Notes under the pieces: model-generated
What the model was told of the DNA's origin: nothing
The model's database searches: none
Seen by the model: the letters and a program-made list of their open reading frames with translations, nothing else
Source: a virus
Virus genome (UHGV): UHGV-0090440
DNA length: 64,000 bases
Strand: one strand, 5' to 3'
Shown: positions 1 through 64,000 of the stretch, piece by piece
Layout of the letters: each line of letters starts with the position of its first letter
Numbering within the stretch: the first letter of the stretch is position 1
Position numbers and translations under genes: made by a program

Positions 1-378
1 TAGAGTAGCGATACCGCCAGCAGAAATAGTTACGTCCCTGGCTGTAATGAATGTCACCCCATTGTGACCTTCAATGCTGAGCGATACCCCATTTTCGGAG
101 GCGACGTTAACCCGGCTATAGCATTTTTCAAATGCTTTCTCTGGCACATAGACCAGATAGCCATTTTCAGCAGTGACGAGATATCCTCCTATTTGCGGTC
201 GGAATTTTTCCAAGAACGCACCATCAACACGAAGCGTCATTCCTTTTGGCTCAACGACTTCGATACTGCCAAAAATGGGCGCATAAGCTTTGCCGACAAT
301 AACAATATCTTTGATTTTCGATGCCCGAATGATGCTGTGGCATTTGTATTTGGGGAACACCTGAAAAGTGCTGACCAT
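1..378 (-). CDS. hypothetical protein, 3' end beyond window start
   Basis: Open minus-strand frame of 126 codons from ATG at 378-376 to the window edge; AGGAAGGA Shine-Dalgarno just upstream; same strand as the adjacent dut operon. Not in the supplied ORF track because it runs off the window. Confidence 0.45.
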   Translation of the reverse strand, partial: MVSTFQVFPKYKCHSIIRASKIKDIVIVGKAYAPIFGSIEVVEPKGMTLRVDGAFLEKFRPQIGGYLVTAENGYLVYVPEKAFEKCYSRVNVASENGVSLSIEGHNGVTFITARDVTISAGGIATL

Positions 379-392
379 AATCCTTCCTCTAC

Positions 393-887
393 TTAAAACT
401 TTGCGTACTGAAGCGGTGTACGCTTGATTTCAACGCGGTCTTCCGATGTGCTACCAAAGCCACCAGCGCCTCGCTCTGTTTCATCGAGTTCATCAACTTC
501 TACCAGCGATACCGGTTCAACACGCTCAAAAATGCCTTGCATGACCGCCATTCCTGGCTTGAGGCAAACGCCTTCACCACCGGGATCTGTAATCAGTTTT
601 GCCATGATTTCACCGCGATAATCGGAGTCGATAATTCCTACGCAGTTAGCCAGGCGAGTATGTTTTTTGCAGCCCAATCCGGAACGCGGATAGAGTTTCA
701 GACACCAGCCGGGCGGGATCTCCATAGCCAGTCCGGTGTACACCCACCAGCTTGAGGAAATTGCACCATTGCTATCGACACATGGTTTTATTTCAACAGC
801 CTCAAAATCCATCGCCGCCGATCCGGAGGTGGCATAAGCTGGAAGTTTTGCTGCCGGATGTAGGCGTTTCACTTTTACGTAAATCAT
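393..887 (-). CDS. dut: dUTP diphosphatase (dUTPase)
   Basis: 164-aa product with dUTPase motifs (AAKLPAYATSGSAAMDF, RSGLG, GIIDSDYRGEI); start overlaps upstream gene stop (ATGA). Confidence 0.85.
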   Translation of the reverse strand: MIYVKVKRLHPAAKLPAYATSGSAAMDFEAVEIKPCVDSNGAISSSWWVYTGLAMEIPPGWCLKLYPRSGLGCKKHTRLANCVGIIDSDYRGEIMAKLITDPGGEGVCLKPGMAVMQGIFERVEPVSLVEVDELDETERGAGGFGSTSEDRVEIKRTPLQYAKF

Positions 888-1360
888 TGTTTTTTAGCTC
901 TCTGCGTGAAGGTGTAAACCCGACGTTTGATATGTGGAACGGTAGGAACAGGAATACAGGAACTTTCAATAACTCCTTGCTCCTCCAGCGATCGCACCGC
1001 CCGCAAGAACTGCGACGTGTCGCCGCCAAACTGGCGGGCATAGGTGCTGCCGTTATGAAGTATTTGAGCTATTACCCGGGCTTTTGTCTGGCTGTCACGA
1101 TATGCGAATAGCCGCACGGCCTCTTCTGGCGCAATCGATAACTGATAGCCTTTACCGGCACGGTGTCGAATGAATCCATGCGCCAGTAGGTTTTTGAGTT
1201 CGTTACGAGTGCGAACAGATCCGTAATCCAGGAAGTGTGGATTGATAACGACTGGCTTAAACCATTCCGTAGGTGCTTTAGCTAATAGAGCTAACAGCTT
1301 CCCGGACAATCCTGGATAGGAAGACGGGTAACAATTCAGAGATGGGTAATAAGTTTTCAC
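884..1360 (-). CDS. hypothetical protein
   Basis: 158-aa ORF translationally coupled to neighbours on both sides in the operon downstream of the Cre-like gene. Confidence 0.5.
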   Translation of the reverse strand: MKTYYPSLNCYPSSYPGLSGKLLALLAKAPTEWFKPVVINPHFLDYGSVRTRNELKNLLAHGFIRHRAGKGYQLSIAPEEAVRLFAYRDSQTKARVIAQILHNGSTYARQFGGDTSQFLRAVRSLEEQGVIESSCIPVPTVPHIKRRVYTFTQRAKKQ

Positions 1361-1713
1361 CGACGCCCCCTTGCCGGATATCGACCTGCATTAGTATCCG
1401 GTGCAATAAAGCCGGTAGTGGGGCGAGTGAAAGCGAGATTAATCTTCTCGACCATAGTGCGATAATTTTCCTGATAGTGGGCCAGGAGTTTTTCGGCGGC
1501 AATGATGGTTACTTTCCGGACGTAGCTTTCTGCTTCCTCCAGATTTCGCCAGTTTTTTTCGAGGGTAAACACAGGGACGGCCTCAAGCCCGGTCATGATG
1601 CCGAATACAACGACAGCATGACTGTTCTTAACACCAGCGGCGAAGGTTACGGTGTAACCATCCACCGTGAAGCGTCTTGATTCCGTGATTTGACTCTGCA
1701 AAGCACCCTCCAA
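1357..1713 (-). CDS. hypothetical protein
   Basis: 118-aa ORF, first gene of the dut operon; operator-like motif 45 bp upstream. Confidence 0.45.
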   Translation of the reverse strand: MEGALQSQITESRRFTVDGYTVTFAAGVKNSHAVVVFGIMTGLEAVPVFTLEKNWRNLEEAESYVRKVTIIAAEKLLAHYQENYRTMVEKINLAFTRPTTGFIAPDTNAGRYPARGRR

Positions 1714-1759
1714 AATAGGCGAGGGTACTTTACAGCAAAGATAACAATCTAAAAAGATG

Positions 1760-1773
1760 TGTTAGAAATTTAA
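1760..1773 (+). promoter_or_regulatory. recurrent 14-bp motif site (TGTTAGAAATTTAA)
   Basis: One of at least 10 intergenic copies of consensus TGTTAGAAAATTAA; sits at the 3' end of the Cre-like gene, upstream of the dut operon. Confidence 0.4.
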
Positions 1774-1774
1774 T

Positions 1775-2803
1775 TTACGAATCCATCAAGCGGCTATTAG
1801 CCCCCACAGACACACCGCCACGGCGCAGATACCGCATAAGTGTTTCCGGTTTCTTCCAGGTTCCTTCCTGCATGATCTCCACCATAGACACCTGCTTTTC
1901 AGCCATATCAATAGCGGCCCCGACGCGTGCACTATGCCCGGTCCACGTCCGGTATCTTCCTTTGTTTGGCGTAGCATCCCTTTTATTCAGCAACCCCCAG
2001 GCGTCGCTGAATATTTTCTCCATTGCAGGTGCAGTAAGGGGCGTTGTCGTAATCCTGGCCTTATTGCTACGGTGTATCGGCGGGAACAGCACCGCGTCAG
2101 GATGTTCACGAAGCCCGGAAACATCCAGCCAGTCATTCAGCACAGCAGTAGTGCGACGGGAAAGCACCTTATCAAGCCCGGCGGCGGTCGTTATTGTCTT
2201 CGTGTGTGAAATATGTAGCGTGACAGTGTCACCTATTTGGTCCAGATCTCCTACACGAATACGCGAGATTTCCGACATACGCATCAGCGTATTGTATGCA
2301 ACAAAGAGAAAAGCCCGGTTGCGCTGGTCCACCAGCCGTTCTGACCTGGACAGCAGGACGTCGAGCAGTTTCAGGTCGTCCCACCGCAACGGTATAGCCT
2401 GGCCTGTTCGCTCGCCTTTTCCCGTTGCCGCTTCGCGCCGGATGCGCCGCATGGCCAGAGACACACTTTTATCGTCCGACAGCGGCGGGAGGCCACATTG
2501 CGAAAGCAGCATGTTAAGCATGGCATAGTGCTTATCAATGGTGGTCGAAGCCAGATCGGCATCATGCAACTGAAGAAAATACTCGCGGGCCATTTCTGGT
2601 GAGATCGGAAACCAGGCAAGCTGGCGAGCGTGACACCAGCGCGCCCAGGAATGAAACACCAACCGGAGGTCGCGCAGAGTATTCGGCGCATAAGCCCCCT
2701 GGTCATTCATGAACCGCATAAAGTTTTCTGCGGCTTCCTGGTACTCTTTGCCAATGTTGCGCAGAAAACCACCGGAACTGCCAGAGATAATCAACTCACT
2801 CAT
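1775..2803 (-). CDS. cre: Cre-like tyrosine site-specific recombinase
   Basis: 342 aa; colinear similarity to P1 Cre as recalled (SVSLAMRRIRRE, AYNTLMRMSEISRIRVGD, HSARVGAA, GTW, MRYLRR), covering the R..HxxR..W..Y catalytic signature. Confidence 0.9.
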   Translation of the reverse strand: MSELIISGSSGGFLRNIGKEYQEAAENFMRFMNDQGAYAPNTLRDLRLVFHSWARWCHARQLAWFPISPEMAREYFLQLHDADLASTTIDKHYAMLNMLLSQCGLPPLSDDKSVSLAMRRIRREAATGKGERTGQAIPLRWDDLKLLDVLLSRSERLVDQRNRAFLFVAYNTLMRMSEISRIRVGDLDQIGDTVTLHISHTKTITTAAGLDKVLSRRTTAVLNDWLDVSGLREHPDAVLFPPIHRSNKARITTTPLTAPAMEKIFSDAWGLLNKRDATPNKGRYRTWTGHSARVGAAIDMAEKQVSMVEIMQEGTWKKPETLMRYLRRGGVSVGANSRLMDS

Positions 2804-2954
2804 GGAACTATTTCACCTCTATATACAGATGACGCTACGCGAAAAATATAAAAATGACAGGGTAGCTATAAGTTAATTTTCAAAATACAAGCCTTTGATT
2901 CGAAGCACGTATTTTCAGTGATGTCAATACTGTTCATCTACACATGATTATAGT

Positions 2955-2988
2955 CTAACTTTAAATAATGCCAATTATTTAAAGTTAT
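2955..2988. other. candidate lox-type recombination site
   Basis: Perfect 13-bp inverted repeats TAACTTTAAATAA (2956-2968, 2975-2987) around asymmetric 6-bp core TGCCAA; as 13+8+13 it reads CTAACTTTAAATA-ATGCCAAT-TATTTAAAGTTAT, close to loxP arms (TAACTT...ATA) and spacer start (ATG). About 150 bp upstream of the Cre-like start. Confidence 0.5.
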
Positions 2989-3083
2989 AAAATGCCGATT
3001 TTTTTGTAATCCATCATAGATTGATGATGGACAGTAACACGTTGCCTTCATGGTCTTTAATTTGCGAAGTGTGGTTTCAACGG

Positions 3084-3097
3084 TTGGTTTTCTAACG
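3084..3097 (-). promoter_or_regulatory. recurrent 14-bp motif site (CGTTAGAAAACCAA, 11/14)
   Basis: Inverted relative to the site at 3172-3185; together they bracket the presumed promoter of the c1-position gene. Confidence 0.3.
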
Positions 3098-3171
3098 TTG
3101 ATGACAAAAAAATCATAGTCCGATCCTTTACTCGCTCTGTTATTCGACATAAATTTGTCATAGTAATTTTA

Positions 3172-3185
3172 TGTTAGAAAACTAA
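3172..3185 (+). promoter_or_regulatory. recurrent 14-bp motif site (TGTTAGAAAACTAA)
   Basis: Consensus match about 20 bp upstream of the RBS of the 3197-4237 gene. Confidence 0.4.
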
Positions 3186-3196
3186 ATCGCGTAGGA

Positions 3197-4237
3197 ATGA
3201 TGAGTATGAAGTCGATCGAGAAAGAGTACAAACGGTTCCTGCAAACCGCAGAACGGTGGAAAGAGCTGGTGGTCGCAAACTCTGTTTTCCATGATACCAG
3301 TTATGCTGGTGAGGAATTCCGCCATGTTGCATTAACGCATGACCAAAACATATTAGAAGAAGCTGAAAAATGTCTTGCTGAATGGAAAGCCTTCGTTGAC
3401 ATGTGCCGCGATGCCGACGGCAAAGCGTCGAACATTGTTGAGTCCGTATATTCTCCGATCCCATTCATCATTGAGGACACCAATCAAAGCACGCATGTCG
3501 TTGTGCAAAGCGCTACAACAACACGTGCATTTACACGTGAACAATTGCTAAAAAAATACGACAAAATCATAAAGAAAAGCCTGAAAAATAGGGTTTTTTC
3601 TCAAATCGTAGGTGCTCTTGAAGAAGAACAGCGCTTCTTTGAAGCTGAGCCTGAAGGCGAGATCTACCGGGCGCGTAAAGAGGCATATACAGATGTTGTG
3701 CTGACAACAAACATCGAAGGCAGTAATGCCCTTTCTCGCTTTAGAGTTGGCGCACATGGCGCATTGGTTTTCGCAAGACTACCGAAGACAACGATCCCCG
3801 TTGTCAATAATGTTGGTGAACGCCGGAGCATTACAATTTATTCTGGCGTCGAATCGGTACCTTGCAGCCTTCTCGGCGATTTTAACTTATATCGTGTTCG
3901 TGACCTGGAAAAACACCAGCCAAGCTACGTTGCGAAGTCGTATATCTTAAGGAACATCGATATTCGCAATGAAAGCCTTAAGCAGAAATCCGCTAAGATG
4001 CTGGAGGATGCCGATCCGGCTATTCGCCATATCATTGAGCGTAAGATACGTACATCACGTGAAGCAATGGCAAGGCTGGATAAAATGGATCTGGAATTGT
4101 TAGACGTAATGATGGCCTCTGGAGACGACCTGACCGGCATTAAACTGAATGAAGCTCGTAAAAAATACGGCAAAGCAATCGAAGAACGTTACGGATACAC
4201 ATTCCCCCAAACGCAGTACGCCGCGAAGCTCTGGTAA
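3197..4237 (+). CDS. hypothetical protein in the position of the P1 c1 immunity repressor
   Basis: 346-aa ORF (start may be ATG 3206, which has a better-spaced AGGA); divergent from the Cre-like gene, convergent with pacB, flanked by two motif copies, followed by an intrinsic terminator. Function inferred from position only. Confidence 0.55.
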   Translation: MMSMKSIEKEYKRFLQTAERWKELVVANSVFHDTSYAGEEFRHVALTHDQNILEEAEKCLAEWKAFVDMCRDADGKASNIVESVYSPIPFIIEDTNQSTHVVVQSATTTRAFTREQLLKKYDKIIKKSLKNRVFSQIVGALEEEQRFFEAEPEGEIYRARKEAYTDVVLTTNIEGSNALSRFRVGAHGALVFARLPKTTIPVVNNVGERRSITIYSGVESVPCSLLGDFNLYRVRDLEKHQPSYVAKSYILRNIDIRNESLKQKSAKMLEDADPAIRHIIERKIRTSREAMARLDKMDLELLDVMMASGDDLTGIKLNEARKKYGKAIEERYGYTFPQTQYAAKLW

Positions 4238-4246
4238 TCACAACCG

Positions 4247-4272
4247 GCCCCGCATCGCGGGGCTTTATATAT
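4247..4272 (+). terminator. intrinsic terminator
   Basis: GCCCCGC-ATC-GCGGGGC hairpin followed by TTTATATAT; sits between the convergent 3197-4237 and pacB genes. Confidence 0.55.
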
Positions 4273-5773
4273 CCAGATCCGGCATTTCGATATCCGCCAG
4301 AACCTGATCTCGGAAAGTTGCCATTTCGGCACCAATATCTTCATTAGCAGGCACATAGTCCACCAGCATAGTGAAGCAGTAGGTATCCCATCGGTCAGGC
4401 GATTTGATGTTTAGCTTTTGCCGCATGTGCTCTTTGCGCATCATCGCCATTTTCCCTTCTTCATTCATTAAAAAGGGGATTTTTGACGCTTGCTCTGCCG
4501 TTTTAGGGTCACTGTCTATCCGCATACGCCCTGACTTTATGGCATCACGCGCCATGATATTTGCGTAGGCACGCTGATTAACAAATCGCTCCCTGTCTTT
4601 GTTCGCAAACATGGGTTTTCCCCACCGAATACGTACCGGGTTCGCACCACGACGCACCAACTGCGCACACGTATCAGAACCAAAACCATCAGCATCAACC
4701 GCGATTGTTATATTCGGGTATTTTTCCGGCGTACATTCGTTATATATGAAGTCAGCAAAGGCCAATGGGTCCATAGTGCCAGGCATCTCCATTACCTTAA
4801 AGTTAACAACGCGCCGCTTATCCCTGTGACCTGATACCTTGCAGATGTTGAGGACCGACTTATCTCGCCCATTACCAACGTCAGCCGTTGCCACCCATCC
4901 CCAGTTTTTCTCCAACAACACCTTGCGGCGAGCAGAGCGATCGCATTCATCACGACCAAGCAAATAGCCGTTAATTTCTCGTGGGAACTGACCAAGCACC
5001 TTGACCATGTACTCAATAGAATCGCGCCCGCCATATTCCAGAAGCTTCTCCTTGATGAATTGTGGTGTGACGAACGGTGATTCTTCCGAGTTAAGAACAA
5101 TTGCTGTCCAGATCCCTTTCGGGTTGTCTGGGGTTTTTGCTCGAGAATGGTGCGAATCGTAGAAATAACCACTTGGCCTTGTTGGCTGGGATAGCATCAA
5201 CATCCGGTTATCTTCTTCAGTAAGAGCACCGGTCATTACGCCGATCGCCTTATCAGATATACCAGATGCTTCATCCAGAATTAGAAGCAAATGTGCCGCG
5301 TGTTCCCCCGCCAGCGCTTCTTCGTTGCCGAGTCGATAACCTTTGCAGAGAACTTCCCAAATCCCCTTACGGGAGCGCTCATAAAACATGGTGTCAGAGA
5401 GGACAAAATAGGTCTGCAACCACCCATGACGCTTAACTGCATTCGCCCAATACTGTTTAACGTATTTGAATACGCCTGTTTTTACCTGGCCTATCTTGTT
5501 AGCAACAATGATGACACGGGCATCGGGGAACAGGATCATAAAAATCAACAGCAACATCGCGGTAAGGGACGACTTCCCCGTTCCGTGTCCGGACGTGACG
5601 GTAGTCCTACTCCCCGTTTCCTGTACGGACTGAATGATCTGCTGCTGCTGCGGGGAGGGGAACATCCCAAAAATATCGACAACAGCCTGGGTAAAGTTGT
5701 AGCGGTATTTGATTACCATATCGCGCCAGCGTGGATCTCTGGTGACGCATTTAACCTTGCGCCCGCCAGCCAT
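4265..5773 (-). CDS. pacB: terminase large subunit (PacB-like)
   Basis: 502 aa; Walker A SGHGTGKSS, Walker B LLILDEAS, C-terminal acidic nuclease-type region (IAVDADGFG); translationally coupled to the upstream small subunit. Confidence 0.85.
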   Translation of the reverse strand: MAGGRKVKCVTRDPRWRDMVIKYRYNFTQAVVDIFGMFPSPQQQQIIQSVQETGSRTTVTSGHGTGKSSLTAMLLLIFMILFPDARVIIVANKIGQVKTGVFKYVKQYWANAVKRHGWLQTYFVLSDTMFYERSRKGIWEVLCKGYRLGNEEALAGEHAAHLLLILDEASGISDKAIGVMTGALTEEDNRMLMLSQPTRPSGYFYDSHHSRAKTPDNPKGIWTAIVLNSEESPFVTPQFIKEKLLEYGGRDSIEYMVKVLGQFPREINGYLLGRDECDRSARRKVLLEKNWGWVATADVGNGRDKSVLNICKVSGHRDKRRVVNFKVMEMPGTMDPLAFADFIYNECTPEKYPNITIAVDADGFGSDTCAQLVRRGANPVRIRWGKPMFANKDRERFVNQRAYANIMARDAIKSGRMRIDSDPKTAEQASKIPFLMNEEGKMAMMRKEHMRQKLNIKSPDRWDTYCFTMLVDYVPANEDIGAEMATFRDQVLADIEMPDLDI

Positions 5774-7137
5774 TAATCATCCTCCGGCGGTTCTATCGCG
5801 ATATCATCATCTCCGGCGTCATACCCTGCATCAGATGCATCATAATCACCGTAAATTTCAGCCGTTGCCGAAGGGTCAATATCCAGCTCTTCGTCGTTGG
5901 CCTCGAATTCTCCAGCTTTACGCTCGCCATTGCGGTCATAATCTCCGCACCCCAATTCTTCAACAATGGTTGCCACATCCGCCCGGCGCTCTGCCAGCCA
6001 TTGCGGATGGTTAGCCTGAAGCGTTGCAAACTCCCTTGCCTCTTTGTCCAGCTGTTCATCATCAACATCATTGACGTCAGAAACAGGTGGTTCGAGAAGA
6101 GTGATAGCTTTCGCCGCGCGCGCCGCGAGGATAGCCGGGACGCTGACCCCCTGGCGCTCGATGTATTCAGCAACACCGATATCATCCAGTTCCTCGCGCT
6201 CACGCATACGTATAGCGGCGGCGATAACTCTGGCTGCGCGTGCGTCAGCGCCAATGCGATATTCAATCTCTTTGCCACGCTGTTCGGCCTGTAGGCGTGC
6301 TAATTCGAGTTTTTCTCTGGCCTCAGCCTCTTTGAATGCTTGCTGGCGAGCGCTCTGACGAAGCTTTTCATCCCCCTGTCGCAGCTTTTGTTCGGACTGA
6401 TATATAGCTGCCAACCTACTGATAAAATCATTCATGTAGTAGGCCGCGTCACTGATTAGACCGAGAAGGCGCTGCCCAGGGTGCATTCCTTCTGGCTCTT
6501 TATCGCCCAAGGTGTCTATTTCCGCCTGTAGACGTTCGGCCTCCTGATCAACAATGCTTTGATACTGAAGTGCGCGCTCTTGCGCCATTTGAATTGCTAA
6601 CCGCAGGTGTTCTTCTGCGCCGTTCTTCATCATATCGCGAGCAACATTCGTAGTTGGCAATGTGGCACGCTGCACAGCACCGTCAGGGATCATTGCAGAA
6701 GATCCCTCAATTTTTGGGGCGCTTTTATCTTCTTCGGGGATCATTTTCGCCATTTTTTCGCGCAATGATCTCCTGACGGATTCTTTTATCTCATTGTTAT
6801 TATTTGAATTATTTTCATGATCCGAAGTTTTCTTTCTCGGCATACTTCGGAAAGAACCTGCGCCCTGCGAATTGTCAATTTCTGTAAATTTTGTTTTTTC
6901 TGCACCCTCTTCCTGCTTTTTTGTTGCTCTTCCTGCCCGTTTTTTTTCAGGTGATTTGGTGCTTTTTTTTGTTGTCTTTACCTGCGACCGCACCTCATTT
7001 TTTTTCATATTGAGATGCTTTCTGGCTGTATTGAAGCTAAGGCCATGCTCCTCACAGTATTCCTTTACAGTGATCCCTTTTTCTTCACGCAACGCTATAA
7101 AGCGGGCGCGGTGCTCCTCCCAATTAACCAGACTCAT
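5773..7137 (-). CDS. pacA: terminase small / pac-recognition subunit (PacA-like)
   Basis: 454 aa; N-terminal HTH-like region, long charged coiled-coil middle, acidic C-terminus; immediately upstream of the large subunit. Confidence 0.6.
   Translation of the reverse strand: MSLVNWEEHRARFIALREEKGITVKEYCEEHGLSFNTARKHLNMKKNEVRSQVKTTKKSTKSPEKKRAGRATKKQEEGAEKTKFTEIDNSQGAGSFRSMPRKKTSDHENNSNNNNEIKESVRRSLREKMAKMIPEEDKSAPKIEGSSAMIPDGAVQRATLPTTNVARDMMKNGAEEHLRLAIQMAQERALQYQSIVDQEAERLQAEIDTLGDKEPEGMHPGQRLLGLISDAAYYMNDFISRLAAIYQSEQKLRQGDEKLRQSARQQAFKEAEAREKLELARLQAEQRGKEIEYRIGADARAARVIAAAIRMREREELDDIGVAEYIERQGVSVPAILAARAAKAITLLEPPVSDVNDVDDEQLDKEAREFATLQANHPQWLAERRADVATIVEELGCGDYDRNGERKAGEFEANDEELDIDPSATAEIYGDYDASDAGYDAGDDDIAIEPPEDD
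6686..6833. other. candidate pac site
   Basis: Five GATC sites in about 150 bp inside the PacA-like gene, four embedded in TGATCY elements in both orientations; P1 pac is a cluster of Dam-methylatable TGATCA/G hexamers inside pacA (recalled). Confidence 0.35.
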
Positions 7138-7526
7138 AAAGCAACACCACGCTTTTTAACGGCGGCATTCCACAGCTTATTCGCCATGTCCACCAGCTCT
7201 CGTTGCTCTTTTCGCGCCTGTTCGACTGATTTCCTGCTACAGTTTTTAACCAGTAAACTGCCGTATTCAGGGGTTCGCCCACGCACCTTGAACTGATATC
7301 CGTTCAGGCCATGCAACCAGTATTTTCGTGGGTAAACGCGATCATCAAGCTCACAGATTGCCCTGCTTGAACGAACAAAATGACGAATGATGTTAGTTAC
7401 ACTTACTCGTGAGACATGGAGATGAGGGTATTTTTCTTTGGCGAGAATGGTAATTTCAGTGACTGTCAGATAGCAGTCAGCCCTAATCATGATATCCGCA
7501 ATTTCTGCGCTGCTGATTTGTTCCAT
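7134..7526 (-). CDS. hypothetical protein in the position of P1 lpa
   Basis: 130-aa ORF directly upstream of and overlapping the pacA-like start; motif copy about 80 bp upstream. Function inferred from position only. Confidence 0.45.
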   Translation of the reverse strand: MEQISSAEIADIMIRADCYLTVTEITILAKEKYPHLHVSRVSVTNIIRHFVRSSRAICELDDRVYPRKYWLHGLNGYQFKVRGRTPEYGSLLVKNCSRKSVEQARKEQRELVDMANKLWNAAVKKRGVAL

Positions 7527-7604
7527 TAATCCCCCGGGCAGGAAATGACCGAGGGGATGATAATGAGAATGTTAAAATTGTATAGACTGGCAAAAAGATG
7601 ATTG

Positions 7605-7618
7605 TATTAGAAAATTAA
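7605..7618 (+). promoter_or_regulatory. recurrent 14-bp motif site (TATTAGAAAATTAA)
   Basis: Upstream of the 7134-7526 gene; an inverted partial copy (ATCTAAC) lies 8 bp further on. Confidence 0.4.
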
Positions 7619-7634
7619 TACTAAATATCTAACG

Positions 7635-8027
7635 CTACCAGCGAGACAAACGAACAACATGTTTCACTTTTGCGATCCACTTTCCGCGACAACTATTGAT
7701 TACGGCCTGTGCCAGCTTCAAATTGGCTTCAAAATCAGCCTTACTACCATCAGACTCCACCAGCATTCCGCCATCTATTTCTGGTAAACATAGATAATCC
7801 TGCTCAACCTGCAGCGGCATTGATGGCTCTCTGAATGGCGTTACTTGCTCTGCTTTCCAGCGAAAGCTAACCCTCATCCCCCTGGTGGTCATTACCAGAT
7901 AGCCTGTTATAGTGCTTTTATGGCCCACATCAGTACGCGTGGCATTGCATGACACGATCTTACAGTTAGCGATAGACCACTCCATATTGGTGGCCTGTTG
8001 AGTGCTTAATTTGGTAGTCCCGTACAT
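7635..8027 (-). CDS. hypothetical protein
   Basis: 130-aa ORF translationally coupled to the upstream 191-aa ORF. Confidence 0.5.
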   Translation of the reverse strand: MYGTTKLSTQQATNMEWSIANCKIVSCNATRTDVGHKSTITGYLVMTTRGMRVSFRWKAEQVTPFREPSMPLQVEQDYLCLPEIDGGMLVESDGSKADFEANLKLAQAVINSCRGKWIAKVKHVVRLSRW

Positions 8028-8602
8028 CAGAAAGCCTCCCAGTCAGTCGCGATAATATCCACACCAGTTGCAAACCAGTCTGTCTGCGCCTGTAAATCAC
8101 CATTCATCATTACCAGGCGAGGCATCACCATCACATCGCACCCTTCCACAATATCGAATGCCTCTTCCGGCAAGAATTCGAAGAGCTTTTCTTTGCTGCC
8201 AATGCTGCCACGGAACATCGATATATAGCTCCCTTTAGGCCATGATGTCCGCCGGGCATCAAGCCCTTTCATCATCCAGTAAAAAGCCGAGGAAAAAGGG
8301 ATATTCTTTTTGCCAATGATTACATTATTCGCTTCTGTGTACTTCAGGAACTTAACTAACCTTACCATTGACTCGGATAACGCAACGTATGGCTCATGAT
8401 TGATTGCTGACACGCTTACACCGTGCAATCCAACGCTTACCACTGTCATATCGCCGCTCTGTGCGGTTTCGATATTGACGCCTTTGCGAACTAATGAGGC
8501 GTAAAGTTCCTCTCGCTTTTGGGTCCAGCGTTCCCGCCTCCCTATGAAGTCACTCAAAATGAGATCTTCTTCTGCATATGCGTTATCGTTCGCCGTTAAC
8601 AT
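8027..8602 (-). CDS. hypothetical protein
   Basis: 191-aa ORF with AAAAGGAG RBS. Confidence 0.55.
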   Translation of the reverse strand: MLTANDNAYAEEDLILSDFIGRRERWTQKREELYASLVRKGVNIETAQSGDMTVVSVGLHGVSVSAINHEPYVALSESMVRLVKFLKYTEANNVIIGKKNIPFSSAFYWMMKGLDARRTSWPKGSYISMFRGSIGSKEKLFEFLPEEAFDIVEGCDVMVMPRLVMMNGDLQAQTDWFATGVDIIATDWEAF

Positions 8603-8722
8603 AACGTCTCCTTTTTACACGCGCGACCATCTCTCGGTTAAACCGATAGAGATGTCGAAACTTCGTATTAATTAAGGGTTACAGCCTGAGCGGCTATATG
8701 ATGAATTGAAAGGAGTTGTGGC

Positions 8723-8737
8723 GGTGGTGCCTCCACC
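8723..8737. other. conserved hairpin GGTGG-TGCCT-CCACC
   Basis: One of three hairpins sharing the core GGTGCCTCC with compensatory changes in the outer stem (see 10371 and 12343). Confidence 0.4.
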
Positions 8738-8822
8738 TGCCAGGTTAGCCACTCCTGGCGACGTCACTTATCAGAACGTAGTGAATGAAAATGGCTTCGT
8801 CACGAGCGCATAGCCGCAATTA

Positions 8823-8871
8823 CCACAACGGAAACGGCGCTCGCGTTAATTAAACGCCTTTTCCTGTTGTG
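8823..8871 (-). ncRNA. structured element, family member E1
   Basis: Imperfect long inverted repeat CCACAACGGAAACGG...CCTTTTCCTGTTGTG downstream of tRNA-Ile on the transcribed strand. Confidence 0.3.
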
Positions 8872-9055
8872 CGCCGTACTCTTCCGGCTGTCACACCGAA
8901 TCGCCAGGGTGGTGAGTCCTCGGTCCGACGATATGAACGGGGCTTGCACATTCCGGCTACCTGGTTTGTTGCCTGAGCTAGGGGAAAAGGTAACCCCTTT
9001 AACGTCACCAGACCGCTAACGACGCATGTGCCATACGCCGTGTTACAACCAAATA

Positions 9056-9131
9056 TGGTGGCCCCTACCGGACTTGAACCGGTGACCGTGCGATTATGAG
9101 TCGCCAGCTCTAACCACTGAGCTAAAGGGCC
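9056..9131 (-). tRNA. tRNA-Ile (anticodon CAU, ileX-like)
   Basis: 76-nt cloverleaf by hand folding: acceptor GGCCCTT/AGGGGCC, D-arm GCTCAGTGGTTAGAGC, anticodon loop CTCATAA, T-loop TTCAAGT, encoded CCA. Near-identical to E. coli ileX as recalled; CAT could also read Met. Confidence 0.85.
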
Positions 9132-9285
9132 AGATTACTGTTAATTCCGCTTACGCTTTTTGCCAGGACCGCGTAAGGCTTTTGCTGCTTGCTCGACCCC
9201 ATATACAACCACCAGCAGAAATAAAAATGTCCACCAAGGGTTCTTATCGGCAAACGTCCAAAATTCCATCATGTTCTCTATTTGG

Positions 9286-10113
9286 TTATTTCACCGGAAC
9301 AAACGGAACAGCGGTATTACTGGTCATATACTGCGGTAGCGTTCCGTTCCATTTGTTGATCGCTTCCAACTCCATAACGCCGGGGTTCTGGCGCAGAGCC
9401 TCACCGCGTAAACGAATGGCATCAGCTTCAGCCTGGGCTTTTGTGCGAATGGCATCGGCCTGTCCGGCAGCTTCTGCGCGCAGCATGTTGGCTTCTGCTT
9501 CGCGTTGCTTGACTTCCTGCTCGCGTTGCAGAGTTTTCTGGTTCGCCGTGACTTTGGCATTAATGCTGTCGATAACGGTTGGCGGGTACTCCGGCTTGCC
9601 CACATATGAGAGGCTCATTACCTGAATACCGATGGGCGTCATTTCTTCCTGGATGTCTTTAAGAGCTGCATCCAGTAGTTCAGACTTGCCACCGTCGATA
9701 AATTTGTCGGTGGTCATTTTGCTGGCCAGTCGGTTAAGTGCGTCGGCAATCTTCTGGCGCAGATCGGTGTCGGTAATGTCATCCACGCCTTTGCGGTAGG
9801 TCTGAAATACAGTTGTGACTTTTGCCGGATCAACCTTGTAAGCTACACCAATGTGGTAACCAATTGTTGTCCCGTCGCTCATTTGGAAGCTGAACGGATC
9901 ATCATAGGTCTTCATTTGCTTAAAGGTCGGGAAGATATAAACTTCTGTGTTCCAGCCTGTCCAGTAGCGACCAACGCCAACTACTTCGCCGACACCTTTA
10001 TCATCCCCCAGCTTATTTACTTTGATCCCTACATTGCCTGGTTCTACCCGGTCGCATCCGGTCAGACATAAAGAACCAAAAATAATCGCTGCACTAATCA
10101 ACGTTTTTTTCAT
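9286..10113 (-). CDS. SPFH/band-7 domain lipoprotein
   Basis: 275 aa; signal peptide with lipobox LTGC; SPFH-type core and Ala/Glu-rich coiled-coil tail (EAEANMLRAEAAGQADAIRTKAQAEADAIR). Confidence 0.8.
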   Translation of the reverse strand: MKKTLISAAIIFGSLCLTGCDRVEPGNVGIKVNKLGDDKGVGEVVGVGRYWTGWNTEVYIFPTFKQMKTYDDPFSFQMSDGTTIGYHIGVAYKVDPAKVTTVFQTYRKGVDDITDTDLRQKIADALNRLASKMTTDKFIDGGKSELLDAALKDIQEEMTPIGIQVMSLSYVGKPEYPPTVIDSINAKVTANQKTLQREQEVKQREAEANMLRAEAAGQADAIRTKAQAEADAIRLRGEALRQNPGVMELEAINKWNGTLPQYMTSNTAVPFVPVK

Positions 10114-10330
10114 TAATCAATTTCCTGGTTTTTTCACGAAAAAAGACTACTGCAAAAGCCGGGTAAATGAGCGCGAGAAGGACTCCCAACAATACAAGTA
10201 TTGTGCTGTCAGATGAGATCATATTTGGCAAAAGCCAAACATACAGAACCAGTGACACAATCAAACAGAGGACGGCATAAATATATAGCCGCACCCATAG
10301 CGTTCGACATTTGTTCGGATTGTTCTGCAT
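10094..10330 (-). CDS. small membrane protein
   Basis: 78 aa with two hydrophobic helices; overlaps the start of the SPFH gene (operon partner). Confidence 0.5.
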   Translation of the reverse strand: MQNNPNKCRTLWVRLYIYAVLCLIVSLVLYVWLLPNMISSDSTILVLLGVLLALIYPAFAVVFFREKTRKLINEKNVD

Positions 10331-10370
10331 CCTCTCACTCCATTATTCAACGAATAAAAAAGCTGCGGTG

Positions 10371-10385
10371 CCTGGTGCCTCCAGG
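10371..10385. other. conserved hairpin CCTGG-TGCCT-CCAGG
   Basis: Second copy of the GGTGCCTCC-core hairpin; on the minus strand it is followed after 9 nt by a T6 run and lies about 45 nt upstream of the 78-aa gene start. Confidence 0.4.
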
Positions 10386-10477
10386 TGACGTTAACCAGTT
10401 AACAATTAACGCCGGGATGTTTGATTTAACCACTACGGAGGATTGTTTTAACTGTTCCGCGTGCGCTTAGCCGCATT

Positions 10478-10592
10478 CACCGCAATGGTAAGAGCACTTG
10501 GCTGGCTGGGCGGCGATGACGCCTGTACGCATTTGGTGATCCGGTTCTGCTTCCGGCATTCGCTTAATTAGCCAAATACTCTTAACGTTGCG
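10478..10592 (-). ncRNA. structured element, family member E2
   Basis: Arms CACCGCAATGGTAAGAGCACTTGG / CCAAATACTCTTAACGTTGCG enclosing internal hairpins; begins 2 nt after the 3' end of the Ser-like tRNA candidate. Confidence 0.3.
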
Positions 10593-10593
10593 C

Positions 10594-10680
10594 TGGCGGA
10601 GAGTAATGGAATCGAACCATCATCGCTTGCGCAATGGGACGGTTTTCAAGACCGCTTGAGCACCATGCTCCCTACTCTCC
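10594..10680 (-). tRNA. tRNA-Ser(UGA)-like, atypical; possible pseudogene
   Basis: 87 nt: perfect 7-bp acceptor GGAGAGT/ACTCTCC, T-arm GATGG-TTCGATT-CCATT, anticodon stem-loop GCGGT-CTTGAAA-ACCGT (anticodon TGA), 17-nt variable arm, encoded CCA; but A at position 8 and a short D-loop. Hand-folded only. Confidence 0.4.
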
Positions 10681-10802
10681 AATTGTTGTGGTTACCGGTA
10701 CTGATCTCCGGCTTAGCGACCCCGGCTACTGACTGCATTGCAGTGTGTGAACTCGCCTCGTGTGTCGCTGGGGCATTTCTTTCCGCGCATCAGTCTGCGC
10801 AT

Positions 10803-10882
10803 CAACCACAACGGAAAGAGCATTGGCTAACCAGGCTCGCCGACTCTTCACGATTATCGGCCCAATGCTCTTACCTGTTGTG
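10803..10882 (-). ncRNA. structured element, family member E3
   Basis: Arms CAACCACAACGGAAAGAGCATTGG / CCCAATGCTCTTACCTGTTGTG with a 34-nt insert. Confidence 0.3.
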
Positions 10883-11061
10883 CGCTCCGTTTCGTGGAGC
10901 TAACGGCGGGTGATCGGGCCGCACCAGACTGGACTTATTTCAGCGTTATGCTCATGCCAGAGAATCAAACTGTGATGGTCGGTGCTGAACTCCGACACAG
11001 GGTTGTAGCAAGCCCCGCAAAGCGCGCACTACTGTAGTTGCGGCACATCAGCCTGTGCATT

Positions 11062-11161
11062 CACCACAATGTTGAGAACACTGGTTGTCACGCTGCCTCG
11101 CGACCTTTATTCATAGATTGGGATATGACCCCGTTACGCCAATGTTCTCAACGTTGTAGTG
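11062..11161 (-). ncRNA. structured element, family member E4
   Basis: Arms CACCACAATGTTGAGAACACTGG / CCAATGTTCTCAACGTTGTAGTG; insert contains an AGGCAG-loop hairpin. Confidence 0.3.
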
Positions 11162-11297
11162 CCGGTTACGGTTCCGGCCAGGCTTCTTCCTCAACGGGGT
11201 GTTCTCCATACGGACTACCGTTTATTGGTCGTTCCTGCGGTTTATGTTGTGAAGCCAGATGCTTATCTTCTGGTTGCTTCAAAGAGCTGCACTTCAT

Positions 11298-11384
11298 CAC
11301 AACGGTAAGGGTACTTCGTAGGGATTCGAACCCTCTGCCAAGCTCGGCGATCTCCGACGTCGCAAAATACCCTTACCTGTTGTG
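11298..11384 (-). ncRNA. tRNA-like element E5 (no anticodon arm)
   Basis: 16-bp stem CACAACGGTAAGGGTA/TACCCTTACCTGTTGTG enclosing a D-arm-like hairpin (GCGA-CGTCGGAGA-TCGC) and a T-arm-like hairpin (GAGGG-TTCGAAT-CCCTA); starts 2 nt after the tRNA-Thr 3' end. Confidence 0.35.
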
Positions 11385-11385
11385 T

Positions 11386-11461
11386 TGGTGCCGGTTAACG
11401 GACTCGAACCGCTGACATCCTGCTTACAAGGCAGGCGCTCTACCAACTGAGCTAAACCGGC
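11386..11461 (-). tRNA. tRNA-Thr (anticodon UGU)
   Basis: 76 nt: acceptor GCCGGTT/AACCGGC, D-arm GCTCAGTTGGTAGAGC, anticodon loop CTTGTAA, T-loop TTCGAGT, encoded CCA. Confidence 0.9.
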
Positions 11462-11465
11462 AATT

Positions 11466-11552
11466 TGGTGGGGAGTGATGGAGTCGAACCACCCGAGTCG
11501 CAATGACAGTAGATTTACAGTCTACCCCGCTGCCCCTACGGACTAACTCCCC
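11466..11552 (-). tRNA. tRNA-Tyr (anticodon GUA), type II
   Basis: 87 nt: acceptor GGGGAGT/ACTCCCC, anticodon stem-loop GTAGA-CTGTAAA-TCTAC, long variable arm, T-loop TTCGACT, encoded CCA. Confidence 0.8.
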
Positions 11553-11557
11553 TAAAT

Positions 11558-11632
11558 TGGCGATGGTGGGTGGATTCGAACCACCGACCAGTTGGTTAAC
11601 AGCCAACTGCTCTACCGCTGAGCTACACCATC
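11558..11632 (-). tRNA. tRNA-Asn (anticodon GUU)
   Basis: 75 nt: acceptor GATGGTG/CACCATC, D-arm GCTCAGCGGTAGAGC, anticodon loop CTGTTAA, T-loop TTCGAAT, encoded CCA. Confidence 0.9.
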
Positions 11633-12085
11633 ACTTGCCGGGTACGTCTCCGGCGAGGGCTTCCACCTCCGTATGCTTTTCGGCGCACCGCGCCCTGGCT
11701 GCAATTCGGTAACAGGGGATGCATAACCCTGGCTTCCAGCGTGATTAGCGCCTTCAGCATGACGGGATATACCCGTTGCAAGACATTATCCCAGAAAGCC
11801 ATTAACCAATGGCTGTTACGCGGGAGGGACGTAACAGGTAAGGGCGCTGACCAGAAAGACCTGACCCTTCTCATTCATCTGGTTAATCACACCAGCGCCC
11901 TTGCCTGTTATGCCTCCCCGTTCCCTAATACACAGACGGGGACACTCTGCGGTCGATTTTTTGACGGGGGACGACTCATACCCCGTGGCGTCAGGCTTCT
12001 TAGGCCGCTACCATCATCAGATCATCGTTTGCATTTACTTTAATGGTCGGTTTCTAAACCGCCGCAAAGTCGCTAACCATGACGA

Positions 12086-12116
12086 AAACCCTAAAAAAGC
12101 CCACCCGAAGATGGGC
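12086..12116 (-). terminator. intrinsic terminator (minus strand)
   Basis: Minus strand reads GCCCATC-TTCG-GGTGGGC followed by TTTTTTAGGGTTTTC; upstream of the Asn-Tyr-Thr tRNA cluster. Confidence 0.45.
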
Positions 12117-12140
12117 AAATACGCTACGTATCACACAAGA

Positions 12141-12212
12141 AAGAAGCCGACTGCCTGAACTGGATTCACTTTCAAATGCCCGCTGAAAGGGATCACAAGT
12201 CGGCTTCTTTCT
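12141..12212. repeat. long inverted repeat with nested hairpin
   Basis: Perfect 16-bp arms AAGAAAGAAGCCGACT / AGTCGGCTTCTTTCTT separated by about 40 bp that contain a second hairpin (CTTTCA...TGAAAG). Confidence 0.4.
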
Positions 12213-12342
12213 TGATGCGGCACTCTCTCCGCCCGTCACCGCTCTGTCTCGGTTGTCGCGTTTGCCACGCCAGCCATAACGAGGTTTAAAGTCTTTGCAC
12301 GTTCCCATCACTCGACTGCCGTCTGAGGCTGTTCGTTGCAGC

Positions 12343-12357
12343 GGGGGTGCCTCCCCC
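12343..12357. other. conserved hairpin GGGGG-TGCCT-CCCCC
   Basis: Third copy of the GGTGCCTCC-core hairpin with a different, fully complementary outer stem. Confidence 0.4.
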
Positions 12358-12426
12358 TGGGGATATCCCCGGCCTTACCCCATTCTTTCAAGACACAATG
12401 CAAGGCCACATCCGCATAGGTGCATT

Positions 12427-12488
12427 ACCGCAACATTAAGGAGGCATAGGGCGGTTACCTTTTGCCCTGAGTCTCCTTAATGTTGAAG
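12427..12488 (-). ncRNA. structured element, family member E6
   Basis: Arms ACCGCAACATTAAGGAG / CTCCTTAATGTTGAAG enclosing hairpin AGGGC...GCCCT. Confidence 0.3.
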
Positions 12489-12840
12489 ATGTGCATTGAT
12501 GATTAGATGCAGCATGTACCGTTACTCTCTGCCGGACCATCATCAATGAACACCTTAAAAAGACCTTCCGTGGCTCAACATGGACTGTCGTTTACTCCGC
12601 AAAGTGCTCTCTCTGAAACCACTTTCCGCACTAAACCTGCTGAATTTTGGCCTGCACGGTGCCAAAGCGTGCTCTTGCGTTACCATACTTTTCTAACGCT
12701 TTAATTTGTTAAATGCTGGTGGGCGAACAATAACCAATAAGTGACTATCAAGCCCAGCAAGCGAAACGTGGGTGCCGCCCACCAGCAAGGAAAATTCTAT
12801 GTTAAGTTACCTTCACAATCAATACATTCGAATCGTAATT

Positions 12841-12854
12841 TTAGATTTCTAACA
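12841..12854 (-). promoter_or_regulatory. recurrent 14-bp motif site (TGTTAGAAATCTAA)
   Basis: At the 3' end of the 402-aa gene, oriented toward the tRNA cluster on the minus strand. Confidence 0.4.
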
Positions 12855-12856
12855 CA

Positions 12857-14065
12857 TTATTTCCCGTAAAGATCTTCTACACCCCCATTCTTCTTATCCC
12901 ATTCGTTCGCCCATACCCGGCAAGCGTCAATGATTTCCTGACGACGATCTCCTTGCATGAACGGAATGCTTTCATGGAAACAGCTTGGAATGCAGGCCAC
13001 ACTGAATACAGTATCAAACTCCGTCTGCTTGATTGCCTCCAGCGTCTCCGGACGCATTTTTAATTCATCGATTGGCGCATCCTTAGAGTCCATAATCCGG
13101 CGATATAAGCGCGGAAAATCCGTCTCCAGGTACGCCATAATTTTATCTGCGAGACATTCGTCTATGTCGGTATTCCAGTCCTTTTCGAAGCCCGGCAGGC
13201 GATAGTAAAGCGGCGTTCCCCATACCGATGGGATCACATCCATCGTTAACAGGCGATTGGTTCTGATTTGTTGATGGTAATTAGCCGTCAGCAGTGCTTC
13301 GCCACGCTGCCCAGTTTCCGCAACCAGGCCGTGCGGATACTCATGGATGTAGGCAATGGCATCCCGCCCATCATACATAAGTGGAAATGTCTCTGGTCTT
13401 TGTCCCATGCCACAAGCACGGTTCAGATCGTGACCAAGCTGTGAGCACTCTCGCTTTAATGTTTCGATAATGCTCTGTGCTGTAGCCAACTTTTTACGCA
13501 GTGTGACGCCTTCGCCTTGATAATCAATGCATTGCTGATTGAGCTTGGTTAAACGCTCTTTTAGTTCCCGGCGCTCTCTTTTCAGCGTGCGGTTATCCTT
13601 CTCCGCAACATCCAGCCGCTTTGTCAGGCTGGGCGGATAGTCTTTTTTGTAACGGTTCAAATCGGCTTCGGCAGATTTACGCAGTGTATTTGCCTGTTCA
13701 AGACGCGCTTCCAGATTGCCGATCTCATTACGCATATTCACGGCAAATTGATTAACTGCATCACCCAGGCTTTCAACTGTCGCTGATACGCCTGTGACTT
13801 GTGAAAAACGGATCAAGCCATCATTAACGGCTTGTTGGTATTCCTCAAACTGATCCACCAGCTTATTGTAATCAACTGCCCCATCATCAAGCAGCTTGTT
13901 GATTTCCGCCACCAGGTTATCTGTAGTGGCAATGACACTCTCGTGCAGTCGCTTTGACAGGTCATCACCCGGATTCCGTTTCTGTATAAGAGCGATTTGT
14001 GTGCGCAGCGTTTCAATTGCTGTCGAGATAATTTCCAGATTAGAAGCATCAGTGTGTTGACTCAT
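12857..14065 (-). CDS. hypothetical protein, N-terminal coiled coil with C-terminal globular domain
   Basis: 402 aa; residues 1-220 are heptad-rich and charged, C-terminal 180 aa has conserved-looking Cys/His/Trp; motif copy 25 bp upstream, terminator further upstream. Confidence 0.6.
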   Translation of the reverse strand: MSQHTDASNLEIISTAIETLRTQIALIQKRNPGDDLSKRLHESVIATTDNLVAEINKLLDDGAVDYNKLVDQFEEYQQAVNDGLIRFSQVTGVSATVESLGDAVNQFAVNMRNEIGNLEARLEQANTLRKSAEADLNRYKKDYPPSLTKRLDVAEKDNRTLKRERRELKERLTKLNQQCIDYQGEGVTLRKKLATAQSIIETLKRECSQLGHDLNRACGMGQRPETFPLMYDGRDAIAYIHEYPHGLVAETGQRGEALLTANYHQQIRTNRLLTMDVIPSVWGTPLYYRLPGFEKDWNTDIDECLADKIMAYLETDFPRLYRRIMDSKDAPIDELKMRPETLEAIKQTEFDTVFSVACIPSCFHESIPFMQGDRRQEIIDACRVWANEWDKKNGGVEDLYGK

Positions 14066-14089
14066 TGCTGTTCCCGTTACCTTGTTAAA

Positions 14090-14103
14090 TTAGTTTTCTA
14101 ACA
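14090..14103 (-). promoter_or_regulatory. recurrent 14-bp motif site (TGTTAGAAAACTAA)
   Basis: Identical to the site at 3172-3185; lies between a terminator and the 402-aa gene start. Confidence 0.4.
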
Positions 14104-14144
14104 TATTTTATTAGTTTGATGACGGTAGCGAAAGATGCAATAAA

Positions 14145-14175
14145 CAAAAAACCCGCCAATTGGCGGGTTTTTATG
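14145..14175. terminator. bidirectional intrinsic terminator
   Basis: A-run, ACCCGCCAA/TTGGCGGGT palindrome, T-run (AAAAAACCCGCCAATTGGCGGGTTTTTAT). Confidence 0.6.
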
Positions 14176-14178
14176 CAA

Positions 14179-14493
14179 TTACTGTGTTGCAGCCTGATAA
14201 ATAAGATACGAGATAAATACAGGTACGATGGCCCATTCCAGCAATGAAAGTAGCCTCATTACTGTTATTGGGGTAACTCCATCCACGTATTGTTTCTCTG
14301 ACATTTTCCCTAACCAACTAACCGACAACAGTGCCGAGTTTTCACCCAATTCCAGCTCTCTGAGCGCTTCACGGATTAACGGCGCTGTCACAGCCTTAAC
14401 CGGTGTGCTCAACGTGATACTCCGCGTCCTCCCCGCATCGTCAGCGAACGCCAGACTCACATAATATTTTTTGCTCAATGTACAAACTCCCAA
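14179..14493 (-). CDS. hypothetical protein with C-terminal hydrophobic segment
   Basis: 104-aa ORF ending in a probable transmembrane helix; followed by the terminator. Confidence 0.45.
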   Translation of the reverse strand: MGVCTLSKKYYVSLAFADDAGRTRSITLSTPVKAVTAPLIREALRELELGENSALLSVSWLGKMSEKQYVDGVTPITVMRLLSLLEWAIVPVFISYLIYQAATQ

Positions 14494-14675
14494 TCATCAG
14501 CGCTTGCACTTTCCGGGGTTATGTGAACCTTATCGCCAGTAACAATATTGCGAGCTTCAAAACTTCCATTGATACGTTTCGAGATCTCAATACATAGAGC
14601 CTGCTGCCATGAGCGACGACGAGCAATAGCATTAGTTCCTGCAGGGATAAGTTCTGCCACGTTAAGTAAACGCAA
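14475..14675 (-). CDS. hypothetical small protein
   Basis: 66-aa ORF overlapping the start of the next gene; operon context only. Confidence 0.3.
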   Translation of the reverse strand: MRLLNVAELIPAGTNAIARRRSWQQALCIEISKRINGSFEARNIVTGDKVHITPESASADDWEFVH

Positions 14676-14689
14676 AACGATTTCTCCGT

Positions 14690-14998
14690 TTAATCAAGAC
14701 AAACATACTCCGTGATAGCTTTTATGGCTTCAGCGGCACTGCGCGCCTCAAAGCAGTAGTAACCGGCTTCTGTGAGGCGCGTCATCCAGACGAGTTGTTC
14801 GGGAGTCAGGCGATTTCTCCCATGTTTCATCTCAATGCGCATTCCGTGGTATCCCCCGCAAGCAAGGTCTATAGAAAGATCGGGATATCCCTTCTTTTGG
14901 CCCTCTGCCACCATTTTTATTGCCGTCCTTATGCCTCGCAGGCCACCGTTTGGAGTGGCGTGAGTATGCTCATACACATAACGCATATTGCGATACAT
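14690..14998 (-). CDS. VRR-NUC-type small nuclease (PD-(D/E)xK)
   Basis: 102 aa with the pattern GYPDLSIDLACGGYHGMRIEMKHGRNRLTPEQ (D...E.K), typical of VRR-NUC domains. Confidence 0.55.
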   Translation of the reverse strand: MYRNMRYVYEHTHATPNGGLRGIRTAIKMVAEGQKKGYPDLSIDLACGGYHGMRIEMKHGRNRLTPEQLVWMTRLTEAGYYCFEARSAAEAIKAITEYVCLD

Positions 14999-15131
14999 CC
15001 AGTCCAGGACGCGAACCTGCTCGTAATGCTCATGGTTCCTTTTGATTAGATCTGGGTTTTTCTCCAGTTCTCTAAGAGCTGCGGCATGTGGGGATGTTTC
15101 AGAATATTCACTGCGACGCCTTCTCTTTCGC

Positions 15132-15145
15132 TCTATTTTCTAACA
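15132..15145 (-). promoter_or_regulatory. recurrent 14-bp motif site (TGTTAGAAAATAGA)
   Basis: About 135 bp upstream of the VRR-NUC gene, in transcription orientation. Confidence 0.35.
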
Positions 15146-15327
15146 CACCCATTGATAGTAAATATGCAAAATAATAACAACAACGTTAGGTTTGTAGAAT
15201 AAGAGAGATACTACTCAAGGATCATCTATATGCAACAGGTCGGATGTCCTTTTAAGGTAAAGCGTGACCTTAATCAACAAGGAGGGTAAATCGCATGGCA
15301 TTTACCCAACCTGTTATTTTTAAAGGG

Positions 15328-15582
15328 TTATATTTTATCCTGTTCGGATAATTCTTTGATTGTCTTGTCGATTGCGATCAACCAACCTTCATAGGTTAAA
15401 TCATCAACAAGTTCTACCAACTTATCATCGGTGTGAGGAAAGTATATCCAGCTCCAGTTCGCCGGGTTTTCTGCTTTTCGCAGCGTAAAAACCTTCTTGT
15501 ATCGGTGGAACTCAAGGACATACCCCTTCGATATGGAATATCCCTTTAGGTCTTCGACCGTAAACCTACGATTCTTTCGCAT
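15328..15582 (-). CDS. hypothetical protein
   Basis: 84-aa ORF, 3 bp downstream of the 144-aa ORF. Confidence 0.45.
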   Translation of the reverse strand: MRKNRRFTVEDLKGYSISKGYVLEFHRYKKVFTLRKAENPANWSWIYFPHTDDKLVELVDDLTYEGWLIAIDKTIKELSEQDKI

Positions 15583-15584
15583 GG

Positions 15585-16019
15585 CTACCCCATGATTCGA
15601 TATTTCTCTACAGACTCGTCGTAACTTGTGTACACGTATGGCTCTGTATCATCGGCATAAGGTGCGACTTCCAGAGCATGAACAGGATTGTATACCGCGT
15701 CATTTTCCAGGCGATCGCTCGAATACAGATGCCCAGCCAAAACCGTAAGCGCCGGGCGACTCATTTTGTAGATCTCTGCCACATCACTATCTACAACTTG
15801 TCCAAATGATATGTCGCCGCGCTCCAGCAATAACGTTTTAAGCGCAGGCCACCACGGCCCATAAAGGTGATAAAGCTGTGGATCTCGTTTCAGCCTTTCC
15901 ACCATGCCATTCAGATATGCATCCAGAAATGCCTCTTCACTCCTGCCATTGAGCGCCTGCGGCAAAATGTCCTCAAGGTAGGATTCCGTTGGTTTTACTG
16001 TGTCGATCAATGTTGTCAT
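15585..16019 (-). CDS. hypothetical protein
   Basis: 144-aa acidic ORF immediately downstream of darB. Confidence 0.5.
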   Translation of the reverse strand: MTTLIDTVKPTESYLEDILPQALNGRSEEAFLDAYLNGMVERLKRDPQLYHLYGPWWPALKTLLLERGDISFGQVVDSDVAEIYKMSRPALTVLAGHLYSSDRLENDAVYNPVHALEVAPYADDTEPYVYTSYDESVEKYRIMG

Positions 16020-16055
16020 TTTAATTCGGCCTCTTTCGAGGCCGCTCCATATCTG

Positions 16056-19000
16056 TTAAGCCGCCGCTTCAATGATTTTACGCACTTCATCAATTGAATA
16101 GCGCGTCGATACCATCCAGGCCGGACGGTCAAAGTCCACATCGGCAACCGGGTTAACTTCGAAGTTCCAGAAACGCCCACCGATTTTCTTGATGGCATCT
16201 TTTGCGTTGCGAATAGATGAAGATCCGGGCATATCTGCAATGAGATAAACAGCACCAGCGTCTTCACTTACGCTCCACCAGCGACCGCGGACACGTGCTT
16301 TGGCGCGAATAGGCTTATCGTTTACCACGATAATGTAATCATCATTTGCTGCCTCGTCAGCCTTGTTCTCAGCAGCATCAGCCTGTTCTTCCCGTTCAGT
16401 CTTAGCCGCCGCAAGACGTTCAGCAATCTCTGACTCCGTAGCGCCACTATTTTTAAGCGACACAAAGTCATCCCACGTTGCAGATTTCAGAGCATCAGGC
16501 AACTCTTCCACATACCCGCCCGCTTTTAAGGCGTTAGCATGGCGTATAGCCATCCCGACAAGACGATTCAAGCTATCTGCATCTGCGAAATCATCACGGG
16601 TAATGCTTTTATCCTCAAATGCATGAATTAACGCCCCCGCTTTAATCCAGACTGTTGCAGATGTTTCAAGCGGATTATCGGCATTAGAAATGCTTAGTTG
16701 CGCACTGTAAACTGACTGACCTGCCAACGAGGCAAGTGACGCCCAACCATCTGCATCACTTTGCATTTTGTACTGATCAAACAGCGCATCACGCCATGCA
16801 TTTAGCGCCATGCGTGTTTTCTCAATTTTGGTTGTGATTTTGGACGTTCGCAGTTGTTCGAACATCTGCGAAATCTCTGAACCATTGGTGAAGGCTTTCA
16901 TGCGCCCCTGGAAATCGCGGAAAGAAAGCACGCCTCGCCAGTACGTTTCCAGGCCTTCTCCATTTGGCTTGCGGAACAAGCTGCGGACATCTTCCTGAGT
17001 CACTTTTTCAAGTGAACGCCCGGAGAGATCGCGCCCTGCCATCCAGCCATCGAACGCCTTGACCACATCATCCATAGTGGCCTGAGCGCCCCATGCCTCC
17101 ATACCTTGCTCATAATCGAAGCCAAACAATGCACGGAGAAAACCTTCTGCCTCTGAAATACGAAGTGGGTTATCACCTGTCTGGATTTTCGCGACTTCGC
17201 GTTTTAATGCTTCGTCGTTTACATCAGGATAAATCCATTGTTCAGGTGCTATCTCGTCACTTCCAGATGCGCTAATTTTTTGACCAATCATCCCGCCATA
17301 GGTAAAGGCCATTTGAATCTGACCATTGGCGTTACGATAAGCCCAATAGTTTACATCCGGTGCTCCTTGCCAACCGCCACGATCTCTCCCAGTTACCCGC
17401 ATAACACCGCTACGAATAGCGTCATAGAATTGATCGCGAGAAAGAGAGGTTGAAAGCTGGTGGCTTTGAACACCACGTGCCGCTATTTCTCGTGATTCAG
17501 CCACCCCCTCTTCAAATGTTACCGCTTCAACCACTGAGTCAAACGGTAATGTCATGGTTGAGCCAGGAGAACGAGAGTGGCGACTTGCTCTATCCAGCCA
17601 GGCGACGCGGCAGGTGTATTGCGCTTTTTCGCCCTCAATTTGTGTCACGCGTACAATCGCCGTTGTCTCGTATTCAGCATCAATGACTGCACGGTAGTAA
17701 CTACCTTTATGCAACAGGATGTTCTTGCCAGTGCGCATATACTCCTGCGGGTTCTGAATAACATCGATACTGATATCCAGCACACCAGACTTAATAGCAC
17801 GCTCCACATCACCACGAGAGCGTTTCATAACAGTATCCGCGTCCTTCGCCCTGGTGATTGCAAATCGCAATTCACGCACTCTTTTTTTAGCTTTGCTTAG
17901 TGCTGAAAGCGTATATTTCTGTCCGTTTTTGTTGGTGCCGCTCTTAATCAGTCCATCCAGATCACTCTGGTATCGTTGCGCCTGCTCCATCGCGCTTTTC
18001 AGTTCTGCCTCCATCATGCCGATATCCTTCCCGGCAGCATTCGCCGCTTTCAGGTAGTTATCGAGAGCATTATTGGCTTCGCGTTGCGCTTTAAGTCGCA
18101 GGCGTTCCTCACGTTCTTTCGACTGACGAGCCATAATTGCGCGTCGTTCTTCCGGATTTGCCGCCAGCATAATGGCGCGTTCATCAGCGTCATCCGCATC
18201 ACCATTGGCGATCTCTGACATATCGGAGGTCATCACCATCTTGATCCAGTCTTTCTTACGTTTAAGCGTATCCAGACGGAAGTCATCGAATGTGCCTTTG
18301 CCACAATAATAGTGAACATTAACCTTCTCTTGCGGAGAACCTACGCGCGCACCGCGCCCATTTCGTTGGTCGATACTGGCAGGAGTCCAGGGTAGTGTCA
18401 GGTGGTGAATATCGGTCGTTCCAATATGCAGGTTGATACCTACTTCGGCTTTCTTGTTACAGATAATGATCCGCGTGCGCCCTTCGTTATAGTCGGCAGC
18501 AATACCTTCCATCCCCTCAAGGCCAGCATCATTTTTAGCAGAGAGATAATCCTCATATTGGGCCAGTTTACTGTAGTAGGTTTCCCATGCGCCTTCTTTG
18601 TATTCACCGTCTTTGTTTGGCGTCGGTTCGGTCGGTTTTTTGACCTTTTTCAGCTTAACACCACCAGCCTGGCTAACAGTCGTAGCATTGATAATGCCTA
18701 TCTCCTGCTCTGACATTTGCAACGCACTGGCAATGATGCGACGTAGTTTCTGGTGCTGGGCTTTCTCGTCGATAAAGATAATTTGCTTACCGTTCTTAAG
18801 CCCTTCACGAAGGTTCTCGATAAGTGCGGCATACTTAGGCGGGATCGGGTGTGACACCTGTTTCATGTCGATGCCTGCATCAGCAATTGCCTTGAGTATT
18901 TCAGCCTCCAGGTCAATGCTGGCACGCAATTCGACGTGATTTGGATGCTCACTAAATGTTGTAGCTACAACCTTGCTGGTACGGGTACTGACCAGGCCTC

Positions 19001-22000
19001 CGGTCGCATCCTCCTCTGCTTCTTCTGCATCGTCTGCCGCTTTCCCACCAGCCACTTTTGGTAGGTTATTAGCTATAGACTTCACCTGTTCAGTAAGCTC
19101 TACAGGGAACTGGAATGTGATAGCGCTGGCGTAAAGATCCGGGTCGATAGCGACCTTATCCATGTCGCGAATGATAGAGAAAATGAAATCATCCGGTTTC
19201 TCGCGAGTGATATTGCCTTCATCATCGACAGTGACGTCATCACCACGACTTAACTCCTGCGCGCGTTTACGAAGCTCTTCATAAGCTGCTTGCTGCTCTG
19301 GAGTCATTGGGATCTGCAAGGTGTTTTCGACGATATCCGGGATTTTTACCGTTGCACCAACATCGGAAGCCGTTTTAAGCGTTGTCCAGCGGTGGAAAAT
19401 GCCACGCAGACCATCAAGGTTCTGGAAGCCCACCAGCCCCTGTTTCTCTTCCACTTCGCCAGAAATTTTCTGGACCTGAACAGTGGCTGTTTTACCGAAC
19501 ACTCGCACAAAGTCGTCAGGGGTAATAATCCCCATGTGCATCCACTCGTGCTGAGGGATCACCGTTGACAGCATGTTGAAGGCGTCAATAGGGCTATTAA
19601 CCAGCGGAGTTGCTGTCAGCATTACGACGCCGCGCCCATTGTGACGTTTCATCATGTACGCAGCTTTTACAGCCATGTCACGGGCCATTTTGGATACCGC
19701 CGGATTAGGTAAATATGCCAGTTGCCCCGCTTCACGCCCGGCACCAAAGGAGTTGCGGTAGTTGTGCCCTTCGTCGGCAATTACGCTATCGAAGTTCATA
19801 TCCTCAAAGTACGGGATATTCTGCTTCTTCGCTGTACCGGTATTCGCGGCCTGGTCCTTAATCTTGTTCTTCTTCTGCGCATCACGGTGCTTGCCTGACG
19901 CCAGGTCAAGACGCCCCATTTCGGCGGCATTAAAGACAGCCTGCTGTGAGTTTTCTCCGATGGTTTCATCGCGCAACGGGATAGATGCGAACTGCTCTTT
20001 TGTCATGATGACCGTTCGCCAGTTCGACGATGGGATCATGTTCATGCGTTGAGCGATAACGGCACTGGCGGATTCTTTAACAACATTACGGGTGATCGGA
20101 TTGCCGTCGTTATCAAGTCGCGGGGTGCCGTCCTGGTCGAGCACTGGGGCAGTCTGAATATTTCCGTCACCATCGCGCACTTCGTCCAGACCGATAAACA
20201 TCATATTGGCGAAGGCATCTGCACTGTAGAAGCTCTGTGCCTCGTGATACCAGTTCTGGTATACGGCCTTTGGAACAACGATACAGGTACGTTTGGTTCG
20301 CCCGGTTTCAAAGTTATAGGCTTCCAGTGCCAGCGCGGTCGTCGTTTTACCCAAACCAGTTCCGAATCCCATAATCCCGCGCCCATCTTCCGACAGACGA
20401 CGAACTTCTTCGTTCTGGTAAGAAAGCGGTATACGTTTCCCGCTGATGCCTTCAAGCCCCAGGGGTGCGTCTGAATGGGTAAATGGAATATAACCGTTAA
20501 AGGCGTCGTTATAATCGCGGGCGATCTGGTCTGCCTGCGGGTGAGTTCTTAACCAGTCGTTAAAACTCGTCTCAAGCTGGGCGATTTTGTCCAGGTACTC
20601 GTTAGCGTTCTGTCCGCGCGGTTTAACACCGTTCAGGTAGTTCTCAAGCTGATTCAGGAAGCCATCTTTGTTATTCGCTTTCTTGAACTCGTTCCCGTTT
20701 TTGCCGTTTACGGTTCGTAGTTGATAGCCAGTAAATACCCCGTCCTTACCTTCGTAATCGTCCGGGGATACCAGAATGCCGTTCTCAACCTTAAGGTCGG
20801 GTTCTGTATACTTAAACTCGTCATAGCCCTGCTCTGCCAGGAACTCTTTTATCAGGCGGCGATCCAACCACCGTGCGTTAAGGTTTACCGTGACTTTGTT
20901 CAGCGGTGTAAACGTGCGTTTCTCTTCGATTTTTGAAAGCTGGCGCTCAAAGTTGGCCTTCCGCTCTCCTGTGGACGCGTCTCGCCAGCCCACCAGCAGT
21001 GCCACTTTTGATTTAATATCACCGCTGGTGGCACGGCCCATCGGTAGCAGGCAACCATATCCATCAATAGCGATATCGTCGAATTTCGCCAGGTATTCCA
21101 GTGCTTGATCGTCGTCTTCTGGCAGTTCGCCTTTAAACGCCTCGCGGAAGTCATCAAGATTGATAGGATTAAGGGCAACATCGCTGAAAAGGTGTGTCAC
21201 AACCTGTTCCGGACGAGTGAAATCAATACCAGCAGCCCCTTTGCTAACATCAAGCCGTCCGGACAGCAGATCGGATGCTTCACCGTCCTGATTGACGTTC
21301 CCGGTAAATGTCAGCCAGTTCTTCGCGCCCGCTTCGGTAATGTCGTTTAGCTTAATGGCGTGTGGTGGGCCATATTTAGCAACTTCGGCAGCCGTCAGAC
21401 GTGCGGCATCAGCCAGTTCATCATCGACGTTTTCACCAAGGTTACGCTTATCCAGCGCTTTATTGATAAGTTGCCCGATCAGCGCACCGCGCATAATGCG
21501 CTCACGGTCTTTTTCGCGTTGTTTCCCAGCAAAGCGAATCATTGCCGCTACTTCATCACTGATAACCGATGGATAGTCGGAAGCGATCGCGGATATCTGC
21601 CCCCATGACAGAGCCAGAATGCCGTTTGTTGATTGGAACGTTGTTTGCAGATCACCGAATGTCGAAACACCATATCGGCTTACATCAAGTACGGAGGATT
21701 TGGTTGTCGCATCTTTAACCCATTGCAGGCCATCAAACTCGTGCCAGATGCCACCTACAAGGCGCTTGTCTCCTACTTTGGCGCCCTGCCATGCCTGAGT
21801 AGTTACGCCAAGCAAATCCCAATTAATGCGGCTTTCAAAGCGGCGTGATAGCGCGGTTTTCATCGACTCATTGGATACACGACCGTCCTTTTTCACCACC
21901 AGAGTATTGCGGAAGCTGGTACGTTCCATGTCGCCGTAAACAAATCGCTTCCCTTCGGTTGTAAACCATTTTCCTTTGAGGAAGGTATCCCAAAGGACGT

Positions 22001-22973
22001 TTGCCGATTTGAGTGTTGAATCATCCGTGTCGGGGATCATCTCCAGGAAGGTTTCCGGGTGTTTACGCAATACCCATACGTCCACCACGGTATCTGTACC
22101 GGATTCGCTGAACGTACCGGAAGGCATACGATGTGCGCCCAAAAATTCCGCTTTACGGCTGACTTTATCGCGCAATTTTTTATATTTCGTACCATCGGTC
22201 ATGCCATTCGGCACCACCAATACGATAAGCCCACCAGGCTTAACCTTGTCGATCGTGCGCAGCACAAAGTAATTGCCAACGTTCTTCTCGTTTGCATATG
22301 CCGGATCAAGCCCGGCGACACCGGAACGCCCTTCACCAAACGGTACGTTACCAACAGCGTGATCATACATTGCGTCTTTCGCCGCCAGCGCCTCAAACGC
22401 CCCGATATTCACATCGTCTTCCGGGTGCAAAAGCTGGTTTATTCGACCGGAAATCGGAGACAGTTCGGCGCTGGTCATTATCATGCCCTGTCGTTTTGTC
22501 TCCTGGAAAATACCTGTGCCCGCTGATGGTTCCAGTACGTGCCCGCCATCAATACCGTAGTCAGCAAACAGATCCCATATACCTTCAGCCATAAACTGTG
22601 GCGTGTAGTATTCGTATTGGCTGCCCTCACCATCTGTCAGGCCGCCTTCACCGGTATACCCGGCAAGAATCTGACGCTGTTCGTCAGTTAATTTCGCCCC
22701 ATCGAAGCCGGGCGGAAGGGAATTAAGAAGCTCTACTGCGGCGTTGTTTGCTGCCCGCCGTGTTTTTTGAATACTGACACCATCGACTTTCTTAACGCCA
22801 AAGGTCGCAACAGCACGTAATTTATGCAACCGGCTAACAATCTCAATCAGTTCGCCTAAGCTGGAGGCTTCACTGATTGAATGAAGTAGTTTATCCAAAG
22901 GATTACCCCCTCTAAACCGTAAAAAATCCGCTATGCGGTACGGTTGAGAGGGTATGGAGAATGTTATTTTCAC
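16056..22973 (-). CDS. darB: DarB-like antirestriction protein (N6-adenine methyltransferase fused to DExH/SNF2-type helicase)
   Basis: 2305 aa; MTase motifs VLEPSAGTGIF (SAM-binding) and NVPFG; helicase motifs GTGLGKT (Walker A), ADEGHNYRN (DEGH), LTATPLVNSP, QRNGRGARVG (motif VI). Size and architecture match P1 DarB as recalled. Confidence 0.85.
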   Translation of the reverse strand: MKITFSIPSQPYRIADFLRFRGGNPLDKLLHSISEASSLGELIEIVSRLHKLRAVATFGVKKVDGVSIQKTRRAANNAAVELLNSLPPGFDGAKLTDEQRQILAGYTGEGGLTDGEGSQYEYYTPQFMAEGIWDLFADYGIDGGHVLEPSAGTGIFQETKRQGMIMTSAELSPISGRINQLLHPEDDVNIGAFEALAAKDAMYDHAVGNVPFGEGRSGVAGLDPAYANEKNVGNYFVLRTIDKVKPGGLIVLVVPNGMTDGTKYKKLRDKVSRKAEFLGAHRMPSGTFSESGTDTVVDVWVLRKHPETFLEMIPDTDDSTLKSANVLWDTFLKGKWFTTEGKRFVYGDMERTSFRNTLVVKKDGRVSNESMKTALSRRFESRINWDLLGVTTQAWQGAKVGDKRLVGGIWHEFDGLQWVKDATTKSSVLDVSRYGVSTFGDLQTTFQSTNGILALSWGQISAIASDYPSVISDEVAAMIRFAGKQREKDRERIMRGALIGQLINKALDKRNLGENVDDELADAARLTAAEVAKYGPPHAIKLNDITEAGAKNWLTFTGNVNQDGEASDLLSGRLDVSKGAAGIDFTRPEQVVTHLFSDVALNPINLDDFREAFKGELPEDDDQALEYLAKFDDIAIDGYGCLLPMGRATSGDIKSKVALLVGWRDASTGERKANFERQLSKIEEKRTFTPLNKVTVNLNARWLDRRLIKEFLAEQGYDEFKYTEPDLKVENGILVSPDDYEGKDGVFTGYQLRTVNGKNGNEFKKANNKDGFLNQLENYLNGVKPRGQNANEYLDKIAQLETSFNDWLRTHPQADQIARDYNDAFNGYIPFTHSDAPLGLEGISGKRIPLSYQNEEVRRLSEDGRGIMGFGTGLGKTTTALALEAYNFETGRTKRTCIVVPKAVYQNWYHEAQSFYSADAFANMMFIGLDEVRDGDGNIQTAPVLDQDGTPRLDNDGNPITRNVVKESASAVIAQRMNMIPSSNWRTVIMTKEQFASIPLRDETIGENSQQAVFNAAEMGRLDLASGKHRDAQKKNKIKDQAANTGTAKKQNIPYFEDMNFDSVIADEGHNYRNSFGAGREAGQLAYLPNPAVSKMARDMAVKAAYMMKRHNGRGVVMLTATPLVNSPIDAFNMLSTVIPQHEWMHMGIITPDDFVRVFGKTATVQVQKISGEVEEKQGLVGFQNLDGLRGIFHRWTTLKTASDVGATVKIPDIVENTLQIPMTPEQQAAYEELRKRAQELSRGDDVTVDDEGNITREKPDDFIFSIIRDMDKVAIDPDLYASAITFQFPVELTEQVKSIANNLPKVAGGKAADDAEEAEEDATGGLVSTRTSKVVATTFSEHPNHVELRASIDLEAEILKAIADAGIDMKQVSHPIPPKYAALIENLREGLKNGKQIIFIDEKAQHQKLRRIIASALQMSEQEIGIINATTVSQAGGVKLKKVKKPTEPTPNKDGEYKEGAWETYYSKLAQYEDYLSAKNDAGLEGMEGIAADYNEGRTRIIICNKKAEVGINLHIGTTDIHHLTLPWTPASIDQRNGRGARVGSPQEKVNVHYYCGKGTFDDFRLDTLKRKKDWIKMVMTSDMSEIANGDADDADERAIMLAANPEERRAIMARQSKEREERLRLKAQREANNALDNYLKAANAAGKDIGMMEAELKSAMEQAQRYQSDLDGLIKSGTNKNGQKYTLSALSKAKKRVRELRFAITRAKDADTVMKRSRGDVERAIKSGVLDISIDVIQNPQEYMRTGKNILLHKGSYYRAVIDAEYETTAIVRVTQIEGEKAQYTCRVAWLDRASRHSRSPGSTMTLPFDSVVEAVTFEEGVAESREIAARGVQSHQLSTSLSRDQFYDAIRSGVMRVTGRDRGGWQGAPDVNYWAYRNANGQIQMAFTYGGMIGQKISASGSDEIAPEQWIYPDVNDEALKREVAKIQTGDNPLRISEAEGFLRALFGFDYEQGMEAWGAQATMDDVVKAFDGWMAGRDLSGRSLEKVTQEDVRSLFRKPNGEGLETYWRGVLSFRDFQGRMKAFTNGSEISQMFEQLRTSKITTKIEKTRMALNAWRDALFDQYKMQSDADGWASLASLAGQSVYSAQLSISNADNPLETSATVWIKAGALIHAFEDKSITRDDFADADSLNRLVGMAIRHANALKAGGYVEELPDALKSATWDDFVSLKNSGATESEIAERLAAAKTEREEQADAAENKADEAANDDYIIVVNDKPIRAKARVRGRWWSVSEDAGAVYLIADMPGSSSIRNAKDAIKKIGGRFWNFEVNPVADVDFDRPAWMVSTRYSIDEVRKIIEAAA

Positions 22974-23048
22974 GGGGACGATACTACCGTCAAAATCACA
23001 TACTCCCCATAGTTTGCCTACTTATTAACCAATGACCGGAAAAAAAAT

Positions 23049-23534
23049 ATGGCAAACATTGAACCTCGCTGGCTAATTGAAGCACGTAAGCACATTGGCC
23101 TGACTGAAATAAAAGGCGCTAAACACAACCCTGAAATCGTTCAGTTTTGGCGCGACATCAAGCGCAGCGGAATTAAAGACGATGAAACGCCGTGGTGCGC
23201 AGCATTTGTCGGTGCAATGCTGGAACGTGTAGGCATCCGCTCAACAAGATTTGAGTCGGCAAAATCCTATCTGGATTGGGGCGAGAAATTAGATACACCG
23301 GCATACGGATGTATCGTTGTATTTACCCGCGTAGGCGGTGGGCACGTAGGCTTCGTTGTCGGACGCCGCGCCAATGGCGATCTGCTTGTCCTGGGTGGGA
23401 ACCAGGGGGATGCGGTTAATATTCGCGCATTCCCAACATCAAGAGTGTCTGGCTATCGCTGGCCTGCTGGCGAACCACGCAATACCGCTCTGTTACCAGT
23501 CGGAGACGCAGCAACCTCAACTAATGAGGCATGA
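23049..23534 (+). CDS. CHAP/NlpC-P60-type peptidoglycan hydrolase
   Basis: 161 aa with Cys (ETPWCAAFVG) and His (GGGHVGFVVG) arranged as in CHAP/TIGR02594-type amidases; divergent from darB. Confidence 0.65.
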   Translation: MANIEPRWLIEARKHIGLTEIKGAKHNPEIVQFWRDIKRSGIKDDETPWCAAFVGAMLERVGIRSTRFESAKSYLDWGEKLDTPAYGCIVVFTRVGGGHVGFVVGRRANGDLLVLGGNQGDAVNIRAFPTSRVSGYRWPAGEPRNTALLPVGDAATSTNEA

Positions 23535-23539
23535 AAAAA

Positions 23540-23558
23540 GCCCCGACCAGGCCGGGGC
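23540..23558 (-). terminator. intrinsic terminator (minus strand)
   Basis: Minus strand reads GCCCCG-GCCTGGT-CGGGGC followed by TTTTTT; abuts the CHAP stop codon. Confidence 0.45.
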
Positions 23559-24190
23559 ATCACGCTTCAAGTCACGATCCAATCATTACCGACTATATCA
23601 GCCGTCGATAAATCAACTTCCCGGATCTGGAGTCCATCAGTGTGCCTCCGCAATGCTGGGATTGGTAATATTGCGATACCAGGGATTAGTGTTTGGTTGT
23701 GGGGAAGTAGAGAAACGACCAGTAAGAACACCATACTGATCAGGGATCAGAGAACGGGCTTCTTTTTCGGTTGCGGCAATTGCGAAGTGATCGCAGTGTT
23801 TTTGCAGGGAGTGGAAACGCCAGATGAATTCTGGACGTGAGCAAGGATTGGCATTAACCATAGTTACGGCCTCACTAACAGGTTTAACAACCTGCTACCC
23901 GCTGTCAAACAGGTGGCAGGACGTGACAGGGTTGACAGACTGGCGTTAGTGAAACCAGCAGGCCGAAGCCTCCCCATCACGCCCCACCATAATTCGGGCG
24001 TAACGCGATTTACGGACACAAAAATACCGCAATATCGGAAATCTGCGGTTGTCCGCACTAACATTCAGGCTGTCAAACCTGGTCGCAGAATTTGCTACGA
24101 CGGCATTAATATAAGCCTGAAAACATGGAAGATCAACTAAAAATTTCAGCAATGGATGACTTCAGTCGATGATGCAGATCATACATTCCG

Positions 24191-24220
24191 ATTTAGAAAC
24201 AGGAAATTAATTTTCTAATA
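24191..24220. promoter_or_regulatory. pair of inverted motif copies (ATTTAGAAACAGGA weak; TATTAGAAAATTAA strong on minus)
   Basis: TTAGAAA and TTTCTAA half-sites 8 bp apart in the 700-bp non-coding gap between the CHAP gene and the 320-aa gene. Confidence 0.35.
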
Positions 24221-24274
24221 CAAATCATCGAGCGAGCATTTGCCGATCATTGGGAAGTTTTGTAGGCACACAGG

Positions 24275-25237
24275 TCATCCCCTAAATCCCGCAGGGATTG
24301 ACCAATCCTCCCGGTCAAATTCAGACCGATAGCCACGCTGTTTCATCAGGTCAAAGGCTTCACCAATGGTTGCACACCCCTGGGAGCCAGAATAATCCAT
24401 TGAGAAATCCAGGACACTGGATTGTTTAGGCTTATTCACTGCGGTAGCGGCACTACGTATCCATGCAAATTTTTTTGCCAGCTTTTCAGCGGTACGATAC
24501 AGAGCCTGCCGTTTTGCGTGCCCCTCGTCTGAACGACGCTTTGCAGCTCTCGCTTTTGCCGCCGCCAGGCAGCGGTTGGTATGTTCTTCCCTGATTACTG
24601 GTTTTTTATCCAGCGCCCCATTATCCGCTTGAGAACTATCTGCTGGTGAAGCCTTTGGCTGAACCGCGCATGATCTTTCTCTTCTTTTTGCTATAGAGTG
24701 ACTCTTATTTTCTATTGGCTGTTCATTTTGAACATGGGGGGACTTGTTCAAAATGAACAGGGGGTTCCCAGTTTCAAAAAAATAACGAACCTTTGAAATC
24801 AACTGCTTAACCAGTTTTGTGGCGTTGGCAAATTTGATGCCCTGCTTACCCCCTATCTCCATTGCTGCATGAATGAAGTGGAGAAATTGTGTCGTAAACC
24901 GATATACGTTACACACCTGGGCATTGTTATTCGCTACCTGATGTTGCCTAACAAGCATTCCGCACTTCGTCGCTTCAGCAAATGCCCGGCGTACAGTAGA
25001 AATACTGCGTCCTGTAATCTCGGACATATCAGCATATGAGCGACGGATCATGTATTCATCGGTAGCCCCTGCCAGGTTGGCGAACTCGGCAATAATAGCG
25101 CTATGTGAAGGGGAAAGAAGACCGCTATGACGAGCAAAAAAACTCAACTGATGACCTTTGATTTTTTTGTGGTATTCAGTGTTGTTTTTATACTCAGAAG
25201 TGTTGAAAGTTACTGAAACTGAATTTAAAATATTCAT
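24275..25237 (-). CDS. HTH-containing protein with basic C-terminal half; candidate replication or regulatory protein
   Basis: 320 aa; probable HTH (MSEITGRSISTVRRAFAEATKCGML), Lys/Arg-rich C-terminal region; coding sequence carries two 15-bp palindromes. Confidence 0.55.
   Translation of the reverse strand: MNILNSVSVTFNTSEYKNNTEYHKKIKGHQLSFFARHSGLLSPSHSAIIAEFANLAGATDEYMIRRSYADMSEITGRSISTVRRAFAEATKCGMLVRQHQVANNNAQVCNVYRFTTQFLHFIHAAMEIGGKQGIKFANATKLVKQLISKVRYFFETGNPLFILNKSPHVQNEQPIENKSHSIAKRRERSCAVQPKASPADSSQADNGALDKKPVIREEHTNRCLAAAKARAAKRRSDEGHAKRQALYRTAEKLAKKFAWIRSAATAVNKPKQSSVLDFSMDYSGSQGCATIGEAFDLMKQRGYRSEFDREDWSIPAGFRG
24720..24764. repeat. tandem pair of palindromes TGTTCA-N3-TGAACA each followed by a G-run
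   Basis: TGTTCATTTTGAACAtgggggg (24720-24741) and TGTTCAAAATGAACAggggg (24745-24764) inside the 320-aa ORF. Confidence 0.45.
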
Positions 25238-25300
25238 CAGATAGTTCCGTGAAAAAATCTATCTACCGTATAAATCTATGCCAGTGGATTTATACACCCA

Positions 25301-25332
25301 AAAGCCGCTTCTCAGCGGCTTTTGCTTTTTTT
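25301..25332. terminator. intrinsic terminator-like hairpin
   Basis: AAAGCCGC-TTCTCA-GCGGCTTT followed by TGCTTTTTTT on the plus strand; separates the 332-aa and 320-aa genes. Confidence 0.4.
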
Positions 25333-25410
25333 GGCAGTCGCTACCGGAGCAGTGACCGCGATCCTACTCGATCACATCGGACAGAATCAACAGTGTATAT
25401 AAATACACTA

Positions 25411-25424
25411 TGTTAGAAATTTAA
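25411..25424 (+). promoter_or_regulatory. recurrent 14-bp motif site (TGTTAGAAATTTAA)
   Basis: Identical 14-mer to the site at 1760-1773. Confidence 0.4.
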
Positions 25425-25437
25425 TTTCATTCTGCGG

Positions 25438-26436
25438 TTATGCCCGTCGTGAAACGAAGAGTAATGGGGTAGTATTTTTGCTCTCCTTCGGCGATAACTC
25501 CGGCTCTTTCTTGCCTGATATCGGCAAGCCATAAGTCGCATTTGCCCCCAGTGATTCAAGCATCGCAGCCACTATGCGAGCATCATCTTCAGACTGCATA
25601 CGGCAGAGCGCCCGGCGCTGTTCTGCGCTAATAAAAACAGGCATTTCCTGGATAGCGTCACGCAAAATCCGGCGGCATTGCTTTGCATTTTCCCCCTGGC
25701 TTTCCATCATCGCTGTTTGAGTGCGCAGCTTATCTCGAAGCTGTATGTTTTCCACTTCAAGGAGCATCAATTCTGACTCAAGGGCTTCACGCTGTGCTGA
25801 CTCGAAAATAGCCTGCTGATTCTTCATTGCTGAAAAGTGGTGAACAAGATCCGTAGCCGCGTTATCGGTAAAACCTTGTTCGATAAGTGCCGCATGAATA
25901 GCCGCGTCGCGCTCTTCTGCTGATTCCAGCATCAGGCTTTTCTTGTCCAGACTGATATAGTTAGGCACAGTTACGTAATCAAAGCCGTGAAAAGACTTTA
26001 CCAGGGATACAGATGAATCTGGGCCAGATGTAGCCCATGACCAACCACCAGCACCTGAATTAATCATTCCCTGTACAATACGCCCGGTGTCTGTATCCAG
26101 TATTTCCTGCGTATGGGTAACAATGCCGTTGTCGTCAATCGAAATGTCGATAGTCCTGTTTGATGGCACGTTCTCCAATACAACAGGTTTCCCATCAACC
26201 ATCACAACAGAGACTTCCGGCAGGTTCAGGCTTTTCGTTTTGTTATAGTGCATCGCCCGGCGACCATGACCGTAATAGCCATACATCTCACCAAGTGCGA
26301 TACGCTCTTTTGTTTCTGGCGAGTTGAATGTGTCTCGCACCGACTGAATAACGTAATTTCGGTTGTTCTGCGGTGTGTGTTTGCGGATTTTCTCTACCAG
26401 GGAGAAGCGATCCGTAACAGTGTTCAGTGATTGCAT
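25438..26436 (-). CDS. virion morphogenesis protein (prohead protease or scaffold candidate)
   Basis: 332 aa directly downstream of the portal candidate; C-terminal coiled coil. Function inferred from gene order. Confidence 0.35.
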   Translation of the reverse strand: MQSLNTVTDRFSLVEKIRKHTPQNNRNYVIQSVRDTFNSPETKERIALGEMYGYYGHGRRAMHYNKTKSLNLPEVSVVMVDGKPVVLENVPSNRTIDISIDDNGIVTHTQEILDTDTGRIVQGMINSGAGGWSWATSGPDSSVSLVKSFHGFDYVTVPNYISLDKKSLMLESAEERDAAIHAALIEQGFTDNAATDLVHHFSAMKNQQAIFESAQREALESELMLLEVENIQLRDKLRTQTAMMESQGENAKQCRRILRDAIQEMPVFISAEQRRALCRMQSEDDARIVAAMLESLGANATYGLPISGKKEPELSPKESKNTTPLLFVSRRA

Positions 26437-26449
26437 TATTTCCCTCCGG

Positions 26450-28132
26450 TTAATTGCTCATCACAAATTTTGCAAAGTTTATTAACTGTTCTGGCGTCCA
26501 GTTTTCCGGATCGTCACCGGACGACAACGGCGCGGATTCGTACATACCATGCTCGTTGTTTTGCTCTGATTCATTCGCCTTAAACTCTTTGATCATGGTG
26601 TTGAGAGTGTCATCGTCGATGTGCAACTGCTCGGTGAACAGATAACGCATAAACGCGTCACTACCAGCCAGTTTCGGGTTGTTCTGGATCTGGTCCATAA
26701 TTTGGGAGATGACAGCAACAAAGTTGGCGCGTGCATCCAGTTCCCGGTTTTCCTCTTCCTGAATAGCAGTGTTCATTGAGTTGAATTGCACGTCATAAGG
26801 GCGGTTTTTTTCGGTGTAAACCTTGCCGTATTTATAAGCGAGGTGAATGTCCAGAAGCCGATAAATAGTTCGCTGGGCGGCCTGTCTGATCCAGTTCGCG
26901 CGTAAGGCGGCCTGGATAGCTGTTTGCTGCCAACCGCCTTCTCCAAGTCCACCACTCATCTGATCAGCCCAGCCAAGCATTGTTGCGTCAATACCGAGGC
27001 TTGCCGCGAGCTGTCGGAGATGAAACATAACGTCTTCGATACCACTGATATCTGCGGGTATAGATTGCGTATCAATGGTGATCCCGTTCTTCCCATCCCC
27101 CATGACGGGTATCAGATGGTTAAGCACAGTTGGAATAGCGTTGGCATTAATCGACCTTTGCGCCACCAGGTCACTATGACGCTTCAATGCCTGGCTGACG
27201 CCACGCGTATAGTTCGCCGCATTAACCGGGTCAAGTGTGTTCGTCGTAAGAGCAATCAGGCGGTCAATTTTGGCTGCATTATTTCGCGTTGATTTCAGCG
27301 CGGCGAGCGAAGCACATAAATTAAGGTAAGGTTCATAGCTGTATTCCAGGAATGAAGTTCCGTAATTCTGCGTCTCCATTAACGGCTTATCAGCTTGATC
27401 ACTTAACAGTGAGTACCCTTTTGTGCCGTAGCTAACCGGAATAACTTTATGCTGTGGCGTCCAATAGGGATTTTTCATGGAAACCAGATTCCACGGTTCG
27501 GTTATTACTCTGCGCAAACTATGCGTATCCAGGATGTAATCACCACTGAATCCAACCAGCTGGCTGCCGCGATAAAATTCCTGGACGAAATGTGGCAGAG
27601 TGTAATAACTGGACTCAATGCCTGTTATCCCCCTGCCCTGTTCAGCATAAGGTCGGACATAAGACACCCCAAAGATCGCCATGATCATGGCCCATGAAGG
27701 AAGTCCGTCATTAATCATCGCCCCCAAATCAGCGGTTAACTCTTCACATCTACTTACTGCCTCGGCATCGGAACCATCCTTTGGCGAAAGGATGAATGCC
27801 TGTCCGTTTTTTTTTGAAGGCGCAAGCGCATGTGCAATGTGAATGTTTAAAGCCGTCGAGATAGTCGGGCTTTTAGCCATCGTTTCCAGGATGTTGTACT
27901 TTTGCAGGCGCTCGCCGGGCAGTTCAGCGGATAAAGAAATTGAATCTGCCTCACTCGTCATGCCATCGCTATTGCTCCCCAGGATGCCTGGACGTAAAGC
28001 AGACAGGCCGGAACGAGCAACGACACTATGTCCGCTCGTAAAAACGACCGGATCGGCGGGCGTAACATCACCACCGTTGAAGGCTTTCTTCAATGCTGAC
28101 AGAAAGCCTTTGTTTTTGTCTTTCGTTGCCAT
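26450..28132 (-). CDS. portal protein candidate
   Basis: 560 aa; size and position (upstream of protease/scaffold candidate) fit a portal. Not confirmed by motif. Confidence 0.4.
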   Translation of the reverse strand: MATKDKNKGFLSALKKAFNGGDVTPADPVVFTSGHSVVARSGLSALRPGILGSNSDGMTSEADSISLSAELPGERLQKYNILETMAKSPTISTALNIHIAHALAPSKKNGQAFILSPKDGSDAEAVSRCEELTADLGAMINDGLPSWAMIMAIFGVSYVRPYAEQGRGITGIESSYYTLPHFVQEFYRGSQLVGFSGDYILDTHSLRRVITEPWNLVSMKNPYWTPQHKVIPVSYGTKGYSLLSDQADKPLMETQNYGTSFLEYSYEPYLNLCASLAALKSTRNNAAKIDRLIALTTNTLDPVNAANYTRGVSQALKRHSDLVAQRSINANAIPTVLNHLIPVMGDGKNGITIDTQSIPADISGIEDVMFHLRQLAASLGIDATMLGWADQMSGGLGEGGWQQTAIQAALRANWIRQAAQRTIYRLLDIHLAYKYGKVYTEKNRPYDVQFNSMNTAIQEEENRELDARANFVAVISQIMDQIQNNPKLAGSDAFMRYLFTEQLHIDDDTLNTMIKEFKANESEQNNEHGMYESAPLSSGDDPENWTPEQLINFAKFVMSN

Positions 28133-28196
28133 GAATCACCGCAAATTGTTTCCAGTTTTGCGGCAGCATAATCAGTATGTGATTTCAGCGGTTGGT

Positions 28197-29582
28197 TTAG
28201 TTTTCTGTACGGCAATTATTTGGAACTGTAGAATTTTCAAACATAGCAAAGTTCAGACCTTTCCCTTCGCCAAATTCACCCTCAATCTCATCGGAAACGG
28301 CAGACAAAATGCTACGCAGATCGACATCTCCGCCGCCGAACATATCGCCTAACGCTTGTTGCTGGTGAATAAGCTCATCGTTAATTTTTTGCGCCAGTTT
28401 CTTGAAAGCGGCCCCCATACGCTTAGCGCTTCTGTTGTTGGCAACAATAAACAGAGCAAGCGCTTCCGCTTCCGGAGTGCTATCTCCAAACAATCCACGC
28501 TGTGCGATCACCTCTTCTACTGCCTGACCGTTATCTTTTGCTTCACGAACAAGGTTAATTGCTTCCTGTAGCGCGGCAATAGCCTGTTTATCCAGACCAT
28601 TCAATTGCTCTATGCCGTCTACCAGTCCGGTTACCGTGTCATGGTGAACATCGCCTGAAAGTGACTGCATTTGCGCAAAATCGCTGGCTGCCGTATTTAA
28701 TGCGGTAAGGATGTTACGCATTTCCGGATCTGGCTCTTCCGCCACCAGCCGAACAAGCCTTTCATCCTTGTACGCTTTGGCAAAAATTGCATTCTGGATG
28801 CGGTCGATAAGTTGTTTCGTTGGACGCCCATCGGCAGTAAGCAAACCTGCCGTCGCCGTATCACCTATTTCGCGCAAAAACGCACGAATAAACGCATCAT
28901 TGGACCGCGCCAGTAGATTTCCATCATCTGAAGGATTAAATAGCGCCATGACGCTCTCAGTGAGAAATTGCGCATCCGCATACGCTTTTTCACTTGCAGC
29001 CATCTCTTGCAGATCGCTGATGTTTGAATCGCGGGCAAATTGAGCGCGGTCTACATCTGTGAGTCTTTCTCGCACCAGTACGGGCATAGACATTTGCGAA
29101 ATTTCGTCAGGATTCAGACCAAACTCTTTCGCATGGTCGATCAGGTACTGGCGATATTCATCCGCCTGCCCTTGCTCATAGGCACGCCAGATACCCATGC
29201 TCCTTCCGTTGCCGGATTCAACAACGTTGTCCGGACCAACTATCGGCGCTCCGTGGCTGCTCATGCCGGAATCCGTTAATTGTGCCGGGCGTAAATTGGA
29301 GGCAATACGGTTAACCTGGAGTTTGCTTGATAGCCGTGTACGGTCACGTGGCTGGAGTTCTTCCGGGAAGGCCGGATTAATCGTACCGTCAAGGTTGTTC
29401 GAAATGATCAGACTGCTGGCATCAACGACCTTAAAAGCCGTCTTTACCTCTGCCCCTTTACTGGTGACTACGTAACTACTGCGCCCCTGGCGTGTTTCTC
29501 GCCTCTCTAATGAAGAAACCAGCGCAATAACACTGTTAATGTCTGCTGCTTCGGATAGCGCGGAAGTAACTGACTTGTTCAA
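28197..29582 (-). CDS. hypothetical virion-associated protein
   Basis: 461-aa ORF in the same operon. Confidence 0.5.
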   Translation of the reverse strand: MNKSVTSALSEAADINSVIALVSSLERRETRQGRSSYVVTSKGAEVKTAFKVVDASSLIISNNLDGTINPAFPEELQPRDRTRLSSKLQVNRIASNLRPAQLTDSGMSSHGAPIVGPDNVVESGNGRSMGIWRAYEQGQADEYRQYLIDHAKEFGLNPDEISQMSMPVLVRERLTDVDRAQFARDSNISDLQEMAASEKAYADAQFLTESVMALFNPSDDGNLLARSNDAFIRAFLREIGDTATAGLLTADGRPTKQLIDRIQNAIFAKAYKDERLVRLVAEEPDPEMRNILTALNTAASDFAQMQSLSGDVHHDTVTGLVDGIEQLNGLDKQAIAALQEAINLVREAKDNGQAVEEVIAQRGLFGDSTPEAEALALFIVANNRSAKRMGAAFKKLAQKINDELIHQQQALGDMFGGGDVDLRSILSAVSDEIEGEFGEGKGLNFAMFENSTVPNNCRTEN

Positions 29583-29675
29583 AATACACTCCCCTTACAT
29601 AGAAAGCAGGAAGTGTAAAAAGTGTGTGATTTATGGACTTGCAGGAAAGTGAAAGGGGCATTTCAGCCCCTTTGA

Positions 29676-30044
29676 TTAGCCTGCATAACCGTTGGCTTTC
29701 ACCCAGCTTATGGTCTGCTCTTTAGCCTGTTCCAACGTAAGGAACTCGCCTACATAGTTTGAGATCCCACGTAGCGCATCAATAAATTCCATTTGTGTGG
29801 ACTTTGTGAACACACCGCCCAGGAAGTCAGTCACTATCTTAGGGACTTCATCTACAACAGGATCAGTCTGTTGTTGCGGTTCCGCTGCCGGTTGCGCGGC
29901 AGTCCCCAGGCCCAATTTCAGCATCACATCAACAATCTGCTTACCAATGGTGACGCGTTGCAATACTGGCGCAGTTTTCTGCGCCTGCATTAGATCTGAT
30001 AGCTCTTTACCTAATTTCAGGCGGTCTAAAACAGAGATGGTCAT
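29676..30044 (-). CDS. hypothetical protein
   Basis: 122-aa ORF overlapping the upstream gene stop by 1 nt. Confidence 0.45.
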   Translation of the reverse strand: MTISVLDRLKLGKELSDLMQAQKTAPVLQRVTIGKQIVDVMLKLGLGTAAQPAAEPQQQTDPVVDEVPKIVTDFLGGVFTKSTQMEFIDALRGISNYVGEFLTLEQAKEQTISWVKANGYAG

Positions 30045-31969
30045 TAAGCACCTCCCTGCTGAATTTCAGCCAGAATGTTGATCAGGTAGTCAACTGCTGC
30101 ACCCACAGTGGCTTCGTTCTCGTCGTATCGACCTGCACTGATTAGAGCATTTGCTGCTTCCTGTACATGATCAAGTTCAGTACTGATGACCGTCAGATCG
30201 CGGGATGTAAACTGCTCCGGCACGGATTTCAGGTACTCCAGCGCTTTATCTGCCTCCTGATCAGCTTCACTTGCTGATTCACCCGCTTCTTCTGGCTCCG
30301 GCTCCTGTTCTGGTGCTGGTTGTGGTTGTGATTCTGGCTCAACCACATGCTCTGTTTTTACTTCGCTTGAATAATTTTGAAGGGCGTTATACACGTCCAT
30401 AATGAAAAGGTTCTCCCCATCACCAAGTGGATACGCCACGTTTGGAAACGCTTTGCGGAAAAGAATTTTCACTTGCGCCTTGAATGTTTTCAGGTCACTG
30501 CCAAACAGGTCCACATAGCCATCAATATGTTTAGACATGCTGGACACAACCAATTGGCCTGCAAAATCTTTCAGCTCATCTTCATCAGGAAGATAGAGCA
30601 ACTCGTACTGGCTGACTTCTTTATCTGTCAGTTTACGGTCATACGTAATGATACCGTGACGAGCATATCCGTAATACTGATCAGCCTGGTCAGGACGATC
30701 AAGCACGGCTTTATTTCCATCCGGCACAGCACCAACACCAGCCGGGCGAGATTGAAGTGCATAGTGGTATTTACCTACATCTTGGCTCTCTGGTTGTGAT
30801 ACTGGGTTCGTCTCGGGGGCTGTCTGTGGTGGTTCGGAGTCTTCCTGCTGGCCTGGTAACACATCAACTTTATATTTATCTGCGTTATGCTCTCGGTAGG
30901 CTTTAAGTAATTTGGTTGCAGCATCTGCCAAACTGCCTCCTTTGACAGCACTGGCATCAATACTGAATTTACCTTCAGGTGCTACTATCGTAACGAAATT
31001 GTCACTGCCGGACGTGACATAATTAACTTCAGCGCCATTATCCAGCACTGTTTTTCCGTCAATGGCAAGATTATGTTTTACATGTCGCAGCTGGTCACTA
31101 AACGCTCGCTCCTTCGTTTTTTCACCTTTAGCAGACAACAATTTATCGCGTTTTTCTTGTAATTCCTCGTTGATGGCTTTCTGGGCATCAAGTTTTTTTT
31201 GCATCTCCGTAAGAGCAGCACGCTTTTCAGTCAGCCCACGTTGCGCAACGTCCACCTGATCAATTGTTATTGACCGTTCTTCTGCCAGTTTATCTGCTTC
31301 ATTGAGATAACTCTCAATATCTGCCTTCATTTTGTCCTGGCGCTCTTTTGCTTTCTTAAATTTTTCGCTGTTACGCTCAATCAAATTAGATAGCGCCTGG
31401 CATACCTGGCTTAAAGAAACATCTCTCCCACCAATCGGGGCGACAACGTGAGTTACGTTACGCTTATTAAGTAAAAACTGAAATGCAACAAGCTCGTCGT
31501 TACTCTTTATTTTTGCCCCGTCAGCTGTTGGAGAGTGGAAAATTATGCTTGTACTCTGCCCGTCAGTAAGCGGTATCTGCGCGGTCAAAACAGGGATATT
31601 AGCTACCCGACGTACACGACCGATAATCGCACCACCAATACAATTACGTCCATTTTCATCGGTCCCGGCTTCATCAGTCCCTGCCATAATATTCGTACCA
31701 TTCAGGCCACGATTCAGCGCACGGACGAAAGCTCGCATTGTTTGAGCTAACCGAATTCTGGTTGTAGTTATGGACTCAAACATAGCTTCGTCAGACACAA
31801 CCAGAATTTCATTGCCCATATAGGCAAGCTCAATATCTTCTAAGGTCGCCGCCTCAAAAATCAGGTCATCTTCGCTTAATTCTTCTGAAGACCAGCGACC
31901 TGGCATATAGCCGGGGATCGTATCAGCAAAAGTAGACTGAATATTAATTCGTAAAGGATTGTTAATCAT
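30044..31969 (-). CDS. large coiled-coil protein in the DarA position (internal head protein candidate)
   Basis: ORF track start 32008; ATG 31969 preferred (GGAGG 6 nt upstream, no overlap with upstream stop), giving 641 aa. P1 DarA is about this size as recalled; assignment is by context and length. Confidence 0.4.
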   Translation of the reverse strand: MINNPLRINIQSTFADTIPGYMPGRWSSEELSEDDLIFEAATLEDIELAYMGNEILVVSDEAMFESITTTRIRLAQTMRAFVRALNRGLNGTNIMAGTDEAGTDENGRNCIGGAIIGRVRRVANIPVLTAQIPLTDGQSTSIIFHSPTADGAKIKSNDELVAFQFLLNKRNVTHVVAPIGGRDVSLSQVCQALSNLIERNSEKFKKAKERQDKMKADIESYLNEADKLAEERSITIDQVDVAQRGLTEKRAALTEMQKKLDAQKAINEELQEKRDKLLSAKGEKTKERAFSDQLRHVKHNLAIDGKTVLDNGAEVNYVTSGSDNFVTIVAPEGKFSIDASAVKGGSLADAATKLLKAYREHNADKYKVDVLPGQQEDSEPPQTAPETNPVSQPESQDVGKYHYALQSRPAGVGAVPDGNKAVLDRPDQADQYYGYARHGIITYDRKLTDKEVSQYELLYLPDEDELKDFAGQLVVSSMSKHIDGYVDLFGSDLKTFKAQVKILFRKAFPNVAYPLGDGENLFIMDVYNALQNYSSEVKTEHVVEPESQPQPAPEQEPEPEEAGESASEADQEADKALEYLKSVPEQFTSRDLTVISTELDHVQEAANALISAGRYDENEATVGAAVDYLINILAEIQQGGA

Positions 31970-32582
31970 GCTCATCCTCCAGGCGCGCGATTTCTTCTTT
32001 AAGAGCACGTGTCTTAGCTACTTCCTGAGACAAGGCAGCTTTAACGTTACCCGTATCTTGCATTACTTTGTCTGACTTGCTCTGGAGTTTAGACAGTTTG
32101 TCGTTAGCATTAGCGATATCTTCACGGAGTGCATCACGTGATTCTTTCGCTTCAGCTAATCTCTGAGCGTTGGATTTAACTCCCTGCCGCTTCTTATTTT
32201 CGTCATCAATATTTTTTGCTGCACGAGCAAGTTTTCGAGCTAATGACTTCTGGAAAGAAGTTGCTCCGCGATTAAATAAAGCCGCAAGAGATTGCCCCAA
32301 AGCCGACATTGTTTTTACTGGCTTGAACGGTACTGTTTTACCATTCAGTTTGATCCCAGATATATCACCGGTATCGTTAACCTGAACTTCCATTGTCTGT
32401 TCATCAAGACCAATAAGGGTAAACGTGCGCGTCATGATCCCATCTTTCTTCCTGCCATTACTTGCAGGGACCACCCTCGCTATCTTGTAACCACCTTTGC
32501 TGATTTCTTTGACGAGTTTTGCCAGCCCCTTTTCGTTTAACTCATCATAATTAAGAAGAACATAATTATTCTTATTTGACAT
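31962..32582 (-). CDS. hypothetical protein
   Basis: ORF track start is GTG 32597; ATG 32582 with AAGGAG 6 nt upstream preferred (206 aa). Confidence 0.5.
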   Translation of the reverse strand: MSNKNNYVLLNYDELNEKGLAKLVKEISKGGYKIARVVPASNGRKKDGIMTRTFTLIGLDEQTMEVQVNDTGDISGIKLNGKTVPFKPVKTMSALGQSLAALFNRGATSFQKSLARKLARAAKNIDDENKKRQGVKSNAQRLAEAKESRDALREDIANANDKLSKLQSKSDKVMQDTGNVKAALSQEVAKTRALKEEIARLEDEHD

Positions 32583-33018
32583 CCCAGTCTCCTTCACGCT
32601 TTTCGATCGTAAACTGGCGCTCTATGCAGTCATTGATAGGGAAAATGCGATAAAGCGGATTCAGTCGGCAGTTACCGTTAGTCAATGTGACTTTCAGATC
32701 CCACTTCGTTGGCTCAAGATATTTCGTATCGATGAGCAAATACTCTTCTCTCTCACCGCGTTTTGAGGCGTCAACTGGTCGCGTTTTCCCTGAAATAACC
32801 ACAGATGGATTTTTCAGGTCTTGCAACCAATATTCGATTTGAGCATTGCTGACCCAGCTTCGCTTAACACGTAGCGAAACAGGAAATGCTATAGCGGATT
32901 CTTTCACTACAGCGTCACCAATACTCAAAATCTCAACACTCTTGCGACGAAAAATGAAACGGTCAATGATGGCAACAAATGCCATGATAAAAATGAAATA
33001 ATTCCCAAAGTTACCCAT
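32572..33018 (-). CDS. membrane-anchored protein (antiholin-position candidate)
   Basis: 148 aa with one N-terminal transmembrane helix; coupled to the upstream 108-aa membrane protein. Confidence 0.35.
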   Translation of the reverse strand: MGNFGNYFIFIMAFVAIIDRFIFRRKSVEILSIGDAVVKESAIAFPVSLRVKRSWVSNAQIEYWLQDLKNPSVVISGKTRPVDASKRGEREEYLLIDTKYLEPTKWDLKVTLTNGNCRLNPLYRIFPINDCIERQFTIEKREGDWDVK

Positions 33019-33344
33019 TATTTCTCTCCACCTTTTCCCCCATTCGCTATTACGCTTAAGAGATTCAAGACGTTACTAGCTCTGGACTTCAAGCCCTGTA
33101 AAATTTCTCTTCCGTTGTTACTGGCAATCAGAACAACGCAGAAAATGATACCTTCAGGCCATTCCTGGCTAACCGCCACCCCATACCCCGCAAGCCCGGC
33201 TGTTACCGCAGTAAACAATTCACTCGCAAGATTGAGCAGGGACGCAGAAATGCGCCCGTCTCTAACTCCGAGAAGGAATACGCCGGTTCCACTTAGTAGG
33301 GATGTTATGACTACTACAGCCAGATTTTCATAATCTGCAAACAT
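33018..33344 (-). CDS. holin candidate
   Basis: 108 aa with about three hydrophobic helices and a charged C-terminus (KGGEK); first gene of the long minus-strand operon. Confidence 0.4.
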   Translation of the reverse strand: MFADYENLAVVVITSLLSGTGVFLLGVRDGRISASLLNLASELFTAVTAGLAGYGVAVSQEWPEGIIFCVVLIASNNGREILQGLKSRASNVLNLLSVIANGGKGGEK

Positions 33345-33449
33345 ACCCCTCCAGAAATAACATCTAATGCGCCACTAACTTAGTCAGTTTGTTATTTCCT
33401 TACAGGACATCTTCTAAAATCTCCCTCCTTAACATACAAGGGGGAACAT

Positions 33450-34010
33450 ATGCTTATTGGATACATTCGCGTATCAACTAATGACCAAAACACAGCTTTA
33501 CAACGAAACGCCCTTGAAAGCGCAGGATGTGAGCTAATTTTTGAGGATAAGGCGAGCGGCAAAAAGGCTGAACGCCCTGGGTTAAAAAAGGTTCTCCGTA
33601 TGCTTTCCAGAGGTGACACCCTAGTCGTATGGAAGTTAGATCGTCTTGGGCGCAGTATGCGTCACTTGGTTGTGCTGGTGGAAGAGCTTCGTGACATAGG
33701 CATTAACTTCCGGAGTCTCACTGACTCCATCGACACCAGTACACCAATGGGGCGCTTTTTCTTTCACGTAATGGGGGCGCTGGCAGAAATGGAACGTGAA
33801 CTTATTGTTGAACGTACACGAGCTGGACTTGATGCAGCTCGCGCAGAAGGTCGAATAGGTGGGCGTCGGCCTAAATACCAGGAAGAAACATGGCAGCAAA
33901 TGCGGCGATTGCTGGAGAAGGGCATCCCCCGTAAGCAGGTTGCAATCATCTATGATGTGGCTGTTTCCACTCTTTATAAGAAGTTTCCGGCGTCATCATT
34001 TCAATCCTAA
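33450..34010 (+). CDS. cin: Cin-type serine DNA invertase
   Basis: 186 aa; MLIGYIRVSTNDQ catalytic-serine N-terminus, C-terminal HTH; near-colinear with P1 Cin as recalled; sits directly beside an invertible segment. Confidence 0.9.
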   Translation: MLIGYIRVSTNDQNTALQRNALESAGCELIFEDKASGKKAERPGLKKVLRMLSRGDTLVVWKLDRLGRSMRHLVVLVEELRDIGINFRSLTDSIDTSTPMGRFFFHVMGALAEMERELIVERTRAGLDAARAEGRIGGRRPKYQEETWQQMRRLLEKGIPRKQVAIIYDVAVSTLYKKFPASSFQS

Positions 34011-34147
34011 ACCTTGGTTTAAGAGAACTCGGTACCAGCGGTGAAAAGATCCCCCTGTTGAGCACGGCTAACACATGGAGTGCGCGCCAGACTTTCAACG
34101 GCGGGATCACCGGGGCGCTGACAGGGAACGCCGACACCGCGACGAAA
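34011..34147 (+). repeat. left 137-bp inverted repeat of the C-segment (contains cix core)
   Basis: Exact reverse complement of 40067-40203 by direct comparison; starts with AAACC-TT-GGTTT (34011-34020), a hix/gix/cix-type crossover core. Confidence 0.85.
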
Positions 34148-36463
34148 CTTGCGACGGCAAGAAACATCAACGGTGTTAAATTTGATGGTTCTGTGGACAT
34201 TTCGATACCAACAATTACGTCCAGAGGGCGTGTTACTGCGCTCACCGGTACAACACAAGGTGCTGCTACTGGATTGCAAATGTATGAGGCGTACAACAAC
34301 GGCTATCCTTCTGCTTACGGGAATGTGCTTCATCTTAAGGGCGCAACGGCAGTTGGTGAAGGTGAGTTGTTCATAGGTTGGAGCGGTACAAGTGGCGCTC
34401 ATGCACCTGTACATGTACGTTCGCGACGAGATACTGATACAGCCAGTTGGTCAGAGTGGGCGCAGGTCTACACATCGAAGGATTCCATCCCTGGTGTAAA
34501 TACCACGGGCAACCAGAACACAACCGGAAACGCGGCGTCTGCAACGAAATTACAAACGGCAAGAACTATTGGTGGTGTTTCATTTAATGGCACCGCAAAC
34601 ATCGACCTGCCGGGCGTGAATAAAACAGGCAATCAGAGCACTACCGGCAATGCAGCTACAGCCACAAAACTGCAAACAGCACGCACCATTAATGGGGTTT
34701 CATTTGACGGAACGGCTAATATTTCTCTGTCACCGGCAAATATTGGTTGCCCGGCATCTCCTACTGGTTGGCTTGAAACAGGTGATAATGGAGCATCAAT
34801 AACAACAGAGCAATTAGTGACTCTGCTACGAGATAATGGTGCTTTTAATGCAAAGGTATGGATAGCGCGTTGTGCCTGGGCGTATGCAAATAGTGCATCC
34901 ATACCAGACAGCGAAACAGGATGCGGCATTATTCCACTGGCTGGCGCAGTTATAGAGGTATTTAATAATAGCAGTAGCACGAGTTATTTTACCATTCGTA
35001 TAACAACGGCAACGACGACAAGTGTATCTGGCGCACTCACTAATGCTGAATTTATCTATGTGTCTAATGGCACAAGTTATTCACCAGGATGGCGCAGAGC
35101 GTATAACACTAAAAACAAACCTACTGCGGCTGATGTCGGAGCTTTACCACTATCTGGAGGAGCGTTAACTGGCGGATTAACTGCTGCTGGCGAGATTATT
35201 TCCAAATCGGCGAATGGTCTGCGCATTGCCTATGGCAACTATGGATTCTTTATCCGTAATGACGGCGGCAGCACATATTTCATGCTAACAGCATCAGGAG
35301 ATACGTTAGGTTCATGGAACAGTTTGCGACCGATTACAATTAATAATACCAGCGGTGTTGTGTCTATTGGTAATGGACTAAATGTTACTGGTGGCGTTAA
35401 TGGTAGTTTGAACGGTAATGCAGCGACAGCGACCAAGTTACAAACCGCTAGAACTATAAATGGGGTGTCGTTTGATGGTTCTAAAAATATTGAGCTAACG
35501 GCGGAAGATTTAAATCTTGAGCAAACTGTAGAATTAGCCGCAGGAGCATTGCAGAAAAACCAGAACGGCGCAGATATTCCGGGAAAAGATACCTTCACTA
35601 AAAATATTGGTGCATGTCGCGCTTTTCACAGTTCTATTAGTACAGGTGCAGGGAACTGGACAACGGCACAATTGATTGAATGGCTGGATTCTCAAGGGGC
35701 ATTCAATCACCCATACTGGATGTGCAAATGTTCATGGTCATACGGCAGTAATAAAATTATTACTGACACCGGATGTGGACTTATTCACCTTGCGGGTTGC
35801 GTTATTGAAGTTATGGGCTATAAAGGCGCCATGACCATTCGTATAACCACACCGAGTACCTCTAACGGTGGTGGCACTACGAATGCGCAATTTATATATA
35901 TTAACCACGGTTCAGAGTATTTACCTGGCTGGCGACGTGACTACAACACGAAAAACCAGCAGCCTGCATTTGCTTTAGGGCAGACAGGAAGCATAGTTGG
36001 AAATGACAAAGCTGTTGGATGGAACTCGATTAGCGGGGTTTATAACGCTAATATTGGTGGATCATCTACGTTGATTCTCCATTTTTATATGGGAGCTGGT
36101 AGTTGTCCGGCTGTTCAGTTCCGCGTGAATTATAAGAACGGCGGTATTTATTATCGTTCTGCGCGTGACGGTTATGGTTTTGAAGCCGACTGGTCGGAAT
36201 TTTATACTACAACACGTAAACCATCTGCGGGAGATGTTGGGGCATATACCAAAGCAGAATGTGATTCACGATTTATTACAGGTATTCGATTAGGTACAAA
36301 ATCGTCTGTGCAAACATGGAATGGTCCTGGATGGAACGATAAATCTGGTTATGTTGTTACTGCCTCAATTAACTCAAATAAGGACGAACTTATTGATACA
36401 ACTCAGGCAAGGCCGCTGCAGTATTGTATCAATGGTACATGGTATAACGCGGGAAGTATTTAA
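34058..36463 (+). CDS. alternative tail-fibre C-terminal cassette (Sv'-like), silent in this orientation
   Basis: 801-aa frame beginning with TTG inside the inverted repeat; first 30 aa identical to residues about 420-450 of the 1286-aa fibre; contains [15 protein letters not shown](N/G)GVSFDG repeats. Confidence 0.7.
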
Positions 36464-36465
36464 TT

Positions 36466-36999
36466 ATGCAGCATTTAAAAAACATCAGATCAGGTAATCC
36501 AAAAACTGTTAAACAATATGAATTGACGCGACAATTTGGTGTTGTCTGGTTGTATTCTGAAGACGGTAAAAACTGGTATGAGGAACAAAAGAACTTCCAG
36601 GATGACACTATAAAAATTGCTTACACATCAGATGGAGTTATTGTGGCTATAAATAAAGACGTATCTACAATAAATCCAGAAGGTTTAAGTGTGGTTGAGG
36701 TTGCTGACATTACCGCAAATCGCCGTGCTGACATTTCTGGTAAATGGATGTTCAAAGATGGCGTAGTGATAAAGCGAACTTATACCGAGGAAGAACAGAG
36801 GCAACAAGCTGAAAATGAAAAGCAAAGCCTATTGCAACTTGTCAGGGATAAAACCCAACTGTGGGACTCACAGCTACGGCTGGGCATCATTTCCGATGAG
36901 AATAAACAGAAATTAACCGCGTGGATGCTATATGCGCAGAAAGTAGAATCTACAGATACCTCCATCCTGCCAGTAACGTTTCCCGAACAACCAGAATGA
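36466..36999 (+). CDS. tail-fibre assembly chaperone (U'-like), alternative copy
   Basis: 177 aa; strongly similar to the 37027-37554 product (GNPKTV.QY.LT..F...W...[19 protein letters not shown]). Confidence 0.75.
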
Positions 37000-37026
37000 G
37001 AAAAGGCCCGTTATCGGGCCTTATTT

Positions 37027-37554
37027 TTACTCAGGTTTTTGTGGCCATTCTGGCTTTGACGTATCCACGCGGCTTACAAGAACGCTGTAGCGTTCCCATG
37101 CTTCCAGTCGGCTGTGGTCCTCATCCGTTGCCATATTCAGCCTTACTGCACGCTCTAGTAGTTGAATGACTGATTCAGCATCAGCAAGAAGTCTGGCTTT
37201 CTGATTTTCTACCTGCTGCTGTAATTCCTCTGCCGTATAAATACGTTTAATAACTGCGCCATCCTTAAACATCCAGTTACCAGAAATGTCGGCACGTCGG
37301 TTAGCAGTAATATCCGGCACTTCAACAACACTTAATCCATCCGGTCTGATAGCTGTTACATCCTTTTCCACATAGCGGATGATGTTATCTTTGTCATACG
37401 CTAATTTTATCGTGTCATCCTGGAAGTTCTTTTGTTCCTCATACCAGTTTTTACCGTCTTCTGTAAAAAACCAGATGACATCAAAATGTTTCGTCAGCTG
37501 GTATTGCTCAACTGTTTTTGGATTACCCGCTGTTATATTGATCAAATGCTGCAT
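37027..37554 (-). CDS. tail-fibre assembly chaperone (U-like), expressed copy
   Basis: ORF track start 37629; ATG 37554 preferred ([13 protein letters not shown], 5 bp after the fibre stop), about 175 aa. Confidence 0.75.
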
Positions 37555-37558
37555 AAAT

Positions 37559-40500
37559 TTAAACCTGTGCCACGTTATACCATGTTCCATTAATCTGTTT
37601 CTGAACCGGCCTGTAATATACACCTCCAATATTATCGGCAGAATTCGAGCCGGTATCCTGGACTATAATGCCAGTATAAACGCAGCCTGATGGTGCCTGA
37701 TGCGTCCATGTCGAGGTGTTATTTGCTGGTTTATATGTAGATGCTCCACCAAGTCGCATGTCTCTTACATAACGAGAATCAAAGTTACCGTAATCCGAGG
37801 GGTTAACACGCCCTGTAATATTTATGGTTTTATTACTTTGAATGCTGCCGGAGACAAAGCGCATAACATGAACGTTATTAGCATAAACGTCCAGATTACC
37901 GTCGCCATTTTGTTTAAAGCCCGTGTCATTATCACCCAAAACAATCGAGTTACCGCCAAGAGCACTGGATGTTCCGATGCCCAGTGCACCATTCAATTGA
38001 CCGCCAGATAATGACAACGCCCCAACCTCAGCAGCAGTCGGTTTAATGTGCGAACTGTAAATTACATATACAGTTCCATCTGTCAGGCCTGTTGGTTTAT
38101 TCGCTGTATAAGTTGGTGATGTATGAATCGTTACGCTGGCGTTACTGGTATAATCCCACTGAATATTAACACCTGTGGCGTAATTACCTATTTCAACATA
38201 AACATCATAGGTATCACCGGATGTATTCACCCATGCAAAATTAGTAAATCCAACCGAGGTCCGTCGCCATAATGCACCAGTAATACCTTTTGGATTTCCA
38301 TTTCCTGCACGCAGAACCAGCTCAGAGATGCCTGCTTGCTGCGGGGAGCCAACGTTAAACCCTGCACCACCAATCAGGCTTATGTAAACCACGGAACTGG
38401 CCTGTGGCATGGTTACAGTTGCCAGTTTGAACCATCCAGCACCACCACTAAAAGACATTGTTGTGGAGTTGATCGTGCCTATAGACCGTGGGTTAAGTTC
38501 AATATCTTTAGAACCATCAAACGAGACGCCGTTGATAGTACATGCTGTCTGCAACTTGGTCGCTGTCGCTGCATTACCGGTAGTGTTCTGATTACCTGTT
38601 TTATTCACACCTGGCAGGTCGATATTGGCACTACCATCGAATGACACTCCGCCTATTGTGCGTGCTGTTTGCAGTTTTGTTGCAGTTGCAGCATTACCGT
38701 TCAAACTACCATTGATGCCGCCAGTAACATCCAGACCATGCCCCATGCTTATCCGACCAGTTCTAAGATTAAGCGTAAAGGGACGTAGTGGCCCTATATC
38801 ACCATTTTCCCCCTCATTCTCTCGTGTAGGGATGATATGCAGGCATTCTTCAGAACGACGAAAAATAGCACCAAAAGATGAATTAAATATCCTTAGTGCA
38901 TTGACTGTCGATATTTTTACTTCACTGCTGAAAAGGGCTTTAACAAGGACAGACAAAGCATCCCATTTAAGATTCATCAGGTCTTTTGTTGTGGTGCTCT
39001 GGCGACTTCTCCATTTGAAATATTCATTGCCGTTGTCGCCTGTTTCAAACCACATGTATGAATCAGTATCGCTGTCGGCATCATTTTTAAAACCAATCTT
39101 CGCCCAGTCAGTATTCCGAATCCAGGCAAGGATTGAGTCGTTTTCAAAAGTAAGTCCACCGGACAAGGTATCGCCTGTCTTTTGAACCGCGTTATCAGCC
39201 TTGTTTACCGTTTCCTGTAGATTTAAATCTTCCGCCGTTAGCTCAATATTTTTAGAACCATCAAACGACACCCCATTTATAGTTCTAGCGGTTTGTAACT
39301 TGGTCGCTGTCGCTGCATTACCGGTTGTGTTCTGATTACCTGTTTTATTCACACCTGGCAGGTCGATATTGGCACTACCATCGAATGACACTCCGCCTAT
39401 TGTGCGTGCTGTTTGCAGTTTTGTTGCAGTTGCAGCATTTCCTGAAAGGCTTGAAACAAACTGATGTGAGCAGTAATAACCACGTCCATTTTTAAAATCC
39501 AGAATGGTTTGAGTATTTGTACTTTCTGCTACTGGATCTGTGGCCCCCCACTTATAGGTGGCTTGACCAACGGTATAGTCAGTAGTAGGAACAATTACGT
39601 TCAAGCCCTCCTCAGCAAATATCTTGATAGGAAATGCTCTGGCTTCAACGTAAAATACACTACACAAATCGTCATCTTTCACACTTGAAATAATCGAGTG
39701 TATAGCTCGCTCAGTAGTAGAATATATTGAGAAAAAACCAGCTGCATATGAACCGCGATCAGACCAACCGCCAGGCATAACAAAACCATTAAATTCACAA
39801 TTATTCATGGCGTATCCGCCAGCTGAGGAATAAGTAGTTATCACAACTCGTGAGGCTAATTCATCGGTACTGCCTCCAGATCGGCGAAAGACTATAGGAT
39901 ACCACTTACCGCTTACTGCATTTGCAGGCGCTGAAAAAGTGTATTTTCTCATCCCTTTTTTATTGTCTATTTCGCTTTTGCTGTAAACGTCCAGATCTTT
40001 AGGAGTCAACGTAATGTCAGCCGAACCATCGAACCTGACGCCATTAATGTTTATGGCTGTTTTCAATTTCGTCGCGGTGTCGGCGTTCCCTGTCAGCGCC
40101 CCGGTGATCCCGCCGTTGAAAGTCTGGCGCGCACTCCATGTGTTAGCCGTGCTCAACAGGGGGATCTTTTCACCGCTGGTACCGAGTTCTCTTAAACCAA
40201 GGTATTGGATAACGGCCAGTGTGCTTGTTTTAGCCAGAATATCTCGACCGACTGACGTTAAATCAGTCTGCGCTACCGTATCCTTACCAGTGAAATAAGG
40301 CAGTTTGTTTGCGCCTGTCGCAAGACCAGCAAGCGCGGTTAAAGTTGCATCAAGTGGCTGTTTCCCTGCCAGCGCATTTGTCATTGTTGTCGCAAAGTTC
40401 GGGTCATTGCCCAGTGCTGCTGCAAGCTCATTCAGGGTATCAAGAGCTTCAGGTGATGAGCCGACCAATGCAGAGATAGCAGCCCGTACGTAAGCAGTCG

Positions 40501-41419
40501 TAGCGATCTGCGTATTGTTTGTGCCCTGTGCAGCCGTAGGCGCAGTAGGGACACCCGTTAATGCAGGGCTTGCCAAAGGCGCTTTGAGAGCCAAGGCATT
40601 GTTGATAGTTGTGCTGTAATTCGGGTCGTTATTGATCGCAGCCGCTATTTCTTTCAGCGTATCCAGTGTGCCAGGCGCACCGTTGATAAGTGCAGTTATA
40701 GCTGCCTTAACAAAGGCTGTATTTGCGATCTGCGTGCTGTTTGTGCCTTGTGAGGCCGTAGGCACTGTCGGCGTACCTGACAGATGCGGACTATTGAGCG
40801 GAGCTTTTGTATCAACCAAATCATGAAGAGTTTTGACAGCCAGAGGTGTAGCCGCTTTTCTTTCTTCTGTACTGCTTATTTCATTAGAGAATTCGACACC
40901 AACAGCACGGTTAACTCGGTATTTAAGCACAATCATTTCTTTAGTCACAGCCGTTGCGCCGCCAGGCACGATAACTCGACATAATTCAATTTGATTCTGC
41001 CCAATAGCATTGTCCGTACGCGCGAAAATTCTTGCAGCACTGACAGAAGATGCGCTATCTACCTGTGTCGTTTTTACACCATGTTCAAAATTGGCTTCCA
41101 GCACAATAATGTTGGTAGCCCCAGCCTTTACCGAGACAGTCACATCTTCTATTTGCTGAACGGATATCTGAACATTATTTACATCTACTGAAGCAGCCCC
41201 TTTACCTTCTGAGTTTTCAGAAGTTATACGGACGCTCAACCCTGTGCCGGGAACTGGTTCAAATCCACAGTAAAAGCCCGGCAAAACAATATTTTTAAGT
41301 TTTCTGTTAAGAGCAGAACTACTATAGAGTTCGAAATATTGAACATCAGCAAGCAACGGCTGTGAGACACCAGAGGATAGTGTCATTATGTTGTTCGTTT
41401 TATCAGCACCCATAATCAA
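37559..41419 (-). CDS. tail fibre (constant N-terminal part fused to current variable C-terminal part)
   Basis: 1286 aa; the invertible-segment junction falls at about residue 407-450; repeated [41 protein letters not shown] blocks. Confidence 0.8.
38553..38695. repeat. direct repeat copy A inside the tail-fibre gene
   Basis: About 143 bp, near-identical (one mismatch seen by eye) to 39297-39439. Confidence 0.7.
39297..39439. repeat. direct repeat copy B inside the tail-fibre gene
   Basis: Partner of 38553-38695, 744 bp away and in frame. Confidence 0.7.
40067..40203 (-). repeat. right 137-bp inverted repeat of the C-segment (contains cix core)
   Basis: Reverse complement of 34011-34147; lies inside the tail-fibre gene at the constant/variable junction. 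Confidence 0.85.
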
Positions 41420-41862
41420 CCCTCAACTTGCTCGATTGTCATGAGAATACTGTAACGTTTACCTTTATAGAGGGTGTCTTGCTGGGTGCAAAGCACAGCA
41501 AAAGCCTGTTCCTCAGCATCAACAAGCACAAGCGTGTTAAAGTCGTAAGGCGTGTTATCCGGCATTTTTTCTTGAGGGAAGGCTGCATTGATAGTGATAA
41601 TCCCATCCACACTGGACAATATCAGATCGGACGCAGCAAACTGTTGAGCGTTACTCAATTTAAAATTGAGTGGAATGTCCGCTATATTCCAGCCTCCTGC
41701 ACCATTAGCAGTTACCAGACTAGATTTGCACCAATACGCCTTAGAGATAACAAAACGCGCACCTTTGCCGATCGCCGACTCAGCGCGGCGTGAATAATAG
41801 TAGGAAAGCAATTGCGCCTTATACAGGCGGTTACCATCTCTTACCTTTAAATTTTCAGCCAT
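41416..41862 (-). CDS. tail-fibre-associated structural protein (R-position)
   Basis: 148 aa immediately upstream of, and overlapping, the tail-fibre gene. Confidence 0.4.
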   Translation of the reverse strand: MAENLKVRDGNRLYKAQLLSYYYSRRAESAIGKGARFVISKAYWCKSSLVTANGAGGWNIADIPLNFKLSNAQQFAASDLILSSVDGIITINAAFPQEKMPDNTPYDFNTLVLVDAEEQAFAVLCTQQDTLYKGKRYSILMTIEQVEG

Positions 41863-41956
41863 ACGAACATAGCCCCTTCATAAGCAATGAACCAAAGGAG
41901 AGTATGCTCAGTTTGTGATTTCCGTTGTTCTTCCCCCAAATGCGGGGGAAGAATTA

Positions 41957-42802
41957 TTAAACAGGTTGAAGGTGGTAATCCAAAGGCCACGCATCGAGTG
42001 GGGTTACATCAAGATGTAATTGCTTTTCTGCCGTTCGGTTCGGTATGGCGTTAAGAGAAATATTGTCTACCTGGCAGGAGGTATCACTACGGGATAGCAT
42101 ATCAGCCATACTCTCAGTAACATAAACACCTTCAATTACCGAAACATCCGTAGACAAGCAATTTAGTATTTCTGCCACTTCAGGGAATACAGCACTAAGC
42201 CGAAACGAGACGCCATCAAAAACAATATGCAATGGCAACAAAGGGGCTATTACTGTTTCGAAGTCAGATAACAATTTCTGCACAGCGGCTTCTTTATCCT
42301 GCTCTCCATATGAGCGATATAGCTTGTTCTGATCAACAACGACCAGCCCCCTTGATGTCAGGAAGAACTCACCGAATTGAGCCTGTGCCGTAGGTATTTC
42401 TATTTCGGTCGCAAAATATGAACCATAGGGGTGTTTTTCTATATTTACAGGTGCATACAGCGGTTCCCAACTAACTGGAATACAACCGAATTCACGCCAA
42501 AATGTCTGCTCAATAGGCAAGATAGTGCCTTTAAAGTGCACTTCATCTAAACGTTGCGCCAGCAGCATTGGCCTACGGTCCTTATCTTTTTCAGTGATAA
42601 CGAAAAAACGCCCGTATTCAGCAATGCGGGCATCCATATCCTCACTGTCCATAGTGAAGAAGGATTTTCTGTTACTTATTCTTGTTAATATTGGTTCTAC
42701 TGCCTCATTCCAGACATCCTGTAAAGCGTCTATAAATGCACTCCAGAGATGTGAATCCTGTTTTACTTTAGTTAATCGTTCCTTAAGCCAATTATCTTTC
42801 AT
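41957..42802 (-). CDS. baseplate-associated protein candidate
   Basis: 281-aa ORF between the baseplate J-like gene and the fibre module. Confidence 0.4.
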   Translation of the reverse strand: MKDNWLKERLTKVKQDSHLWSAFIDALQDVWNEAVEPILTRISNRKSFFTMDSEDMDARIAEYGRFFVITEKDKDRRPMLLAQRLDEVHFKGTILPIEQTFWREFGCIPVSWEPLYAPVNIEKHPYGSYFATEIEIPTAQAQFGEFFLTSRGLVVVDQNKLYRSYGEQDKEAAVQKLLSDFETVIAPLLPLHIVFDGVSFRLSAVFPEVAEILNCLSTDVSVIEGVYVTESMADMLSRSDTSCQVDNISLNAIPNRTAEKQLHLDVTPLDAWPLDYHLQPV

Positions 42803-42812
42803 GCTAACCTCA

Positions 42813-44243
42813 TTACGGGTAAGAAATGCTGAACGTTGAAGATTTTACGTTAAGATAAATGAAGTCATTAAAGTAAACAGCATCTTTCATATTTTGTATT
42901 GTTATGTCGTAAGACAGAAACATATCCAGAGACTCTATTACTCGCCAAATATCTTTAACTTTTACCTGTGCATAACATTGTTGGGAATCATCATCACTCT
43001 GTAGTAATAAGCTGAATGATGACGAATCACGGCCAAAATTATCTTCCAACGCTGCTTTAATAGCATTTTGAGCATCGTCTATCAGAACATTTTTACGTAC
43101 AATACCTATAAAATTTATAGTAAATGGCTGTTCATTTGTATCTACATACTCGAACCGCTTGTTCAATTCATTTGGCACATTCTCCAGGGCTTTCAGTATT
43201 TCTGATTTTAGCTGAGCCTGGCTTACACCCGGCTTATGTCCGCAAAAGAAAATTTTGTTGATGTTTCGAACGTCAAACCCAGTTATTTTCTCTTGTAACG
43301 CTTCGCCCCAAACGTTCAACCATGAAGTTCCATGAACAACATTCTGAATGAATTGGCGATAATCACCGCCCCATACCACTTGTTCATCGTATGCAACATA
43401 ATACTGAGCACGATTTCGAGTTTCTTCTGTAGTTTCCATACCACTACCACCGGTAATGATCGAATCAGTTTTAAACTCTAGTGACTCCACATATTGAGCG
43501 ATATTTCCAGCCGGTTCTAACTTTTGTCCTTCAGCCAAAGTATAGTCGCCAAGGCTAGCCATAACATCGATTCGAACCTGACAGCCTGCTGGAGGCATCA
43601 TACCCATAGAACCATCACCAAACTTGACTCCAAGTTGTTCTGTAGGTTTATATGCCAATGAATAGTGCTTACTCTTGTCTCTGGACATTCTAAATAATGG
43701 GTTATATGTCCATTTTTCTTCTACTCCATCTGTAATAACATAAACATCCAGGCTAGAGACTTCTTTTGTTAACTCTCTGGAAAGCAACAATGTCAGAAAT
43801 AAAGTTTCCTTCTCAATATCAAATGTAATGCTAACAGCTTCATGCTGTTTAGTTTCTACGCCAGAAACAGTTCCTCCAGCAGGAATTACAACACTGTTAA
43901 TAATTGCCAAAGGTGTTTGGTCATTGGCAAGCAATTCAGCCCCGGCTGGTAACGTAATATCCCGATCAGTTTTATTGGTTATAGACGTTGTTCCGTATGA
44001 AGCACTAACAAATCGCCCTACGTAGCCACGGTCTTCAGCAACCGCTAAAATACTTGAGCGACGCGTTGCCGTTGAAATAAGTCCCTCAGTGAGGCCGCGG
44101 CTTGCAAATGTACGGGCAATATAAATAAGCTGCGATCCGAATATAGCGTGCATCTGCACAAACTGACTATTTACAAATCGTGACCACCATGTGTTTTCAT
44201 TTAACTTGGCGTTAAATTTGTCCAGTAATTCTGTAATCGTCAC
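42813..44243 (-). CDS. baseplate J-like protein
   Basis: 476 aa; N-terminal region (ILAVAEDRGYVGRFVSASYGTTSIT) fits the Baseplate_J family pattern; overlaps the upstream gene (ATGA-type coupling). Confidence 0.55.
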   Translation of the reverse strand: MTITELLDKFNAKLNENTWWSRFVNSQFVQMHAIFGSQLIYIARTFASRGLTEGLISTATRRSSILAVAEDRGYVGRFVSASYGTTSITNKTDRDITLPAGAELLANDQTPLAIINSVVIPAGGTVSGVETKQHEAVSITFDIEKETLFLTLLLSRELTKEVSSLDVYVITDGVEEKWTYNPLFRMSRDKSKHYSLAYKPTEQLGVKFGDGSMGMMPPAGCQVRIDVMASLGDYTLAEGQKLEPAGNIAQYVESLEFKTDSIITGGSGMETTEETRNRAQYYVAYDEQVVWGGDYRQFIQNVVHGTSWLNVWGEALQEKITGFDVRNINKIFFCGHKPGVSQAQLKSEILKALENVPNELNKRFEYVDTNEQPFTINFIGIVRKNVLIDDAQNAIKAALEDNFGRDSSSFSLLLQSDDDSQQCYAQVKVKDIWRVIESLDMFLSYDITIQNMKDAVYFNDFIYLNVKSSTFSISYP

Positions 44244-44614
44244 GCGCCCACCCCACTTGATTTCTGCATAACAATATCCATGCTCCCACCTTTCGCATAA
44301 AAACTAATTAATAAAGAATCTTCAGAAATTGATGTGCAACGAATCCCCTGCACATCCAAACCTGGCAAGTCTTGTCGTAGTTTTTTCATCATTCTCCCTT
44401 CAATAGCCACTTCAACTATGTGCGAAGTTTCAGAGCCGAATGGTTCATGCTTAAATTCTTCCATTGGACTCCCCCAAGAGGGTAAACCATAAACACTCCC
44501 TTCAGGGGTTCGTAGCCACTCGTCAAGTCGGGCCATCCATGCTGCGGTACTTCCTTCTGCAATAATGACACCGCTCTCATTCGTTTGAAGTCTTGCGTCT
44601 ATTTCGTAAAGCAT
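44240..44614 (-). CDS. baseplate wedge protein (gp25/GPW-like) candidate
   Basis: 124 aa, directly downstream of the tape-measure candidate and upstream of the J-like gene. Confidence 0.4.
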   Translation of the reverse strand: MLYEIDARLQTNESGVIIAEGSTAAWMARLDEWLRTPEGSVYGLPSWGSPMEEFKHEPFGSETSHIVEVAIEGRMMKKLRQDLPGLDVQGIRCTSISEDSLLISFYAKGGSMDIVMQKSSGVGA

Positions 44615-44619
44615 CAGTA

Positions 44620-47600
44620 TTAATCCTCAAGCAGAGCATCCAGCGACTGGTCATTAATAGTTGTGCTCGCACGTGGTCGCGGCTGCGGCTGCGATGTTTT
44701 GACAACATTATCCGGATCGCCTTTTGTATTGTTCTTGTTCACATTCAGCAGATCGTTCAGGATAGAGCAGATGTTATCCAGCGCCTTCAACATAGCAGGA
44801 TCGTTATTTATAGTGTCAGTAGTTAATGGTTGTCTTATTCCGCTTCGTGCGAGATCGGTTACAGTAGGGAGTTGTGGCGGCATAGCAAGAAAAGGTTCTT
44901 GCACAGCTGAAGCAGAGCCAAATATGGCGTTATTGGCACCAGTTGCTATTCCCCTAATGCTATTAGCGGTTTGTTGAATCCCCCCATTCAGCCAGTCTCC
45001 AACATTTCTTGTTAATGGGCTAATAGCTCGCGCAATCGCACTATTCTGCCCAGTAGACTGCATTACAAGATCGTTCAATATCCCTGTACTATCAATCCCC
45101 CCAACAAGTCGTGAAAGGTTATCGCCAACGGCAGGAATTACTGCGGTTCCTGTCTGTTTAAGCCCTGACACCGTGGAATCAAATAGCGAACCAAAGAAGC
45201 TCTTATCCTCACCTGTAACCACCTTGTAGCCGTTGTCATAAATCTGCACATCACTTGGTGCCGTGATAGTTCGTTTTCCAGAGGTAACTACTGGCGCAGC
45301 TCCCGCCATAGCCTGGTTGATTGCTAGAGCCTGCTCCTGCTGTGGGGTTTTCGGTGCTGGCGCTGCAGATGAAAAGCCCTCCATAGCCTGGCTGATTGCT
45401 AGAGCCTGCTCCTGCTGTGGGGTTTTCGGTGCTGGCGCTGCAGATGAAAAGCCCGCCATAGCCTGGCTGATTGCTAGAGCCTGCTCCTGCTGTGGAGTTT
45501 TCGGAGTAGAAGGGGATACTTGATCTCCCGGAAGTAGATCAATGATTTCTGTATCGTGATTAACAGTGCGTTTTTGTTGTATGGCTGTTGCGATATCAGC
45601 CACTTGAGAAGCTTTTTTAAATCCAAAAGATTTACCGGTTAAGCCGGATATCTTTTCAGTAAGAGCCTGATCCATCCCTTTCGCTTTTTCGGAAAGCGAA
45701 GATATAGAACCAAACGAAGTAGCCAACGCAAAATCCTTTACCAGGTCCAGACTTGTTCCAGCAAGGCTGGTAGCCGCGCCGCCAAATAAATTACTTGCAC
45801 CACTGATTCCGCTTTCATTTATTGTGATTAACCGCTCAAGCAAACTCGATGGAGAGCCGGTATTAACATCAGCGTTCTCTGGATTAATCGGTTGTGGTTG
45901 GTTACCTGTTTTTTGTGGCTTTTTGACTGCCTGGGCATGTTGTGCAACCTCAATTGGCTGTTGTGTTGCTGTCGGAACGGCATTCAAAACTGGTTGAGCT
46001 GGAGATTTTCCATTAGCATATTTTACCTTGCGACCAACACTATATTGCGAATCGCGGGCAATTAGCTGACCACCATTTTCTTTCTGAATTTTATTAATCC
46101 GCGCCAATGTTTCGTCAGAGAATTGTCCCTCCCATCGACCAGTGTTTGTGTTAAATGCTCCAAGTGCGTTCTTAATGAACTCATTATTAACTGCCGGATT
46201 TCCGCCTTCTTTCGTCGCAATTGCACGAACTAATTGCGTCATAACCTCTGGTTTGCTGACATCTATTTTTTCATTAGGCGATACACCAAGATATTTACTG
46301 ACGTTATCAATATATTGGTTAGTATTGTTCTCATTTGGCGGTGCCCATTTTGAAATGATGCTGGATACCGTCTGTAACTTCTGATATCCCGCTGCGGCAC
46401 TGGTGCCGTTGTAATAGCTGGAAACCTGGTTTGCCAGTGCCCTGATCCCTTCTTCAGGTGTGTTAAATCGCGCAAAACGTTGTTCACCTTTTGCATTTGG
46501 CGATTCCAGCGTCGCCCCTTCCTGGTTGGCAAAAACAAGATTGCCGAGATTATTATTTCGGTAATTGCGGTTTTTAGAGTTGCTGCCGCCAATATTCAGA
46601 TCCGCTGCAATGGTGTTGTTGGCAGGTGAACTAAATTCAGTTGGAGAAGTATACCCGTGCTCACCAACTCCATCCTCGCCATTACGCCCACCTTGTAATT
46701 GTTCACCTAGAGAATGAATCGCATCGACAGTTTTTTTGGTGCCGTCTTCAACAGCTTTTTTTACTTGTTTCGTGTTTTCGTCAGTGGATAAAAATGTATC
46801 CTTAAGGCTACCAAAAACAGATTTGGTGATATCTACCGCGCCGTTAACACCACGAGCAATATCTCCGGTATCAAAATTCTGAAGTTTTTCACCTGCTCTT
46901 TCAAATCCTAGCGCAGAAATTCCTTTCCCTATCAAGTTCGTTGCGCCCGACACCAAGCCCCCCATATCGAGCACATTAGCTGTTGCGTAAGCCGTTTTTT
47001 GCTGTTCGGCTACAGCATCATCGTCACTTAATCCAAAGGCTGCCTTTTGCGCATCTGTATCAGTGTAACCATCTATAGCGTCATATCCCGCCATAGCCAG
47101 CGAACCGATGATAGGGATAGCTCTTGCAGCTGTAGAAGCAGCTGATTTAACACCTATTTTTGCAGCACTTTTGAGGGCTACGGATTCGGTTTTTTTCTTT
47201 GCAACAGTTTCACCTGTTTTAACTGTGGCCTCTTCGGCAACAACACCTGCTGGCTTAACTGCCTTTGCTGTGTTTTTTGTTTCTTTAGCAATACCCTTAG
47301 ATGCGTCGCTTGTGGTGCTGATGTCTTTGGCTTTACTAACCTTTGTTTTAACAGTCTTTGCAGCTCCGGCACCAGCTCCAGCAGCAGCGGTTCCGGCAGC
47401 GGCTTTTTCACCAACAGAAAGGGCTTTTTTCCCCAGATTGCGACCTTTCCTTTTCGGTTTGTTCCGTTTATTTTTACCAGCCTGATCGCCAATATTGATT
47501 TTATTTCTTCTGCTTGCTCGATTTCTCCAGAGATCACTTAAGCCGAACTTATTCCCAGAAGATACTGATTTGCGTAGCTTAACTACTTCGTCGGAGACAT

Positions 47601-48600
47601 TTTCCAGACCATCAATTATTTTGTTGTCATTGGTCTGAAGAATTTTTGTTTGCTCTTCTACTGCTTGTGCTGATTTTGTCTCAACAGCATTATTAAATGC
47701 TGTTGCAGAGGTTGCTTTTTGAGTATTAACCACCGCCGGATAAGTGATAGCTGGAGATGTCTCTTTCGAAGGTGAAGCCTCACCTTTCCCCTTTTCTACC
47801 CATTCTTTAAGAGATTCTGCTTTACCTGTGATCTCTTTAGTAATGTCGTACATGCCGCGAGCAGCCATCCACAACGGACCACCAGCGCCAACACCTGCGG
47901 CATCTGTTAAAGACTCTTCACTGGAAGACTGATTGCCATCTACCCCTATAATGGAGCCTAATTTCCGGAGGAAGCCTTCTTGTAGTTTGGCGTCGGCCTT
48001 ATGTGCTTTCTGCCATTCTTTTTTTCTGGCTATATCTTCGTTGTTTTTCTGGGATACAAAGCGTCCGTTACTATCCCGAAGCGGTCCTTTTTGGCTTTGG
48101 GGGGATTGTGGTTCAAGAGGAGCAGAATTAGCGGCTACTGGCACAGAACCTTTCAACTTTTGGGCTGACTGGCGTGATGACGCAAAATGAACGCGCTCTG
48201 ATGTGTTGGTTGCAACAATGAGACGTTCTTCTCCGTTGTTGATCAGCGTCCTCCCTTTTTTCATCGGAAGGCGTTTTATATATGGGTTAGCTTGGGTGTT
48301 CTTGGCATCATCAGAGACATAGGGTTCGCTTGCTATGAGTCTACGGGATAGTCTTTGACTTACTTTACCTTGATTTTCACCAAGTTGAGTTATAGACCCT
48401 CTACCAGAGAGAATGGCGTCTTTGATCTCAGCAAGAGCGTTAAGTTCGTTTGTGCTCGCCCCCTGAATAGCGTCAATTATTGCGATACGGTCTTTATTCT
48501 CTTTCAAAATAACCTCTCTTTTGCCAGCGGCGATCAACGTTTCCCGGCTTGAGCTTTGTATTTTTCTTCCAGGGCTTTTGACATATGGAGTGCTCGCCAT
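44620..48600 (-). CDS. tail tape-measure / injection protein candidate
   Basis: 1326 aa, long low-complexity regions, internal 25-aa tandem repeats, position upstream of baseplate genes. Confidence 0.55.
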   Translation of the reverse strand: MASTPYVKSPGRKIQSSSRETLIAAGKREVILKENKDRIAIIDAIQGASTNELNALAEIKDAILSGRGSITQLGENQGKVSQRLSRRLIASEPYVSDDAKNTQANPYIKRLPMKKGRTLINNGEERLIVATNTSERVHFASSRQSAQKLKGSVPVAANSAPLEPQSPQSQKGPLRDSNGRFVSQKNNEDIARKKEWQKAHKADAKLQEGFLRKLGSIIGVDGNQSSSEESLTDAAGVGAGGPLWMAARGMYDITKEITGKAESLKEWVEKGKGEASPSKETSPAITYPAVVNTQKATSATAFNNAVETKSAQAVEEQTKILQTNDNKIIDGLENVSDEVVKLRKSVSSGNKFGLSDLWRNRASRRNKINIGDQAGKNKRNKPKRKGRNLGKKALSVGEKAAAGTAAAGAGAGAAKTVKTKVSKAKDISTTSDASKGIAKETKNTAKAVKPAGVVAEEATVKTGETVAKKKTESVALKSAAKIGVKSAASTAARAIPIIGSLAMAGYDAIDGYTDTDAQKAAFGLSDDDAVAEQQKTAYATANVLDMGGLVSGATNLIGKGISALGFERAGEKLQNFDTGDIARGVNGAVDITKSVFGSLKDTFLSTDENTKQVKKAVEDGTKKTVDAIHSLGEQLQGGRNGEDGVGEHGYTSPTEFSSPANNTIAADLNIGGSNSKNRNYRNNNLGNLVFANQEGATLESPNAKGEQRFARFNTPEEGIRALANQVSSYYNGTSAAAGYQKLQTVSSIISKWAPPNENNTNQYIDNVSKYLGVSPNEKIDVSKPEVMTQLVRAIATKEGGNPAVNNEFIKNALGAFNTNTGRWEGQFSDETLARINKIQKENGGQLIARDSQYSVGRKVKYANGKSPAQPVLNAVPTATQQPIEVAQHAQAVKKPQKTGNQPQPINPENADVNTGSPSSLLERLITINESGISGASNLFGGAATSLAGTSLDLVKDFALATSFGSISSLSEKAKGMDQALTEKISGLTGKSFGFKKASQVADIATAIQQKRTVNHDTEIIDLLPGDQVSPSTPKTPQQEQALAISQAMAGFSSAAPAPKTPQQEQALAISQAMEGFSSAAPAPKTPQQEQALAINQAMAGAAPVVTSGKRTITAPSDVQIYDNGYKVVTGEDKSFFGSLFDSTVSGLKQTGTAVIPAVGDNLSRLVGGIDSTGILNDLVMQSTGQNSAIARAISPLTRNVGDWLNGGIQQTANSIRGIATGANNAIFGSASAVQEPFLAMPPQLPTVTDLARSGIRQPLTTDTINNDPAMLKALDNICSILNDLLNVNKNNTKGDPDNVVKTSQPQPRPRASTTINDQSLDALLED
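45305..45504. repeat. 75-bp in-frame tandem repeat, about 2.7 copies
   Basis: Units at 45305-45379, 45381-45455 and partial 45456-45504, differing by 1-3 nt; encode the repeated APAPKTPQQEQALAISQAM(A/E)GFSSA block. Confidence 0.8.
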
Positions 48601-48654
48601 TGTGGCAATTGTTCAACGTCACTAACGGGCTGATATCCATACAGAGTCAGGTTG

Positions 48655-49476
48655 TTAATAATGGTTAGCCATCCATTCAGATCTAATTGATGGGATAAAC
48701 TCTCTATTGAGAAAGGGGACGTACAGTGTGGTTGTCACATCTGCACCCTCCTTAGCGTTTTTGCAATGTTGCGGAGGCAGGATCAGTCGGCTTGAGCCTC
48801 TCTCAATAGACATTTTCAGGCCGTGGCGTAGGTCTTTTTGCATAAGCTGTATGCGAGCCACAAGCGGGGTAAATTCGGTTTCAAGCGCCATGCTTTCAAT
48901 GATGTCAAAGCGTCGGTTAGCGGCCTGCGTGAAGTCCTCCGGATCGTCTTCAAGCGCCGTGCATAAAGCGAGTTCAGCAATTCGCATCCGTGCTACGCCA
49001 GCACTGTATTCGGGAGTTTTCATATCAGGAAGTGACGCTCGCATTCGTTCAAGGAGTTCCGCGCCTTTCCCGGTTAATGGTTTAAGTATCCAGTCAGTTG
49101 GTACTCCATTTACTGGTACGTTGGTTTTCACGTAAGGAGGTACAGTGAGTATTTCTACTGTTTGGGCCAGGTCGCTCAGGTTAATATCTGCATGATGCGT
49201 ATTACCGCAGTGACTGCACTCATAGGAGTAGGTCATTACTGCATCGGGGCGCGAATTAACAAATATCCACCAAAGAGCAGTTCTGCGGTCCTGAACTGTC
49301 CAGTTAGCACTGTCGTTAATTTCACCATCCTGCATAGAGTTAAGGTACTCTGTAGTCGTTGCCTCATCTTCTGCCGGGTTCAGGTCAGAATATTTCAGCG
49401 CATCCTTCACGGTAGGGGCGTGGAACTGAATTTCTGTCTCAGGACGGGAAGGCAATGGGAATTTTGGAATGTTCAA
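48655..49476 (-). CDS. hypothetical protein (first gene of tape-measure/baseplate operon)
   Basis: 273-aa ORF divergent from the repA region. Confidence 0.5.
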   Translation of the reverse strand: MNIPKFPLPSRPETEIQFHAPTVKDALKYSDLNPAEDEATTTEYLNSMQDGEINDSANWTVQDRRTALWWIFVNSRPDAVMTYSYECSHCGNTHHADINLSDLAQTVEILTVPPYVKTNVPVNGVPTDWILKPLTGKGAELLERMRASLPDMKTPEYSAGVARMRIAELALCTALEDDPEDFTQAANRRFDIIESMALETEFTPLVARIQLMQKDLRHGLKMSIERGSSRLILPPQHCKNAKEGADVTTTLYVPFLNREFIPSIRSEWMANHY

Positions 49477-49581
49477 TTATTCCTCCGAAAAGCAGGTATC
49501 TGTTCATTTTCCAGAGGATAGGGAGTGTGTGATTTGCGATGGGGATTGAATGAAGATCTTTGCCGGTCGAGAAGCGATTAT

Positions 49582-49860
49582 TGAGGGTGATTTTTACACC
49601 TTAAGTGACGCTACTCACATATCCACAGAGTATTTTTATAAACCTTTTTCCATTTTTAATCCTTTTTAGATCCTTTTTAGGCGTCGCTGGAGCCAGTAGT
49701 GGCGCGGGCTGTAGAGGAGGCTGGTGTAAGATTTGCCCTCAATTAAATACGATCGGTGTAAGATTTGCCCTCAGAAGGTGTAAGATTTGCCCTCAAAAGG
49801 TGTAGTAATTGCCCTCAAAGTGGTGTAAAAATTGCCCTCACCATTTGAAGGATCACACAG
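49582..49860. promoter_or_regulatory. plasmid replication origin region (oriR-like)
   Basis: Inverted iteron (49582-49600), DnaA-box-like ATATCCACA (49619-49627), AT-rich tract with GATC sites (49555, 49669, 49751, 49850), then five direct 19-bp iterons overlapping the repA promoter. Confidence 0.6.
49723..49840 (+). repeat. five direct 19-bp iterons GGTGTAAGATTTGCCCTCA (incC-like)
   Basis: Copies at 49723, 49755, 49777, 49799 and 49822, with 1-3 substitutions each. Confidence 0.8.
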
Positions 49861-49864
49861 GGTT

Positions 49865-50620
49865 ATGAACAGAGCGGAATTAACAGCAAAAGCCGTCAGC
49901 CTGATTGAGTCAGCGACACCTATTAGTCGTAGTCTGGCACAAGCCAATGAGATCACGGAGGCTGCTTATCACCTGACTCGCGACCAAAAGCGACTGTTGT
50001 TTATTGTGGTGGGAAGACTTCGCTATGCTTCTAAGGATGGCGTTCTTGGTTCAGGTGCCTGTGAGTTGACGGTCAACGAATATGCAGAGATGTATAATTT
50101 GCCCTCTGCTGAAGCCAGCAAGGATATTCGTAAGGCCATTTCAGGGCTTAGCGAGAAGAAAGTTACGATATATAACCCTGATGAATCGACCGAATCAGAA
50201 GACAGTTATGAGTCTTATCCCTGGATGATTAAGGATGCCTATTCACCACGGCGCGGGACTTACATTATTCATCTTAATCCATATCTCATGCCGTTTTTTA
50301 CTCTGCTTGATAAGAGATTCACAAGGCTGAATTTTACCGAAGTATCTCGCCTTACAAATCCTTATTCTATGCGGCTTTATGAGTCCTTATGCCAGTACAG
50401 GAAGGATGATGGAAGCGGCTTTGCCATACTTGGCGTCGAATGGATGCGGGAGCGTTATGGGTTACCAAAAAGCTATCAGCGGTATGCCGAATTTAAGAGA
50501 AGTTTTTTAACGAAGGCTGTAGCAGAGATTGAAAAAAATACAAAAATGAAAATAGTCTTCTCAGAGGTGACGGAAGGCGGCAAAGTTACCAGGATAAAAT
50601 TTACCTATCAGCAGTCTTAA
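49865..50620 (+). CDS. repA: iteron-binding replication initiator (RepA-like)
   Basis: ORF track start is TTG 49832 inside the last iteron; ATG 49865 preferred (252 aa); flanked on both sides by iterons, as in P1/F-type replicons. Confidence 0.7.
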   Translation: MNRAELTAKAVSLIESATPISRSLAQANEITEAAYHLTRDQKRLLFIVVGRLRYASKDGVLGSGACELTVNEYAEMYNLPSAEASKDIRKAISGLSEKKVTIYNPDESTESEDSYESYPWMIKDAYSPRRGTYIIHLNPYLMPFFTLLDKRFTRLNFTEVSRLTNPYSMRLYESLCQYRKDDGSGFAILGVEWMRERYGLPKSYQRYAEFKRSFLTKAVAEIEKNTKMKIVFSEVTEGGKVTRIKFTYQQS

Positions 50621-50914
50621 GGGCAATTTTTACACCCCTCTCAAGGTGTAGAATTTGCCCTTAACGATCGGCAATTGAGGGCAATTTTTACATCTTAATT
50701 GCATGTATCTCGTTATTAGCAAGTTGTGTTTTTATATAACGTATTGATATGTAAGGATTATGTAAAAATCGCCCTCAACCAATATCGTGCGTATCGTGCA
50801 TTCTTATTGCGCTTTTTTATTATCATTCACTGTGTTAACTGATTGATATTATTGAAATATGTAAAGAATGCCTTCATTGCTGATGGATTGATGATGTAAA
50901 AAATGCCCTCAACA
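50621..50914. repeat. downstream iteron array (incA-like copy-control locus)
   Basis: At least six iteron copies in both orientations (50621, 50646, 50677, 50760, 50860, 50896), consensus ATGTAAAAATNGCCCTCA. Confidence 0.7.
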
Positions 50915-51001
50915 TTGCGCTACCTTCCCTACCCGCTATCGTTGAGGTCGTGGGTGCTGACGGGAAATGAGCAACCCTCCAGCACACATAATTAAAGCTA
51001 T

Positions 51002-51709
51002 TCAGAATTTGATCACTCCACTCACAGCCCCCTTTAACGCGCTTGTAGCCATGCCAGCGGCACCGTTGACCAAAGCAGAAACACCTGAGCCTGCGGATGT
51101 GTATTTCTGGAAAGTGATTGGATATGACAAGAACTCTGACACCTGGTCTCGTGAGCGGGTGATTTCCCCAAGTTGAGTGGGGAATACGCGCATTTCCTCT
51201 TCCAGTTCTTTACCGCCATCCTGAGTTACCCGGTAGAGCCGGATCTTCATTAGATATTCAGGAGGAAGGTTTATTGTTCCGTCCGGGTTTGTCACGCGGG
51301 AACGACGCTCTTTGAACCAGTTCATGATCTTGCCGTCTTCGGTATCCCTTACGGTCATCGTGACTGGTCCGGCGGTGACGTAGGTTGGCTTGCTGAACTC
51401 TACGCTACCTATCACCTTGTTTTCTGTCTCGATATTTCCGCTGCTGTAGGTGATATCCTTCACGAACATATCGAAACCGTTCAGACCGTCCACTTCAACC
51501 GTCCACTGCCATCCCTGGGCGTAACGAATACGCATAGCGGCAGCAACAATATTTTTCCCGTAGGCAATATCGCTGCTGTAGTTCCCACTTACCCCGCCGC
51601 CGGATATTGCTTTATCCAGAATGTCGCTAATGAGGTTGCTGGTGAATGATTTTGTGTTAAATGACAGTGCGGTGGTCAACGTTCTGCCAACGCTGCTGAA
51701 AATACTCAC
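51002..51709 (-). CDS. virion structural protein
   Basis: 235 aa, last gene of the head/tail operon. Confidence 0.45.
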   Translation of the reverse strand: MSIFSSVGRTLTTALSFNTKSFTSNLISDILDKAISGGGVSGNYSSDIAYGKNIVAAAMRIRYAQGWQWTVEVDGLNGFDMFVKDITYSSGNIETENKVIGSVEFSKPTYVTAGPVTMTVRDTEDGKIMNWFKERRSRVTNPDGTINLPPEYLMKIRLYRVTQDGGKELEEEMRVFPTQLGEITRSRDQVSEFLSYPITFQKYTSAGSGVSALVNGAAGMATSALKGAVSGVIKF

Positions 51710-51724
51710 TCTGCGCCTCCAGCG

Positions 51725-52285
51725 TTAAAAAATGGTAGCCCCCGGAATAATCGCCCGGTTTGAGGACATTTTTTCTTCAATCTCCTGAACGCGGGCATAT
51801 AACGTGGCTTCATCAGGTAGATCTGAGTAGTCAAATTTCCCGTCGATGGACGCTCGACGCTGGCGGGCGACATTTCTGACATTGATAAGCGCCTCCAGGT
51901 ATTCTTCCAACATACCAATGATTGCAGGCGGCACTTGCCATTCGTCCAGTTTTCTGTCGCGGAGATTAACCAGATACAGCATCCGAAAAGGCCATCGTTC
52001 TGAACCTGTCAGCTCTAATTCAATAAAGCCGGATAGTTCATCCGAATAGACCAAAAGGCCATTGCTGTCGGTGACGTGAACAAGGGATAGATAATCTTCC
52101 GGCAATGGGATTGCGGTGCCACCAGCTTTTTCGAGTTTTAGTGTCTTCACTACCCCGGCCCTGTCCTGATACGTGGTCAGCGCTTTAATCAGGAAGGCTT
52201 TCAGCGTGTCTTCTTCACGCACAAGCAGTGGGTTAAATCGCGTTTTAACGCTTTCTAATAATTCGGTTGGTGTCATCGTAGCCAC
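51725..52285 (-). CDS. virion structural or assembly protein
   Basis: 186-aa ORF in the operon. Confidence 0.45.
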   Translation of the reverse strand: MATMTPTELLESVKTRFNPLLVREEDTLKAFLIKALTTYQDRAGVVKTLKLEKAGGTAIPLPEDYLSLVHVTDSNGLLVYSDELSGFIELELTGSERWPFRMLYLVNLRDRKLDEWQVPPAIIGMLEEYLEALINVRNVARQRRASIDGKFDYSDLPDEATLYARVQEIEEKMSSNRAIIPGATIF

Positions 52286-52330
52286 AACTCAAATTCAGAG
52301 GAAATCCCGTCCGGAAGGACGGGAAAGAGA

Positions 52331-52822
52331 TCACTCTACCCAGTTGTAAACAATACGCAGGGAAGGTTTCACGACTGCCGTTACGTCTTCGGAAGAGAAG
52401 TCCACGGCGTCGGAATACACTTTGCAGTGAGAGTAGGTACGAATCAGACCTTTGTGGTTGCCGCTGTTGGATTCAGCCGCCGCCTGGAAGGTGATATCAA
52501 GATACTCTTTGCCATAAACCATTTGTTTAACGGCTGCGAGTACATCCCCTTCGATTGTCTCAGAGCAGGTGACCTGGAACTCACCAGAGTTGCGCAATGG
52601 CCCGTGTTGGTTGAACTTCATGCCGCCGGGGGCATAATCCTCCACGTCTTCGCGTGTCATTTCCGGTAACTGAGTGGTACGAACAAGTACAGACAGTTTT
52701 TCGTAACCTTTAATAGTCATCCAGAATTCTGAACCAATAAGTTTTTCGCCTGCTGCCAGGTTTTTATTAAACCGGGATTTCAGGAAGGCGATATCGGCTT
52801 TTGTATTTGCAAAACCGGACAT
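52331..52822 (-). CDS. tail tube protein candidate
   Basis: 163 aa, downstream of the sheath candidate. Size and context only. Confidence 0.35.
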   Translation of the reverse strand: MSGFANTKADIAFLKSRFNKNLAAGEKLIGSEFWMTIKGYEKLSVLVRTTQLPEMTREDVEDYAPGGMKFNQHGPLRNSGEFQVTCSETIEGDVLAAVKQMVYGKEYLDITFQAAAESNSGNHKGLIRTYSHCKVYSDAVDFSSEDVTAVVKPSLRIVYNWVE

Positions 52823-52830
52823 AATTACTC

Positions 52831-53421
52831 CTACACAAAAACAGATGATATGTTGCTACGGTTAATCGAGGTGTTTCCGCTGCATTGCAGGGTTACCGTG
52901 TTATGAGTGAAATAGCCTTCCGGTGTGCGCGGGGCGTCCAGTTGGTAACTCACGCTTTTGATAACAACGTCGGTAAGGGCTATGTTCCTACCTATGTTTA
53001 ACGTTACTGTCTCCGGGCGACGACCGAATGGCGCTACATTGTTCAGTTCCGGCGATTCCATCTTCAGCAATGCTGTAATGGCTGCGTTCACTTCAAGTTG
53101 CGCGTTCGTTGTCGCCATGAAATCAATTACCAGATTAAATTCAGGCGGTTGCTGACCTTCCCAAACAAGCATTGAGTTGAAGAGGGTTTTTGTTGTTACG
53201 CCGGTTGCGGTCTGAAGCGTATCTGCAAGAGAGCCAGCCGCAGCGCTAATACCACCAAGCAAACCTCCTACTGACTGGTTTTCAAATGGTGATTGCCACA
53301 TTGATGATAGTTCTGCGGTAGATCCTTCACCGATATAACCGACGACCATATCCTCTGAAGAGAGGATATAAACCTTCATTAACGGACTTATTCCGTCAGG
53401 CATTATCGCGCCGCAAATCAA
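52831..53421 (-). CDS. virion structural protein
   Basis: 196-aa ORF in the operon. Confidence 0.45.
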   Translation of the reverse strand: MICGAIMPDGISPLMKVYILSSEDMVVGYIGEGSTAELSSMWQSPFENQSVGGLLGGISAAAGSLADTLQTATGVTTKTLFNSMLVWEGQQPPEFNLVIDFMATTNAQLEVNAAITALLKMESPELNNVAPFGRRPETVTLNIGRNIALTDVVIKSVSYQLDAPRTPEGYFTHNTVTLQCSGNTSINRSNISSVFV

Positions 53422-53470
53422 ACGCTATTTCTCCCTGGTAGAGGCCACCTTTGCAGGCGGCCTATGTCAC

Positions 53471-54211
53471 TTACAAACCGCGTTTTTTGCGAATGCGCAT
53501 TGATTTTTTGCGGTTGATATTCGCTACGGATGTATGTGCTTTGCGGCGTGCTTTTTTCAGCGCCTGTTTTTGCAATGACGTCATGCGGCGAGGACGCGGG
53601 CGTTTACGGATGATGGTAACCTTGCCATCACGAACCACTTTTTTACGTACCGCTTCCAGCATTGCGCTATCACCACCAGCAACGGTGTAAATGGCAATAG
53701 CTGTTTCCATCATGTCGGTGTCGCTTTCGGAAAGAGCGTCAAAAACACGTTCGGCAGCTGAGTCATCTTCATCGTCGATCATTTCGGTTACATCGTCCTG
53801 ATCAGCGCCAAGCGCAACAGCTGCATCAGCAAGAGCTGCGAGAGCATCGTTATAAGCATCGATTTGTTCATCGGTGAAATCGGTGCCTTCATCGATATCA
53901 GCCAGGCCAGCCATAGTGATTGCTAATGCATCAAATGAGTCAGCCTCCGGATCACCATCTTCAACCCAACCAGCAAGCATGGACGCTGCCAGGCTGCGCA
54001 TATCACCTTGTGCACGGGATTCAACCGCTTCCATCATCGCGGTTTCAATGTCGTCTTTGGGCTTTGGTTGAGTGTCCTTTCCTTTCTGTCCTGCGCTTTC
54101 CAGCATGGCGTTATCATTATTGTCCTGAGTGGATTTATCACCGCTTTCAAAGCAGCCAGAACCGAAAATCGCACGCATAAACGGATCAGCAGTATAATTT
54201 TTCATATTCAA
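53471..54211 (-). CDS. acidic protein with strongly basic C-terminal tail
   Basis: 246 aa; Asp/Glu-rich core, Lys/Arg-rich C-terminus (IRKRPRPRRMTSLQKQALKKARRKAH); possible scaffold or internal protein. Confidence 0.45.
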   Translation of the reverse strand: MNMKNYTADPFMRAIFGSGCFESGDKSTQDNNDNAMLESAGQKGKDTQPKPKDDIETAMMEAVESRAQGDMRSLAASMLAGWVEDGDPEADSFDALAITMAGLADIDEGTDFTDEQIDAYNDALAALADAAVALGADQDDVTEMIDDEDDSAAERVFDALSESDTDMMETAIAIYTVAGGDSAMLEAVRKKVVRDGKVTIIRKRPRPRRMTSLQKQALKKARRKAHTSVANINRKKSMRIRKKRGL

Positions 54212-54248
54212 ACCTCTCTCCCCCGCATCATTTAGCGGGGGTTATAAA

Positions 54249-55907
54249 TCAGCGCATCAGAATTGGCTTACCGACGATTCGGCGAGCTGTACCGGTCGGA
54301 CAAACAGACCAGGCCACTTCCCACAGATCGATGTCCTTTTGGACAACCTGAACAACATATGGATCTTCACCCTGGGACTTGTCACGTGGAGTAACCAGCG
54401 CACCGGCTGCAACGTAACGGTCAAGCAATTCAGTCATTGCTTTCATTAGCGCTTCTTTGGTAATGCCATCCGGTTCGTGCTTAATCGCCTGAGCAACTTC
54501 GTAGAAATTGCGTGCGATAGCGTTCATCAGGGACGATACGTGCTGGAATCGCAGATAGTTGTTTTTGCTGTAAGTTGTTAAAGAGTCGTCAATGTAAACG
54601 GACCCGTCAGCAGCAACTGAAACTGGATTAATGCGCGCAAGAACGAACGCTTCACGATCAACTGCACCGATATTTGGAATTCGGGCAATGTTCTGTCGAT
54701 CAATAATCGCGCGTGATATACCTGCCGGTGCGTAATGCCAACCACCAACATCCGGTACCAGCGCCACTCCTTTTGCCTTCGCTACGAATGCGTCGCAGCT
54801 AATGCCATAGACGACATTCATTCCAGTGAAAGTATCTCGGCAGGAGAGCGGGAAGTAGTAACGGCTTGGTTGATGTGAGCCGCCAAAACTATGGCTTTTC
54901 GCTTCTGAAATAGCGTTTTCAGGTGTCTGGTTGCCCTTCAGGTCATAGAACATGTCTACGCGAACATCTTCAGCCAGCTTTTTGATTGCGGCTAAGGCGG
55001 ATGCGTCATAACAACCCAATGACAGCAATGCGGTGTAATTAACCTCTGAAGCTTCGAGAACCTTTAATGCTTCCAGATAGTCTGCAGCGGCAATTTCGGA
55101 CAGATTTCCATCAGTACCACCTTCAAAAGCCACATCCTCAAAAATGAGTTGAGCAGCGGATGCTTCTGCATTATCTGCCAGTACGGCACCAATGCGAGTG
55201 GACTGGCTTTCAAGCAGTGTCGGAATCCATGCTGGTTGGCCCATGTCGTTGGTGCCTTCTGGATTGAAAGACACCTGGTGGCTTTCCAGCACCTCAATGG
55301 ACCCATCGGTTTGTTTTTCTTTCAGCGTCAGCGTAAAGAGTTTGCTTTCTTCATCATCGCGAGTTAGTGATAACGTGCGATTTTGAGATGCATCACCATC
55401 TTTGATGAAGAATAATGCCTTCTCTCCACCTTTAATCTGGGGCGTCTCTTTGGGTGTGAAGGTCACTGATTGAGTCGTTGCAGTTGGAGCAACACCAACG
55501 CTTAATGTGTCACCTAGATTTGCTGTGGTTTCAGTAGGTTCAACGGAAAGTTCTTTGCTCGCCTTTGCCGCTTTTGCTTTGCCCACAACGGAAACAGAAA
55601 TACCCGGCACCTTCATGTCTTTAGCGCAAACTCGAACGACATATCCAGAGCCGCCTTTTACTGCACGCTCCACGTGGCGATATGGTTCAAATGCCGCGCC
55701 CAGGCGAGGGTGAATCGGTGAACCTAATACGCTTTGATAAGTCGTATCGTCAACTTTCAGTACCTTACCCGGTGCGCCACGACGCGATATTACAAGCCCA
55801 GCAAAGACGGATGCGCCACCGCTGGTATTGGTGAGGGTAGCGTCAGCATTTACTGACATTACAGCAACGCCAGCTGCCTGCCCTACCGAAAAACTAATCT
55901 TATTCAT
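54249..55907 (-). CDS. tail sheath protein candidate
   Basis: 552 aa major structural ORF after the capsid candidate and Ig-like gene; could alternatively be the capsid protein. Confidence 0.4.
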   Translation of the reverse strand: MNKISFSVGQAAGVAVMSVNADATLTNTSGGASVFAGLVISRRGAPGKVLKVDDTTYQSVLGSPIHPRLGAAFEPYRHVERAVKGGSGYVVRVCAKDMKVPGISVSVVGKAKAAKASKELSVEPTETTANLGDTLSVGVAPTATTQSVTFTPKETPQIKGGEKALFFIKDGDASQNRTLSLTRDDEESKLFTLTLKEKQTDGSIEVLESHQVSFNPEGTNDMGQPAWIPTLLESQSTRIGAVLADNAEASAAQLIFEDVAFEGGTDGNLSEIAAADYLEALKVLEASEVNYTALLSLGCYDASALAAIKKLAEDVRVDMFYDLKGNQTPENAISEAKSHSFGGSHQPSRYYFPLSCRDTFTGMNVVYGISCDAFVAKAKGVALVPDVGGWHYAPAGISRAIIDRQNIARIPNIGAVDREAFVLARINPVSVAADGSVYIDDSLTTYSKNNYLRFQHVSSLMNAIARNFYEVAQAIKHEPDGITKEALMKAMTELLDRYVAAGALVTPRDKSQGEDPYVVQVVQKDIDLWEVAWSVCPTGTARRIVGKPILMR

Positions 55908-55974
55908 GCTGGTTCTTATCCTCTAAAGCGAGAGAACGAGGCAAGGCTGCCCACGGTTAATGGGCAGCCTCTGA

Positions 55975-56253
55975 TCAGGATTCGCTTACCGTGAAGGTAT
56001 CGCCTACGGTTACTTCTTTCGTAGTTGGTTCAACACTGACGGTGCTTACGCTTTTATGTGCCTCCCTAACAGTGACTGTGCACTGTGCGGTTTTATTGCC
56101 GTCATTTGTTTTGATTGTCAGCACTGCCTCCCCGGCCTTAAGAGCGGTACATGTAGTGCCATCAACCTGGACAATATCAGGGTGATCTGACTCAACAGTG
56201 AAAGATTTGTCTGTTGCGTCAGGTGGCGTGATAGTTACTTGAATGTTTGCCAT
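55975..56253 (-). CDS. bacterial Ig-like (Big_2) domain protein, virion decoration candidate
   Basis: 92 aa with the alternating-strand Big_2 pattern (TVT..V.VDG..A.KAGEAVLTIKT.DG..A.CTVTV). Confidence 0.55.
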   Translation of the reverse strand: MANIQVTITPPDATDKSFTVESDHPDIVQVDGTTCTALKAGEAVLTIKTNDGNKTAQCTVTVREAHKSVSTVSVEPTTKEVTVGDTFTVSES

Positions 56254-56261
56254 TTTTTCTC

Positions 56262-56290
56262 CTGGACGCCCCTTAATCAGGGGCGTGTTT
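56262..56290. other. GC hairpin between capsid-candidate and Ig-like genes
   Basis: GACGCCCC-TTAATCA-GGGGCGTG followed by TTTTTGCC on the plus strand; on the minus-strand mRNA it lies just before the Ig-like gene RBS. Confidence 0.35.
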
Positions 56291-56399
56291 TTGCCTTACT
56301 TCTGCTTTGTTTTTTTCTGTGCCTTTGAAGTGTTCGCGGCGATAGTTTCACCTTCATCTACGTCAAGTGACGTTGGTGATACCGACACGTTCGCCACCA

Positions 56400-58097
56400 T
56401 CACTTTTTTTCGTTAACCTTGCCTGTCAGCATGTCGATAGCACCTTCTTTGGCACGAGTCAGACGCAGGCGGGTGAAGTAGTTTTCACCGTTGCGAGGAT
56501 GTACTTCGTTGATAGCACTGCCCCAGAGAGTGGTACGGTTAACGAGAGACGGATTGGTTTCGTGAACGTAAGGGATTGCTGGGACTGCATCACCAGCAAT
56601 CAGACCGGCTTTACCGATGCCTTCGCCACGCCCATAGAAGAAGATGTCATCCAGCCCGAAGTCATATCCCTGTGCCAGGAATTGCTCACAGACAGGTTGC
56701 GGCACTTCGTAAATACGAATCGTGCCAAACAGGGTGCCGATGTACTGTACATACGGCGACTGAACGTAACCTGGTGCGATCTGGAAGTGCTGTGGAGGCA
56801 GAGAGCGCAGGAAGTTCGCGGCGTCACTACCAGCAAAGCCGCCACGAATACCCGTTGTCAGGGTACGATTTGCCATTTCTTGAGACAGAGCGTTTACTGC
56901 GTGACGCAGGAGGCCGACCCAGGACTCATAGTTTTGAGCTTCCGGCAGAGCCACATCAAATTCACGACCATAAACGGTATGGAATACCAGGGTGCGCAGA
57001 CGCATGATGTCGGTTTCATGGGAGATCCAGTTACGCATCGCGGAGAACTGAAGTGCCGCTAATTCAAGGCCGTGCTCACGGCTTAAATCGGATGCGGACA
57101 TTACCGTGTGTTCGGAAGCAAGTACGTACTGGGACGGACGAACTTCGTACTTACGCATAGCCTGGTTGATCACCGGAATCAGGCTTGGATTGCGCTCGAT
57201 GTTAATTTCGACCTGAACAGCAATTTCAGTACCTACTGGCGGAGCCTGGGTAAATGTAATGTCAATGACACCAGTGTCATAGGCAACTTTGGCAGTCGCT
57301 GAGAAAGTATTACCTTTGCTGTCTTTAGCATTGAAATAAAGGTTGCCATCGCCGTCGTCAACTTTGGACGGTTTGCGGTTGATCAGCAGTTTGTTATAAC
57401 CAGCGCGAAGCGGGCAGGATTGTCCCTCAAATTTTTGGATGTTGAACTGGAAGGTTTTGGTGCTGCCATCCCCTTTAGTGGAAAGGGCATACAGGCGCTT
57501 CATTTGAGAATAAACACCAGCTGACTGCATATTCAGTTCGTCACCTTGGTTGAAGGTGCCGAATTTTGTGCCTGCTACGTTGACCAGTTCATAAATATTT
57601 GACTCGTCACGATCACAAGGAACAAAAGTACAGGCATCACTGGTAGCAGCGCCCAGAGAAGCAGGCAGAATTAGAGCAGCATATTGAGCAACTTTCATTA
57701 CGCCGTCAGAGCTACGCATTGATTGCGCGACAGACTCAAACATTGCCTTACCCGTGCCTTCATGGGTATCACTGGCACATTCAGTCATCAGGCGTTCAAG
57801 AGCCAGGTGTGCGTTCGCCAGGATGTCACTTGCCGGGTAATGACCATGTTGACGTTTATACTCATGCAGAGACATAGCCCACCCACCAGTGATCTGACGA
57901 GCGACCTCTGGATTTACGCCTTCAAACATAGGCACTTTCTGGATTGCTTTATCCAGGTTTTCCATCATTACTGCCTGGTCAGCAATCATGTTGCCTGCTG
58001 CATCGGTGGTCGGATCGACGGTCATAGCCATGACGCTTGCCGCCCGATTCATAATCTCGCGCTCGCGATCACGAGCTGGCTGAATGTTTTTATTCAC
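56400..58097 (-). CDS. major capsid protein candidate
   Basis: 565 aa, first gene of the operon; could alternatively be the sheath. Confidence 0.4.
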   Translation of the reverse strand: MNKNIQPARDREREIMNRAASVMAMTVDPTTDAAGNMIADQAVMMENLDKAIQKVPMFEGVNPEVARQITGGWAMSLHEYKRQHGHYPASDILANAHLALERLMTECASDTHEGTGKAMFESVAQSMRSSDGVMKVAQYAALILPASLGAATSDACTFVPCDRDESNIYELVNVAGTKFGTFNQGDELNMQSAGVYSQMKRLYALSTKGDGSTKTFQFNIQKFEGQSCPLRAGYNKLLINRKPSKVDDGDGNLYFNAKDSKGNTFSATAKVAYDTGVIDITFTQAPPVGTEIAVQVEINIERNPSLIPVINQAMRKYEVRPSQYVLASEHTVMSASDLSREHGLELAALQFSAMRNWISHETDIMRLRTLVFHTVYGREFDVALPEAQNYESWVGLLRHAVNALSQEMANRTLTTGIRGGFAGSDAANFLRSLPPQHFQIAPGYVQSPYVQYIGTLFGTIRIYEVPQPVCEQFLAQGYDFGLDDIFFYGRGEGIGKAGLIAGDAVPAIPYVHETNPSLVNRTTLWGSAINEVHPRNGENYFTRLRLTRAKEGAIDMLTGKVNEKK

Positions 58098-58226
58098 GGT
58101 TAAGCCCTAAATTCGGGCGCGGCGTGAAGGTTCTTTTGACGGGCTAACAATACCTACTTTGTGATTTAGTCAATAGTTTTAGTAAAATAAAATCTATTAA
58201 CAGTCACGTTGTTATGTGATTTAATT

Positions 58227-58240
58227 TTAATTTTCTAACA
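58227..58240 (-). promoter_or_regulatory. recurrent 14-bp motif site (exact consensus TGTTAGAAAATTAA)
   Basis: In the divergent region between the capsid-candidate operon and the 58256 gene, 16 bp before the latter's ATG. Confidence 0.4.
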
Positions 58241-58255
58241 CAAAATATTAGAGTT

Positions 58256-58648
58256 ATGGCGTATCGAATCTTTGTTTCGTATAAAAATGGCGCTAAGAGC
58301 CACTCTCTGAACACAACAAGTCGCTTTCTTGTTGAGGCGCAGTTGGCATCAATTCTTGCCGAAAGTGAGATACTCTCGCTCGCTGAACGGATCGTTATCC
58401 AGTTTTCTGGTAGAGATATACTCAATGTCCCCACCCTCACCCCGGCATCCGAAGTTATGGAATCAATTAAATGGCCTGTATGCGGATGTCCTGCCAGGGT
58501 TGAAGAGCCGGTAACTGCAACGCTCTACATGCCGAAAGCTGTAAGAGATTGGCTTGCTATGGTTGGCAATGGGAAAGTCAGTGCTGGACTTCGCAAGTTA
58601 ATTGAAATGGCAGATATTCCTGAGTTAAAAAATGCATGGCGACAATGA
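58256..58648 (+). CDS. hypothetical protein
   Basis: 130-aa ORF. Confidence 0.5.
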   Translation: MAYRIFVSYKNGAKSHSLNTTSRFLVEAQLASILAESEILSLAERIVIQFSGRDILNVPTLTPASEVMESIKWPVCGCPARVEEPVTATLYMPKAVRDWLAMVGNGKVSAGLRKLIEMADIPELKNAWRQ

Positions 58649-58664
58649 GTAAACAAGGGACAAA

Positions 58665-59123
58665 ATGAGTCACGTTAACCCCTCAAAAACACAATATCGC
58701 TTAATGCTGGCGATCGCGTCAGCTATACCAACCAGCCTGAATCCCCCGACAGGCTATCCCGCTGTTGTTGATGATTGTTTTCAGTATTACGGAGAAGACA
58801 TCCTGAGCCAGTCAAAAGCGCTCAAGCAGTTATGTAAGGCAGGTATTCTTCACTGTATCGGAGATCCGGACGATTTTGTTGTTATGCTGGCGGATCGTGA
58901 CTCTTTTCTACTGTCCTGGAAAGCTGGTGCGCGCGAAGCACGTTTGGGGAATGGTATTGGTTACATAGACTATAGCGATTGCCCGCTGGCATTTGCTGGT
59001 GGATATATGCATTGGCATGAGCGAAATAGGGGCCGTCAGCGTCAGTATCGTTTGAGTGACTTTAACGTCTGTCACGGTTTCGAAGAAGCTGACAGCCAGG
59101 ACATCTGGCTTCAGGAGCCTTGA
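58665..59123 (+). CDS. hypothetical protein
   Basis: 152-aa ORF coupled to the 58256 gene. Confidence 0.5.
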   Translation: MSHVNPSKTQYRLMLAIASAIPTSLNPPTGYPAVVDDCFQYYGEDILSQSKALKQLCKAGILHCIGDPDDFVVMLADRDSFLLSWKAGAREARLGNGIGYIDYSDCPLAFAGGYMHWHERNRGRQRQYRLSDFNVCHGFEEADSQDIWLQEP

Positions 59124-59443
59124 TCCCCCTTCCCTTCCCAAATCTCCCTGTTTTTTTGGTTATTCAGTGCGTTTCGTTGGTTGCATTCGTCGATCGTGCT
59201 GAATAACTGTTCAGCGTATGTCGGATACTTGTTTAACAGCACTGGCGTGTCTTCTGGCACTAAACAAGGGGAGTAGTCAATCAGATTTGCCTGCGGCCTG
59301 CTGGTGGCTTCTACGGTAATTTTCACTGGCACGCTGGTTGATGGCTTTTGCCCGTTCCCGCTGCATCCTGATAACGTCATCAGGCACACGTACATCGTTA
59401 ATCCCAGCACGGCGTAACGCATTTTCAAGACGAGTGATTTCAT
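59111..59443 (-). CDS. o-spanin candidate (outer-membrane lipoprotein)
   Basis: 110 aa; signal peptide with lipobox LSGC, Pro-rich mature part; starts inside the i-spanin gene in another frame and extends past it. Confidence 0.5.
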   Translation of the reverse strand: MKSLVLKMRYAVLGLTMYVCLMTLSGCSGNGQKPSTSVPVKITVEATSRPQANLIDYSPCLVPEDTPVLLNKYPTYAEQLFSTIDECNQRNALNNQKNREIWEGKGDQGS

Positions 59444-59735
59444 TCTGGCTTTCCTCCCGTTGTTTGATTAGGTTGGCATTCAGTTCTGCTGTTTTGCGTT
59501 GGTACTCCTTTTCCAGTGCTTTAATTCTTTCGTTTTCGGTCAGCAAGGCTGAGCGAGCGTTCTCACTTAACTGTAATGCTGTAGAAAGCGTGTTGTTCGT
59601 GCTTTCCAGTTGTGATTTTGAGTCTTCAAGCGATCGGACATACCTGATGTGTTCGATAACTGCCGTCGTTGTTCGGTAAATTCCAGAAATGGCTAAAAGA
59701 GCAATTACAATCAAAATTATCTTTTTCAAAACCAT
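59277..59735 (-). CDS. i-spanin candidate
   Basis: 152 aa; N-terminal transmembrane anchor then charged coiled coil, as in Rz-type spanins. Confidence 0.5.
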   Translation of the reverse strand: MVLKKIILIVIALLAISGIYRTTTAVIEHIRYVRSLEDSKSQLESTNNTLSTALQLSENARSALLTENERIKALEKEYQRKTAELNANLIKQREESQNEITRLENALRRAGINDVRVPDDVIRMQRERAKAINQRASENYRRSHQQAAGKSD

Positions 59736-59805
59736 CCTCTTCAGGTTTACTATTGGTGTTAAACATGTACCAATTTACATCCTTTTGTGTTCCTAAGTGG
59801 TGTTG

Positions 59806-60609
59806 CTATTGTTCCTTTTTGGTGTTCTTTTGGAGCGCATCGATAACGCCTTGTGGCATGATTAAACTGATTGCCGGACTCATTACTGCATCATCCAGTA
59901 GAGAACCAGTTAACGTGATGGCGACAGCGTTCTCTAAACCTTTGGTTGCCTGAGTGGTTGACGTTTTAATGCGACCTGTAAGGGCTACGACACTCTCACT
60001 TGCTGAGTTAATTTCGGAGAGTAAAACTTCGGCGGCTGTCACTGCTTCCCGTAGAGCATCAATTTCATCCTGAGTAATGACCGGAGCCTGAGCGCCCCCA
60101 GCACCACCCTGTCCACTATTGCTATCACCACCAGCACTTCCAGCAGCTTCTATTTTTGCGTTAATGGCGTTCATGGCAGTTTTCAGAGCATCAAGTTTTA
60201 GCGCCGTCAATGCGTCCGTTAGAGATTGCGGAATGGAAACATTCCCCATCCCCTCAACAAGGGCGAAAGCAGGTATGGGGGCCAGCTCGTTACCTTTTAC
60301 GTAGCATTCCCAGCCAATCTTCATCTGTAACAGCTCTGATGGCTTGGTGTATGGGGAAAGAGAATCAGCCAGTAATGAAGACGCTTTGCTGGCCTCATTT
60401 AGCTGTTCAGAAAAGCCAAGCAATTGAGTAGTCCAGGCCGAAACAGAATCAGGATAGGTTTTATCGGCGTGAACTATTCCCTGTATGGCGCTGGCGAGTG
60501 ATGAGGCTTTTACAGACGCTGCCCGGCTTATGGTTATAGATTCTGGTGTAGAGATACCGGCATCTGACAGAATTTTGAAGGCTTTAACTTCACCTATTGA
60601 ATCAAGCAT
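59806..60609 (-). CDS. tail/baseplate-associated protein candidate
   Basis: ORF track start 60708; ATG 60609 overlapping the PAAR stop preferred (268 aa); Gly-rich linker. Confidence 0.4.
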   Translation of the reverse strand: MLDSIGEVKAFKILSDAGISTPESITISRAASVKASSLASAIQGIVHADKTYPDSVSAWTTQLLGFSEQLNEASKASSLLADSLSPYTKPSELLQMKIGWECYVKGNELAPIPAFALVEGMGNVSIPQSLTDALTALKLDALKTAMNAINAKIEAAGSAGGDSNSGQGGAGGAQAPVITQDEIDALREAVTAAEVLLSEINSASESVVALTGRIKTSTTQATKGLENAVAITLTGSLLDDAVMSPAISLIMPQGVIDALQKNTKKEQ

Positions 60610-60893
60610 TATGCAACCTGAAAAATATCCTCGCCGTTGGCGATAACAGAACCACAAGAAAGCGGATCGCCTACACAGACAACTCCCTTTCCACCTATCG
60701 AAAACCATACTCGCGTCGATACAGCTGCCCCTGGATGTGCACTGTTACCGTCCGTGTGACTGGGAAACATGGCACCATCTACAACAATTGGCTTACCGTT
60801 AACGGTGAACCAGGGAACAGTTTCAGCTACCAGTCGCGGCGGAAATCCTCCGTGACCAGAACAAAGGGTGTCGCTGGTGGCTATTGCGCTCAT
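60609..60893 (-). CDS. PAAR-repeat spike-tip protein
   Basis: 94 aa with PAAR-like Gly/Pro/His/Cys pattern (CSGHGGFPP, PSHTDGNSAHPGA, CVGDPLSCGS). Confidence 0.55.
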   Translation of the reverse strand: MSAIATSDTLCSGHGGFPPRLVAETVPWFTVNGKPIVVDGAMFPSHTDGNSAHPGAAVSTRVWFSIGGKGVVCVGDPLSCGSVIANGEDIFQVA

Positions 60894-60974
60894 TCTTCAC
60901 CTCCGGGTTATCCTCCTATTGTCATCACTTTGTTATTTCGTCATTCAAACTGAGAGTTAAATTTCGGAATATTT

Positions 60975-61135
60975 CTGTATTCTCACTTCATTCTCAAATA
61001 AATCTCACTGTCAGACCATAATTCATTGGGTGATTAAGGTATTCTCAAAATGAACTCAATAATCACTCCTTTTTATCTCTTTTGGTGTGGATTTTTGGGT
61101 GCTTCTCTTTTAAAATTGCATTTTGGTTCTCAAAT
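60975..61135. promoter_or_regulatory. parC-like centromere/promoter region
   Basis: Iterated (A/G)TTCTCA(A/C) elements (60978, 60990, 61040, 61125) plus degenerate copies, upstream of parM. Confidence 0.45.
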
Positions 61136-61159
61136 GTGTCTCAGAAGTGGAGCAAGAAG

Positions 61160-62116
61160 ATGCGCATTTTTATCGATGATGGTTCAACCAATATCAAAAT
61201 GCTGTGGGAGCACGACGGGGAAACTCGCACTCACATCAGCCCTAACAGCTTTAAGCGCGGATGGTCAGCAACATTTGGTGCTGGCAAGCCGTTTAACTAT
61301 GTCATTGACGACGAAAAGTATTCGTATGATTTGATCTCGCCAGATGTTCTGCCGACGAATAACGTGGAATGGCAATACAGCCCGCTTAACGTCCTGGCTG
61401 TTCACCATGCCCTGCTGACAAGTGGCATTGAGCCGCAGGAAGTAGAAATTGTGGTCACGCTGCCTCTGGCGGAGTTTTACGACGACGACGCGCAATACAA
61501 TCTCGATAACATCGAGCGCAAGAAAGCCAGTCTTATGCGCCCCGTCACGCTGAATAAAGGCAATGTGTTCACGATTAAGAAAGTTACGGTACGACCGGAG
61601 TCTATTCCGGCAGGAATTGGCCTGTGCGACAATCTGAACCCTGCCCATTCTGTTCTTATCGTCGATTTGGGTGGAACTACCCTTGATGTTTCAATGGTCG
61701 CCGGGCAAATGACGGCAGTTTCCCGTGTTTTTGGCGATTCGAATCTTGGTGTATCACTGGTCACCAGGGAAGTAAGGCAAGCACTTGCAAGGGCCAATAC
61801 CGAAACGTCAAATTACAATGTCGATCAGCTCATTATTAACCGCCACGATGAAGATTATCTGAACGACAATATCAATGACCCATCAGCGATTGATGATGTG
61901 AAAAAGGCCATTGCCGCAAGCATTGACCGTTTGTGTACCCGCGTTCTTGATGTGATTGGCGACTTTAAAGGATATACGCATGTCATGGTGATCGGTGGTG
62001 GCGCACCGCTGGTGGCAGATGCAATTCGCGAGCAAGTTAATATTCGTGATGACCGTTTCTTCGTGGCGGATGACCCGCAACTTGCTCTTGTTCATGGCCT
62101 GAAAGCAATCGGTTAA
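61160..62116 (+). CDS. parM: ParM/StbA actin-like partition ATPase
   Basis: ORF track start 61082; ATG 61160 (MRIFIDDGSTNIKM) preferred; near-colinear with R1 ParM as recalled (ISPNSFKR, VNVLAVHHALLTSG, LIVDLGGTTLDVS, YTHVMVIGGGA). Confidence 0.85.
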   Translation: MRIFIDDGSTNIKMLWEHDGETRTHISPNSFKRGWSATFGAGKPFNYVIDDEKYSYDLISPDVLPTNNVEWQYSPLNVLAVHHALLTSGIEPQEVEIVVTLPLAEFYDDDAQYNLDNIERKKASLMRPVTLNKGNVFTIKKVTVRPESIPAGIGLCDNLNPAHSVLIVDLGGTTLDVSMVAGQMTAVSRVFGDSNLGVSLVTREVRQALARANTETSNYNVDQLIINRHDEDYLNDNINDPSAIDDVKKAIAASIDRLCTRVLDVIGDFKGYTHVMVIGGGAPLVADAIREQVNIRDDRFFVADDPQLALVHGLKAIG

Positions 62117-62123
62117 CGAGGTA

Positions 62124-62468
62124 ATGTCCATGTCTCAGGAACGTAAGAAAGTGATGATTTATCTTCGCCCAGAGGCTTATGCCAATGAAAAGGCGGCGAG
62201 CGAGAAGATAAAAAAACATAGCGATATGGCAAGAACCGCATTGTTGGCAGGGCTTGCGCTGGGAGAAGTCGATAGCAGGCTTCCAGGATTACTGGCTTCC
62301 CTGCTGACCGAAGATAATAATCCGGAGCTGATCCGAAAAATGCTGGCATCCTTCCTGGAACTACCAGCTGCGGCTGAGGAGCGCCCTGCCTCCATTGAGC
62401 CAGCGAAGGAGCAAGTTGTTGCCAAAAGCGCGTCGGCGCGCAATCTGGCTGACTCTCTACCTGATTGA
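62124..62468 (+). CDS. parR: ParR-like centromere-binding protein
   Basis: 114 aa directly after parM; shares the ALLAGLAL...LLASLLTE pattern with R1 ParR as recalled. Confidence 0.6.
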   Translation: MSMSQERKKVMIYLRPEAYANEKAASEKIKKHSDMARTALLAGLALGEVDSRLPGLLASLLTEDNNPELIRKMLASFLELPAAAEERPASIEPAKEQVVAKSASARNLADSLPD

Positions 62469-62486
62469 CAGAAGATGTGCTGGTTT

Positions 62487-62512
62487 AAGGCTGCAAATTG
62501 CAGCCTTTTTTA
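62487..62512 (+). terminator. intrinsic terminator
   Basis: AAGGCTGCA-AAT-TGCAGCCTT followed by TTTTTAT, 20 bp after the parR stop. Confidence 0.6.
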
Positions 62513-62520
62513 TGCCTTAA

Positions 62521-62592
62521 TGGTGCCTAATTGGTGTTAATCTGGCACCAGTTAGGTGCTGTTATGGTGCAGTTTTGTATCTGGTTCCAATT
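62521..62592. promoter_or_regulatory. candidate operator/centromere for the ParA system
   Basis: Repeated TGGTGC/GCACCA elements (62521, 62544, 62555, 62565) and TGGTTCCAATT (62582-62592). Confidence 0.35.
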
Positions 62593-62755
62593 TGGGGCTG
62601 ATTTCGTGTTAAACAGGATGCAATATAAGGTGTATTTGGTCTGATTGATGTTATACTTTGCCAAACATTCATGACTCCATTATAGAGCCTGTCCCGCATC
62701 AAAAAGGCTCTTATCTGGAACCGTTTTGATACCAAAATCACACCGAGGAACGGAT

Positions 62756-63397
62756 ATGATTATATTGGTAGCCAGCCAAAAAGGTGGCTGTGGCAAATCA
62801 ACCACCAGCGTAAATATTTGTGCGGAGCTTGCCCGCGCAAATAAGGACGTAGTTCTACTTGATGCAGATAAGCAAGGAACATCTGCCCGTTGGGCATCGG
62901 ACCGTAATGCGGCAGAGGTTTCTCCAGTAATTCATTGCGTCCAGAAGTTTGGGAATATTCGTGAAACACTTCTTGATCTGGACAAGCGTTATGAATTTGT
63001 GGTTGTTGATACCGCTGGTCGTGATAGCAAAGAAATGCGCACCGGTATTACTGCGGCGGATGTTTTGCTTGTTCCATTCAGGCCATCTCAGCCAGATTTA
63101 GACACTCTGGCGCATTTTGTTGAAGTCTTTGAAGAGGCTTTGGATCTGATGCCTAATCCTAGCATTAAGGCGTGCGCAGTCTTAACAATGGCCCCATCCA
63201 ATCCGGTTGTGAATGAAGCCAATGAGGCCAAAGAGTACCTGGCTGAATATCCGCAACTGAAGTTGCTGAAAACCATCATTCGCGATCGCAAGGTTTACCG
63301 CGATTGTATGGCTGAAGGGAAGGGCGTTGTTGAGATGGACAACGGGAAAGCTAAAGGTGAAATCCAGATGTTGGTTAAGGAGTTATTAAGTGATTAA
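62756..63397 (+). CDS. parA: ParA/ParF-type partition ATPase
   Basis: ORF track start 62726; ATG 62756 preferred (GAGGAA RBS); deviant Walker A KGGCGKST; about 213 aa. Confidence 0.8.
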   Translation: MIILVASQKGGCGKSTTSVNICAELARANKDVVLLDADKQGTSARWASDRNAAEVSPVIHCVQKFGNIRETLLDLDKRYEFVVVDTAGRDSKEMRTGITAADVLLVPFRPSQPDLDTLAHFVEVFEEALDLMPNPSIKACAVLTMAPSNPVVNEANEAKEYLAEYPQLKLLKTIIRDRKVYRDCMAEGKGVVEMDNGKAKGEIQMLVKELLSD

Positions 63398-63677
63398 GCC
63401 TCGTAAATCGGTAAAAGCCCCCGAAGTAAAAGACCTCGATCTTGAACGCCGAATTGAGGCTTTTGCCAGCAAAGCTGATTTGGTGCCGGGTGAGCAACCA
63501 GAAGACAACAAAGTGCTCGATAAGGACGCCCCACGTGATTTTAAATCCATTCGTGTTGGCTTCAATGAATACGAGTACCAGGTACTTGATGCGTTAAGCA
63601 AAAAGCATAATCGCAGCAAATTGAATATGATCCGCCATGCTATCCTCATGTTAGCGGAGTCTGAGGAAGCAAAATAA
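63390..63677 (+). CDS. small ribbon-helix-helix partition adaptor (ParG-like)
   Basis: 95 aa, GTG start overlapping the parA stop with AAGGAG RBS; C-terminus fits an RHH fold (KLNMIRHAILMLAE). Confidence 0.55.
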   Translation: MIKPRKSVKAPEVKDLDLERRIEAFASKADLVPGEQPEDNKVLDKDAPRDFKSIRVGFNEYEYQVLDALSKKHNRSKLNMIRHAILMLAESEEAK

Positions 63678-63721
63678 AGTCTTTCAGGGTGGTTTTAGAA
63701 CTTAAAAAATCTTGAACCAAA

Positions 63722-63777
63722 GATGCACCAATACACTACTAATTTGGTGCACCTTTACATCCTTTTTGGTTCCAATT
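63722..63777. promoter_or_regulatory. candidate downstream centromere-like site
   Basis: Palindrome GCACCAAT...ATTTGGTGC (63725-63751) and a second copy of TGGTTCCAATT (63767-63777). Confidence 0.3.
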
Positions 63778-63946
63778 GTGTACCATTTTTCATTAATTTA
63801 CTTATGCGCAAAAGTGGGCTTCATGAAAAAGCTCATTATTGAAATAACGATAGAAAGCAATTTCTAATCAACTAGTGGTTGTCAGCCTATTCGGCTTATA
63901 AGATCATACGCTGTTATACGTTTTTTACGCTTTGAGGAATCCACAA

Positions 63947-64000
63947 TGAGTGAGGCAGAAGCCCGCCCGACTAACTTTATTCGTCAGATCATCGATGAAG
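63947..64000 (+). CDS. glnS: glutaminyl-tRNA synthetase-like ORF, first 18 codons only
   Basis: Translation MSEAEARPTNFIRQIIDE matches the E. coli GlnRS N-terminus as recalled; truncated by the window end. Confidence 0.55.

Follow-up and report, generated by a model that had tools for sequence, protein, structure and literature searches.

The closest described relatives of the elements analysed here are STnc100, a prophage small RNA without known function (PMC9029176; bioRxiv 10.64898/2026.05.13.724894), and PasD, an Hfq-dependent small RNA reported as a relative of STnc100 (PMC8550237; bioRxiv 10.64898/2026.05.13.724894). In lambdoid and Stx prophages, the structured core of these RNAs is bounded by a closing helix of 8 bp that ends in GGUG/CACC. 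Inside it follow an AAU, a 5-bp helix P2 whose pentaloop has GC as its last two letters, a middle part that varies and a helix P5, CCNGG-AGGCA-CCNGG, which abuts the closing helix. The RNAs are phage-borne and multi-copy, and in many cases they have tRNA genes upstream and moron cassettes next to them. All these features are shared by elements that we describe in a stretch of 64,000 nucleotides of virus genome UHGV-0090440 (the window). Other points of comparison are the processed, tRNA-like phage RNAs, such as the C4 RNA of phage P1, matured by RNase P, and the species 1 and 2 RNAs of T4, as well as the boxB hairpin of lambda, which has a 5-bp stem and a 5-nt loop, 15 nt in all.

The AGGCA hairpins and the modules that contain them

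A sequence-only reading of the window had singled out three hairpins with a common core, GGTGCCTCC, and compensatory stem changes, taken as a sign of selection on structure. Their sequences were verified (Table 1). The 9-mer is present in three copies, all on the plus strand, where 0.32 are expected, and one of 100 dinucleotide shuffles had three copies. Every copy is part of a perfect hairpin with a 5-bp stem and a 5-nt loop, and among the 87 TGCCT and 54 AGGCA pentamers of the window only at these three does the pentamer sit between arms that pair without mismatch over 5 bp or more; the probability of finding the three further complementary flank pairs by chance is about 1/64 per site. All three sites are retained in 28 related IMG/VR loci and in phage D6, and the outer pairs covary between orthologues as well as between copies: the stem of the middle site alternates among these relatives between CCUGG/CCAGG and CCGGG/CCCGG. 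Since the G.U intermediates (CCGGG/CUCGG in L020, GGGGG/CUCCC in L003) pair on the minus strand only, the structure is assigned to this transcribed strand, on which, as had been proposed, the loop reads AGGCA. In view of the copy excess, the perfect stems, the retention in relatives and the G.U intermediates, the hairpins and the covariation of their outer stems are real and beyond chance, and selection on RNA structure is supported; the covariation is far stronger than could be seen from the window.

What did not hold is the view of the hairpins as independent elements. It is well supported that each is helix P5, the terminal helix, of a multi-helix RNA module of about 100-127 nt, encoded on the minus strand of a D6-like phage-plasmid of the P1 family. 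The three modules, S1 to S3, are placed between tRNA genes and accessory-gene cassettes. Their order is helix P1 (the 8-bp closing helix), AAU, P2, a variable middle, P4, P5 and the 3′ strand of P1. P2 has 5 bp, a 1-nt bulge and a UNNGC pentaloop; P4 is a hairpin of variable sequence, separated by (U)CA from P5, in which three variable outer pairs and an invariant inner GG/CC carry the AGGCA pentaloop. There is no nucleotide between the 3′ strands of P5 and P1. The minimum free energy folds of S1, S2 and S3 each independently gave P1 and P5 (z = -2.22, -1.7 and -2.9), and that of S3 (z = -2.90) recovered P2 and P4 as well; z-scores of this size are modest.

Table 1. Features of the module-bearing region (window coordinates)
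Feature	Position	Strand	Details
Hairpin 1, P5 of S1	8723-8737	minus	GGUGG-AGGCA-CCACC (plus strand GGTGG-TGCCT-CCACC)
Hairpin 2, P5 of S2	10371-10385	minus	CCUGG-AGGCA-CCAGG (plus strand CCTGG-TGCCT-CCAGG)
Hairpin 3, P5 of S3	12343-12357	minus	GGGGG-AGGCA-CCCCC (plus strand GGGGG-TGCCT-CCCCC)
Module S1	8714..8830	minus	R1 32.5 bits, E 4.2e-6, full length
S1 P1	8829-8822 with 8722-8715	minus	GUUGUGGU with GCCACAAC
S1 other parts	AAU 8821-8819; P5 8737-8723	minus	P2 GCGGC-UAUGC-GC(U)CGU; P4 CCAGG...CCUGG
Module S2	10361..10487	minus	Rfam STnc100 37.1 bits; R1 84.3 bits, E 9e-19
S2 P1	10485-10478 with 10370-10363	minus	UUGCGGUG with CACCGCAG
S2 other parts	AAU 10477-10475; P2 from 10474; P5 10385-10371	minus	P2 GCGGC-UAAGC-GC(A)CGC; P4 CGUUAA...UUAACG
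Module S3	12334..12435	minus	R1 32.8 bits, E 3.5e-6, full length
S3 P1	12434-12427 with 12342-12335	minus	GUUGCGGU with GCUGCAAC
S3 other parts	AAU 12426-12424; P2 from 12423; P5 12357-12343	minus	P2 GCACC-UAUGC-GG(A)UGU; P4 GGGG-AUAU-CCCC
Sister module, 9-nt P5 loop	10968..11071	minus	R1 15.6 bits, E 0.006, filters off; P1 AUUGUGGUG/CAUCACAGU; AAU; P2 GCACA-GGCUGA-UGUGC; P5-like GUCGG-AGUUCAGCA-CCGAC
Sister module, 9-nt P5 loop	10684..10813	minus	R1 10.8 bits, E 0.1, filters off; P1 GUUGUGGUU/AACCACAAC; GAU; P2 GCGCA-GACUGA-UGCGC; P5-like ACCGG-AGAUCAGUA-CCGGU
U6 run	10356..10361	minus	one nt past S2 P1 3′ strand; first sequence of SPFH cassette variant
Five tRNA genes	9056..11632	minus	interleaved with modules
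tRNA-Asn	11632-11558	minus
tRNA-Tyr	11552-11466	minus
tRNA-Thr	11461-11386	minus
tRNA-Ser	10680-10594	minus
tRNA-Met	9131-9056	minus
boxA-like motif	10489..10496	minus	UGCUCUUA; 3 nt 5′ of S2 closing helix; lead only
Intrinsic-terminator-like hairpin	12093..12116	minus	GCCCAUCUUCGGGUGGGC + U6; about 215 nt downstream of S3, upstream of tRNA genes
Sigma-70-like promoter match	12794..12822	minus	TTGATT, 17 nt, TAGAAT; past pmgS stop

Pairing of the modules was also followed across phages. Double compensatory changes counted by RNAalifold on a structure-blind MAFFT alignment amount to 6-13 for the four outer pairs of P1, 11-13 for three of the five pairs of P2 and 5 for P5. In alignment A2, which was fitted to the model so that its pair counts are biased toward structure, 98.4% of the cells pair over 63 distinct sequences, versus 78.6% after shuffling and 33-50% with the partners slid; P5 is 100% paired in these sequences, with double changes in three of its five pairs. 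Among orthologues of S3, pair 6 of P1 is G.U, A-U or G-C. A widespread S1-type subfamily combines an identical P1 and a constant loop with covarying P5 stems (GGUGG, GGGGG, CCUGG, UCUGG, CAUGG and one G.U variant). When units were sampled by their 5′ end alone, 119 of them had AGGCA as the loop of P5, the variants there being AAGCA (5), AGGAA (2), AGGCC (1) and AGGCG (1); G3 is thus always retained, and C4 in four of the five loop types. In the P2 loop, the GC never varies.

Kinship with STnc100, likeness to tRNA and a possible loop-loop contact

Against the Rfam STnc100 model (RF02076), S2 scores 37.1 bits (E 9e-7, model positions 31-147), which is below the curated cut-off of 47 bits, as are the 33-41 bits of its relatives; in the alignment, P5 is matched to the consensus CCGGG-AGGCA-CCCGG and UUGCGGUG/CACCGCA to the closing helix. 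Neither S1 nor S3 has an Rfam match even at E = 10. The canonical STnc100 found downstream of stx2B scores 207.7 bits and has the same core plus leader and terminator tail. The covariance model R1, built from 33 diverse, unrelated IMG/VR phage sequences (zero of S1 or S3 type), gave exactly three matches over both strands of the 64 kb, namely S1, S2 and S3, each a full-length match on the minus strand. For S1 and S3, the R1 scores depend heavily on the invariant GGAGGCACC and on a GGU-AAU-...CUAUGCG stretch. Homology of the module fold to the structured core of STnc100 (positions 31-147) is well supported, and there is equally good support for S2 as a recognisable core-only relative and for S1 and S3 as divergent subtypes missed by the Rfam model. 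The window copies differ from STnc100 in that they lack the leader of about 30 nt (1-30) and the linker-terminator tail (148-206) and stand as cassette leaders within a P1-type operon; S1 and S3 also deviate in their P5 stems and in a GGU-AAU junction that includes a U.G pair.

There is some likeness to tRNA, inside a gene array of which the modules sit. By analogy, the closing helix continuous with a 5-bp arm would resemble acceptor stem plus T arm, the short linker to a second arm would lead to a counterpart of the D arm, and the loop contact proposed below would match the elbow formed by D-loop and T-loop. R1 gives tRNA-Asn and tRNA-Tyr full-length scores of 7.3 and 5.9 bits, weakly positive and not significant. 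In contrast to tRNAs, the modules are 100-127 nt long, with a closing helix of 8 rather than 7 bp and the 5-nt AGGCA instead of a 7-nt T loop, without anticodon arm or CCA, and none of S1-S3 is called by ARAGORN or the Rfam tRNA model. Good RNase P substrates tend toward a G-C first pair; the first pair of P1 has no G-C bias among the 63 distinct sequences.

Two sister modules with a 9-nt P5 loop lie between S2 and S3 (Table 1). The fold of the one at 10968..11071 has the architecture of S1-S3, and the GCUGA of its P2 loop is the complement of UCAGC in its P5 loop. In the other, both sides have changed, to ACUGA in P2 and UCAGU in P5, relative to the GCUGA and UCAGC of an orthologue; this double compensatory change is the only one seen in the sister class. 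Because of this complementarity and double change, we infer a similar contact in the AGGCA class: with about an even chance, by analogy, G3-C4 of AGGCA would base-pair with the invariant G-C in the loop of P2, P5 stacking coaxially on P1. The module would thereby be fixed in a compact shape resembling the tRNA elbow, which would account for the contrast in P5 between the covarying outer pairs and the frozen loop and two inner pairs. The contact would comprise only 2-3 bp in the AGGCA class, where it is based on invariance and on the analogy with the sister class. The AGGAA variants have lost C4, and their P2 shows no compensating change.

Possible roles of the module

Taken as a whole, we consider an STnc100-like module with a P5 loop contact to be the likely explanation. 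That it acts as a generic, portable structured domain stabilising or processing the RNA downstream is a more tentative proposal, which we favour but with little confidence. The module would probably be a nuclease-resistant or processing-defining block shielding the RNA downstream, tRNA-processing enzymes may recognise it, and its copies would punctuate a long, largely untranslated, tRNA-rich transcript. In lambdoid prophages, module, 20-31-nt linker and intrinsic terminator would together make an STnc100/PasD-type small RNA, and in the window and many other phages the module would be the leader of unrelated accessory-gene cassettes. A terminator is found at 20-31 nt downstream in 93 of 215 distinct contexts, and diverse ORFs (TerB, small membrane proteins, a KilAC-like protein) at 20-40 nt in others; same-strand tRNA genes within 1 kb are upstream in 44 and downstream in 8 of the 215.

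One alternative is that the modules are Hfq-dependent base-pairing sRNAs like STnc100/PasD, processed from the operon transcript, with P5 a mere scaffold. Apart from the Hfq dependence of PasD, STnc100 copies are expressed in EHEC lysogens (PMC5331693) and tciA is mis-regulated when P1vir infects an hfq mutant (bioRxiv 10.64898/2025.12.28.696737). In phage P1, tciA lies just downstream of the module copy. However, the tail absent from the window copies carries the 3′ end to which Hfq binds and, presumably, the seed region, the Rfam match is confined to positions 31-147, and what is conserved is the structured core rather than a single-stranded seed, which makes this improbable.

Processive antitermination, with the hairpins as recognition sites akin to lambda boxB or as part of an rrn-type boxA complex, would let RNA polymerase pass the internal terminator and read on across a long tRNA/ncRNA stretch that is not translated. 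P5 has the geometry of boxB, the three copies share one transcription unit with the strong terminator-like site at 12116-12093, and a boxA-like motif stands just upstream of S2; UGCUCUU(U/A)CC is conserved ahead of P1 in 10 of 71 distinct P1/D6-type contexts. But the latter is found in none of 92 lambdoid-type contexts and S1 and S3 match it poorly, the boxA-like motif is about 100 nt upstream of P5, and the hairpin, whose AGGCA loop is not GNRA-like, lies stacked on P1 and buried in a multi-helix fold. The core of the module also occurs in lysogen-expressed sRNA genes of lambdoid phages having their own N/nut or Q (PMC5331693). No N-like protein was identified, and we find antitermination quite unlikely. 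To our knowledge, no N-type protein is described for the P1/D6-type phage-plasmid of the window.

Equally unlikely is the attenuator suggested earlier from the T-run after the middle hairpin, ahead of the SPFH operon. A GC-rich helix followed by a U-run does recall a Rho-independent terminator at S2: C and U6 come right after the 8-bp closing helix, the first ORF begins 26 nt beyond the run, and RCS47 and Ro157 share this junction together with its SPFH cassette. However, P5 cannot be the terminator stem because the run begins 9 nt past it, and the helix abutting the run closes a multi-branch loop of about 110 nt, unlike known intrinsic terminators; a terminator scan did not flag S2 hairpin or closing helix with the run, and there was no sign of a leader peptide or of an alternative pairing that could act as antiterminator. 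Moreover, the U6 run is found only with the SPFH cassette (the window, L006, L008, L011, L024, L028, RCS47, Ro157). In D6 and other relatives it is replaced, from 1-3 nt past the module end, by other sequences leading to tciA or other cassettes without a U-run; S1 and S3 have none, and the position after the module is T-rich in 6 of the 215 contexts. Since the run belongs only to this cassette variant, a general attenuator is unsupported.

Sites acting at the DNA level, either palindromes bound by a protein or joints at which cassettes are exchanged by recombination, would fit the end of identity between relatives 1-3 nt from S2 and the at least four different cassettes that follow, but are highly improbable, as G.U intermediates (in P5, many in P1) are A.C mismatches on the opposite strand, the inverted repeat has an asymmetric centre, variable arms around an invariant centre and long-range P1/P2 covariation fit RNA rather than a DNA-binding site, and homologous recombination within a conserved module explains the mosaic joints equally well.

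Promoter consensus matches in the region are weak (3, against 8.2 expected in shuffles); the sigma-70-like match past the pmgS stop is a possible candidate for the start of the module-bearing transcript.

Three copies of an STnc100-like RNA core

The sequence-only reading had pointed to three hairpins sharing a loop, and all three lie exactly where it put them (plus-strand starts at 8723, 10371 and 12343). Read on the minus strand, each is the last hairpin, P5, of a larger RNA module (S1, S2 and S3; see the table), in which an 8-bp closing helix, here always called helix P1 to keep it apart from phage P1, is followed by AAU, a hairpin P2, a variable middle and P4, the 3′ strand of helix P1 coming directly after P5. 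At S2 the CACCGCA directly 3′ of the hairpin pairs with UGCGGUG about 110 nt upstream; at S1, GUUGUGGU (8829-8822) pairs with GCCACAAC (8722-8715) and at S3, GUUGCGGU (12434-12427) with GCUGCAAC (12342-12335), and in both of these the 5′ strand is again followed by AAU and a similar second hairpin. Once the closing helices had been found, the idea of stand-alone hairpins was dropped. Minimum free energy folds of the exact modules regain helix P1 and P5 (z = -2.2, -1.7 and -2.9 for S1, S2 and S3, respectively); arbitrary 101-nt windows folded around the hairpins gave non-significant z-scores.

The modules are homologous to the core of STnc100 (Rfam RF02076), a family of prophage small RNAs, and display its structure: a closing helix, AAU, P2 and, directly next to the closing helix, a P5 whose loop is AGGCA. 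An Rfam scan matched this family at 10484-10364(-) with 37.1 bits (E 2e-5 in 7.5 kb), below the curated gathering cut-off of 47 bits, as are the relatives of S2 in phage P1, RCS47 and D6-like phages (33.4-40.8 bits, core only); canonical STnc100 copies score 207.7 and 81 bits. The alignment of S2 runs from model position 31 to 147 and keeps P5 and the closing helix in register, the S2 hairpin being the last one of the family (consensus CCGGG-AGGCA-CCCGG). For S1 and S3, a search up to E = 10 gave no RF02076 match and nothing beyond noise (e.g. miRNA and mascRNA models). A canonical STnc100 gene has its own leader before the core and, after a linker of ~25 nt, an intrinsic terminator (an Stx2 phage, for instance, has one 75 nt downstream of stx2B), whereas the window copies have the core only, positions 1-30 and 148-206 of the model, i.e. 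the small-RNA gene architecture, being absent at S1-S3. The window elements thus far described represent a known phage RNA family in a multi-copy form that has the core only, two divergent subtypes of which the Rfam model misses.

Modules and neighbouring features, in order of transcription (R1, covariance model from 33 diverse phage sequences)
Feature	Position	Strand	P5 hairpin or loop	R1 match	Followed 3′ by
pmgS	14065-12857	-			~500 nt non-coding and S3
S3	12435-12334	-	GGGGG-AGGCA-CCCCC	32.8 bits, E 3.5e-6	~215 nt, then terminator
Terminator-like site	12116-12093	-			tRNA-Asn, tRNA-Tyr, tRNA-Thr, non-coding RNA, tRNA-Ser, S2
Sister module	11071-10968	-	9-nt loop AGUUCAGCA	weak, filters off	
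Sister module	10813-10684	-	9-nt loop AGAUCAGUA	weak, filters off	
S2	10487-10361	-	CCUGG-AGGCA-CCAGG	84.3 bits	U-run; other cassettes in relatives
Cassette after S2		-			78-aa membrane protein, SPFH protein, 43-aa protein, tRNA-Met, then S1
S1	8830-8714	-	GGUGG-AGGCA-CCACC	32.5 bits, E 4.2e-6	112 nt, then ORF
191-aa Tad2-like-domain protein	8602-8027	-			130-aa ORF, lpa

Selection for structure on the transcribed strand

Phage sequences were gathered by pattern from IMG/VR and cut to 33 diverse representatives, none of them of S1 or S3 type, which were aligned with MAFFT. On this alignment RNAalifold predicted helices P1, P2 and P5; double compensatory changes number 6-13 in the four outer pairs of helix P1, 11-13 in three of the five pairs of P2, and five in P5. 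The covariance model built from these sequences, R1, gave exactly three matches over the whole window and both strands, all of full length and on the minus strand, namely S1-S3. This search, together with two simpler counts, rules out a chance origin of the hairpins: GGTGCCTCC occurs three times in the 64 kb, always on the plus strand, for an expected 0.32 (three being reached in one of 100 shuffles), and of all TGCCT and AGGCA pentamers in the window, a perfect stem of 5 bp or more encloses just these three. A pairing census of 87 matches from 43 sources (63 distinct sequences) found 98.4% of the cells paired, against 78.6% after shuffling and 33-50% with the partners slid, and P5 paired at 100% with double changes in three of its five pairs, figures that lean towards structure because the alignment was fitted to the model; the MAFFT result is free of this bias. 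The pattern scan with GGAGGCACCNNNGCNNCAAC also returned ~19 chance matches without the hairpin and helix P1, which served as a negative control. The S1 subtype (GUUGUGGUAAU ... GCCACAAC) proved widespread in a further scan, its P5 stems being GGUGG, GGGGG, CCUGG, UCUGG, CAUGG and one G.U form around a centre that is always GG-AGGCA-CC.

All three sites are kept in D6 and in 28 IMG/VR relatives, where the covariation proposed from the three hairpins could be checked and was borne out: in orthologues, P5 of S2 reads CCUGG/CCAGG or CCGGG/CCCGG, and single-step G.U forms occur at S2 (CCGGG/CUCGG) and S3 (GGGGG/CUCCC). Because these G.U forms pair on the minus strand only, the selected structure is RNA of the transcribed strand. 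The modules are under strong selection for structure, and this part of the earlier interpretation stands; its proposals of an attenuator or of a stand-alone protein-binding hairpin are not supported.

A frozen loop and a possible tRNA-like layout

In a survey anchored on the module 5′ end only, 119 units have AGGCA as their P5 loop, five have AAGCA (phage P1 among them), two AGGAA, and one each AGGCC and AGGCG. A plausible and testable partner for this frozen loop is the P2 pentaloop, which reads UNNGC with an invariant GC. With filters off, R1 picks up a further two modules of the same architecture in the window, both weak, in which the 9-nt P5 loop is complementary to the P2 loop (GGCUGA at 11071-10968 and GACUGA at 10813-10684). 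In this sister class, P2-loop GCUGA is complementary to P5-loop UCAGC over 5 bp, and the 10813-10684 copy has ACUGA and UCAGU, both sides having changed relative to its orthologues, i.e. one double compensatory change. The sister subclass also occurs in other phage contigs (e.g. L339, L363, L370, L374 and L408). By homology with it, the partner of G3-C4 in AGGCA would be the GC of the P2 loop; in the AGGCA class itself, the loop evidence consists of an invariant GC facing an invariant GC.

The 3′ strands of P5 and helix P1 are contiguous in all members. We infer, with moderate confidence, that P5 is stacked on helix P1 and that its loop touches the P2 loop. Such a loop contact, combined with the contiguity of P5 and helix P1, would give a tRNA-like layout, with an acceptor/T-arm stack and a D-loop/T-loop elbow, an arrangement suggested by one compensatory event and by invariance. 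ARAGORN and the Rfam tRNA model call just the five true tRNAs and no module, and a tRNA T loop has 7 nt as against 5 nt in the P5 loop; an anticodon arm and a CCA end are likewise missing from the modules. One could go further and regard the STnc100 core, although this is rather improbable, as a tRNA-shaped portable adaptor of temperate phages which recruits tRNA processors or decoys defence nucleases. The P2 and P5 loops would then mimic the tRNA elbow, the AGGCA hairpin being the elbow-forming arm, and the adaptor would be placed, in phages of the lambdoid, P1 and D6 types, where tRNA genes meet accessory or anti-defence cassettes; there RNase P, or some other protein that reads the tRNA elbow, might cut long operon transcripts into stable units or, alternatively, the adaptor might be a decoy for tRNA-targeting defence nucleases.

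Contexts, possible role and competing explanations

The window belongs to the P1 family of phage-plasmids and is of the D6-like kind (96.7% identity with Escherichia phage D6 where the two align), and from 7.1 to 14 kb every gene is on the minus strand. The homologous stretch in phage P1 is the C1-controlled ban operon; no P1-type C1 operator was found within 3 mismatches, hence repressor control of the transcript is not assignable. A strong intrinsic-terminator-like site (12093-12116(-)) lies inside the presumed operon, between S3 and the tRNA cluster. At the homologous place phage P1 is annotated with a ‘dicF-like region’, and Rfam finds no DicF in this region of the window. The 191-aa protein encoded after S1 (hypothetical orf6 in D6) has a Tad2-like domain (PF11195, E 1e-9, above cut-off), which suggests that this Thoeris anti-defence 2-like gene is anti-defence cargo of the accessory region.

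There is one S2-type copy in each of phage P1, RCS47 and Ro157, that of Ro157 likewise falling short of the Rfam cut-off and matching the core only, and D6-like phage-plasmids carry three to five modules. Within the D6 group there is a mosaic joint at which identity breaks off within 1-3 nt of the S2 end (10363-10370(-); loci L002-L030), and at least four unrelated cassettes start there in relatives, among them SPFH and tciAB. Between S2 and S1, relatives have ~600 to ~1650 nt, and the S3-S2 distance varies with tRNA content. The modules mark exchange junctions of accessory cassettes: SPFH, TerB and the Tad2-like-protein cassette. Across 215 distinct contexts, a terminator-like hairpin stands 20-31 nt past the core in 93, and most of the others have diverse ORFs 20-40 nt downstream, e.g. 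TerB/tciA, small membrane proteins and a KilAC-like protein; same-strand tRNA genes within 1 kb are upstream in 44 contexts versus downstream in 8.

STnc100 is listed among the most abundant annotated small-RNA families of bacterial genomes, and no function has been assigned to it (PMC9029176); EHEC EDL933 expresses eleven copies, one of them confirmed by Northern blot (PMC5331693). What is conserved in it is an autonomous, strongly covarying multi-helix core and not a seed-plus-terminator small RNA, and this core is also found without the small-RNA tail, as the leader of unrelated cassettes. A tentative reading, in which we have low confidence, sees in the module a structured domain, generic and portable, by which the 5′ side of the RNA downstream is defined or protected. 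This downstream RNA would be a small-RNA tail or a cassette mRNA, in long, mostly untranslated, tRNA-rich transcripts, and the module may act via tRNA-processing enzymes. These findings suggest specific mutants and assays for a phage RNA that is widespread.

Another reading would make the modules processed Hfq-dependent small RNAs. PasD, an Hfq-dependent small RNA of EPEC (PMC8550237), is reported to have structure in common with STnc100 (bioRxiv 10.64898/2026.05.13.724894), and tciA is over-induced when P1vir infects an hfq mutant (bioRxiv 10.64898/2025.12.28.696737). The bearing of the latter result is circumstantial: tciA lies directly downstream of the phage P1 module.

Antitermination of the nut or rrn type is a further alternative. 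A lambda-type nut site has a boxB with a 5-bp stem and a GNRA-like pentaloop (GAAAA, GAAGA or similar), boxA (CGCUCUUA) being slightly 5′, but none of the loops AGGCA, AAGCA, AGGAA, AGGCC and AGGCG is GNRA-like. A boxA-like UGCUCUUA is present at 10496-10489(-), 3 nt upstream of S2; however, it is ~100 nt upstream of P5, and S1 and S3 have no good boxA match. Immediately 5′ of the closing helix, a boxA-like UGCUCUU(U/A)CC is found in 10 of 71 distinct P1/D6-type contexts (loci with it include L001, L023, L034, L305 and L326) and in none of the 92 lambdoid-type ones. That of phage P1 reads UGCUCUUU, the same sequence with which the rrn boxA of E. coli begins.

As to an attenuator at S2, the T-run that had been seen as part of it is where the SPFH cassette begins; this place is T-rich in only 6 of the 215 contexts, and the run is missing in D6 and most relatives. 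P5 is 9 nt away from the U-run, as against the 0-2 nt that separate a stable simple hairpin from the U-tract in an intrinsic terminator, the run being abutted by the multi-branch closing helix only; S1 and S3 have no U-run, and a terminator scan flagged none of S1-S3. Inspection of the folds showed neither a mutually exclusive antiterminator structure nor a leader peptide; at S1 and S3, hairpins lying upstream overlap the 5′ strand of helix P1. A gene-specific riboswitch is unlikely because the downstream genes are unrelated. Integron attC-like or other DNA-level sites are contradicted by the G.U evidence and by the lack of core-site motifs. Finally, a CsrA site can be set aside, GGA being missing from the loop save in the rare AGGAA variant, as can pairing of the anti-SD-like CCUCCUUA in the middle of D6 S2 with the GGAGG of P5, which is unconserved among orthologues.

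Some minor features of the same region may be mentioned. Long hairpins of the form CACAACAGG(U/A)AAG...CUU(U/A)CCGUUGUG lie between the units (~11385-11295, ~10885-10810 and ~8875-8825, minus strand), one of them directly 3′ of the tRNA-Thr CCA end; since the 5′ strand of each following closing helix lies in, or overlaps with, such a 3′ arm, mutually exclusive pairings are possible. Just 5′ of S3, at 12429-12485(-), lies a hairpin with 13-bp arms (CAACAUUAAGGAG / CUCCUUAAUGUUG), the 3′ arm of which overlaps the S3 closing helix by its first 4 nt; compared with D6 and every other relative, the ~30 nt between the arms are reverse-complemented and carry a 9-nt deletion, so that this is a small inversion with an inverted repeat on either side. 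A hairpin at 12768-12782(-), GUGGG-CGGCA-CCCAC, has the same 5-bp/5-nt geometry with a loop one base off AGGCA; it lies ~12 nt downstream of the sole promoter-like match on its strand and competes with a longer helix, GCUGGUGGGCG...CGCCCACCAGC. Upstream of pmgS, the segment 14078-14249 contains a bidirectional terminator-like palindrome (AAAAACCCGCCAATTGGCGGGTTTTT, 14172-14147); its several weak matches in Rfam are to models of amino-acid leaders and of the rnk leader, and every one scores far below the cut-off. For tRNA-Ser(UGA) (10594-10680(-)), the best Rfam model is tRNA-Sec (44.6 bits for a cut-off of 47), and in the D6 record tRNAscan gave its counterpart no amino acid.

Follow-up and report, generated by a model that had tools for sequence, protein, structure and literature searches.

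The locus and its flanking elements

The window analyzed here is the whole 64,000-nucleotide stretch of virus genome UHGV-0090440, and the element that carries it is a D6-like phage-plasmid of E. coli. Between two tRNA genes, all on the minus strand, lies a pair of overlapping genes that encode an SPFH/Band-7 lipoprotein and a small membrane protein. The features of the locus are as follows:

9056 to 9131, minus strand: tRNA-Met(CAT), the downstream flank, at the position of P1 trnI (ARAGORN)
9141 to 9272, minus strand: ORF of 43 aa with a single helix, homologue of P1 TciC (MxFWxFADKxP N-terminus; DNA alignment with P1 and D6)
9286 to 10113, minus strand: SPFH/Band-7 lipoprotein of 275 aa (Pfam PF01145, PHROG 200, AF2, Foldseek)
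10094 to 10330, minus strand: inner-membrane protein of 78 aa, predicted helical hairpin, N-in/C-in (PHROG 1130, AF2, charge count)
10331 to 10363, minus strand: 5′ untranslated stretch specific to the cassette, GCUUUUUUAUUCGUUGAAUAAUGGAGUGAGAGG, with a U-run and then the small ORF's Shine-Dalgarno sequence (alignment)
10364 to 10484, minus strand: multi-branched RNA structure, STnc100-like (Rfam RF02076, covariation)
10594 to 10680, minus strand: tRNA-Ser(UGA), the upstream flank (ARAGORN)

The initial annotation had placed the two genes in an operon between tRNA loci, and this arrangement holds: the coordinates of both ORFs (9286-10113 and 10094-10330) are confirmed exactly, the ORFs overlap by 20 nt, and both tRNA genes are on their strand. 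Their sequence indicates translational coupling of the two genes. The tRNA-Met gene is invariant across the window, P1, D6 and phage Ro157c2YLVW. The 43-aa ORF next to it matches PHROG 23152 (E 1.5e-4) and is absent from Ro157c2YLVW. Therefore, we rejected it as a third subunit of the system and regard it as a remnant of the alternative tci cassette, homologous to TciC.

A structured leader had also been attributed to the operon. The structure is a real, conserved RNA structure: 99.4% of the cells in the alignment are paired, compared with 35-47% in slid controls, and six compensatory pairs are found, compared with at most one in the controls. Its match to the Rfam STnc100 family (RF02076) covers positions 31-147 of the 206 of the model only and reaches 37.1 bits, the gathering score being 47 (E 1e-5 to 1e-6). 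On the other hand, the leader is not the operon's own. Over its first 230 nt it matches the region preceding tciA in phage D6 at 98.7% identity, which led us to reject a role as operon-specific regulator, and it stands last among about four related RNA modules within the tRNA array. Only the final ~33 nt, consisting of the U-run and the ribosome binding site, travel with the SPFH cassette; this stretch (10331 to 10363) is common to all SPFH-type loci, whereas in the tciA-type loci of D6 and P1 unrelated sequence takes its place. These comparisons indicate that the leader RNA is phage-backbone sequence common to the tciA-carrying relatives and lies outside the SPFH cassette proper.

In P1 and D6 the corresponding slot of these phage-plasmids, between the tRNA array with its leader and tRNA-Met, is occupied by tciA-tciB-tciC. 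This cassette also combines a soluble or peripheral protein (TerB-family) with tiny membrane proteins; however, it has no sequence relationship to the SPFH pair, and the window retains only the tciC-like ORF. The SPFH pair is an exchangeable accessory cassette at this slot. Also considered as counterparts were the P1 genes plp and upl, which map to the same region of P1 and likewise consist of a lipoprotein gene with a small ORF ahead of it. They were rejected, since their products are unrelated to those of the window (E 16 and 3.5) and much smaller (125 and 63 aa), and relative to the tRNAs the genes are on the opposite strand.

Features of the two proteins

The longer gene had been described as encoding a band-7/SPFH lipoprotein with a coiled-coil tail, and database matches and structure prediction bear out both elements. 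The match to Pfam Band_7 (PF01145) extends over profile positions 2-176 of 176 with a score of 107.9 bits, the cut-off being 23.6 (E 7.8e-31), while PHROG 200, annotated as lipoprotein, is matched at E 1.4e-114. The N-terminus of the protein, MKKTLISAAIIFGSLCLTGC followed by DR, contains the canonical lipobox LTGC with Cys20 and an Asp at position +2 (Asp21). All elements of a lipoprotein signal, i.e., a charged n-region, a hydrophobic h-region and a lipobox of the form [LVI][ASTVI][GAS]C, are present (MKK-TLISAAIIFGSLC-LTGC). A lipobox Cys is recognized in 103 of 119 close homologues (LVGC, LTGC and similar) and in none of the other 16. Asp occupies position +2 in 98 of 103 enterobacterial homologues, and in the window's protein it is predicted, following the E. 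coli rule, to be an inner-membrane retention signal. Outside Enterobacterales, however, many homologues have Ser or Thr at +2, and phage N4 gp20 has Tyr, so that retention in the inner membrane may not hold for the family as a whole.

The structure was modeled with AF2 on P0001, a natural fusion which is an E. coli variant of the window's own two genes (pLDDT 82.4). The model places strands at 92-166 and 235-247 and a helix at 250-314 (fusion numbering). This helix, which corresponds to the coiled-coil tail, is predicted to comprise 65 residues (178-242 of the SPFH protein). The C-terminus carries a conserved KWNGxLP...PF motif. A Foldseek search with the model retrieved 64 PDB chains at E<=1e-3. 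The best matches are all cage-forming SPFH proteins, namely prohibitin (8rrh), HflC/HflK (7vhq), erlin, stomatin and QmcA, with prohibitin, HflK/C and erlin at the top (E 1e-13 to 1e-14). In sequence, the protein resembles solved SPFH proteins only weakly (14-20% identity, E 1e-4 to 1e-7). Overall, profile matches and the predicted fold assign the protein to the SPFH/Band 7 superfamily, with the domain plus long-helix architecture of the cage formers.

The shorter gene fits its earlier description as a two-helix membrane protein of 78 aa. Its product matches PHROG 1130, annotated as membrane protein, at E 3e-16, and in the AF2 model of P0001 it forms two helices (5-37 and 42-64). Lys and Arg residues number three at the N-terminus, none in the loop and five at the C-terminus, a positive-inside distribution. 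The sole conserved feature of the protein is the short turn between the helices (P-x-M-I-S-S), predicted to be periplasmic, which reads LLPNMISSDS in the window and follows the loop motif P-x-[LM]-[ILV]-S in the family. Only 14 residues follow helix 2, and no Pfam match to the OB-fold domain NfeD (PF01957) is found at E<=0.1. A match to the holin family PHROG 565 is not significant (E 0.096), and the neighbors of the gene are the tRNAs, the SPFH gene and the tciC-like ORF, with no endolysin or spanin adjoining.

Recurrence of the pair and its known relatives

Word-indexed protein searches with the 78-aa sequence return close relatives only; the distant partners were found through the neighborhood of SPFH genes. 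Among 80 IMG/VR loci that encode a close SPFH homologue, 78 have a homologous small ORF immediately upstream of the SPFH gene, overlapping it by 1-20 nt; the remaining two are accounted for by a contig end and by an IS21-family insertion. An ORF bearing the loop motif also precedes the SPFH gene in P88, phiP27, N4, Moo19, an Alcaligenes prophage and a 156-kb virulent-type phage, as well as in Leptospira, Saprospirales, Sutterella, Dyella and Aurantimicrobium. The pair recurs in P2-like, lambdoid, N4 and large virulent phages and in the chromosomes of Leptospira and Dyella. In the virulent phages DL54 and SeKF_13, no hairpin ORF is recognizable directly upstream of the SPFH gene. Judged by these gene neighborhoods, the association of the two genes is far above chance. 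Since the small partner is often unannotated, the pairing is easily missed in databases.

In about 25 distant homologues, the hairpin and the SPFH protein are fused into a single chain which keeps an internal lipobox, the Cys being recognized in 25 of 26 such chains. Being joined to a hairpin in the inner membrane would force a periplasmic, inner-membrane-tethered topology on the SPFH part. The occurrence of pairs and fusions across phyla suggests that the module is ancient, and the contexts in which it is found on chromosomes outside phages, i.e., beside RNase R and rpsP, beside sdh genes, and beside a BlaR1-type peptidase and RNR genes, point to a bacterial origin.

The pair family was found in 412 sequenced phages and in about 9% of complete E. 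coli genomes. Its virulent carriers include N4-like, rV5-like, FelixO1-like, LUZ24-like, crAss-like, phiCbK-like and jumbo phages. As to temperate phages, in P1-like phages the pair lies between the tRNA array and ban, in an operon which in P1 itself is annotated as C1-repressed; in P88 it is located between cox and gene A; and in P27-like prophages it belongs to a leftward operon that begins with HTH regulators and ends with xis and int. A gene annotated as superinfection exclusion (P22 gp17-like) adjoins the pair in N4 and Moo19. Scans for sigma-70 promoters in positions 8600-11800 and 11600-14400 gave no usable candidate for the operon, no match to the consensus of the P1 C1 operator with up to three mismatches occurs within the window, and alignment of the P1 Pban/Op72 region to the window found no homology there.

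Sequence comparison places the window pair in the family of N4 gp19/gp20 (PHROG 1130 plus PHROG 200), so that it is not peculiar to this element. The SPFH protein is 63% identical to the lipoprotein gp20 over its full length (BLASTP E 2e-128), and the 78-aa protein is 28% identical to the membrane protein gp19, with the same LLPxM[IV]S turn (BLASTP E 6e-9). The two genes follow each other in the same order in N4, and there too their ORFs overlap. The residues after the lipobox Cys differ (Tyr-Asp in gp20, Asp-Arg in the window), and so does the setting: N4 is a virulent podovirus with the pair among its early or middle genes, whereas the window pair sits in the tRNA array of a temperate phage-plasmid. 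The literature searched holds no described function for gp19 or gp20; searches on SPFH/HflK/Band 7 in phages, STnc100, N4 gp20 and CRISPRi-ART returned no functional study of the family, and members that are lipoproteins or come from phages are not mentioned in Hinderhofer's classification of SPFH proteins.

Among cellular proteins, HflK/HflC and the prohibitins share with the window protein the SPFH plus long-helix architecture and an SPFH domain facing the periplasm or the intermembrane space (predicted in our case); they are among its best fold matches, and their sequence matches are weak but significant. However, HflK/C and PHB1/2 are pairs of SPFH proteins with an N-terminal transmembrane helix, while the window has one SPFH gene, a predicted lipid anchor and a separate two-helix partner. 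Membership in the HflK/HflC subfamily was rejected: the protein scores 23.5 bits against the NCBIfam equivalog cut-off of 159.4 for hflK (TIGR01933) and 25.3 against 134.4 for hflC (TIGR01932), the SPFH gene is single, and its signal peptide has a lipobox and is not a signal anchor. The identity to HflK/C, 16-20%, is too low for mapping an FtsH interface. A second comparison is offered by the SPFH-NfeD operons (QmcA-YbbJ, YqiK-YqiJ; PDB 8z5g), in which an SPFH gene is likewise paired and co-transcribed with a small membrane-protein gene, QmcA being the best profile-sequence match among solved structures (E 1.5e-7). In those operons, the SPFH domain is cytoplasmic, whereas that of the window is predicted to be periplasmic and anchored by a lipid. 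A two-gene system of this type was rejected as well, because the partner has no PF01957 match and, with so short a stretch after helix 2, no NfeD/OB-fold domain.

Possible functions of the pair

On balance, we lean towards a two-component, periplasm-facing SPFH membrane scaffold which corrals the inner membrane during lytic growth. The SPFH protein would be exported by Sec, lipidated at Cys20, cut by signal peptidase II and retained in the outer leaflet of the inner membrane. There, it would oligomerize through its long helices into a ring or dome, as do HflK/C, prohibitin, erlin and QmcA; such an assembly is suggested by the architecture and by the KWNGxLP...PF motif, the structure prediction being that of a monomer. 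The hairpin protein would be the membrane-embedded subunit, substituting for the N-terminal transmembrane helices of HflK/C, and its periplasmic turn would touch the membrane-proximal face of the SPFH domain. Both the cage and this contact are proposed by analogy with the known cages and from the gene fusions. Together, the two proteins would fence off a patch of inner membrane. The phage copy may derive from a bacterial module taken up by phages, its expression going along with that of early or middle lytic genes, and its role might be to stabilize or compartmentalize the infected cell's inner membrane up to lysis, by way of membrane-protein quality control and the maintenance of integrity and energization. 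Membrane maintenance as the physiological benefit is the least supported step of this explanation.

A broader formulation, which is doubtful but worth stating, is that the pair represents a new class of SPFH systems that dispenses with NfeD: a lipid-anchored periplasmic cage with a separate hairpin of 60-80 aa, whose fused cellular versions would be split by signal peptidase II at the internal lipobox, and which many phage lineages (N4-, rV5-, P1-, P2-, lambda-, crAss-like and jumbo) would have captured to wall off an inner-membrane patch early in infection. If so, the walled-off patch could shield the site of genome entry or assembly, exclude superinfecting genomes or delay lysis, and might have a part in lysis inhibition in N4, whose mechanism is unsolved. 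Membrane biology currently gives much attention to SPFH cages (HflK/C, prohibitin, flotillin, stomatin, erlin), for which FtsH and NfeD proteins are the known partners in bacteria. To these, the module would add a lipid-anchored, periplasm-facing version with a different and very small partner, one that has been captured by phages as frequently as the above counts indicate. N4 gp19/gp20 or the present phage-plasmid offers a compact and tractable genetic system in which to study the role of an SPFH cage under the stress of infection.

Other roles can be considered for a hairpin protein paired with a periplasmic lipoprotein. T4 Imm is a small two-helix inner-membrane protein acting with the periplasmic Sp, and Llp, Cor and Ltp are lipoproteins that mediate exclusion. 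The pair could similarly exclude superinfecting phages at the inner membrane by blocking the entry of a secondary genome: the size and topology of the hairpin protein resemble those of Imm-type proteins, its partner is predicted to be a lipoprotein that faces the periplasm, the cassette is exchangeable, and the neighboring gene in N4 and Moo19 is annotated as an exclusion gene. We nevertheless consider this unlikely, since none of the three ORFs has a PADLOC-DB match at E<=1, Pfam at E up to 0.1 lists only five further matches, all weak and unrelated, the match to IncI1 ExcA is insignificant (E 0.098), and the pair in a housekeeping context in Leptospira, Dyella and other chromosomes would be left unexplained. 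Less probable still is a holin-type function, in which the hairpin would be a class II holin, an antiholin or a pinholin-like protein regulated by the SPFH lipoprotein, as for instance in lysis inhibition of the N4 type; we regard this as very unlikely. Class II holins typically have two helices, N-in/C-in, and 60-80 aa, which the hairpin fits, and N4, whose lysis-inhibition mechanism is reported as unsolved (PMC12642591), carries the pair. However, the PHROG holin match is the insignificant one given above, no endolysin or spanin adjoins the pair in N4 either, gp19/gp20 go unmentioned in the N4 lysis study, and both the chromosomal copies outside phages and the SPFH fusions are ill-suited to a holin.

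Improbable to a degree between these two is a specific mimicry of HflK/C. By binding host FtsH or displacing it, the cage made by the phage would change how phage regulators (CII, CIII, Xis-type) or membrane proteins are degraded, biasing the lysis-lysogeny decision or protecting phage membrane proteins. FtsH-type proteases are known to partner with HflK/C and prohibitins (PMC2636767, PMC12048511), the window protein is predicted to share the periplasm-facing orientation and has HflK, HflC and prohibitin among its best sequence and fold matches, and the P27-like prophage pair lies in an early operon that ends in xis and int. Nevertheless, the wide shortfall from the equivalog thresholds, the single SPFH gene in place of a K/C pair and the lipid anchor in place of a transmembrane helix all speak against such mimicry; by profile the protein is equally close to the cytoplasm-facing QmcA, and the pair is common in virulent phages, which make no lysogeny decision. 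Finally, the lipoprotein might be made by the prophage or plasmid and affect the environment of the bacterium, for example as a vesicle-borne TLR2 agonist or a virulence factor. A precedent is PM0222 of Pasteurella multocida, a prophage-encoded HflK/C-like SPFH protein, likened to ours by description only, which was found in outer-membrane vesicles, activated TLR1/2 and aided virulence in mice (PMC9872710). This is the least probable of the explanations, given that Asp at +2 predicts inner-membrane retention in E. coli. Moreover, the pair has many strictly virulent carriers, and in P1-, P2- and P27-like phages its operons begin at the immunity or early region; both observations argue against a conversion function expressed by the prophage and for a function during lytic growth.

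The gene pair and its slot in the tRNA array

The tRNAs that ARAGORN places here and the three ORFs are all encoded on one strand.

11632-11386, minus strand: tRNA-Asn, tRNA-Tyr and tRNA-Thr (ARAGORN)
10680-10594, minus strand: tRNA-Ser(UGA) (ARAGORN)
10094-10330, minus strand: 78-aa ORF (ORF call)
9286-10113, minus strand: 275-aa ORF, overlapping the 78-aa ORF by 20 nt (ORF call)
9141-9272, minus strand: 43-aa ORF, TciC-like, single-helix, directly upstream of tRNA-Met (ORF call)
9131-9056, minus strand: tRNA-Met(CAT) (ARAGORN)

Both Pfam Band_7 (E 7.8e-31) and PHROG 200, 'lipoprotein' (E 1.4e-114), recognise the 275-aa protein, whose N-terminus carries a textbook lipoprotein signal (MKKTLISAAIIFGSLCLTGC/DR) with Asp at +2. 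For the 78-aa protein the match is to PHROG 1130, 'membrane protein' (E 3e-16); a Pfam search found no family. Its K/R charges run 3, then 0, then 5, from which a hairpin of N-in/C-in topology is predicted, with nine residues (PNMISSDST) in the periplasmic turn. These ORF calls, family matches, lipobox and charge pattern confirm the initial annotation of an SPFH lipoprotein with a small membrane partner, and its placement between tRNA loci is borne out by tRNA-Ser(UGA) and tRNA-Met(CAT) on either side, on the same strand.

Positions 1-25000 of the window are ~93% identical to ~90-kb non-mobilisable E. coli and Salmonella plasmids and collinear with D6, a phage related to P1 that carries c1, pacAB and lpa; on sequence comparison, the host element belongs with the D6-like phage-plasmids. 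Between tRNA-Ser and tRNA-Met, D6 has the TerB-family cassette tciA-tciB and P1, at the corresponding place, tciA-tciB-tciC; in the window, as in two P1-like phages, RCS47 and Ro157c2YLVW, this slot is filled by the hairpin and SPFH genes. A TciC homologue, the 43-aa ORF outlived the cassette swap and shows that tciA-tciB were replaced and tciC retained. P1 plp/upl were rejected as equivalents of the pair, the proteins being unrelated. Among 5426 complete E. coli genomes, the SPFH pair is matched in 514 (393 chromosomal and 201 plasmid places); the tci cassette is matched in 674 complete E. coli genomes, with 513 plasmid places.

Several of these features are missing or differ in existing records. 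For the E. coli RefSeq plasmids H41-H45 and for phiP27 (small ORF at L005 3304-3492), only an 'SPFH domain-containing protein' stands under the match, so that the small ORF, unannotated in phiP27, often goes without annotation; P88, N4 and some chromosomes do have it annotated. The D6 record NC_050154 (L002) leaves the TciC-like ORF (about 5340-5450) without annotation, lacks the tRNA-Met(CAT) found by ARAGORN at 5257-5332, and orients tRNA-Ser, tRNA-Thr and tRNA-Asn the other way round from the ARAGORN calls. In Rfam, tRNA-Ser(UGA) scores better with the tRNA-Sec model (44.6 bits, gathering score 47) than with the general tRNA model, probably only an effect of its long variable arm.

Association of the hairpin and SPFH proteins

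A homologous small ORF lies directly upstream, with a 1-20 nt overlap, in 78 of 80 IMG/VR loci carrying close SPFH homologues. The remaining two are accounted for by a contig end and by an IS21-family element (L047 1825-4001, IstA and IstB ORFs), which entered the small ORF at about codon 58 and parts it from an intact SPFH gene. Many further contexts show a hairpin ORF with the turn motif P-x-[LM]-[ILVM]-S upstream of the SPFH gene. In the P2-like phage P88 the pair lies between cox and gene A, within the early operon, and in the lambdoid phiP27 and Stx-type prophages it lies in the leftward operon that ends in xis and int. The hairpin ORF also precedes the SPFH gene in an Alcaligenes prophage, a phage contig of 156 kb that encodes RNR, Thy1 and homing endonucleases, coliphage N4 (gp19/gp20), Shigella phage Moo19, and chromosomes of Leptospira, Dyella, Sutterella, Saprospirales, Aurantimicrobium and Pantoea; in phage 4MG it lies two genes upstream. 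The neighbourhood is ordinary chromosome in Leptospira (sdh genes, ArsR) and in Dyella (BlaR1-type peptidase, hemerythrin, RNR). The pairing is real and ancient. DL54 and SeKF_13 have no recognisable hairpin ORF immediately upstream of the SPFH gene, so the partner is frequent but not universal, or is placed elsewhere in such genomes.

An exhaustive phmmer search returned 2872 cluster representatives at E<=1e-3, and about 25 among the sequences inspected carry the hairpin ahead of the SPFH domain in a single polypeptide. The lipobox Cys between the two parts is kept in 25 of 26 fusions (P0176-P0353 and similar), which suggests that signal peptidase II would cut a polytopic precursor into two proteins. 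One such gene (P0353) sits between RNase R and rpsP. Another product, P0001 (347 aa; 94-kb E. coli contig, 8 member sequences), is an in-frame fusion of E. coli variants of exactly these two ORFs (..LINEK/TLISAA..) and might be either a sequencing error or a frameshift variant that arose naturally. Taken together, fusions and co-inheritance are strong evidence that the hairpin and SPFH proteins work together.

Predicted scaffold and possible benefit to the phage

The AlphaFold2 model of the natural fusion P0001 (54-sequence alignment, mean pLDDT 82.4) places the hairpin in helices 5-37 and 42-64 and the signal peptide in helix 72-89. Next come the alpha/beta SPFH domain and a helix of 65 residues, then a short helix and a flexible tail bearing the conserved KWNGxLP...PF motif. 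Foldseek against the PDB gave 64 matches at E<=1e-3. The human prohibitin complex, HflC and HflK, erlin1/2 and stomatin head the list, which also has flotillin, QmcA and major vault protein; all of these form rings or cages. By sequence, QmcA (E 1.5e-7) is about as distant from this family as prohibitin and HflK/C (about 1e-4), and the lipoprotein falls short of the HflK and HflC family thresholds by >100 bits. The module belongs to the SPFH superfamily as a predicted SPFH-type scaffold, its lipoprotein family forming, as judged from sequence, a distinct subfamily; it is neither an HflK/C pair nor an SPFH-NfeD system. SPFH genes of T4-like phages were already listed as 'novel ORFs' in 2006 (PMC1524935), and phage members are usually annotated 'lipoprotein', 'serine protease' or 'SPFH domain protein'. 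The literature searched yielded no functional study of the family, and neither it nor the family libraries searched described the hairpin partner.

On balance, we lean towards a two-component, periplasm-facing membrane scaffold, because of the architecture, the lipobox with Asp at +2 (98 of 103 enterobacterial homologues) and the topology forced by the fusions. The lipoprotein would assemble as a cage, contacted by the hairpin, which would corral a patch of membrane. The weakest step is the benefit to the phage. We favour a role in lytic growth, in membrane maintenance or compartmentalisation, since the pair is found in 412 sequenced phages, many strictly virulent, and in temperate phages sits in operons starting at the immunity or early region.

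Other roles appear less probable. Exclusion of superinfecting genomes is unlikely, and a specific FtsH-directed mimicry of HflK/C decidedly so. Control of lysis timing, for which the N4 lysis inhibition reported as unsolved (PMC12642591) could speak, seems improbable, and a lipoprotein that serves conversion or virulence, a role reported for an SPFH protein from a Pasteurella prophage (PMC9872710), very improbable indeed.

The structured RNA upstream of the pair

Folding of the 263 nt from tRNA-Ser to the small ORF is better than that of shuffled versions (z -2.9), and positions 10364-10484 score 37.1 bits (threshold 47, E about 1e-5) against Rfam STnc100, a family of prophage sRNAs for which a link to PasD was recently reported (bioRxiv 10.64898/2026.05.13.724894). 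A multi-branch structure gains support from an alignment of window/D6-type with P1-type copies, in which 99.4% of cells pair vs 35-47% with partners slid, and compensatory changes occur at 6 pairs vs at most 1 in slid controls, although the alignment holds essentially two lineages and hence few independent events. The proposed operon with a structured leader thus stands as regards the structured RNA, but not its belonging to the operon. Over the first 230 nt, identity to the D6 sequence upstream of tciA is 98.7%. The STnc100-like module, also the last of four related repeats interleaved with tRNAs, is a backbone RNA of the tRNA array and not a dedicated leader. The cassette junction directly follows its closing helix, leaving GCUUUUUUAUUCGUUGAAUAAUGGAGUGAGAGG as the only part specific to the SPFH cassette.

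No sigma-70-like promoter usable for the operon was found in scans of 8600-11800 and 11600-14400, and the window contains neither a P1 C1 operator (consensus, up to 3 mismatches) nor a counterpart of P1 Pban/Op72. Upstream of the array, a strong terminator-like hairpin (GCCCATCTTCGGGTGGGC followed by T6) lies at 12116-12099. Positions 11640-12120, which this hairpin precedes, share ~90% identity with the stretch of P1 downstream of Pban that is annotated 'dicF-like region'; DicF was not among the matches listed by Rfam for 10300-12760.

The array spacers (10300-12700, sense on the minus strand) contain a repeated RNA module: four copies of a AGTGCTCTTACCATTGCGGTGAATGC-like sequence (10473, 10799, 11057 and 11290) and three of a second motif (10864, 11366 and 11894). 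These repeats may serve as signals for processing, or may be genes for sRNAs set between those for the tRNAs.

Follow-up and report, generated by a model that had tools for sequence, protein, structure and literature searches.

A single long reading frame and its start codon

The 64,000-nucleotide stretch of viral DNA analyzed here (UHGV virus genome UHGV-0090440, referred to below as the window) carries, on the minus strand at positions 16056..22973, a sole ORF that yields 2305 aa when read from GTG. A frame of ~2300 codons at 49% GC would stay open by chance with a probability of roughly (61/64)^2305, and its length is far beyond chance expectation. An in-frame TTG at 22898, codon 26 of the maximal ORF, follows a Shine-Dalgarno sequence, and the same start was chosen by the authors of the phage D6 sequence (2278-aa product) and by PGAP on the closest plasmid, NZ_CP091837 (2280-aa product); the product of the gene, which we assign below to darB, is therefore most likely 2280 aa, encoded by 16056..22898, and not 2305 aa. 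Of the single 2305-aa ORF proposed in the first-pass annotation, the one frame stands and the length should be corrected. Sigma-70 and late-promoter signals were sought upstream of darB, and none exceeded chance.

16056..22898, minus strand: darB from the likely TTG start, encoding 2280 aa and the stop; the longest ORF begins at the GTG at 22973
22906..22912, minus strand: Shine-Dalgarno sequence GAGGGGG, 7 nt 5' of the TTG start, read directly in the sequence

Two enzymatic modules in one protein

The protein divides into the following segments.

22797..22898, minus strand: residues 1-34, the N-terminal segment where P1 DarB has its capsid-targeting sequence; D6-type allele
22614..22796, minus strand: residues 35-95, helical LPD36-like domain (as described in PMC5512222) with GxGU motif G83-E-G-G86
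21909..22613, minus strand: residues 96-330, predicted gamma-class (EcoKI/TaqI-like) N6-adenine DNA methyltransferase domain; TP cap T99-P100, EPSAGTGIF, NVPF
20439..21908, minus strand: residues 331-820, family-specific mixed alpha/beta linker without Pfam or PDB assignment
19509..20438, minus strand: residues 821-1130, SNF2/DExH ATPase lobe 1; Walker A GTGLGKT, DEGH, TATP; SNF2-rel_dom, ResIII
18549..19508, minus strand: residues 1131-1450, insertion separating the ATPase lobes, from the conservation profile
18204..18548, minus strand: residues 1451-1565, ATPase lobe 2; Helicase_C, motif VI QRNGRGARV
17784..18203, minus strand: residues 1566-1705, long helical hairpin or coiled coil in the AF2 model
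16059..17783, minus strand: residues 1706-2280, fast-evolving C-terminal region with a small beta-barrel, a helical domain and a terminal alpha/beta domain

The presence of methyltransferase and DExH/SNF2 helicase modules in one ORF, claimed from the sequence in the first-pass annotation, was borne out by the HMM domain search suggested there and by the motifs PSAGTGIF, NVPF, GLGKT, DEGH, TATP, and QRNGRGAR. In Pfam, SNF2-rel_dom scored 48.6 bits (cut-off, 24.9), ResIII 24.4 bits (cut-off, 22.5), and Helicase_C 24.1 bits (cut-off, 23.5), while N6_Mtase scored 20.0 bits with the whole protein and 27.1 bits, above its cut-off of 20.4, with the domain scanned alone.

The domain at residues 96 to 330 has motif I (EPSAGTGIF, residues 122-131), motif IV (NVPF, 184-187), and a TP-capped N-terminal helix (EYYTP, 96-100). 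Its family HMM score exceeds the curated threshold, and its fold is the class I methyltransferase fold seen in DNA N6A enzymes; it is predicted to be a gamma-class N6-adenine DNA methyltransferase. Motif IV keeps N184 and P186 without exception, and between them most family sequences have V and 3 of 17 have P (NPPF/Y); NVPF is therefore a family variant of the canonical (N/D)PP(Y/F). The helicase part is a SWI2/SNF2 (SF2, DExH) ATPase, with both lobes above threshold and motifs I, II (DExH), III, and VI present; the residues of its catalytic motifs include K852 in Walker A and D1042/E1043 in DEGH. The insertion between the lobes contains an acidic, low-conservation stretch around residues 1281 to 1320, and helical inserts are typical of the SWI2/SNF2 ATPases of polyvalent proteins (PMC5512222).

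In the AF2 models, residues 1 to 34 form two short predicted helices (2-9 and 14-25), and the LPD36-like domain forms helices at 43-60 and 72-79; in the family alignment, G83 is invariant and G85 nearly so (>=90%). Residues 1566 to 1705 were modeled as helices with pLDDT of 83 to 95 over most of their length (model residues ~30-145; the first ~30 fall below 80), and their PDB matches are coiled-coil only. Neither Pfam nor PDB gave a match assigning a function to the 490-aa linker, and a fold search with the 575-aa C-terminal region (1706-2280) gave no informative match.

An ortholog of P1 DarB with its accessory genes

The first-pass annotation had also recognized the architecture of P1 DarB, diverged in sequence, and both points are confirmed; as suggested there, the target specificity may differ too. 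BLASTP against P1 DarB (AAQ13985.1, 2255 aa) gave E = 0, with 869/2001 aligned residues identical (43%) and collinearity from residue 1 of both proteins; a global alignment gave 42.6% over 2170 columns, and the enzyme cores are 55 to 68% identical. The two proteins have the same order (LPD36, N6A methyltransferase, linker, SNF2 ATPase, C-terminal region) and identical catalytic motifs, NVPF included. The last ~600 aa are only 10 to 30% identical, the value for residues 1706 to 2280 being 10 to 28%, and the last ~140 aligned columns give a weak but collinear match (E = 0.002). About 10 of the N-terminal ~34 residues are identical, and P1 residues 6 to 10 are not conserved; a targeting signal is therefore not recognizable by sequence here, and the capsid-targeting signal has no known consensus (PMC9024508). 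Indirect support for such a signal comes from the chimeric makeup of this darB (see below): its N-terminal allele is of D6 type and matches its own D6-type ulx, hdf, and darA. PHROG family phrog_1685 matches the protein over its full length with 3391 bits.

As in P1, ulx lies immediately downstream of darB and the Dar partner genes are present elsewhere in the genome.

15585..16019, minus strand: encodes a 144-aa homolog of Ulx, 47% identical to that of P1 (E = 5e-45); 36 nt separate it from darB, which lies upstream
28197..29582, minus strand: ddrB homolog, short form (phrog_2299, profile positions 9-443 of 995)
29676..30044, minus strand: ddrA homolog (phrog_1855, "DdrA-like anti-restriction protein," 4.8e-50)
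30044..32008, minus strand: darA homolog (phrog_1926, 1148 bits; 95.6% aa identity to D6)
31962..32597, minus strand: hdf homolog (phrog_1620, "Hdf-like antirestriction," 1.2e-75; 97.6% aa identity to D6)

PHROG supplied the names Hdf-like, DdrA-like, and Ulx-like (phrog_1629, "Ulx-like anti-restriction," 1.8e-59), while darA and ddrB (phrog_1926 and phrog_2299) were named via the D6 annotation, in which orf27 is "similar to P1 gene darA" and orf25 is "similar to P1 gene ddrB." The short ddrB aligns with the N-terminal half of the profile for the P1-type family, and its product is half the length of P1 DdrB. The surroundings also differ: P1 has prt/pro upstream on the opposite strand and lxc after ulx, whereas here a PG-hydrolase gene lies upstream of darB and an unrelated 84-aa ORF follows ulx.

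On these grounds, the protein is almost certainly orthologous to P1 DarB by both position and sequence. That the gene is darB of a phage D6-like (P1-family) plasmid prophage is the best explanation as a whole, with a probability of about 0.8. A virion-delivered function against type I restriction is likewise likely by analogy with P1, for which both virion packaging and antirestriction by DarB are known (PMC9024508, PMC12810830).

A very different role, that of a prophage defense enzyme (Type ISP-like, DISARM DrmD-like, or BREX PglX-like) shielding the lysogen from other phages, is highly improbable. All matches to NCBIfam equivalog models of defense-system helicases are confined to the generic helicase lobe and fall far below the cut-offs (DISARM DrmD, 49.3 bits versus 610; Dpd DpdE, 33.7 versus 500; Zorya ZorD, 17.2 versus 1500; Dnd-linked restriction helicase, 27.5 versus 600), Pfam found no nuclease or other effector domain, and partner genes of DISARM, BREX, or Type ISP-like systems are absent next to darB. 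Around darB lie head and Dar genes, including ulx on the downstream side, and the orthologous protein of P1 is part of the virion.

More distant relatives have the enzymatic modules in other settings. The polyvalent-protein methylase-helicase dyad (Iyer et al. 2017, PMC5512222) combines, as here, an LPD36-like GxGU domain, a TP-capped EcoKI/TaqI-like methyltransferase, and a fused SWI2/SNF2 ATPase; examples are giant DarB-like proteins encoded by Bcep22-like and other podophages and by conjugative elements. The tblastn and PHROG matches to polyvalent proteins cover the methyltransferase and helicase parts of DarB, the only two enzyme modules in common (14 to 40% query coverage, 25 to 33% identity), and polyvalent proteins bear different effector domains, lytic transglycosylases for instance. 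HsdM (EcoKI M, StySJI M), TaqI, BsaXI, LlaBIII, MmeI, and PglX are 13 to 20% identical to the protein. Unlike HsdM-type enzymes, DarB has no HsdS-like specificity subunit, recognizable target-recognition domain, or nuclease; its methyltransferase is fused to an SNF2 motor and, judging from P1, would be delivered by the virion.

Constrained cores and a variable C terminus

All catalytic motifs of both enzymes, GTGLGKT, DEGH, TATP, and QRNGRGARV among them, are kept in 15 family representatives at 31 to 55% identity. Invariant positions make up 21% of the enzyme domains versus 0 to 1% of the C-terminal third, and family conservation is highest in ATPase lobe 2 (0.89) and poor in residues 1 to 34 (0.36). 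Both enzymatic cores are thus strongly constrained, with the C-terminal third free to vary. In a search of 1.84 billion proteins, the C-terminal region matched only 39 cluster representatives, and the hits to full-length (>2100 aa) proteins aligned at the equivalent C-terminal position; both this region and the linker are confined to DarB proteins of ~2200 to 2300 aa. The contigs or plasmids on which family members occur, from Aeromonas, Vibrio, and Moritella, measure 57 to 99 kb, a size typical of P1-like elements. Lineage-specific contacts, whether with DNA, a host enzyme, or capsid partners, are probably made by this C-terminal third.

Selection on the protein also bears on a proposal that the antirestriction effect comes from the DNA of darB, whose Chi and type I sites would trigger ClpXP-dependent restriction alleviation. 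Plasmid-borne P1 darB with a premature stop still alleviates EcoKI restriction, via Chi and EcoKI sites (PMC11109961), and darB here has 7 Chi sites, with 30 in the window versus about 1.5 expected. However, the authors considered this alleviation an artefact of the plasmid that can be separated from the phenotype of the phage (PMC11109961), P1 DarB protein is physically present in virions (PMC9024508), and EcoKI, EcoBI, and EcoAI sites are all absent from darB here. The 6.8-kb frame is intact, its catalytic motifs are kept over deep divergence, and purifying selection acts along its entire length (omega 0.10 versus D6). We regard a DNA-level explanation as very unlikely.

Proposed function and mechanism

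P1 DarB has been found in virions by LC-MS/MS at about 40 copies, its first 30 aa are enough to direct a reporter to the capsid, and Ulx aids its localization to the head (PMC9024508). As summarized in PMC11109961, which cites Iida 1987 and Piya 2017, deletion of darB renders P1 sensitive to EcoB and EcoK; Dar acts in cis only (PMC12707154). By homology, the 2280-aa DarB would be produced in lytic growth and directed by its N-terminal ~30 residues into the procapsid, aided by Hdf/DarA, DdrA, DdrB, and Ulx; stored at tens of copies per head, it would enter the cell with the DNA and act in cis on co-arriving DNA, blocking cleavage by EcoK/EcoB-type (family IA) type I enzymes. The most likely mechanism would be a catalytic one. 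The SNF2-type motor would use ATP to move along the entering duplex, and the HsdM-like N6-adenine methyltransferase domain would use SAM to act on adenines in or close to type I target sites, modifying or engaging them ahead of translocation and cutting by the host enzyme. A methylase-translocase model has already been proposed (PMC5512222).

We put a requirement for both enzymatic activities at even odds. Motif IV reads NVPF, not the canonical NPPF/Y, which speaks against the catalytic view, and a sequence-nonspecific adenine methylase would not easily account for protection by P1 DarB against EcoK and EcoB but not EcoA. The same virion-delivered protein could instead be noncatalytic, binding the entering DNA or the restriction complex and hindering type I (and BREX-like) complexes locally as they assemble or translocate. 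Its HsdM-like domain, for example, could serve as a decoy or poison subunit, with a specificity module in the variable C terminus. We consider this rather doubtful: SAM-binding, catalytic, and ATPase motifs kept at 31 to 55% identity are hard to explain if catalysis is dispensable, about 40 copies per virion are too few to coat 90 kb of DNA, and strict cis action (PMC12707154) counts against a freely diffusing inhibitor.

It is also conceivable, if improbable, that the main selected role of DarB lies elsewhere, for instance as an early protein ejected with a role in DNA entry, end protection from RecBCD, establishment or transduction, or the countering of BREX or other defenses, with EcoK/EcoB antirestriction as a side effect. 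The protein is very large, with a 490-aa linker and a 575-aa C-terminal region for which searches gave no functional match; Dar has been reported to act on the BREX system StySA as well (PMC12707154, PMC9009780); and Dar proteins have been linked to head morphogenesis. Nevertheless, EcoB/EcoK sensitivity is the sole genetic phenotype in the literature on P1 darB considered (PMC9024508, PMC11109961), and the head-size phenotypes are due to hdf and darA, not darB.

A chimeric gene body

DarB of D6/P1-type plasmid prophages has already been described and annotated. Phage D6 gp15 (ASR76325.1; 87.6% aa identity) is annotated as "defense against restriction; similar to P1 gene darB," and WP_238059270.1, a "SNF2-related protein" of the D6-like plasmid prophage NZ_CP091837, is 98.7% identical. 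Both have the same length (2278 and 2280 aa, as above), TTG start, and motifs as the protein here, and the order PG-hydrolase gene, darB, ulx, orf13, pmgM/pmgS is common to both loci and the window. The present gene thus adds little, given such annotated homologs and a RefSeq protein 98.7% identical; it has modest value as material for the question, dating from 1987, of how DarB defeats type I restriction. The P1 DarB mechanism is still "not defined" (PMC11109961, PMC9009780).

The only new detail is a swap of the gene body. Codons 1 to 85 and all flanking genes are D6-type (93 to 99% nucleotide identity), codons 85 to 335 are identical to both lineages, and codons ~335 to 2280 are 98 to 100% identical at the nucleotide level to the NZ_CP091837 lineage versus only 55 to 93% to D6.

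16052..21895, minus strand: imported darB segment, codons ~335-2280 (sliding nucleotide identity, dS profile, and flanking gene identities)

The gene is therefore a chimera, with most of its body swapped in from a sister lineage; the phage, plasmid, and E. coli collections contain no record identical to it. Its breakpoints fall close to domain boundaries and put a native N-terminal end before a foreign body, and this arrangement, together with the conservation pattern, suggests a way of separating packaging, catalysis, and specificity. One speculative and on balance unlikely reading is that the C-terminal third and the linker-helicase body form an exchangeable specificity cassette, with the N-terminal ~85 residues as a lineage-specific address label that would have to fit the phage's own packaging partners Ulx/Hdf/DarA. 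Were this so, the cassette would decide which host type I or BREX-like systems DarB neutralizes, and the natural swap, placing the gene body of another lineage in a D6 backbone, would have changed the antirestriction spectrum.

Identity of darB and its genetic context

The gene at 16056..22898 on the minus strand had been proposed in the first-pass annotation to encode a DarB-like methyltransferase-helicase diverged from that of phage P1, and comparison with known proteins bore this out. BLASTP against P1 DarB gave E = 0 (869/2001 identities, both proteins aligned from residue 1), and global alignment gave 42.6% identity, with 55-68% in the enzyme cores and 10-30% over the last ~600 residues; the last ~140 aligned columns form a weak collinear match (E = 0.002). 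The ortholog in Escherichia phage D6, gp15, is annotated "defense against restriction; similar to P1 gene darB" and is 87.6% identical to DarB here, while the protein of the closest plasmid relative, NZ_CP091837, is 98.7% identical. The gene is of an already described kind, annotated in D6 and in more than 100 plasmids.

At the nucleotide level, darB matched D6 over its full length (83% identity) and also 118 plasmids, non-mobilizable or phage-like, from Escherichia, Shigella, and Salmonella, with NZ_CP091837 the closest (98.6%). All darB matches in the 5,426 complete E. coli genomes searched were plasmid-borne, and none was identical. The D6 gene neighborhood is also present here (hdf, darA, ddrA, ddrB, portal, protease, repL, and peptidoglycan hydrolase), and the D6-like order continues through darB, ulx, orf13, pmgM/R/S, tRNAs, lpa, pacAB, and c1. 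These matches and D6-type neighbors identify the window as a D6-like, P1-family plasmid prophage.

Homologs of the other P1 antirestriction genes accompany darB. PHROG profiles carry the names Hdf-, DdrA-, and Ulx-like for three window proteins, and the darA and ddrB open reading frames (ORFs) match phrog_1926 and phrog_2299; their counterparts, D6 orf27 and orf25, are annotated as darA and ddrB homologs. A 144-aa ORF 36 nt downstream of darB is 47% identical to P1 Ulx. The ddrB homolog (28197-29582, minus strand) is only 461 aa long and covers positions 9-443 of a family profile that has 995 positions, so that the D6 lineage has only the N-terminal half of P1-type DdrB. Directly after ulx, where P1 has lxc (bof), lies an 84-aa ORF (15328-15582, minus strand) corresponding to D6 orf13 and phrog_6844; comparison with P1 Lxc revealed no detectable similarity.

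The reading frame of 2,305 codons counted from a GTG (16056..22973, minus strand) stood as first annotated and is uninterrupted, but the 2305-aa product did not. Codon 26 is an in-frame TTG at 22898 with a GAGGGGG Shine-Dalgarno sequence 7 nt upstream, and this start is the one chosen by the D6 authors (ortholog of 2278 aa) and by PGAP on the closest plasmid copy (2280 aa). The product is thus most likely 2280 aa long. Matches to the P1-type late-promoter -22 box (AAGTGACTA, 1 mismatch) numbered 12 versus 11.6 expected, none of them upstream of darB, and a sigma-70 scan returned 8 sites versus 10.4 expected, not above chance; the sole sigma-70 candidate upstream of darB (22993-22966) matches at only 9/12 positions.

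Domain organization and family conservation

The domain search suggested with the original annotation recovered both modules. SNF2-rel_dom scored 48.6 bits in Pfam, ResIII and Helicase_C also exceeded their cutoffs, and N6_Mtase reached 27.1 bits against a cutoff of 20.4 when the domain was scanned on its own. The methyltransferase carries EYYTP (TP cap), EPSAGTGIF (motif I), and NVPF (motif IV), and the ATPase carries GTGLGKT, DEGH, TATP, and QRNGRGARV. The segment 35-95 agrees with LPD36, a domain with a GxGU motif reported in DarB-type proteins (PMC5512222); in the family alignment of this LPD36-like region, G83 is invariant and G85 nearly so. At E ≤ 1, Pfam gave no match in residues 1-73, 331-820 (linker), or 1560-2280, and the linker had no PDB assignment either.

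The C-terminal third appears to be confined to DarB-sized proteins. When 1.84 billion cluster representatives were searched exhaustively with the C-terminal 721 aa, only 39 clusters matched. Of these, 15 were full-length matches (>2100 aa), 2190-2302 aa long and aligned at the same C-terminal position; the others were shorter proteins, probably partial. A homologous-protein search with the same 721 aa returned close fragments only, a profile search of the PDB with the alignment of this region gave only coiled-coil noise, and no recognizable fold was found in this third. All 15 full-length representatives keep every one of the enzyme motifs, although their identity to DarB here is only 31-55%. 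Motif IV is NVPF in most family members and NPPF or NPPY in three, so NVPF represents a family variant rather than decay. Where a source is named, it is Aeromonas, Vibrio, or a Moritella plasmid, and 57- to 99-kb contigs carry many of the family members. Family-wide invariant positions make up 21% of the two enzyme domains versus 0-1% of the C-terminal third.

A methyltransferase-helicase fusion could also be read as a defense enzyme of the DISARM, Type ISP, or BREX kind. We rejected this reading because NCBIfam matches to DrmD, DpdE, ZorD, and Dnd helicase models fell 10- to 90-fold below the cutoffs, no nuclease domain was found in DarB, and the gene sits among virion and Dar genes, the wrong context for such systems.

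Selection and recombinant structure

Pairwise dN/dS between darB and its D6 ortholog was 0.10 overall and reached at most 0.29 in 100-codon sliding windows, its peak falling where substitutions are nearly absent (dS 0.015). No positive selection was detected along darB in this sliding comparison, and the whole frame is thus under purifying selection. Synonymous divergence from D6 shifts abruptly along the gene, and sliding nucleotide identity of the window to D6 and NZ_CP091837 delimited four segments.

Nucleotide identity of the window to D6 and to NZ_CP091837 along the darB region
23050-22646, upstream region and codons 1-85: D6 93-97%, NZ_CP091837 40-81%
22645-21896, codons 85-335 (methyltransferase): D6 99-100%, NZ_CP091837 100%
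21895-16052, codons 335-2280: D6 55-93%, NZ_CP091837 98-100%
below 16050, ulx onward: D6 91-99%, NZ_CP091837 63-85%

Codons 85-335 are 99-100% identical among D6, the plasmid lineage, and the window. For the flanking genes (hdf, darA, prt, pro, repL, PG hydrolase, ulx, orf13, and pmgS), nucleotide identity is 96-99% to D6 but only 70-81% to NZ_CP091837. The D6-type flanks and plasmid-type codons 335-2280 indicate that darB is a natural recombinant: in a D6 backbone, ~5.9 kb of darB has been replaced by the sister-lineage allele. The high C-terminal divergence reflects an old allele together with recombination; adaptive evolution was not detectable.

The breakpoints lie close to domain boundaries and at the end of the gene. 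The N-terminal end of DarB, which in P1 carries the capsid-targeting signal (PMC9024508), is native (D6 type) and was kept alongside native Ulx, Hdf, and DarA, which fits modular function; that the N terminus must match its packaging partners is suggested circumstantially. It seems to us unlikely that the swapped body or C terminus acts as a specificity cassette altering the antirestriction spectrum. Our analysis adds to the known gene a corrected start codon, a domain map, the natural chimera, and a DarB-size-restricted C-terminal third without recognizable fold, none of which would surprise a specialist.

Two observations concern neighboring sequences. Unlike their neighbors, ddrA and ddrB share slightly more nucleotide identity with the plasmid lineage (97.6% and 98.6%) than with D6 (91.9% and 95.2%). 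In NZ_CP091837, an IS200/IS605 tnpA-tnpB pair (18188-19877) lies directly upstream of darB, before the PG-hydrolase gene, whereas the corresponding interval of the window has no insertion.

Likely mechanism

P1 DarB occurs in virions, with roughly 40 copies in each head, and its N-terminal 30 residues are enough to direct a reporter to the capsid (PMC9024508); incorporation depends on other Dar proteins (PMC9024508, PMC12810830). P1 without darB is sensitive to EcoB and EcoK, as reported in PMC11109961, which cites Iida 1987 and Piya 2017. Dar protection is limited to cis action, covering only the DNA of the same virion (PMC12707154). By analogy, we infer that DarB here would share this life history.

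The biochemical mechanism of P1 DarB is explicitly described as "not defined" (PMC11109961, PMC9009780). We favor a catalysis-dependent mechanism because both catalytic centers are strictly conserved over deep divergence. The SNF2 motor would track along the entering duplex, carrying an HsdM-like adenine methyltransferase that would modify or engage adenines in type I targets before the host enzyme can act; such a model combining a SNF2 motor and an adenine methyltransferase was proposed in PMC5512222. The main rival is noncatalytic interference with the restriction complex, which two points favor: P1 protection is restricted to one type I family, and the closest solved relatives of the methyltransferase domain by sequence profile are HsdM subunits. 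It is the conservation of the catalytic residues that inclines us toward catalysis.

In plasmid-based darB assays, Chi and EcoKI sites act as a confounder at the level of DNA (PMC11109961). Chi (GCTGGTGG) is ~20-fold overrepresented in the window (30 sites in 64 kb versus ~1.5 expected), of which 21 lie on the minus strand; darB (16056-22898) contains 7. There are no EcoKI, EcoBI, or EcoAI recognition sites within darB, an absence that is not statistically significant. These counts bear on the plasmid "restriction alleviation" artifact of P1 darB.

Other features of the element

An immI-like region (23535-24275, minus strand) lies between repL and the PG-hydrolase gene and lacks the antirepressor gene (ant) and orf17 found there in D6.

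Features of the immI-like region
23909-23994, minus: C4 antisense RNA (Rfam, 68.8 bits)
24062-24114, minus: a1/b1 target element of C4 RNA
23637-23861, minus: 74-aa ORF, candidate icd counterpart by position and length of D6 icd
23558-23540, minus: strong terminator hairpin

By its position and length, a 191-aa protein (8027-8602, minus strand) seems to correspond to D6 orf6. Its C terminus matches a Tad2-like (Thoeris anti-defense 2-like) domain (PF11195, 39.2 bits versus a cutoff of 25), and its gene may be a second counterdefense gene of the element; in PGAP annotation, the plasmid homolog is called "MW1434 family type I TA system toxin." A cluster of five tRNAs, Met(cat), Ser(tga), Thr(tgt), Tyr(gta), and Asn(gtt), spans 9056-11632 (minus strand), whereas only Asn, Thr, and Ser tRNAs are annotated at the corresponding place in the D6 record.

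The layout of 33450-37629 is similar to that of the P1 invertible C segment, a host-range switch, and an oppositely oriented 200-aa ORF (37027-37629) is a candidate alternative tail-fiber assembly gene. The plasmid maintenance genes are consistent with a plasmid prophage lifestyle.

Further genes of the element
9286-10113: SPFH/Band7 protein, inside the tRNA cluster
33450-34010, plus: Cin-like serine invertase, adjoining the tail-fiber gene
34058-36463: tail fiber, with Gp34_trimer and gp37_C domains
36466-36999: tail-fiber assembly
49832-50620, plus: Rep3-type initiator
61082-62116, plus: ParM actin-like segregation protein
62726-63397, plus: ParA/MinD-like ATPase
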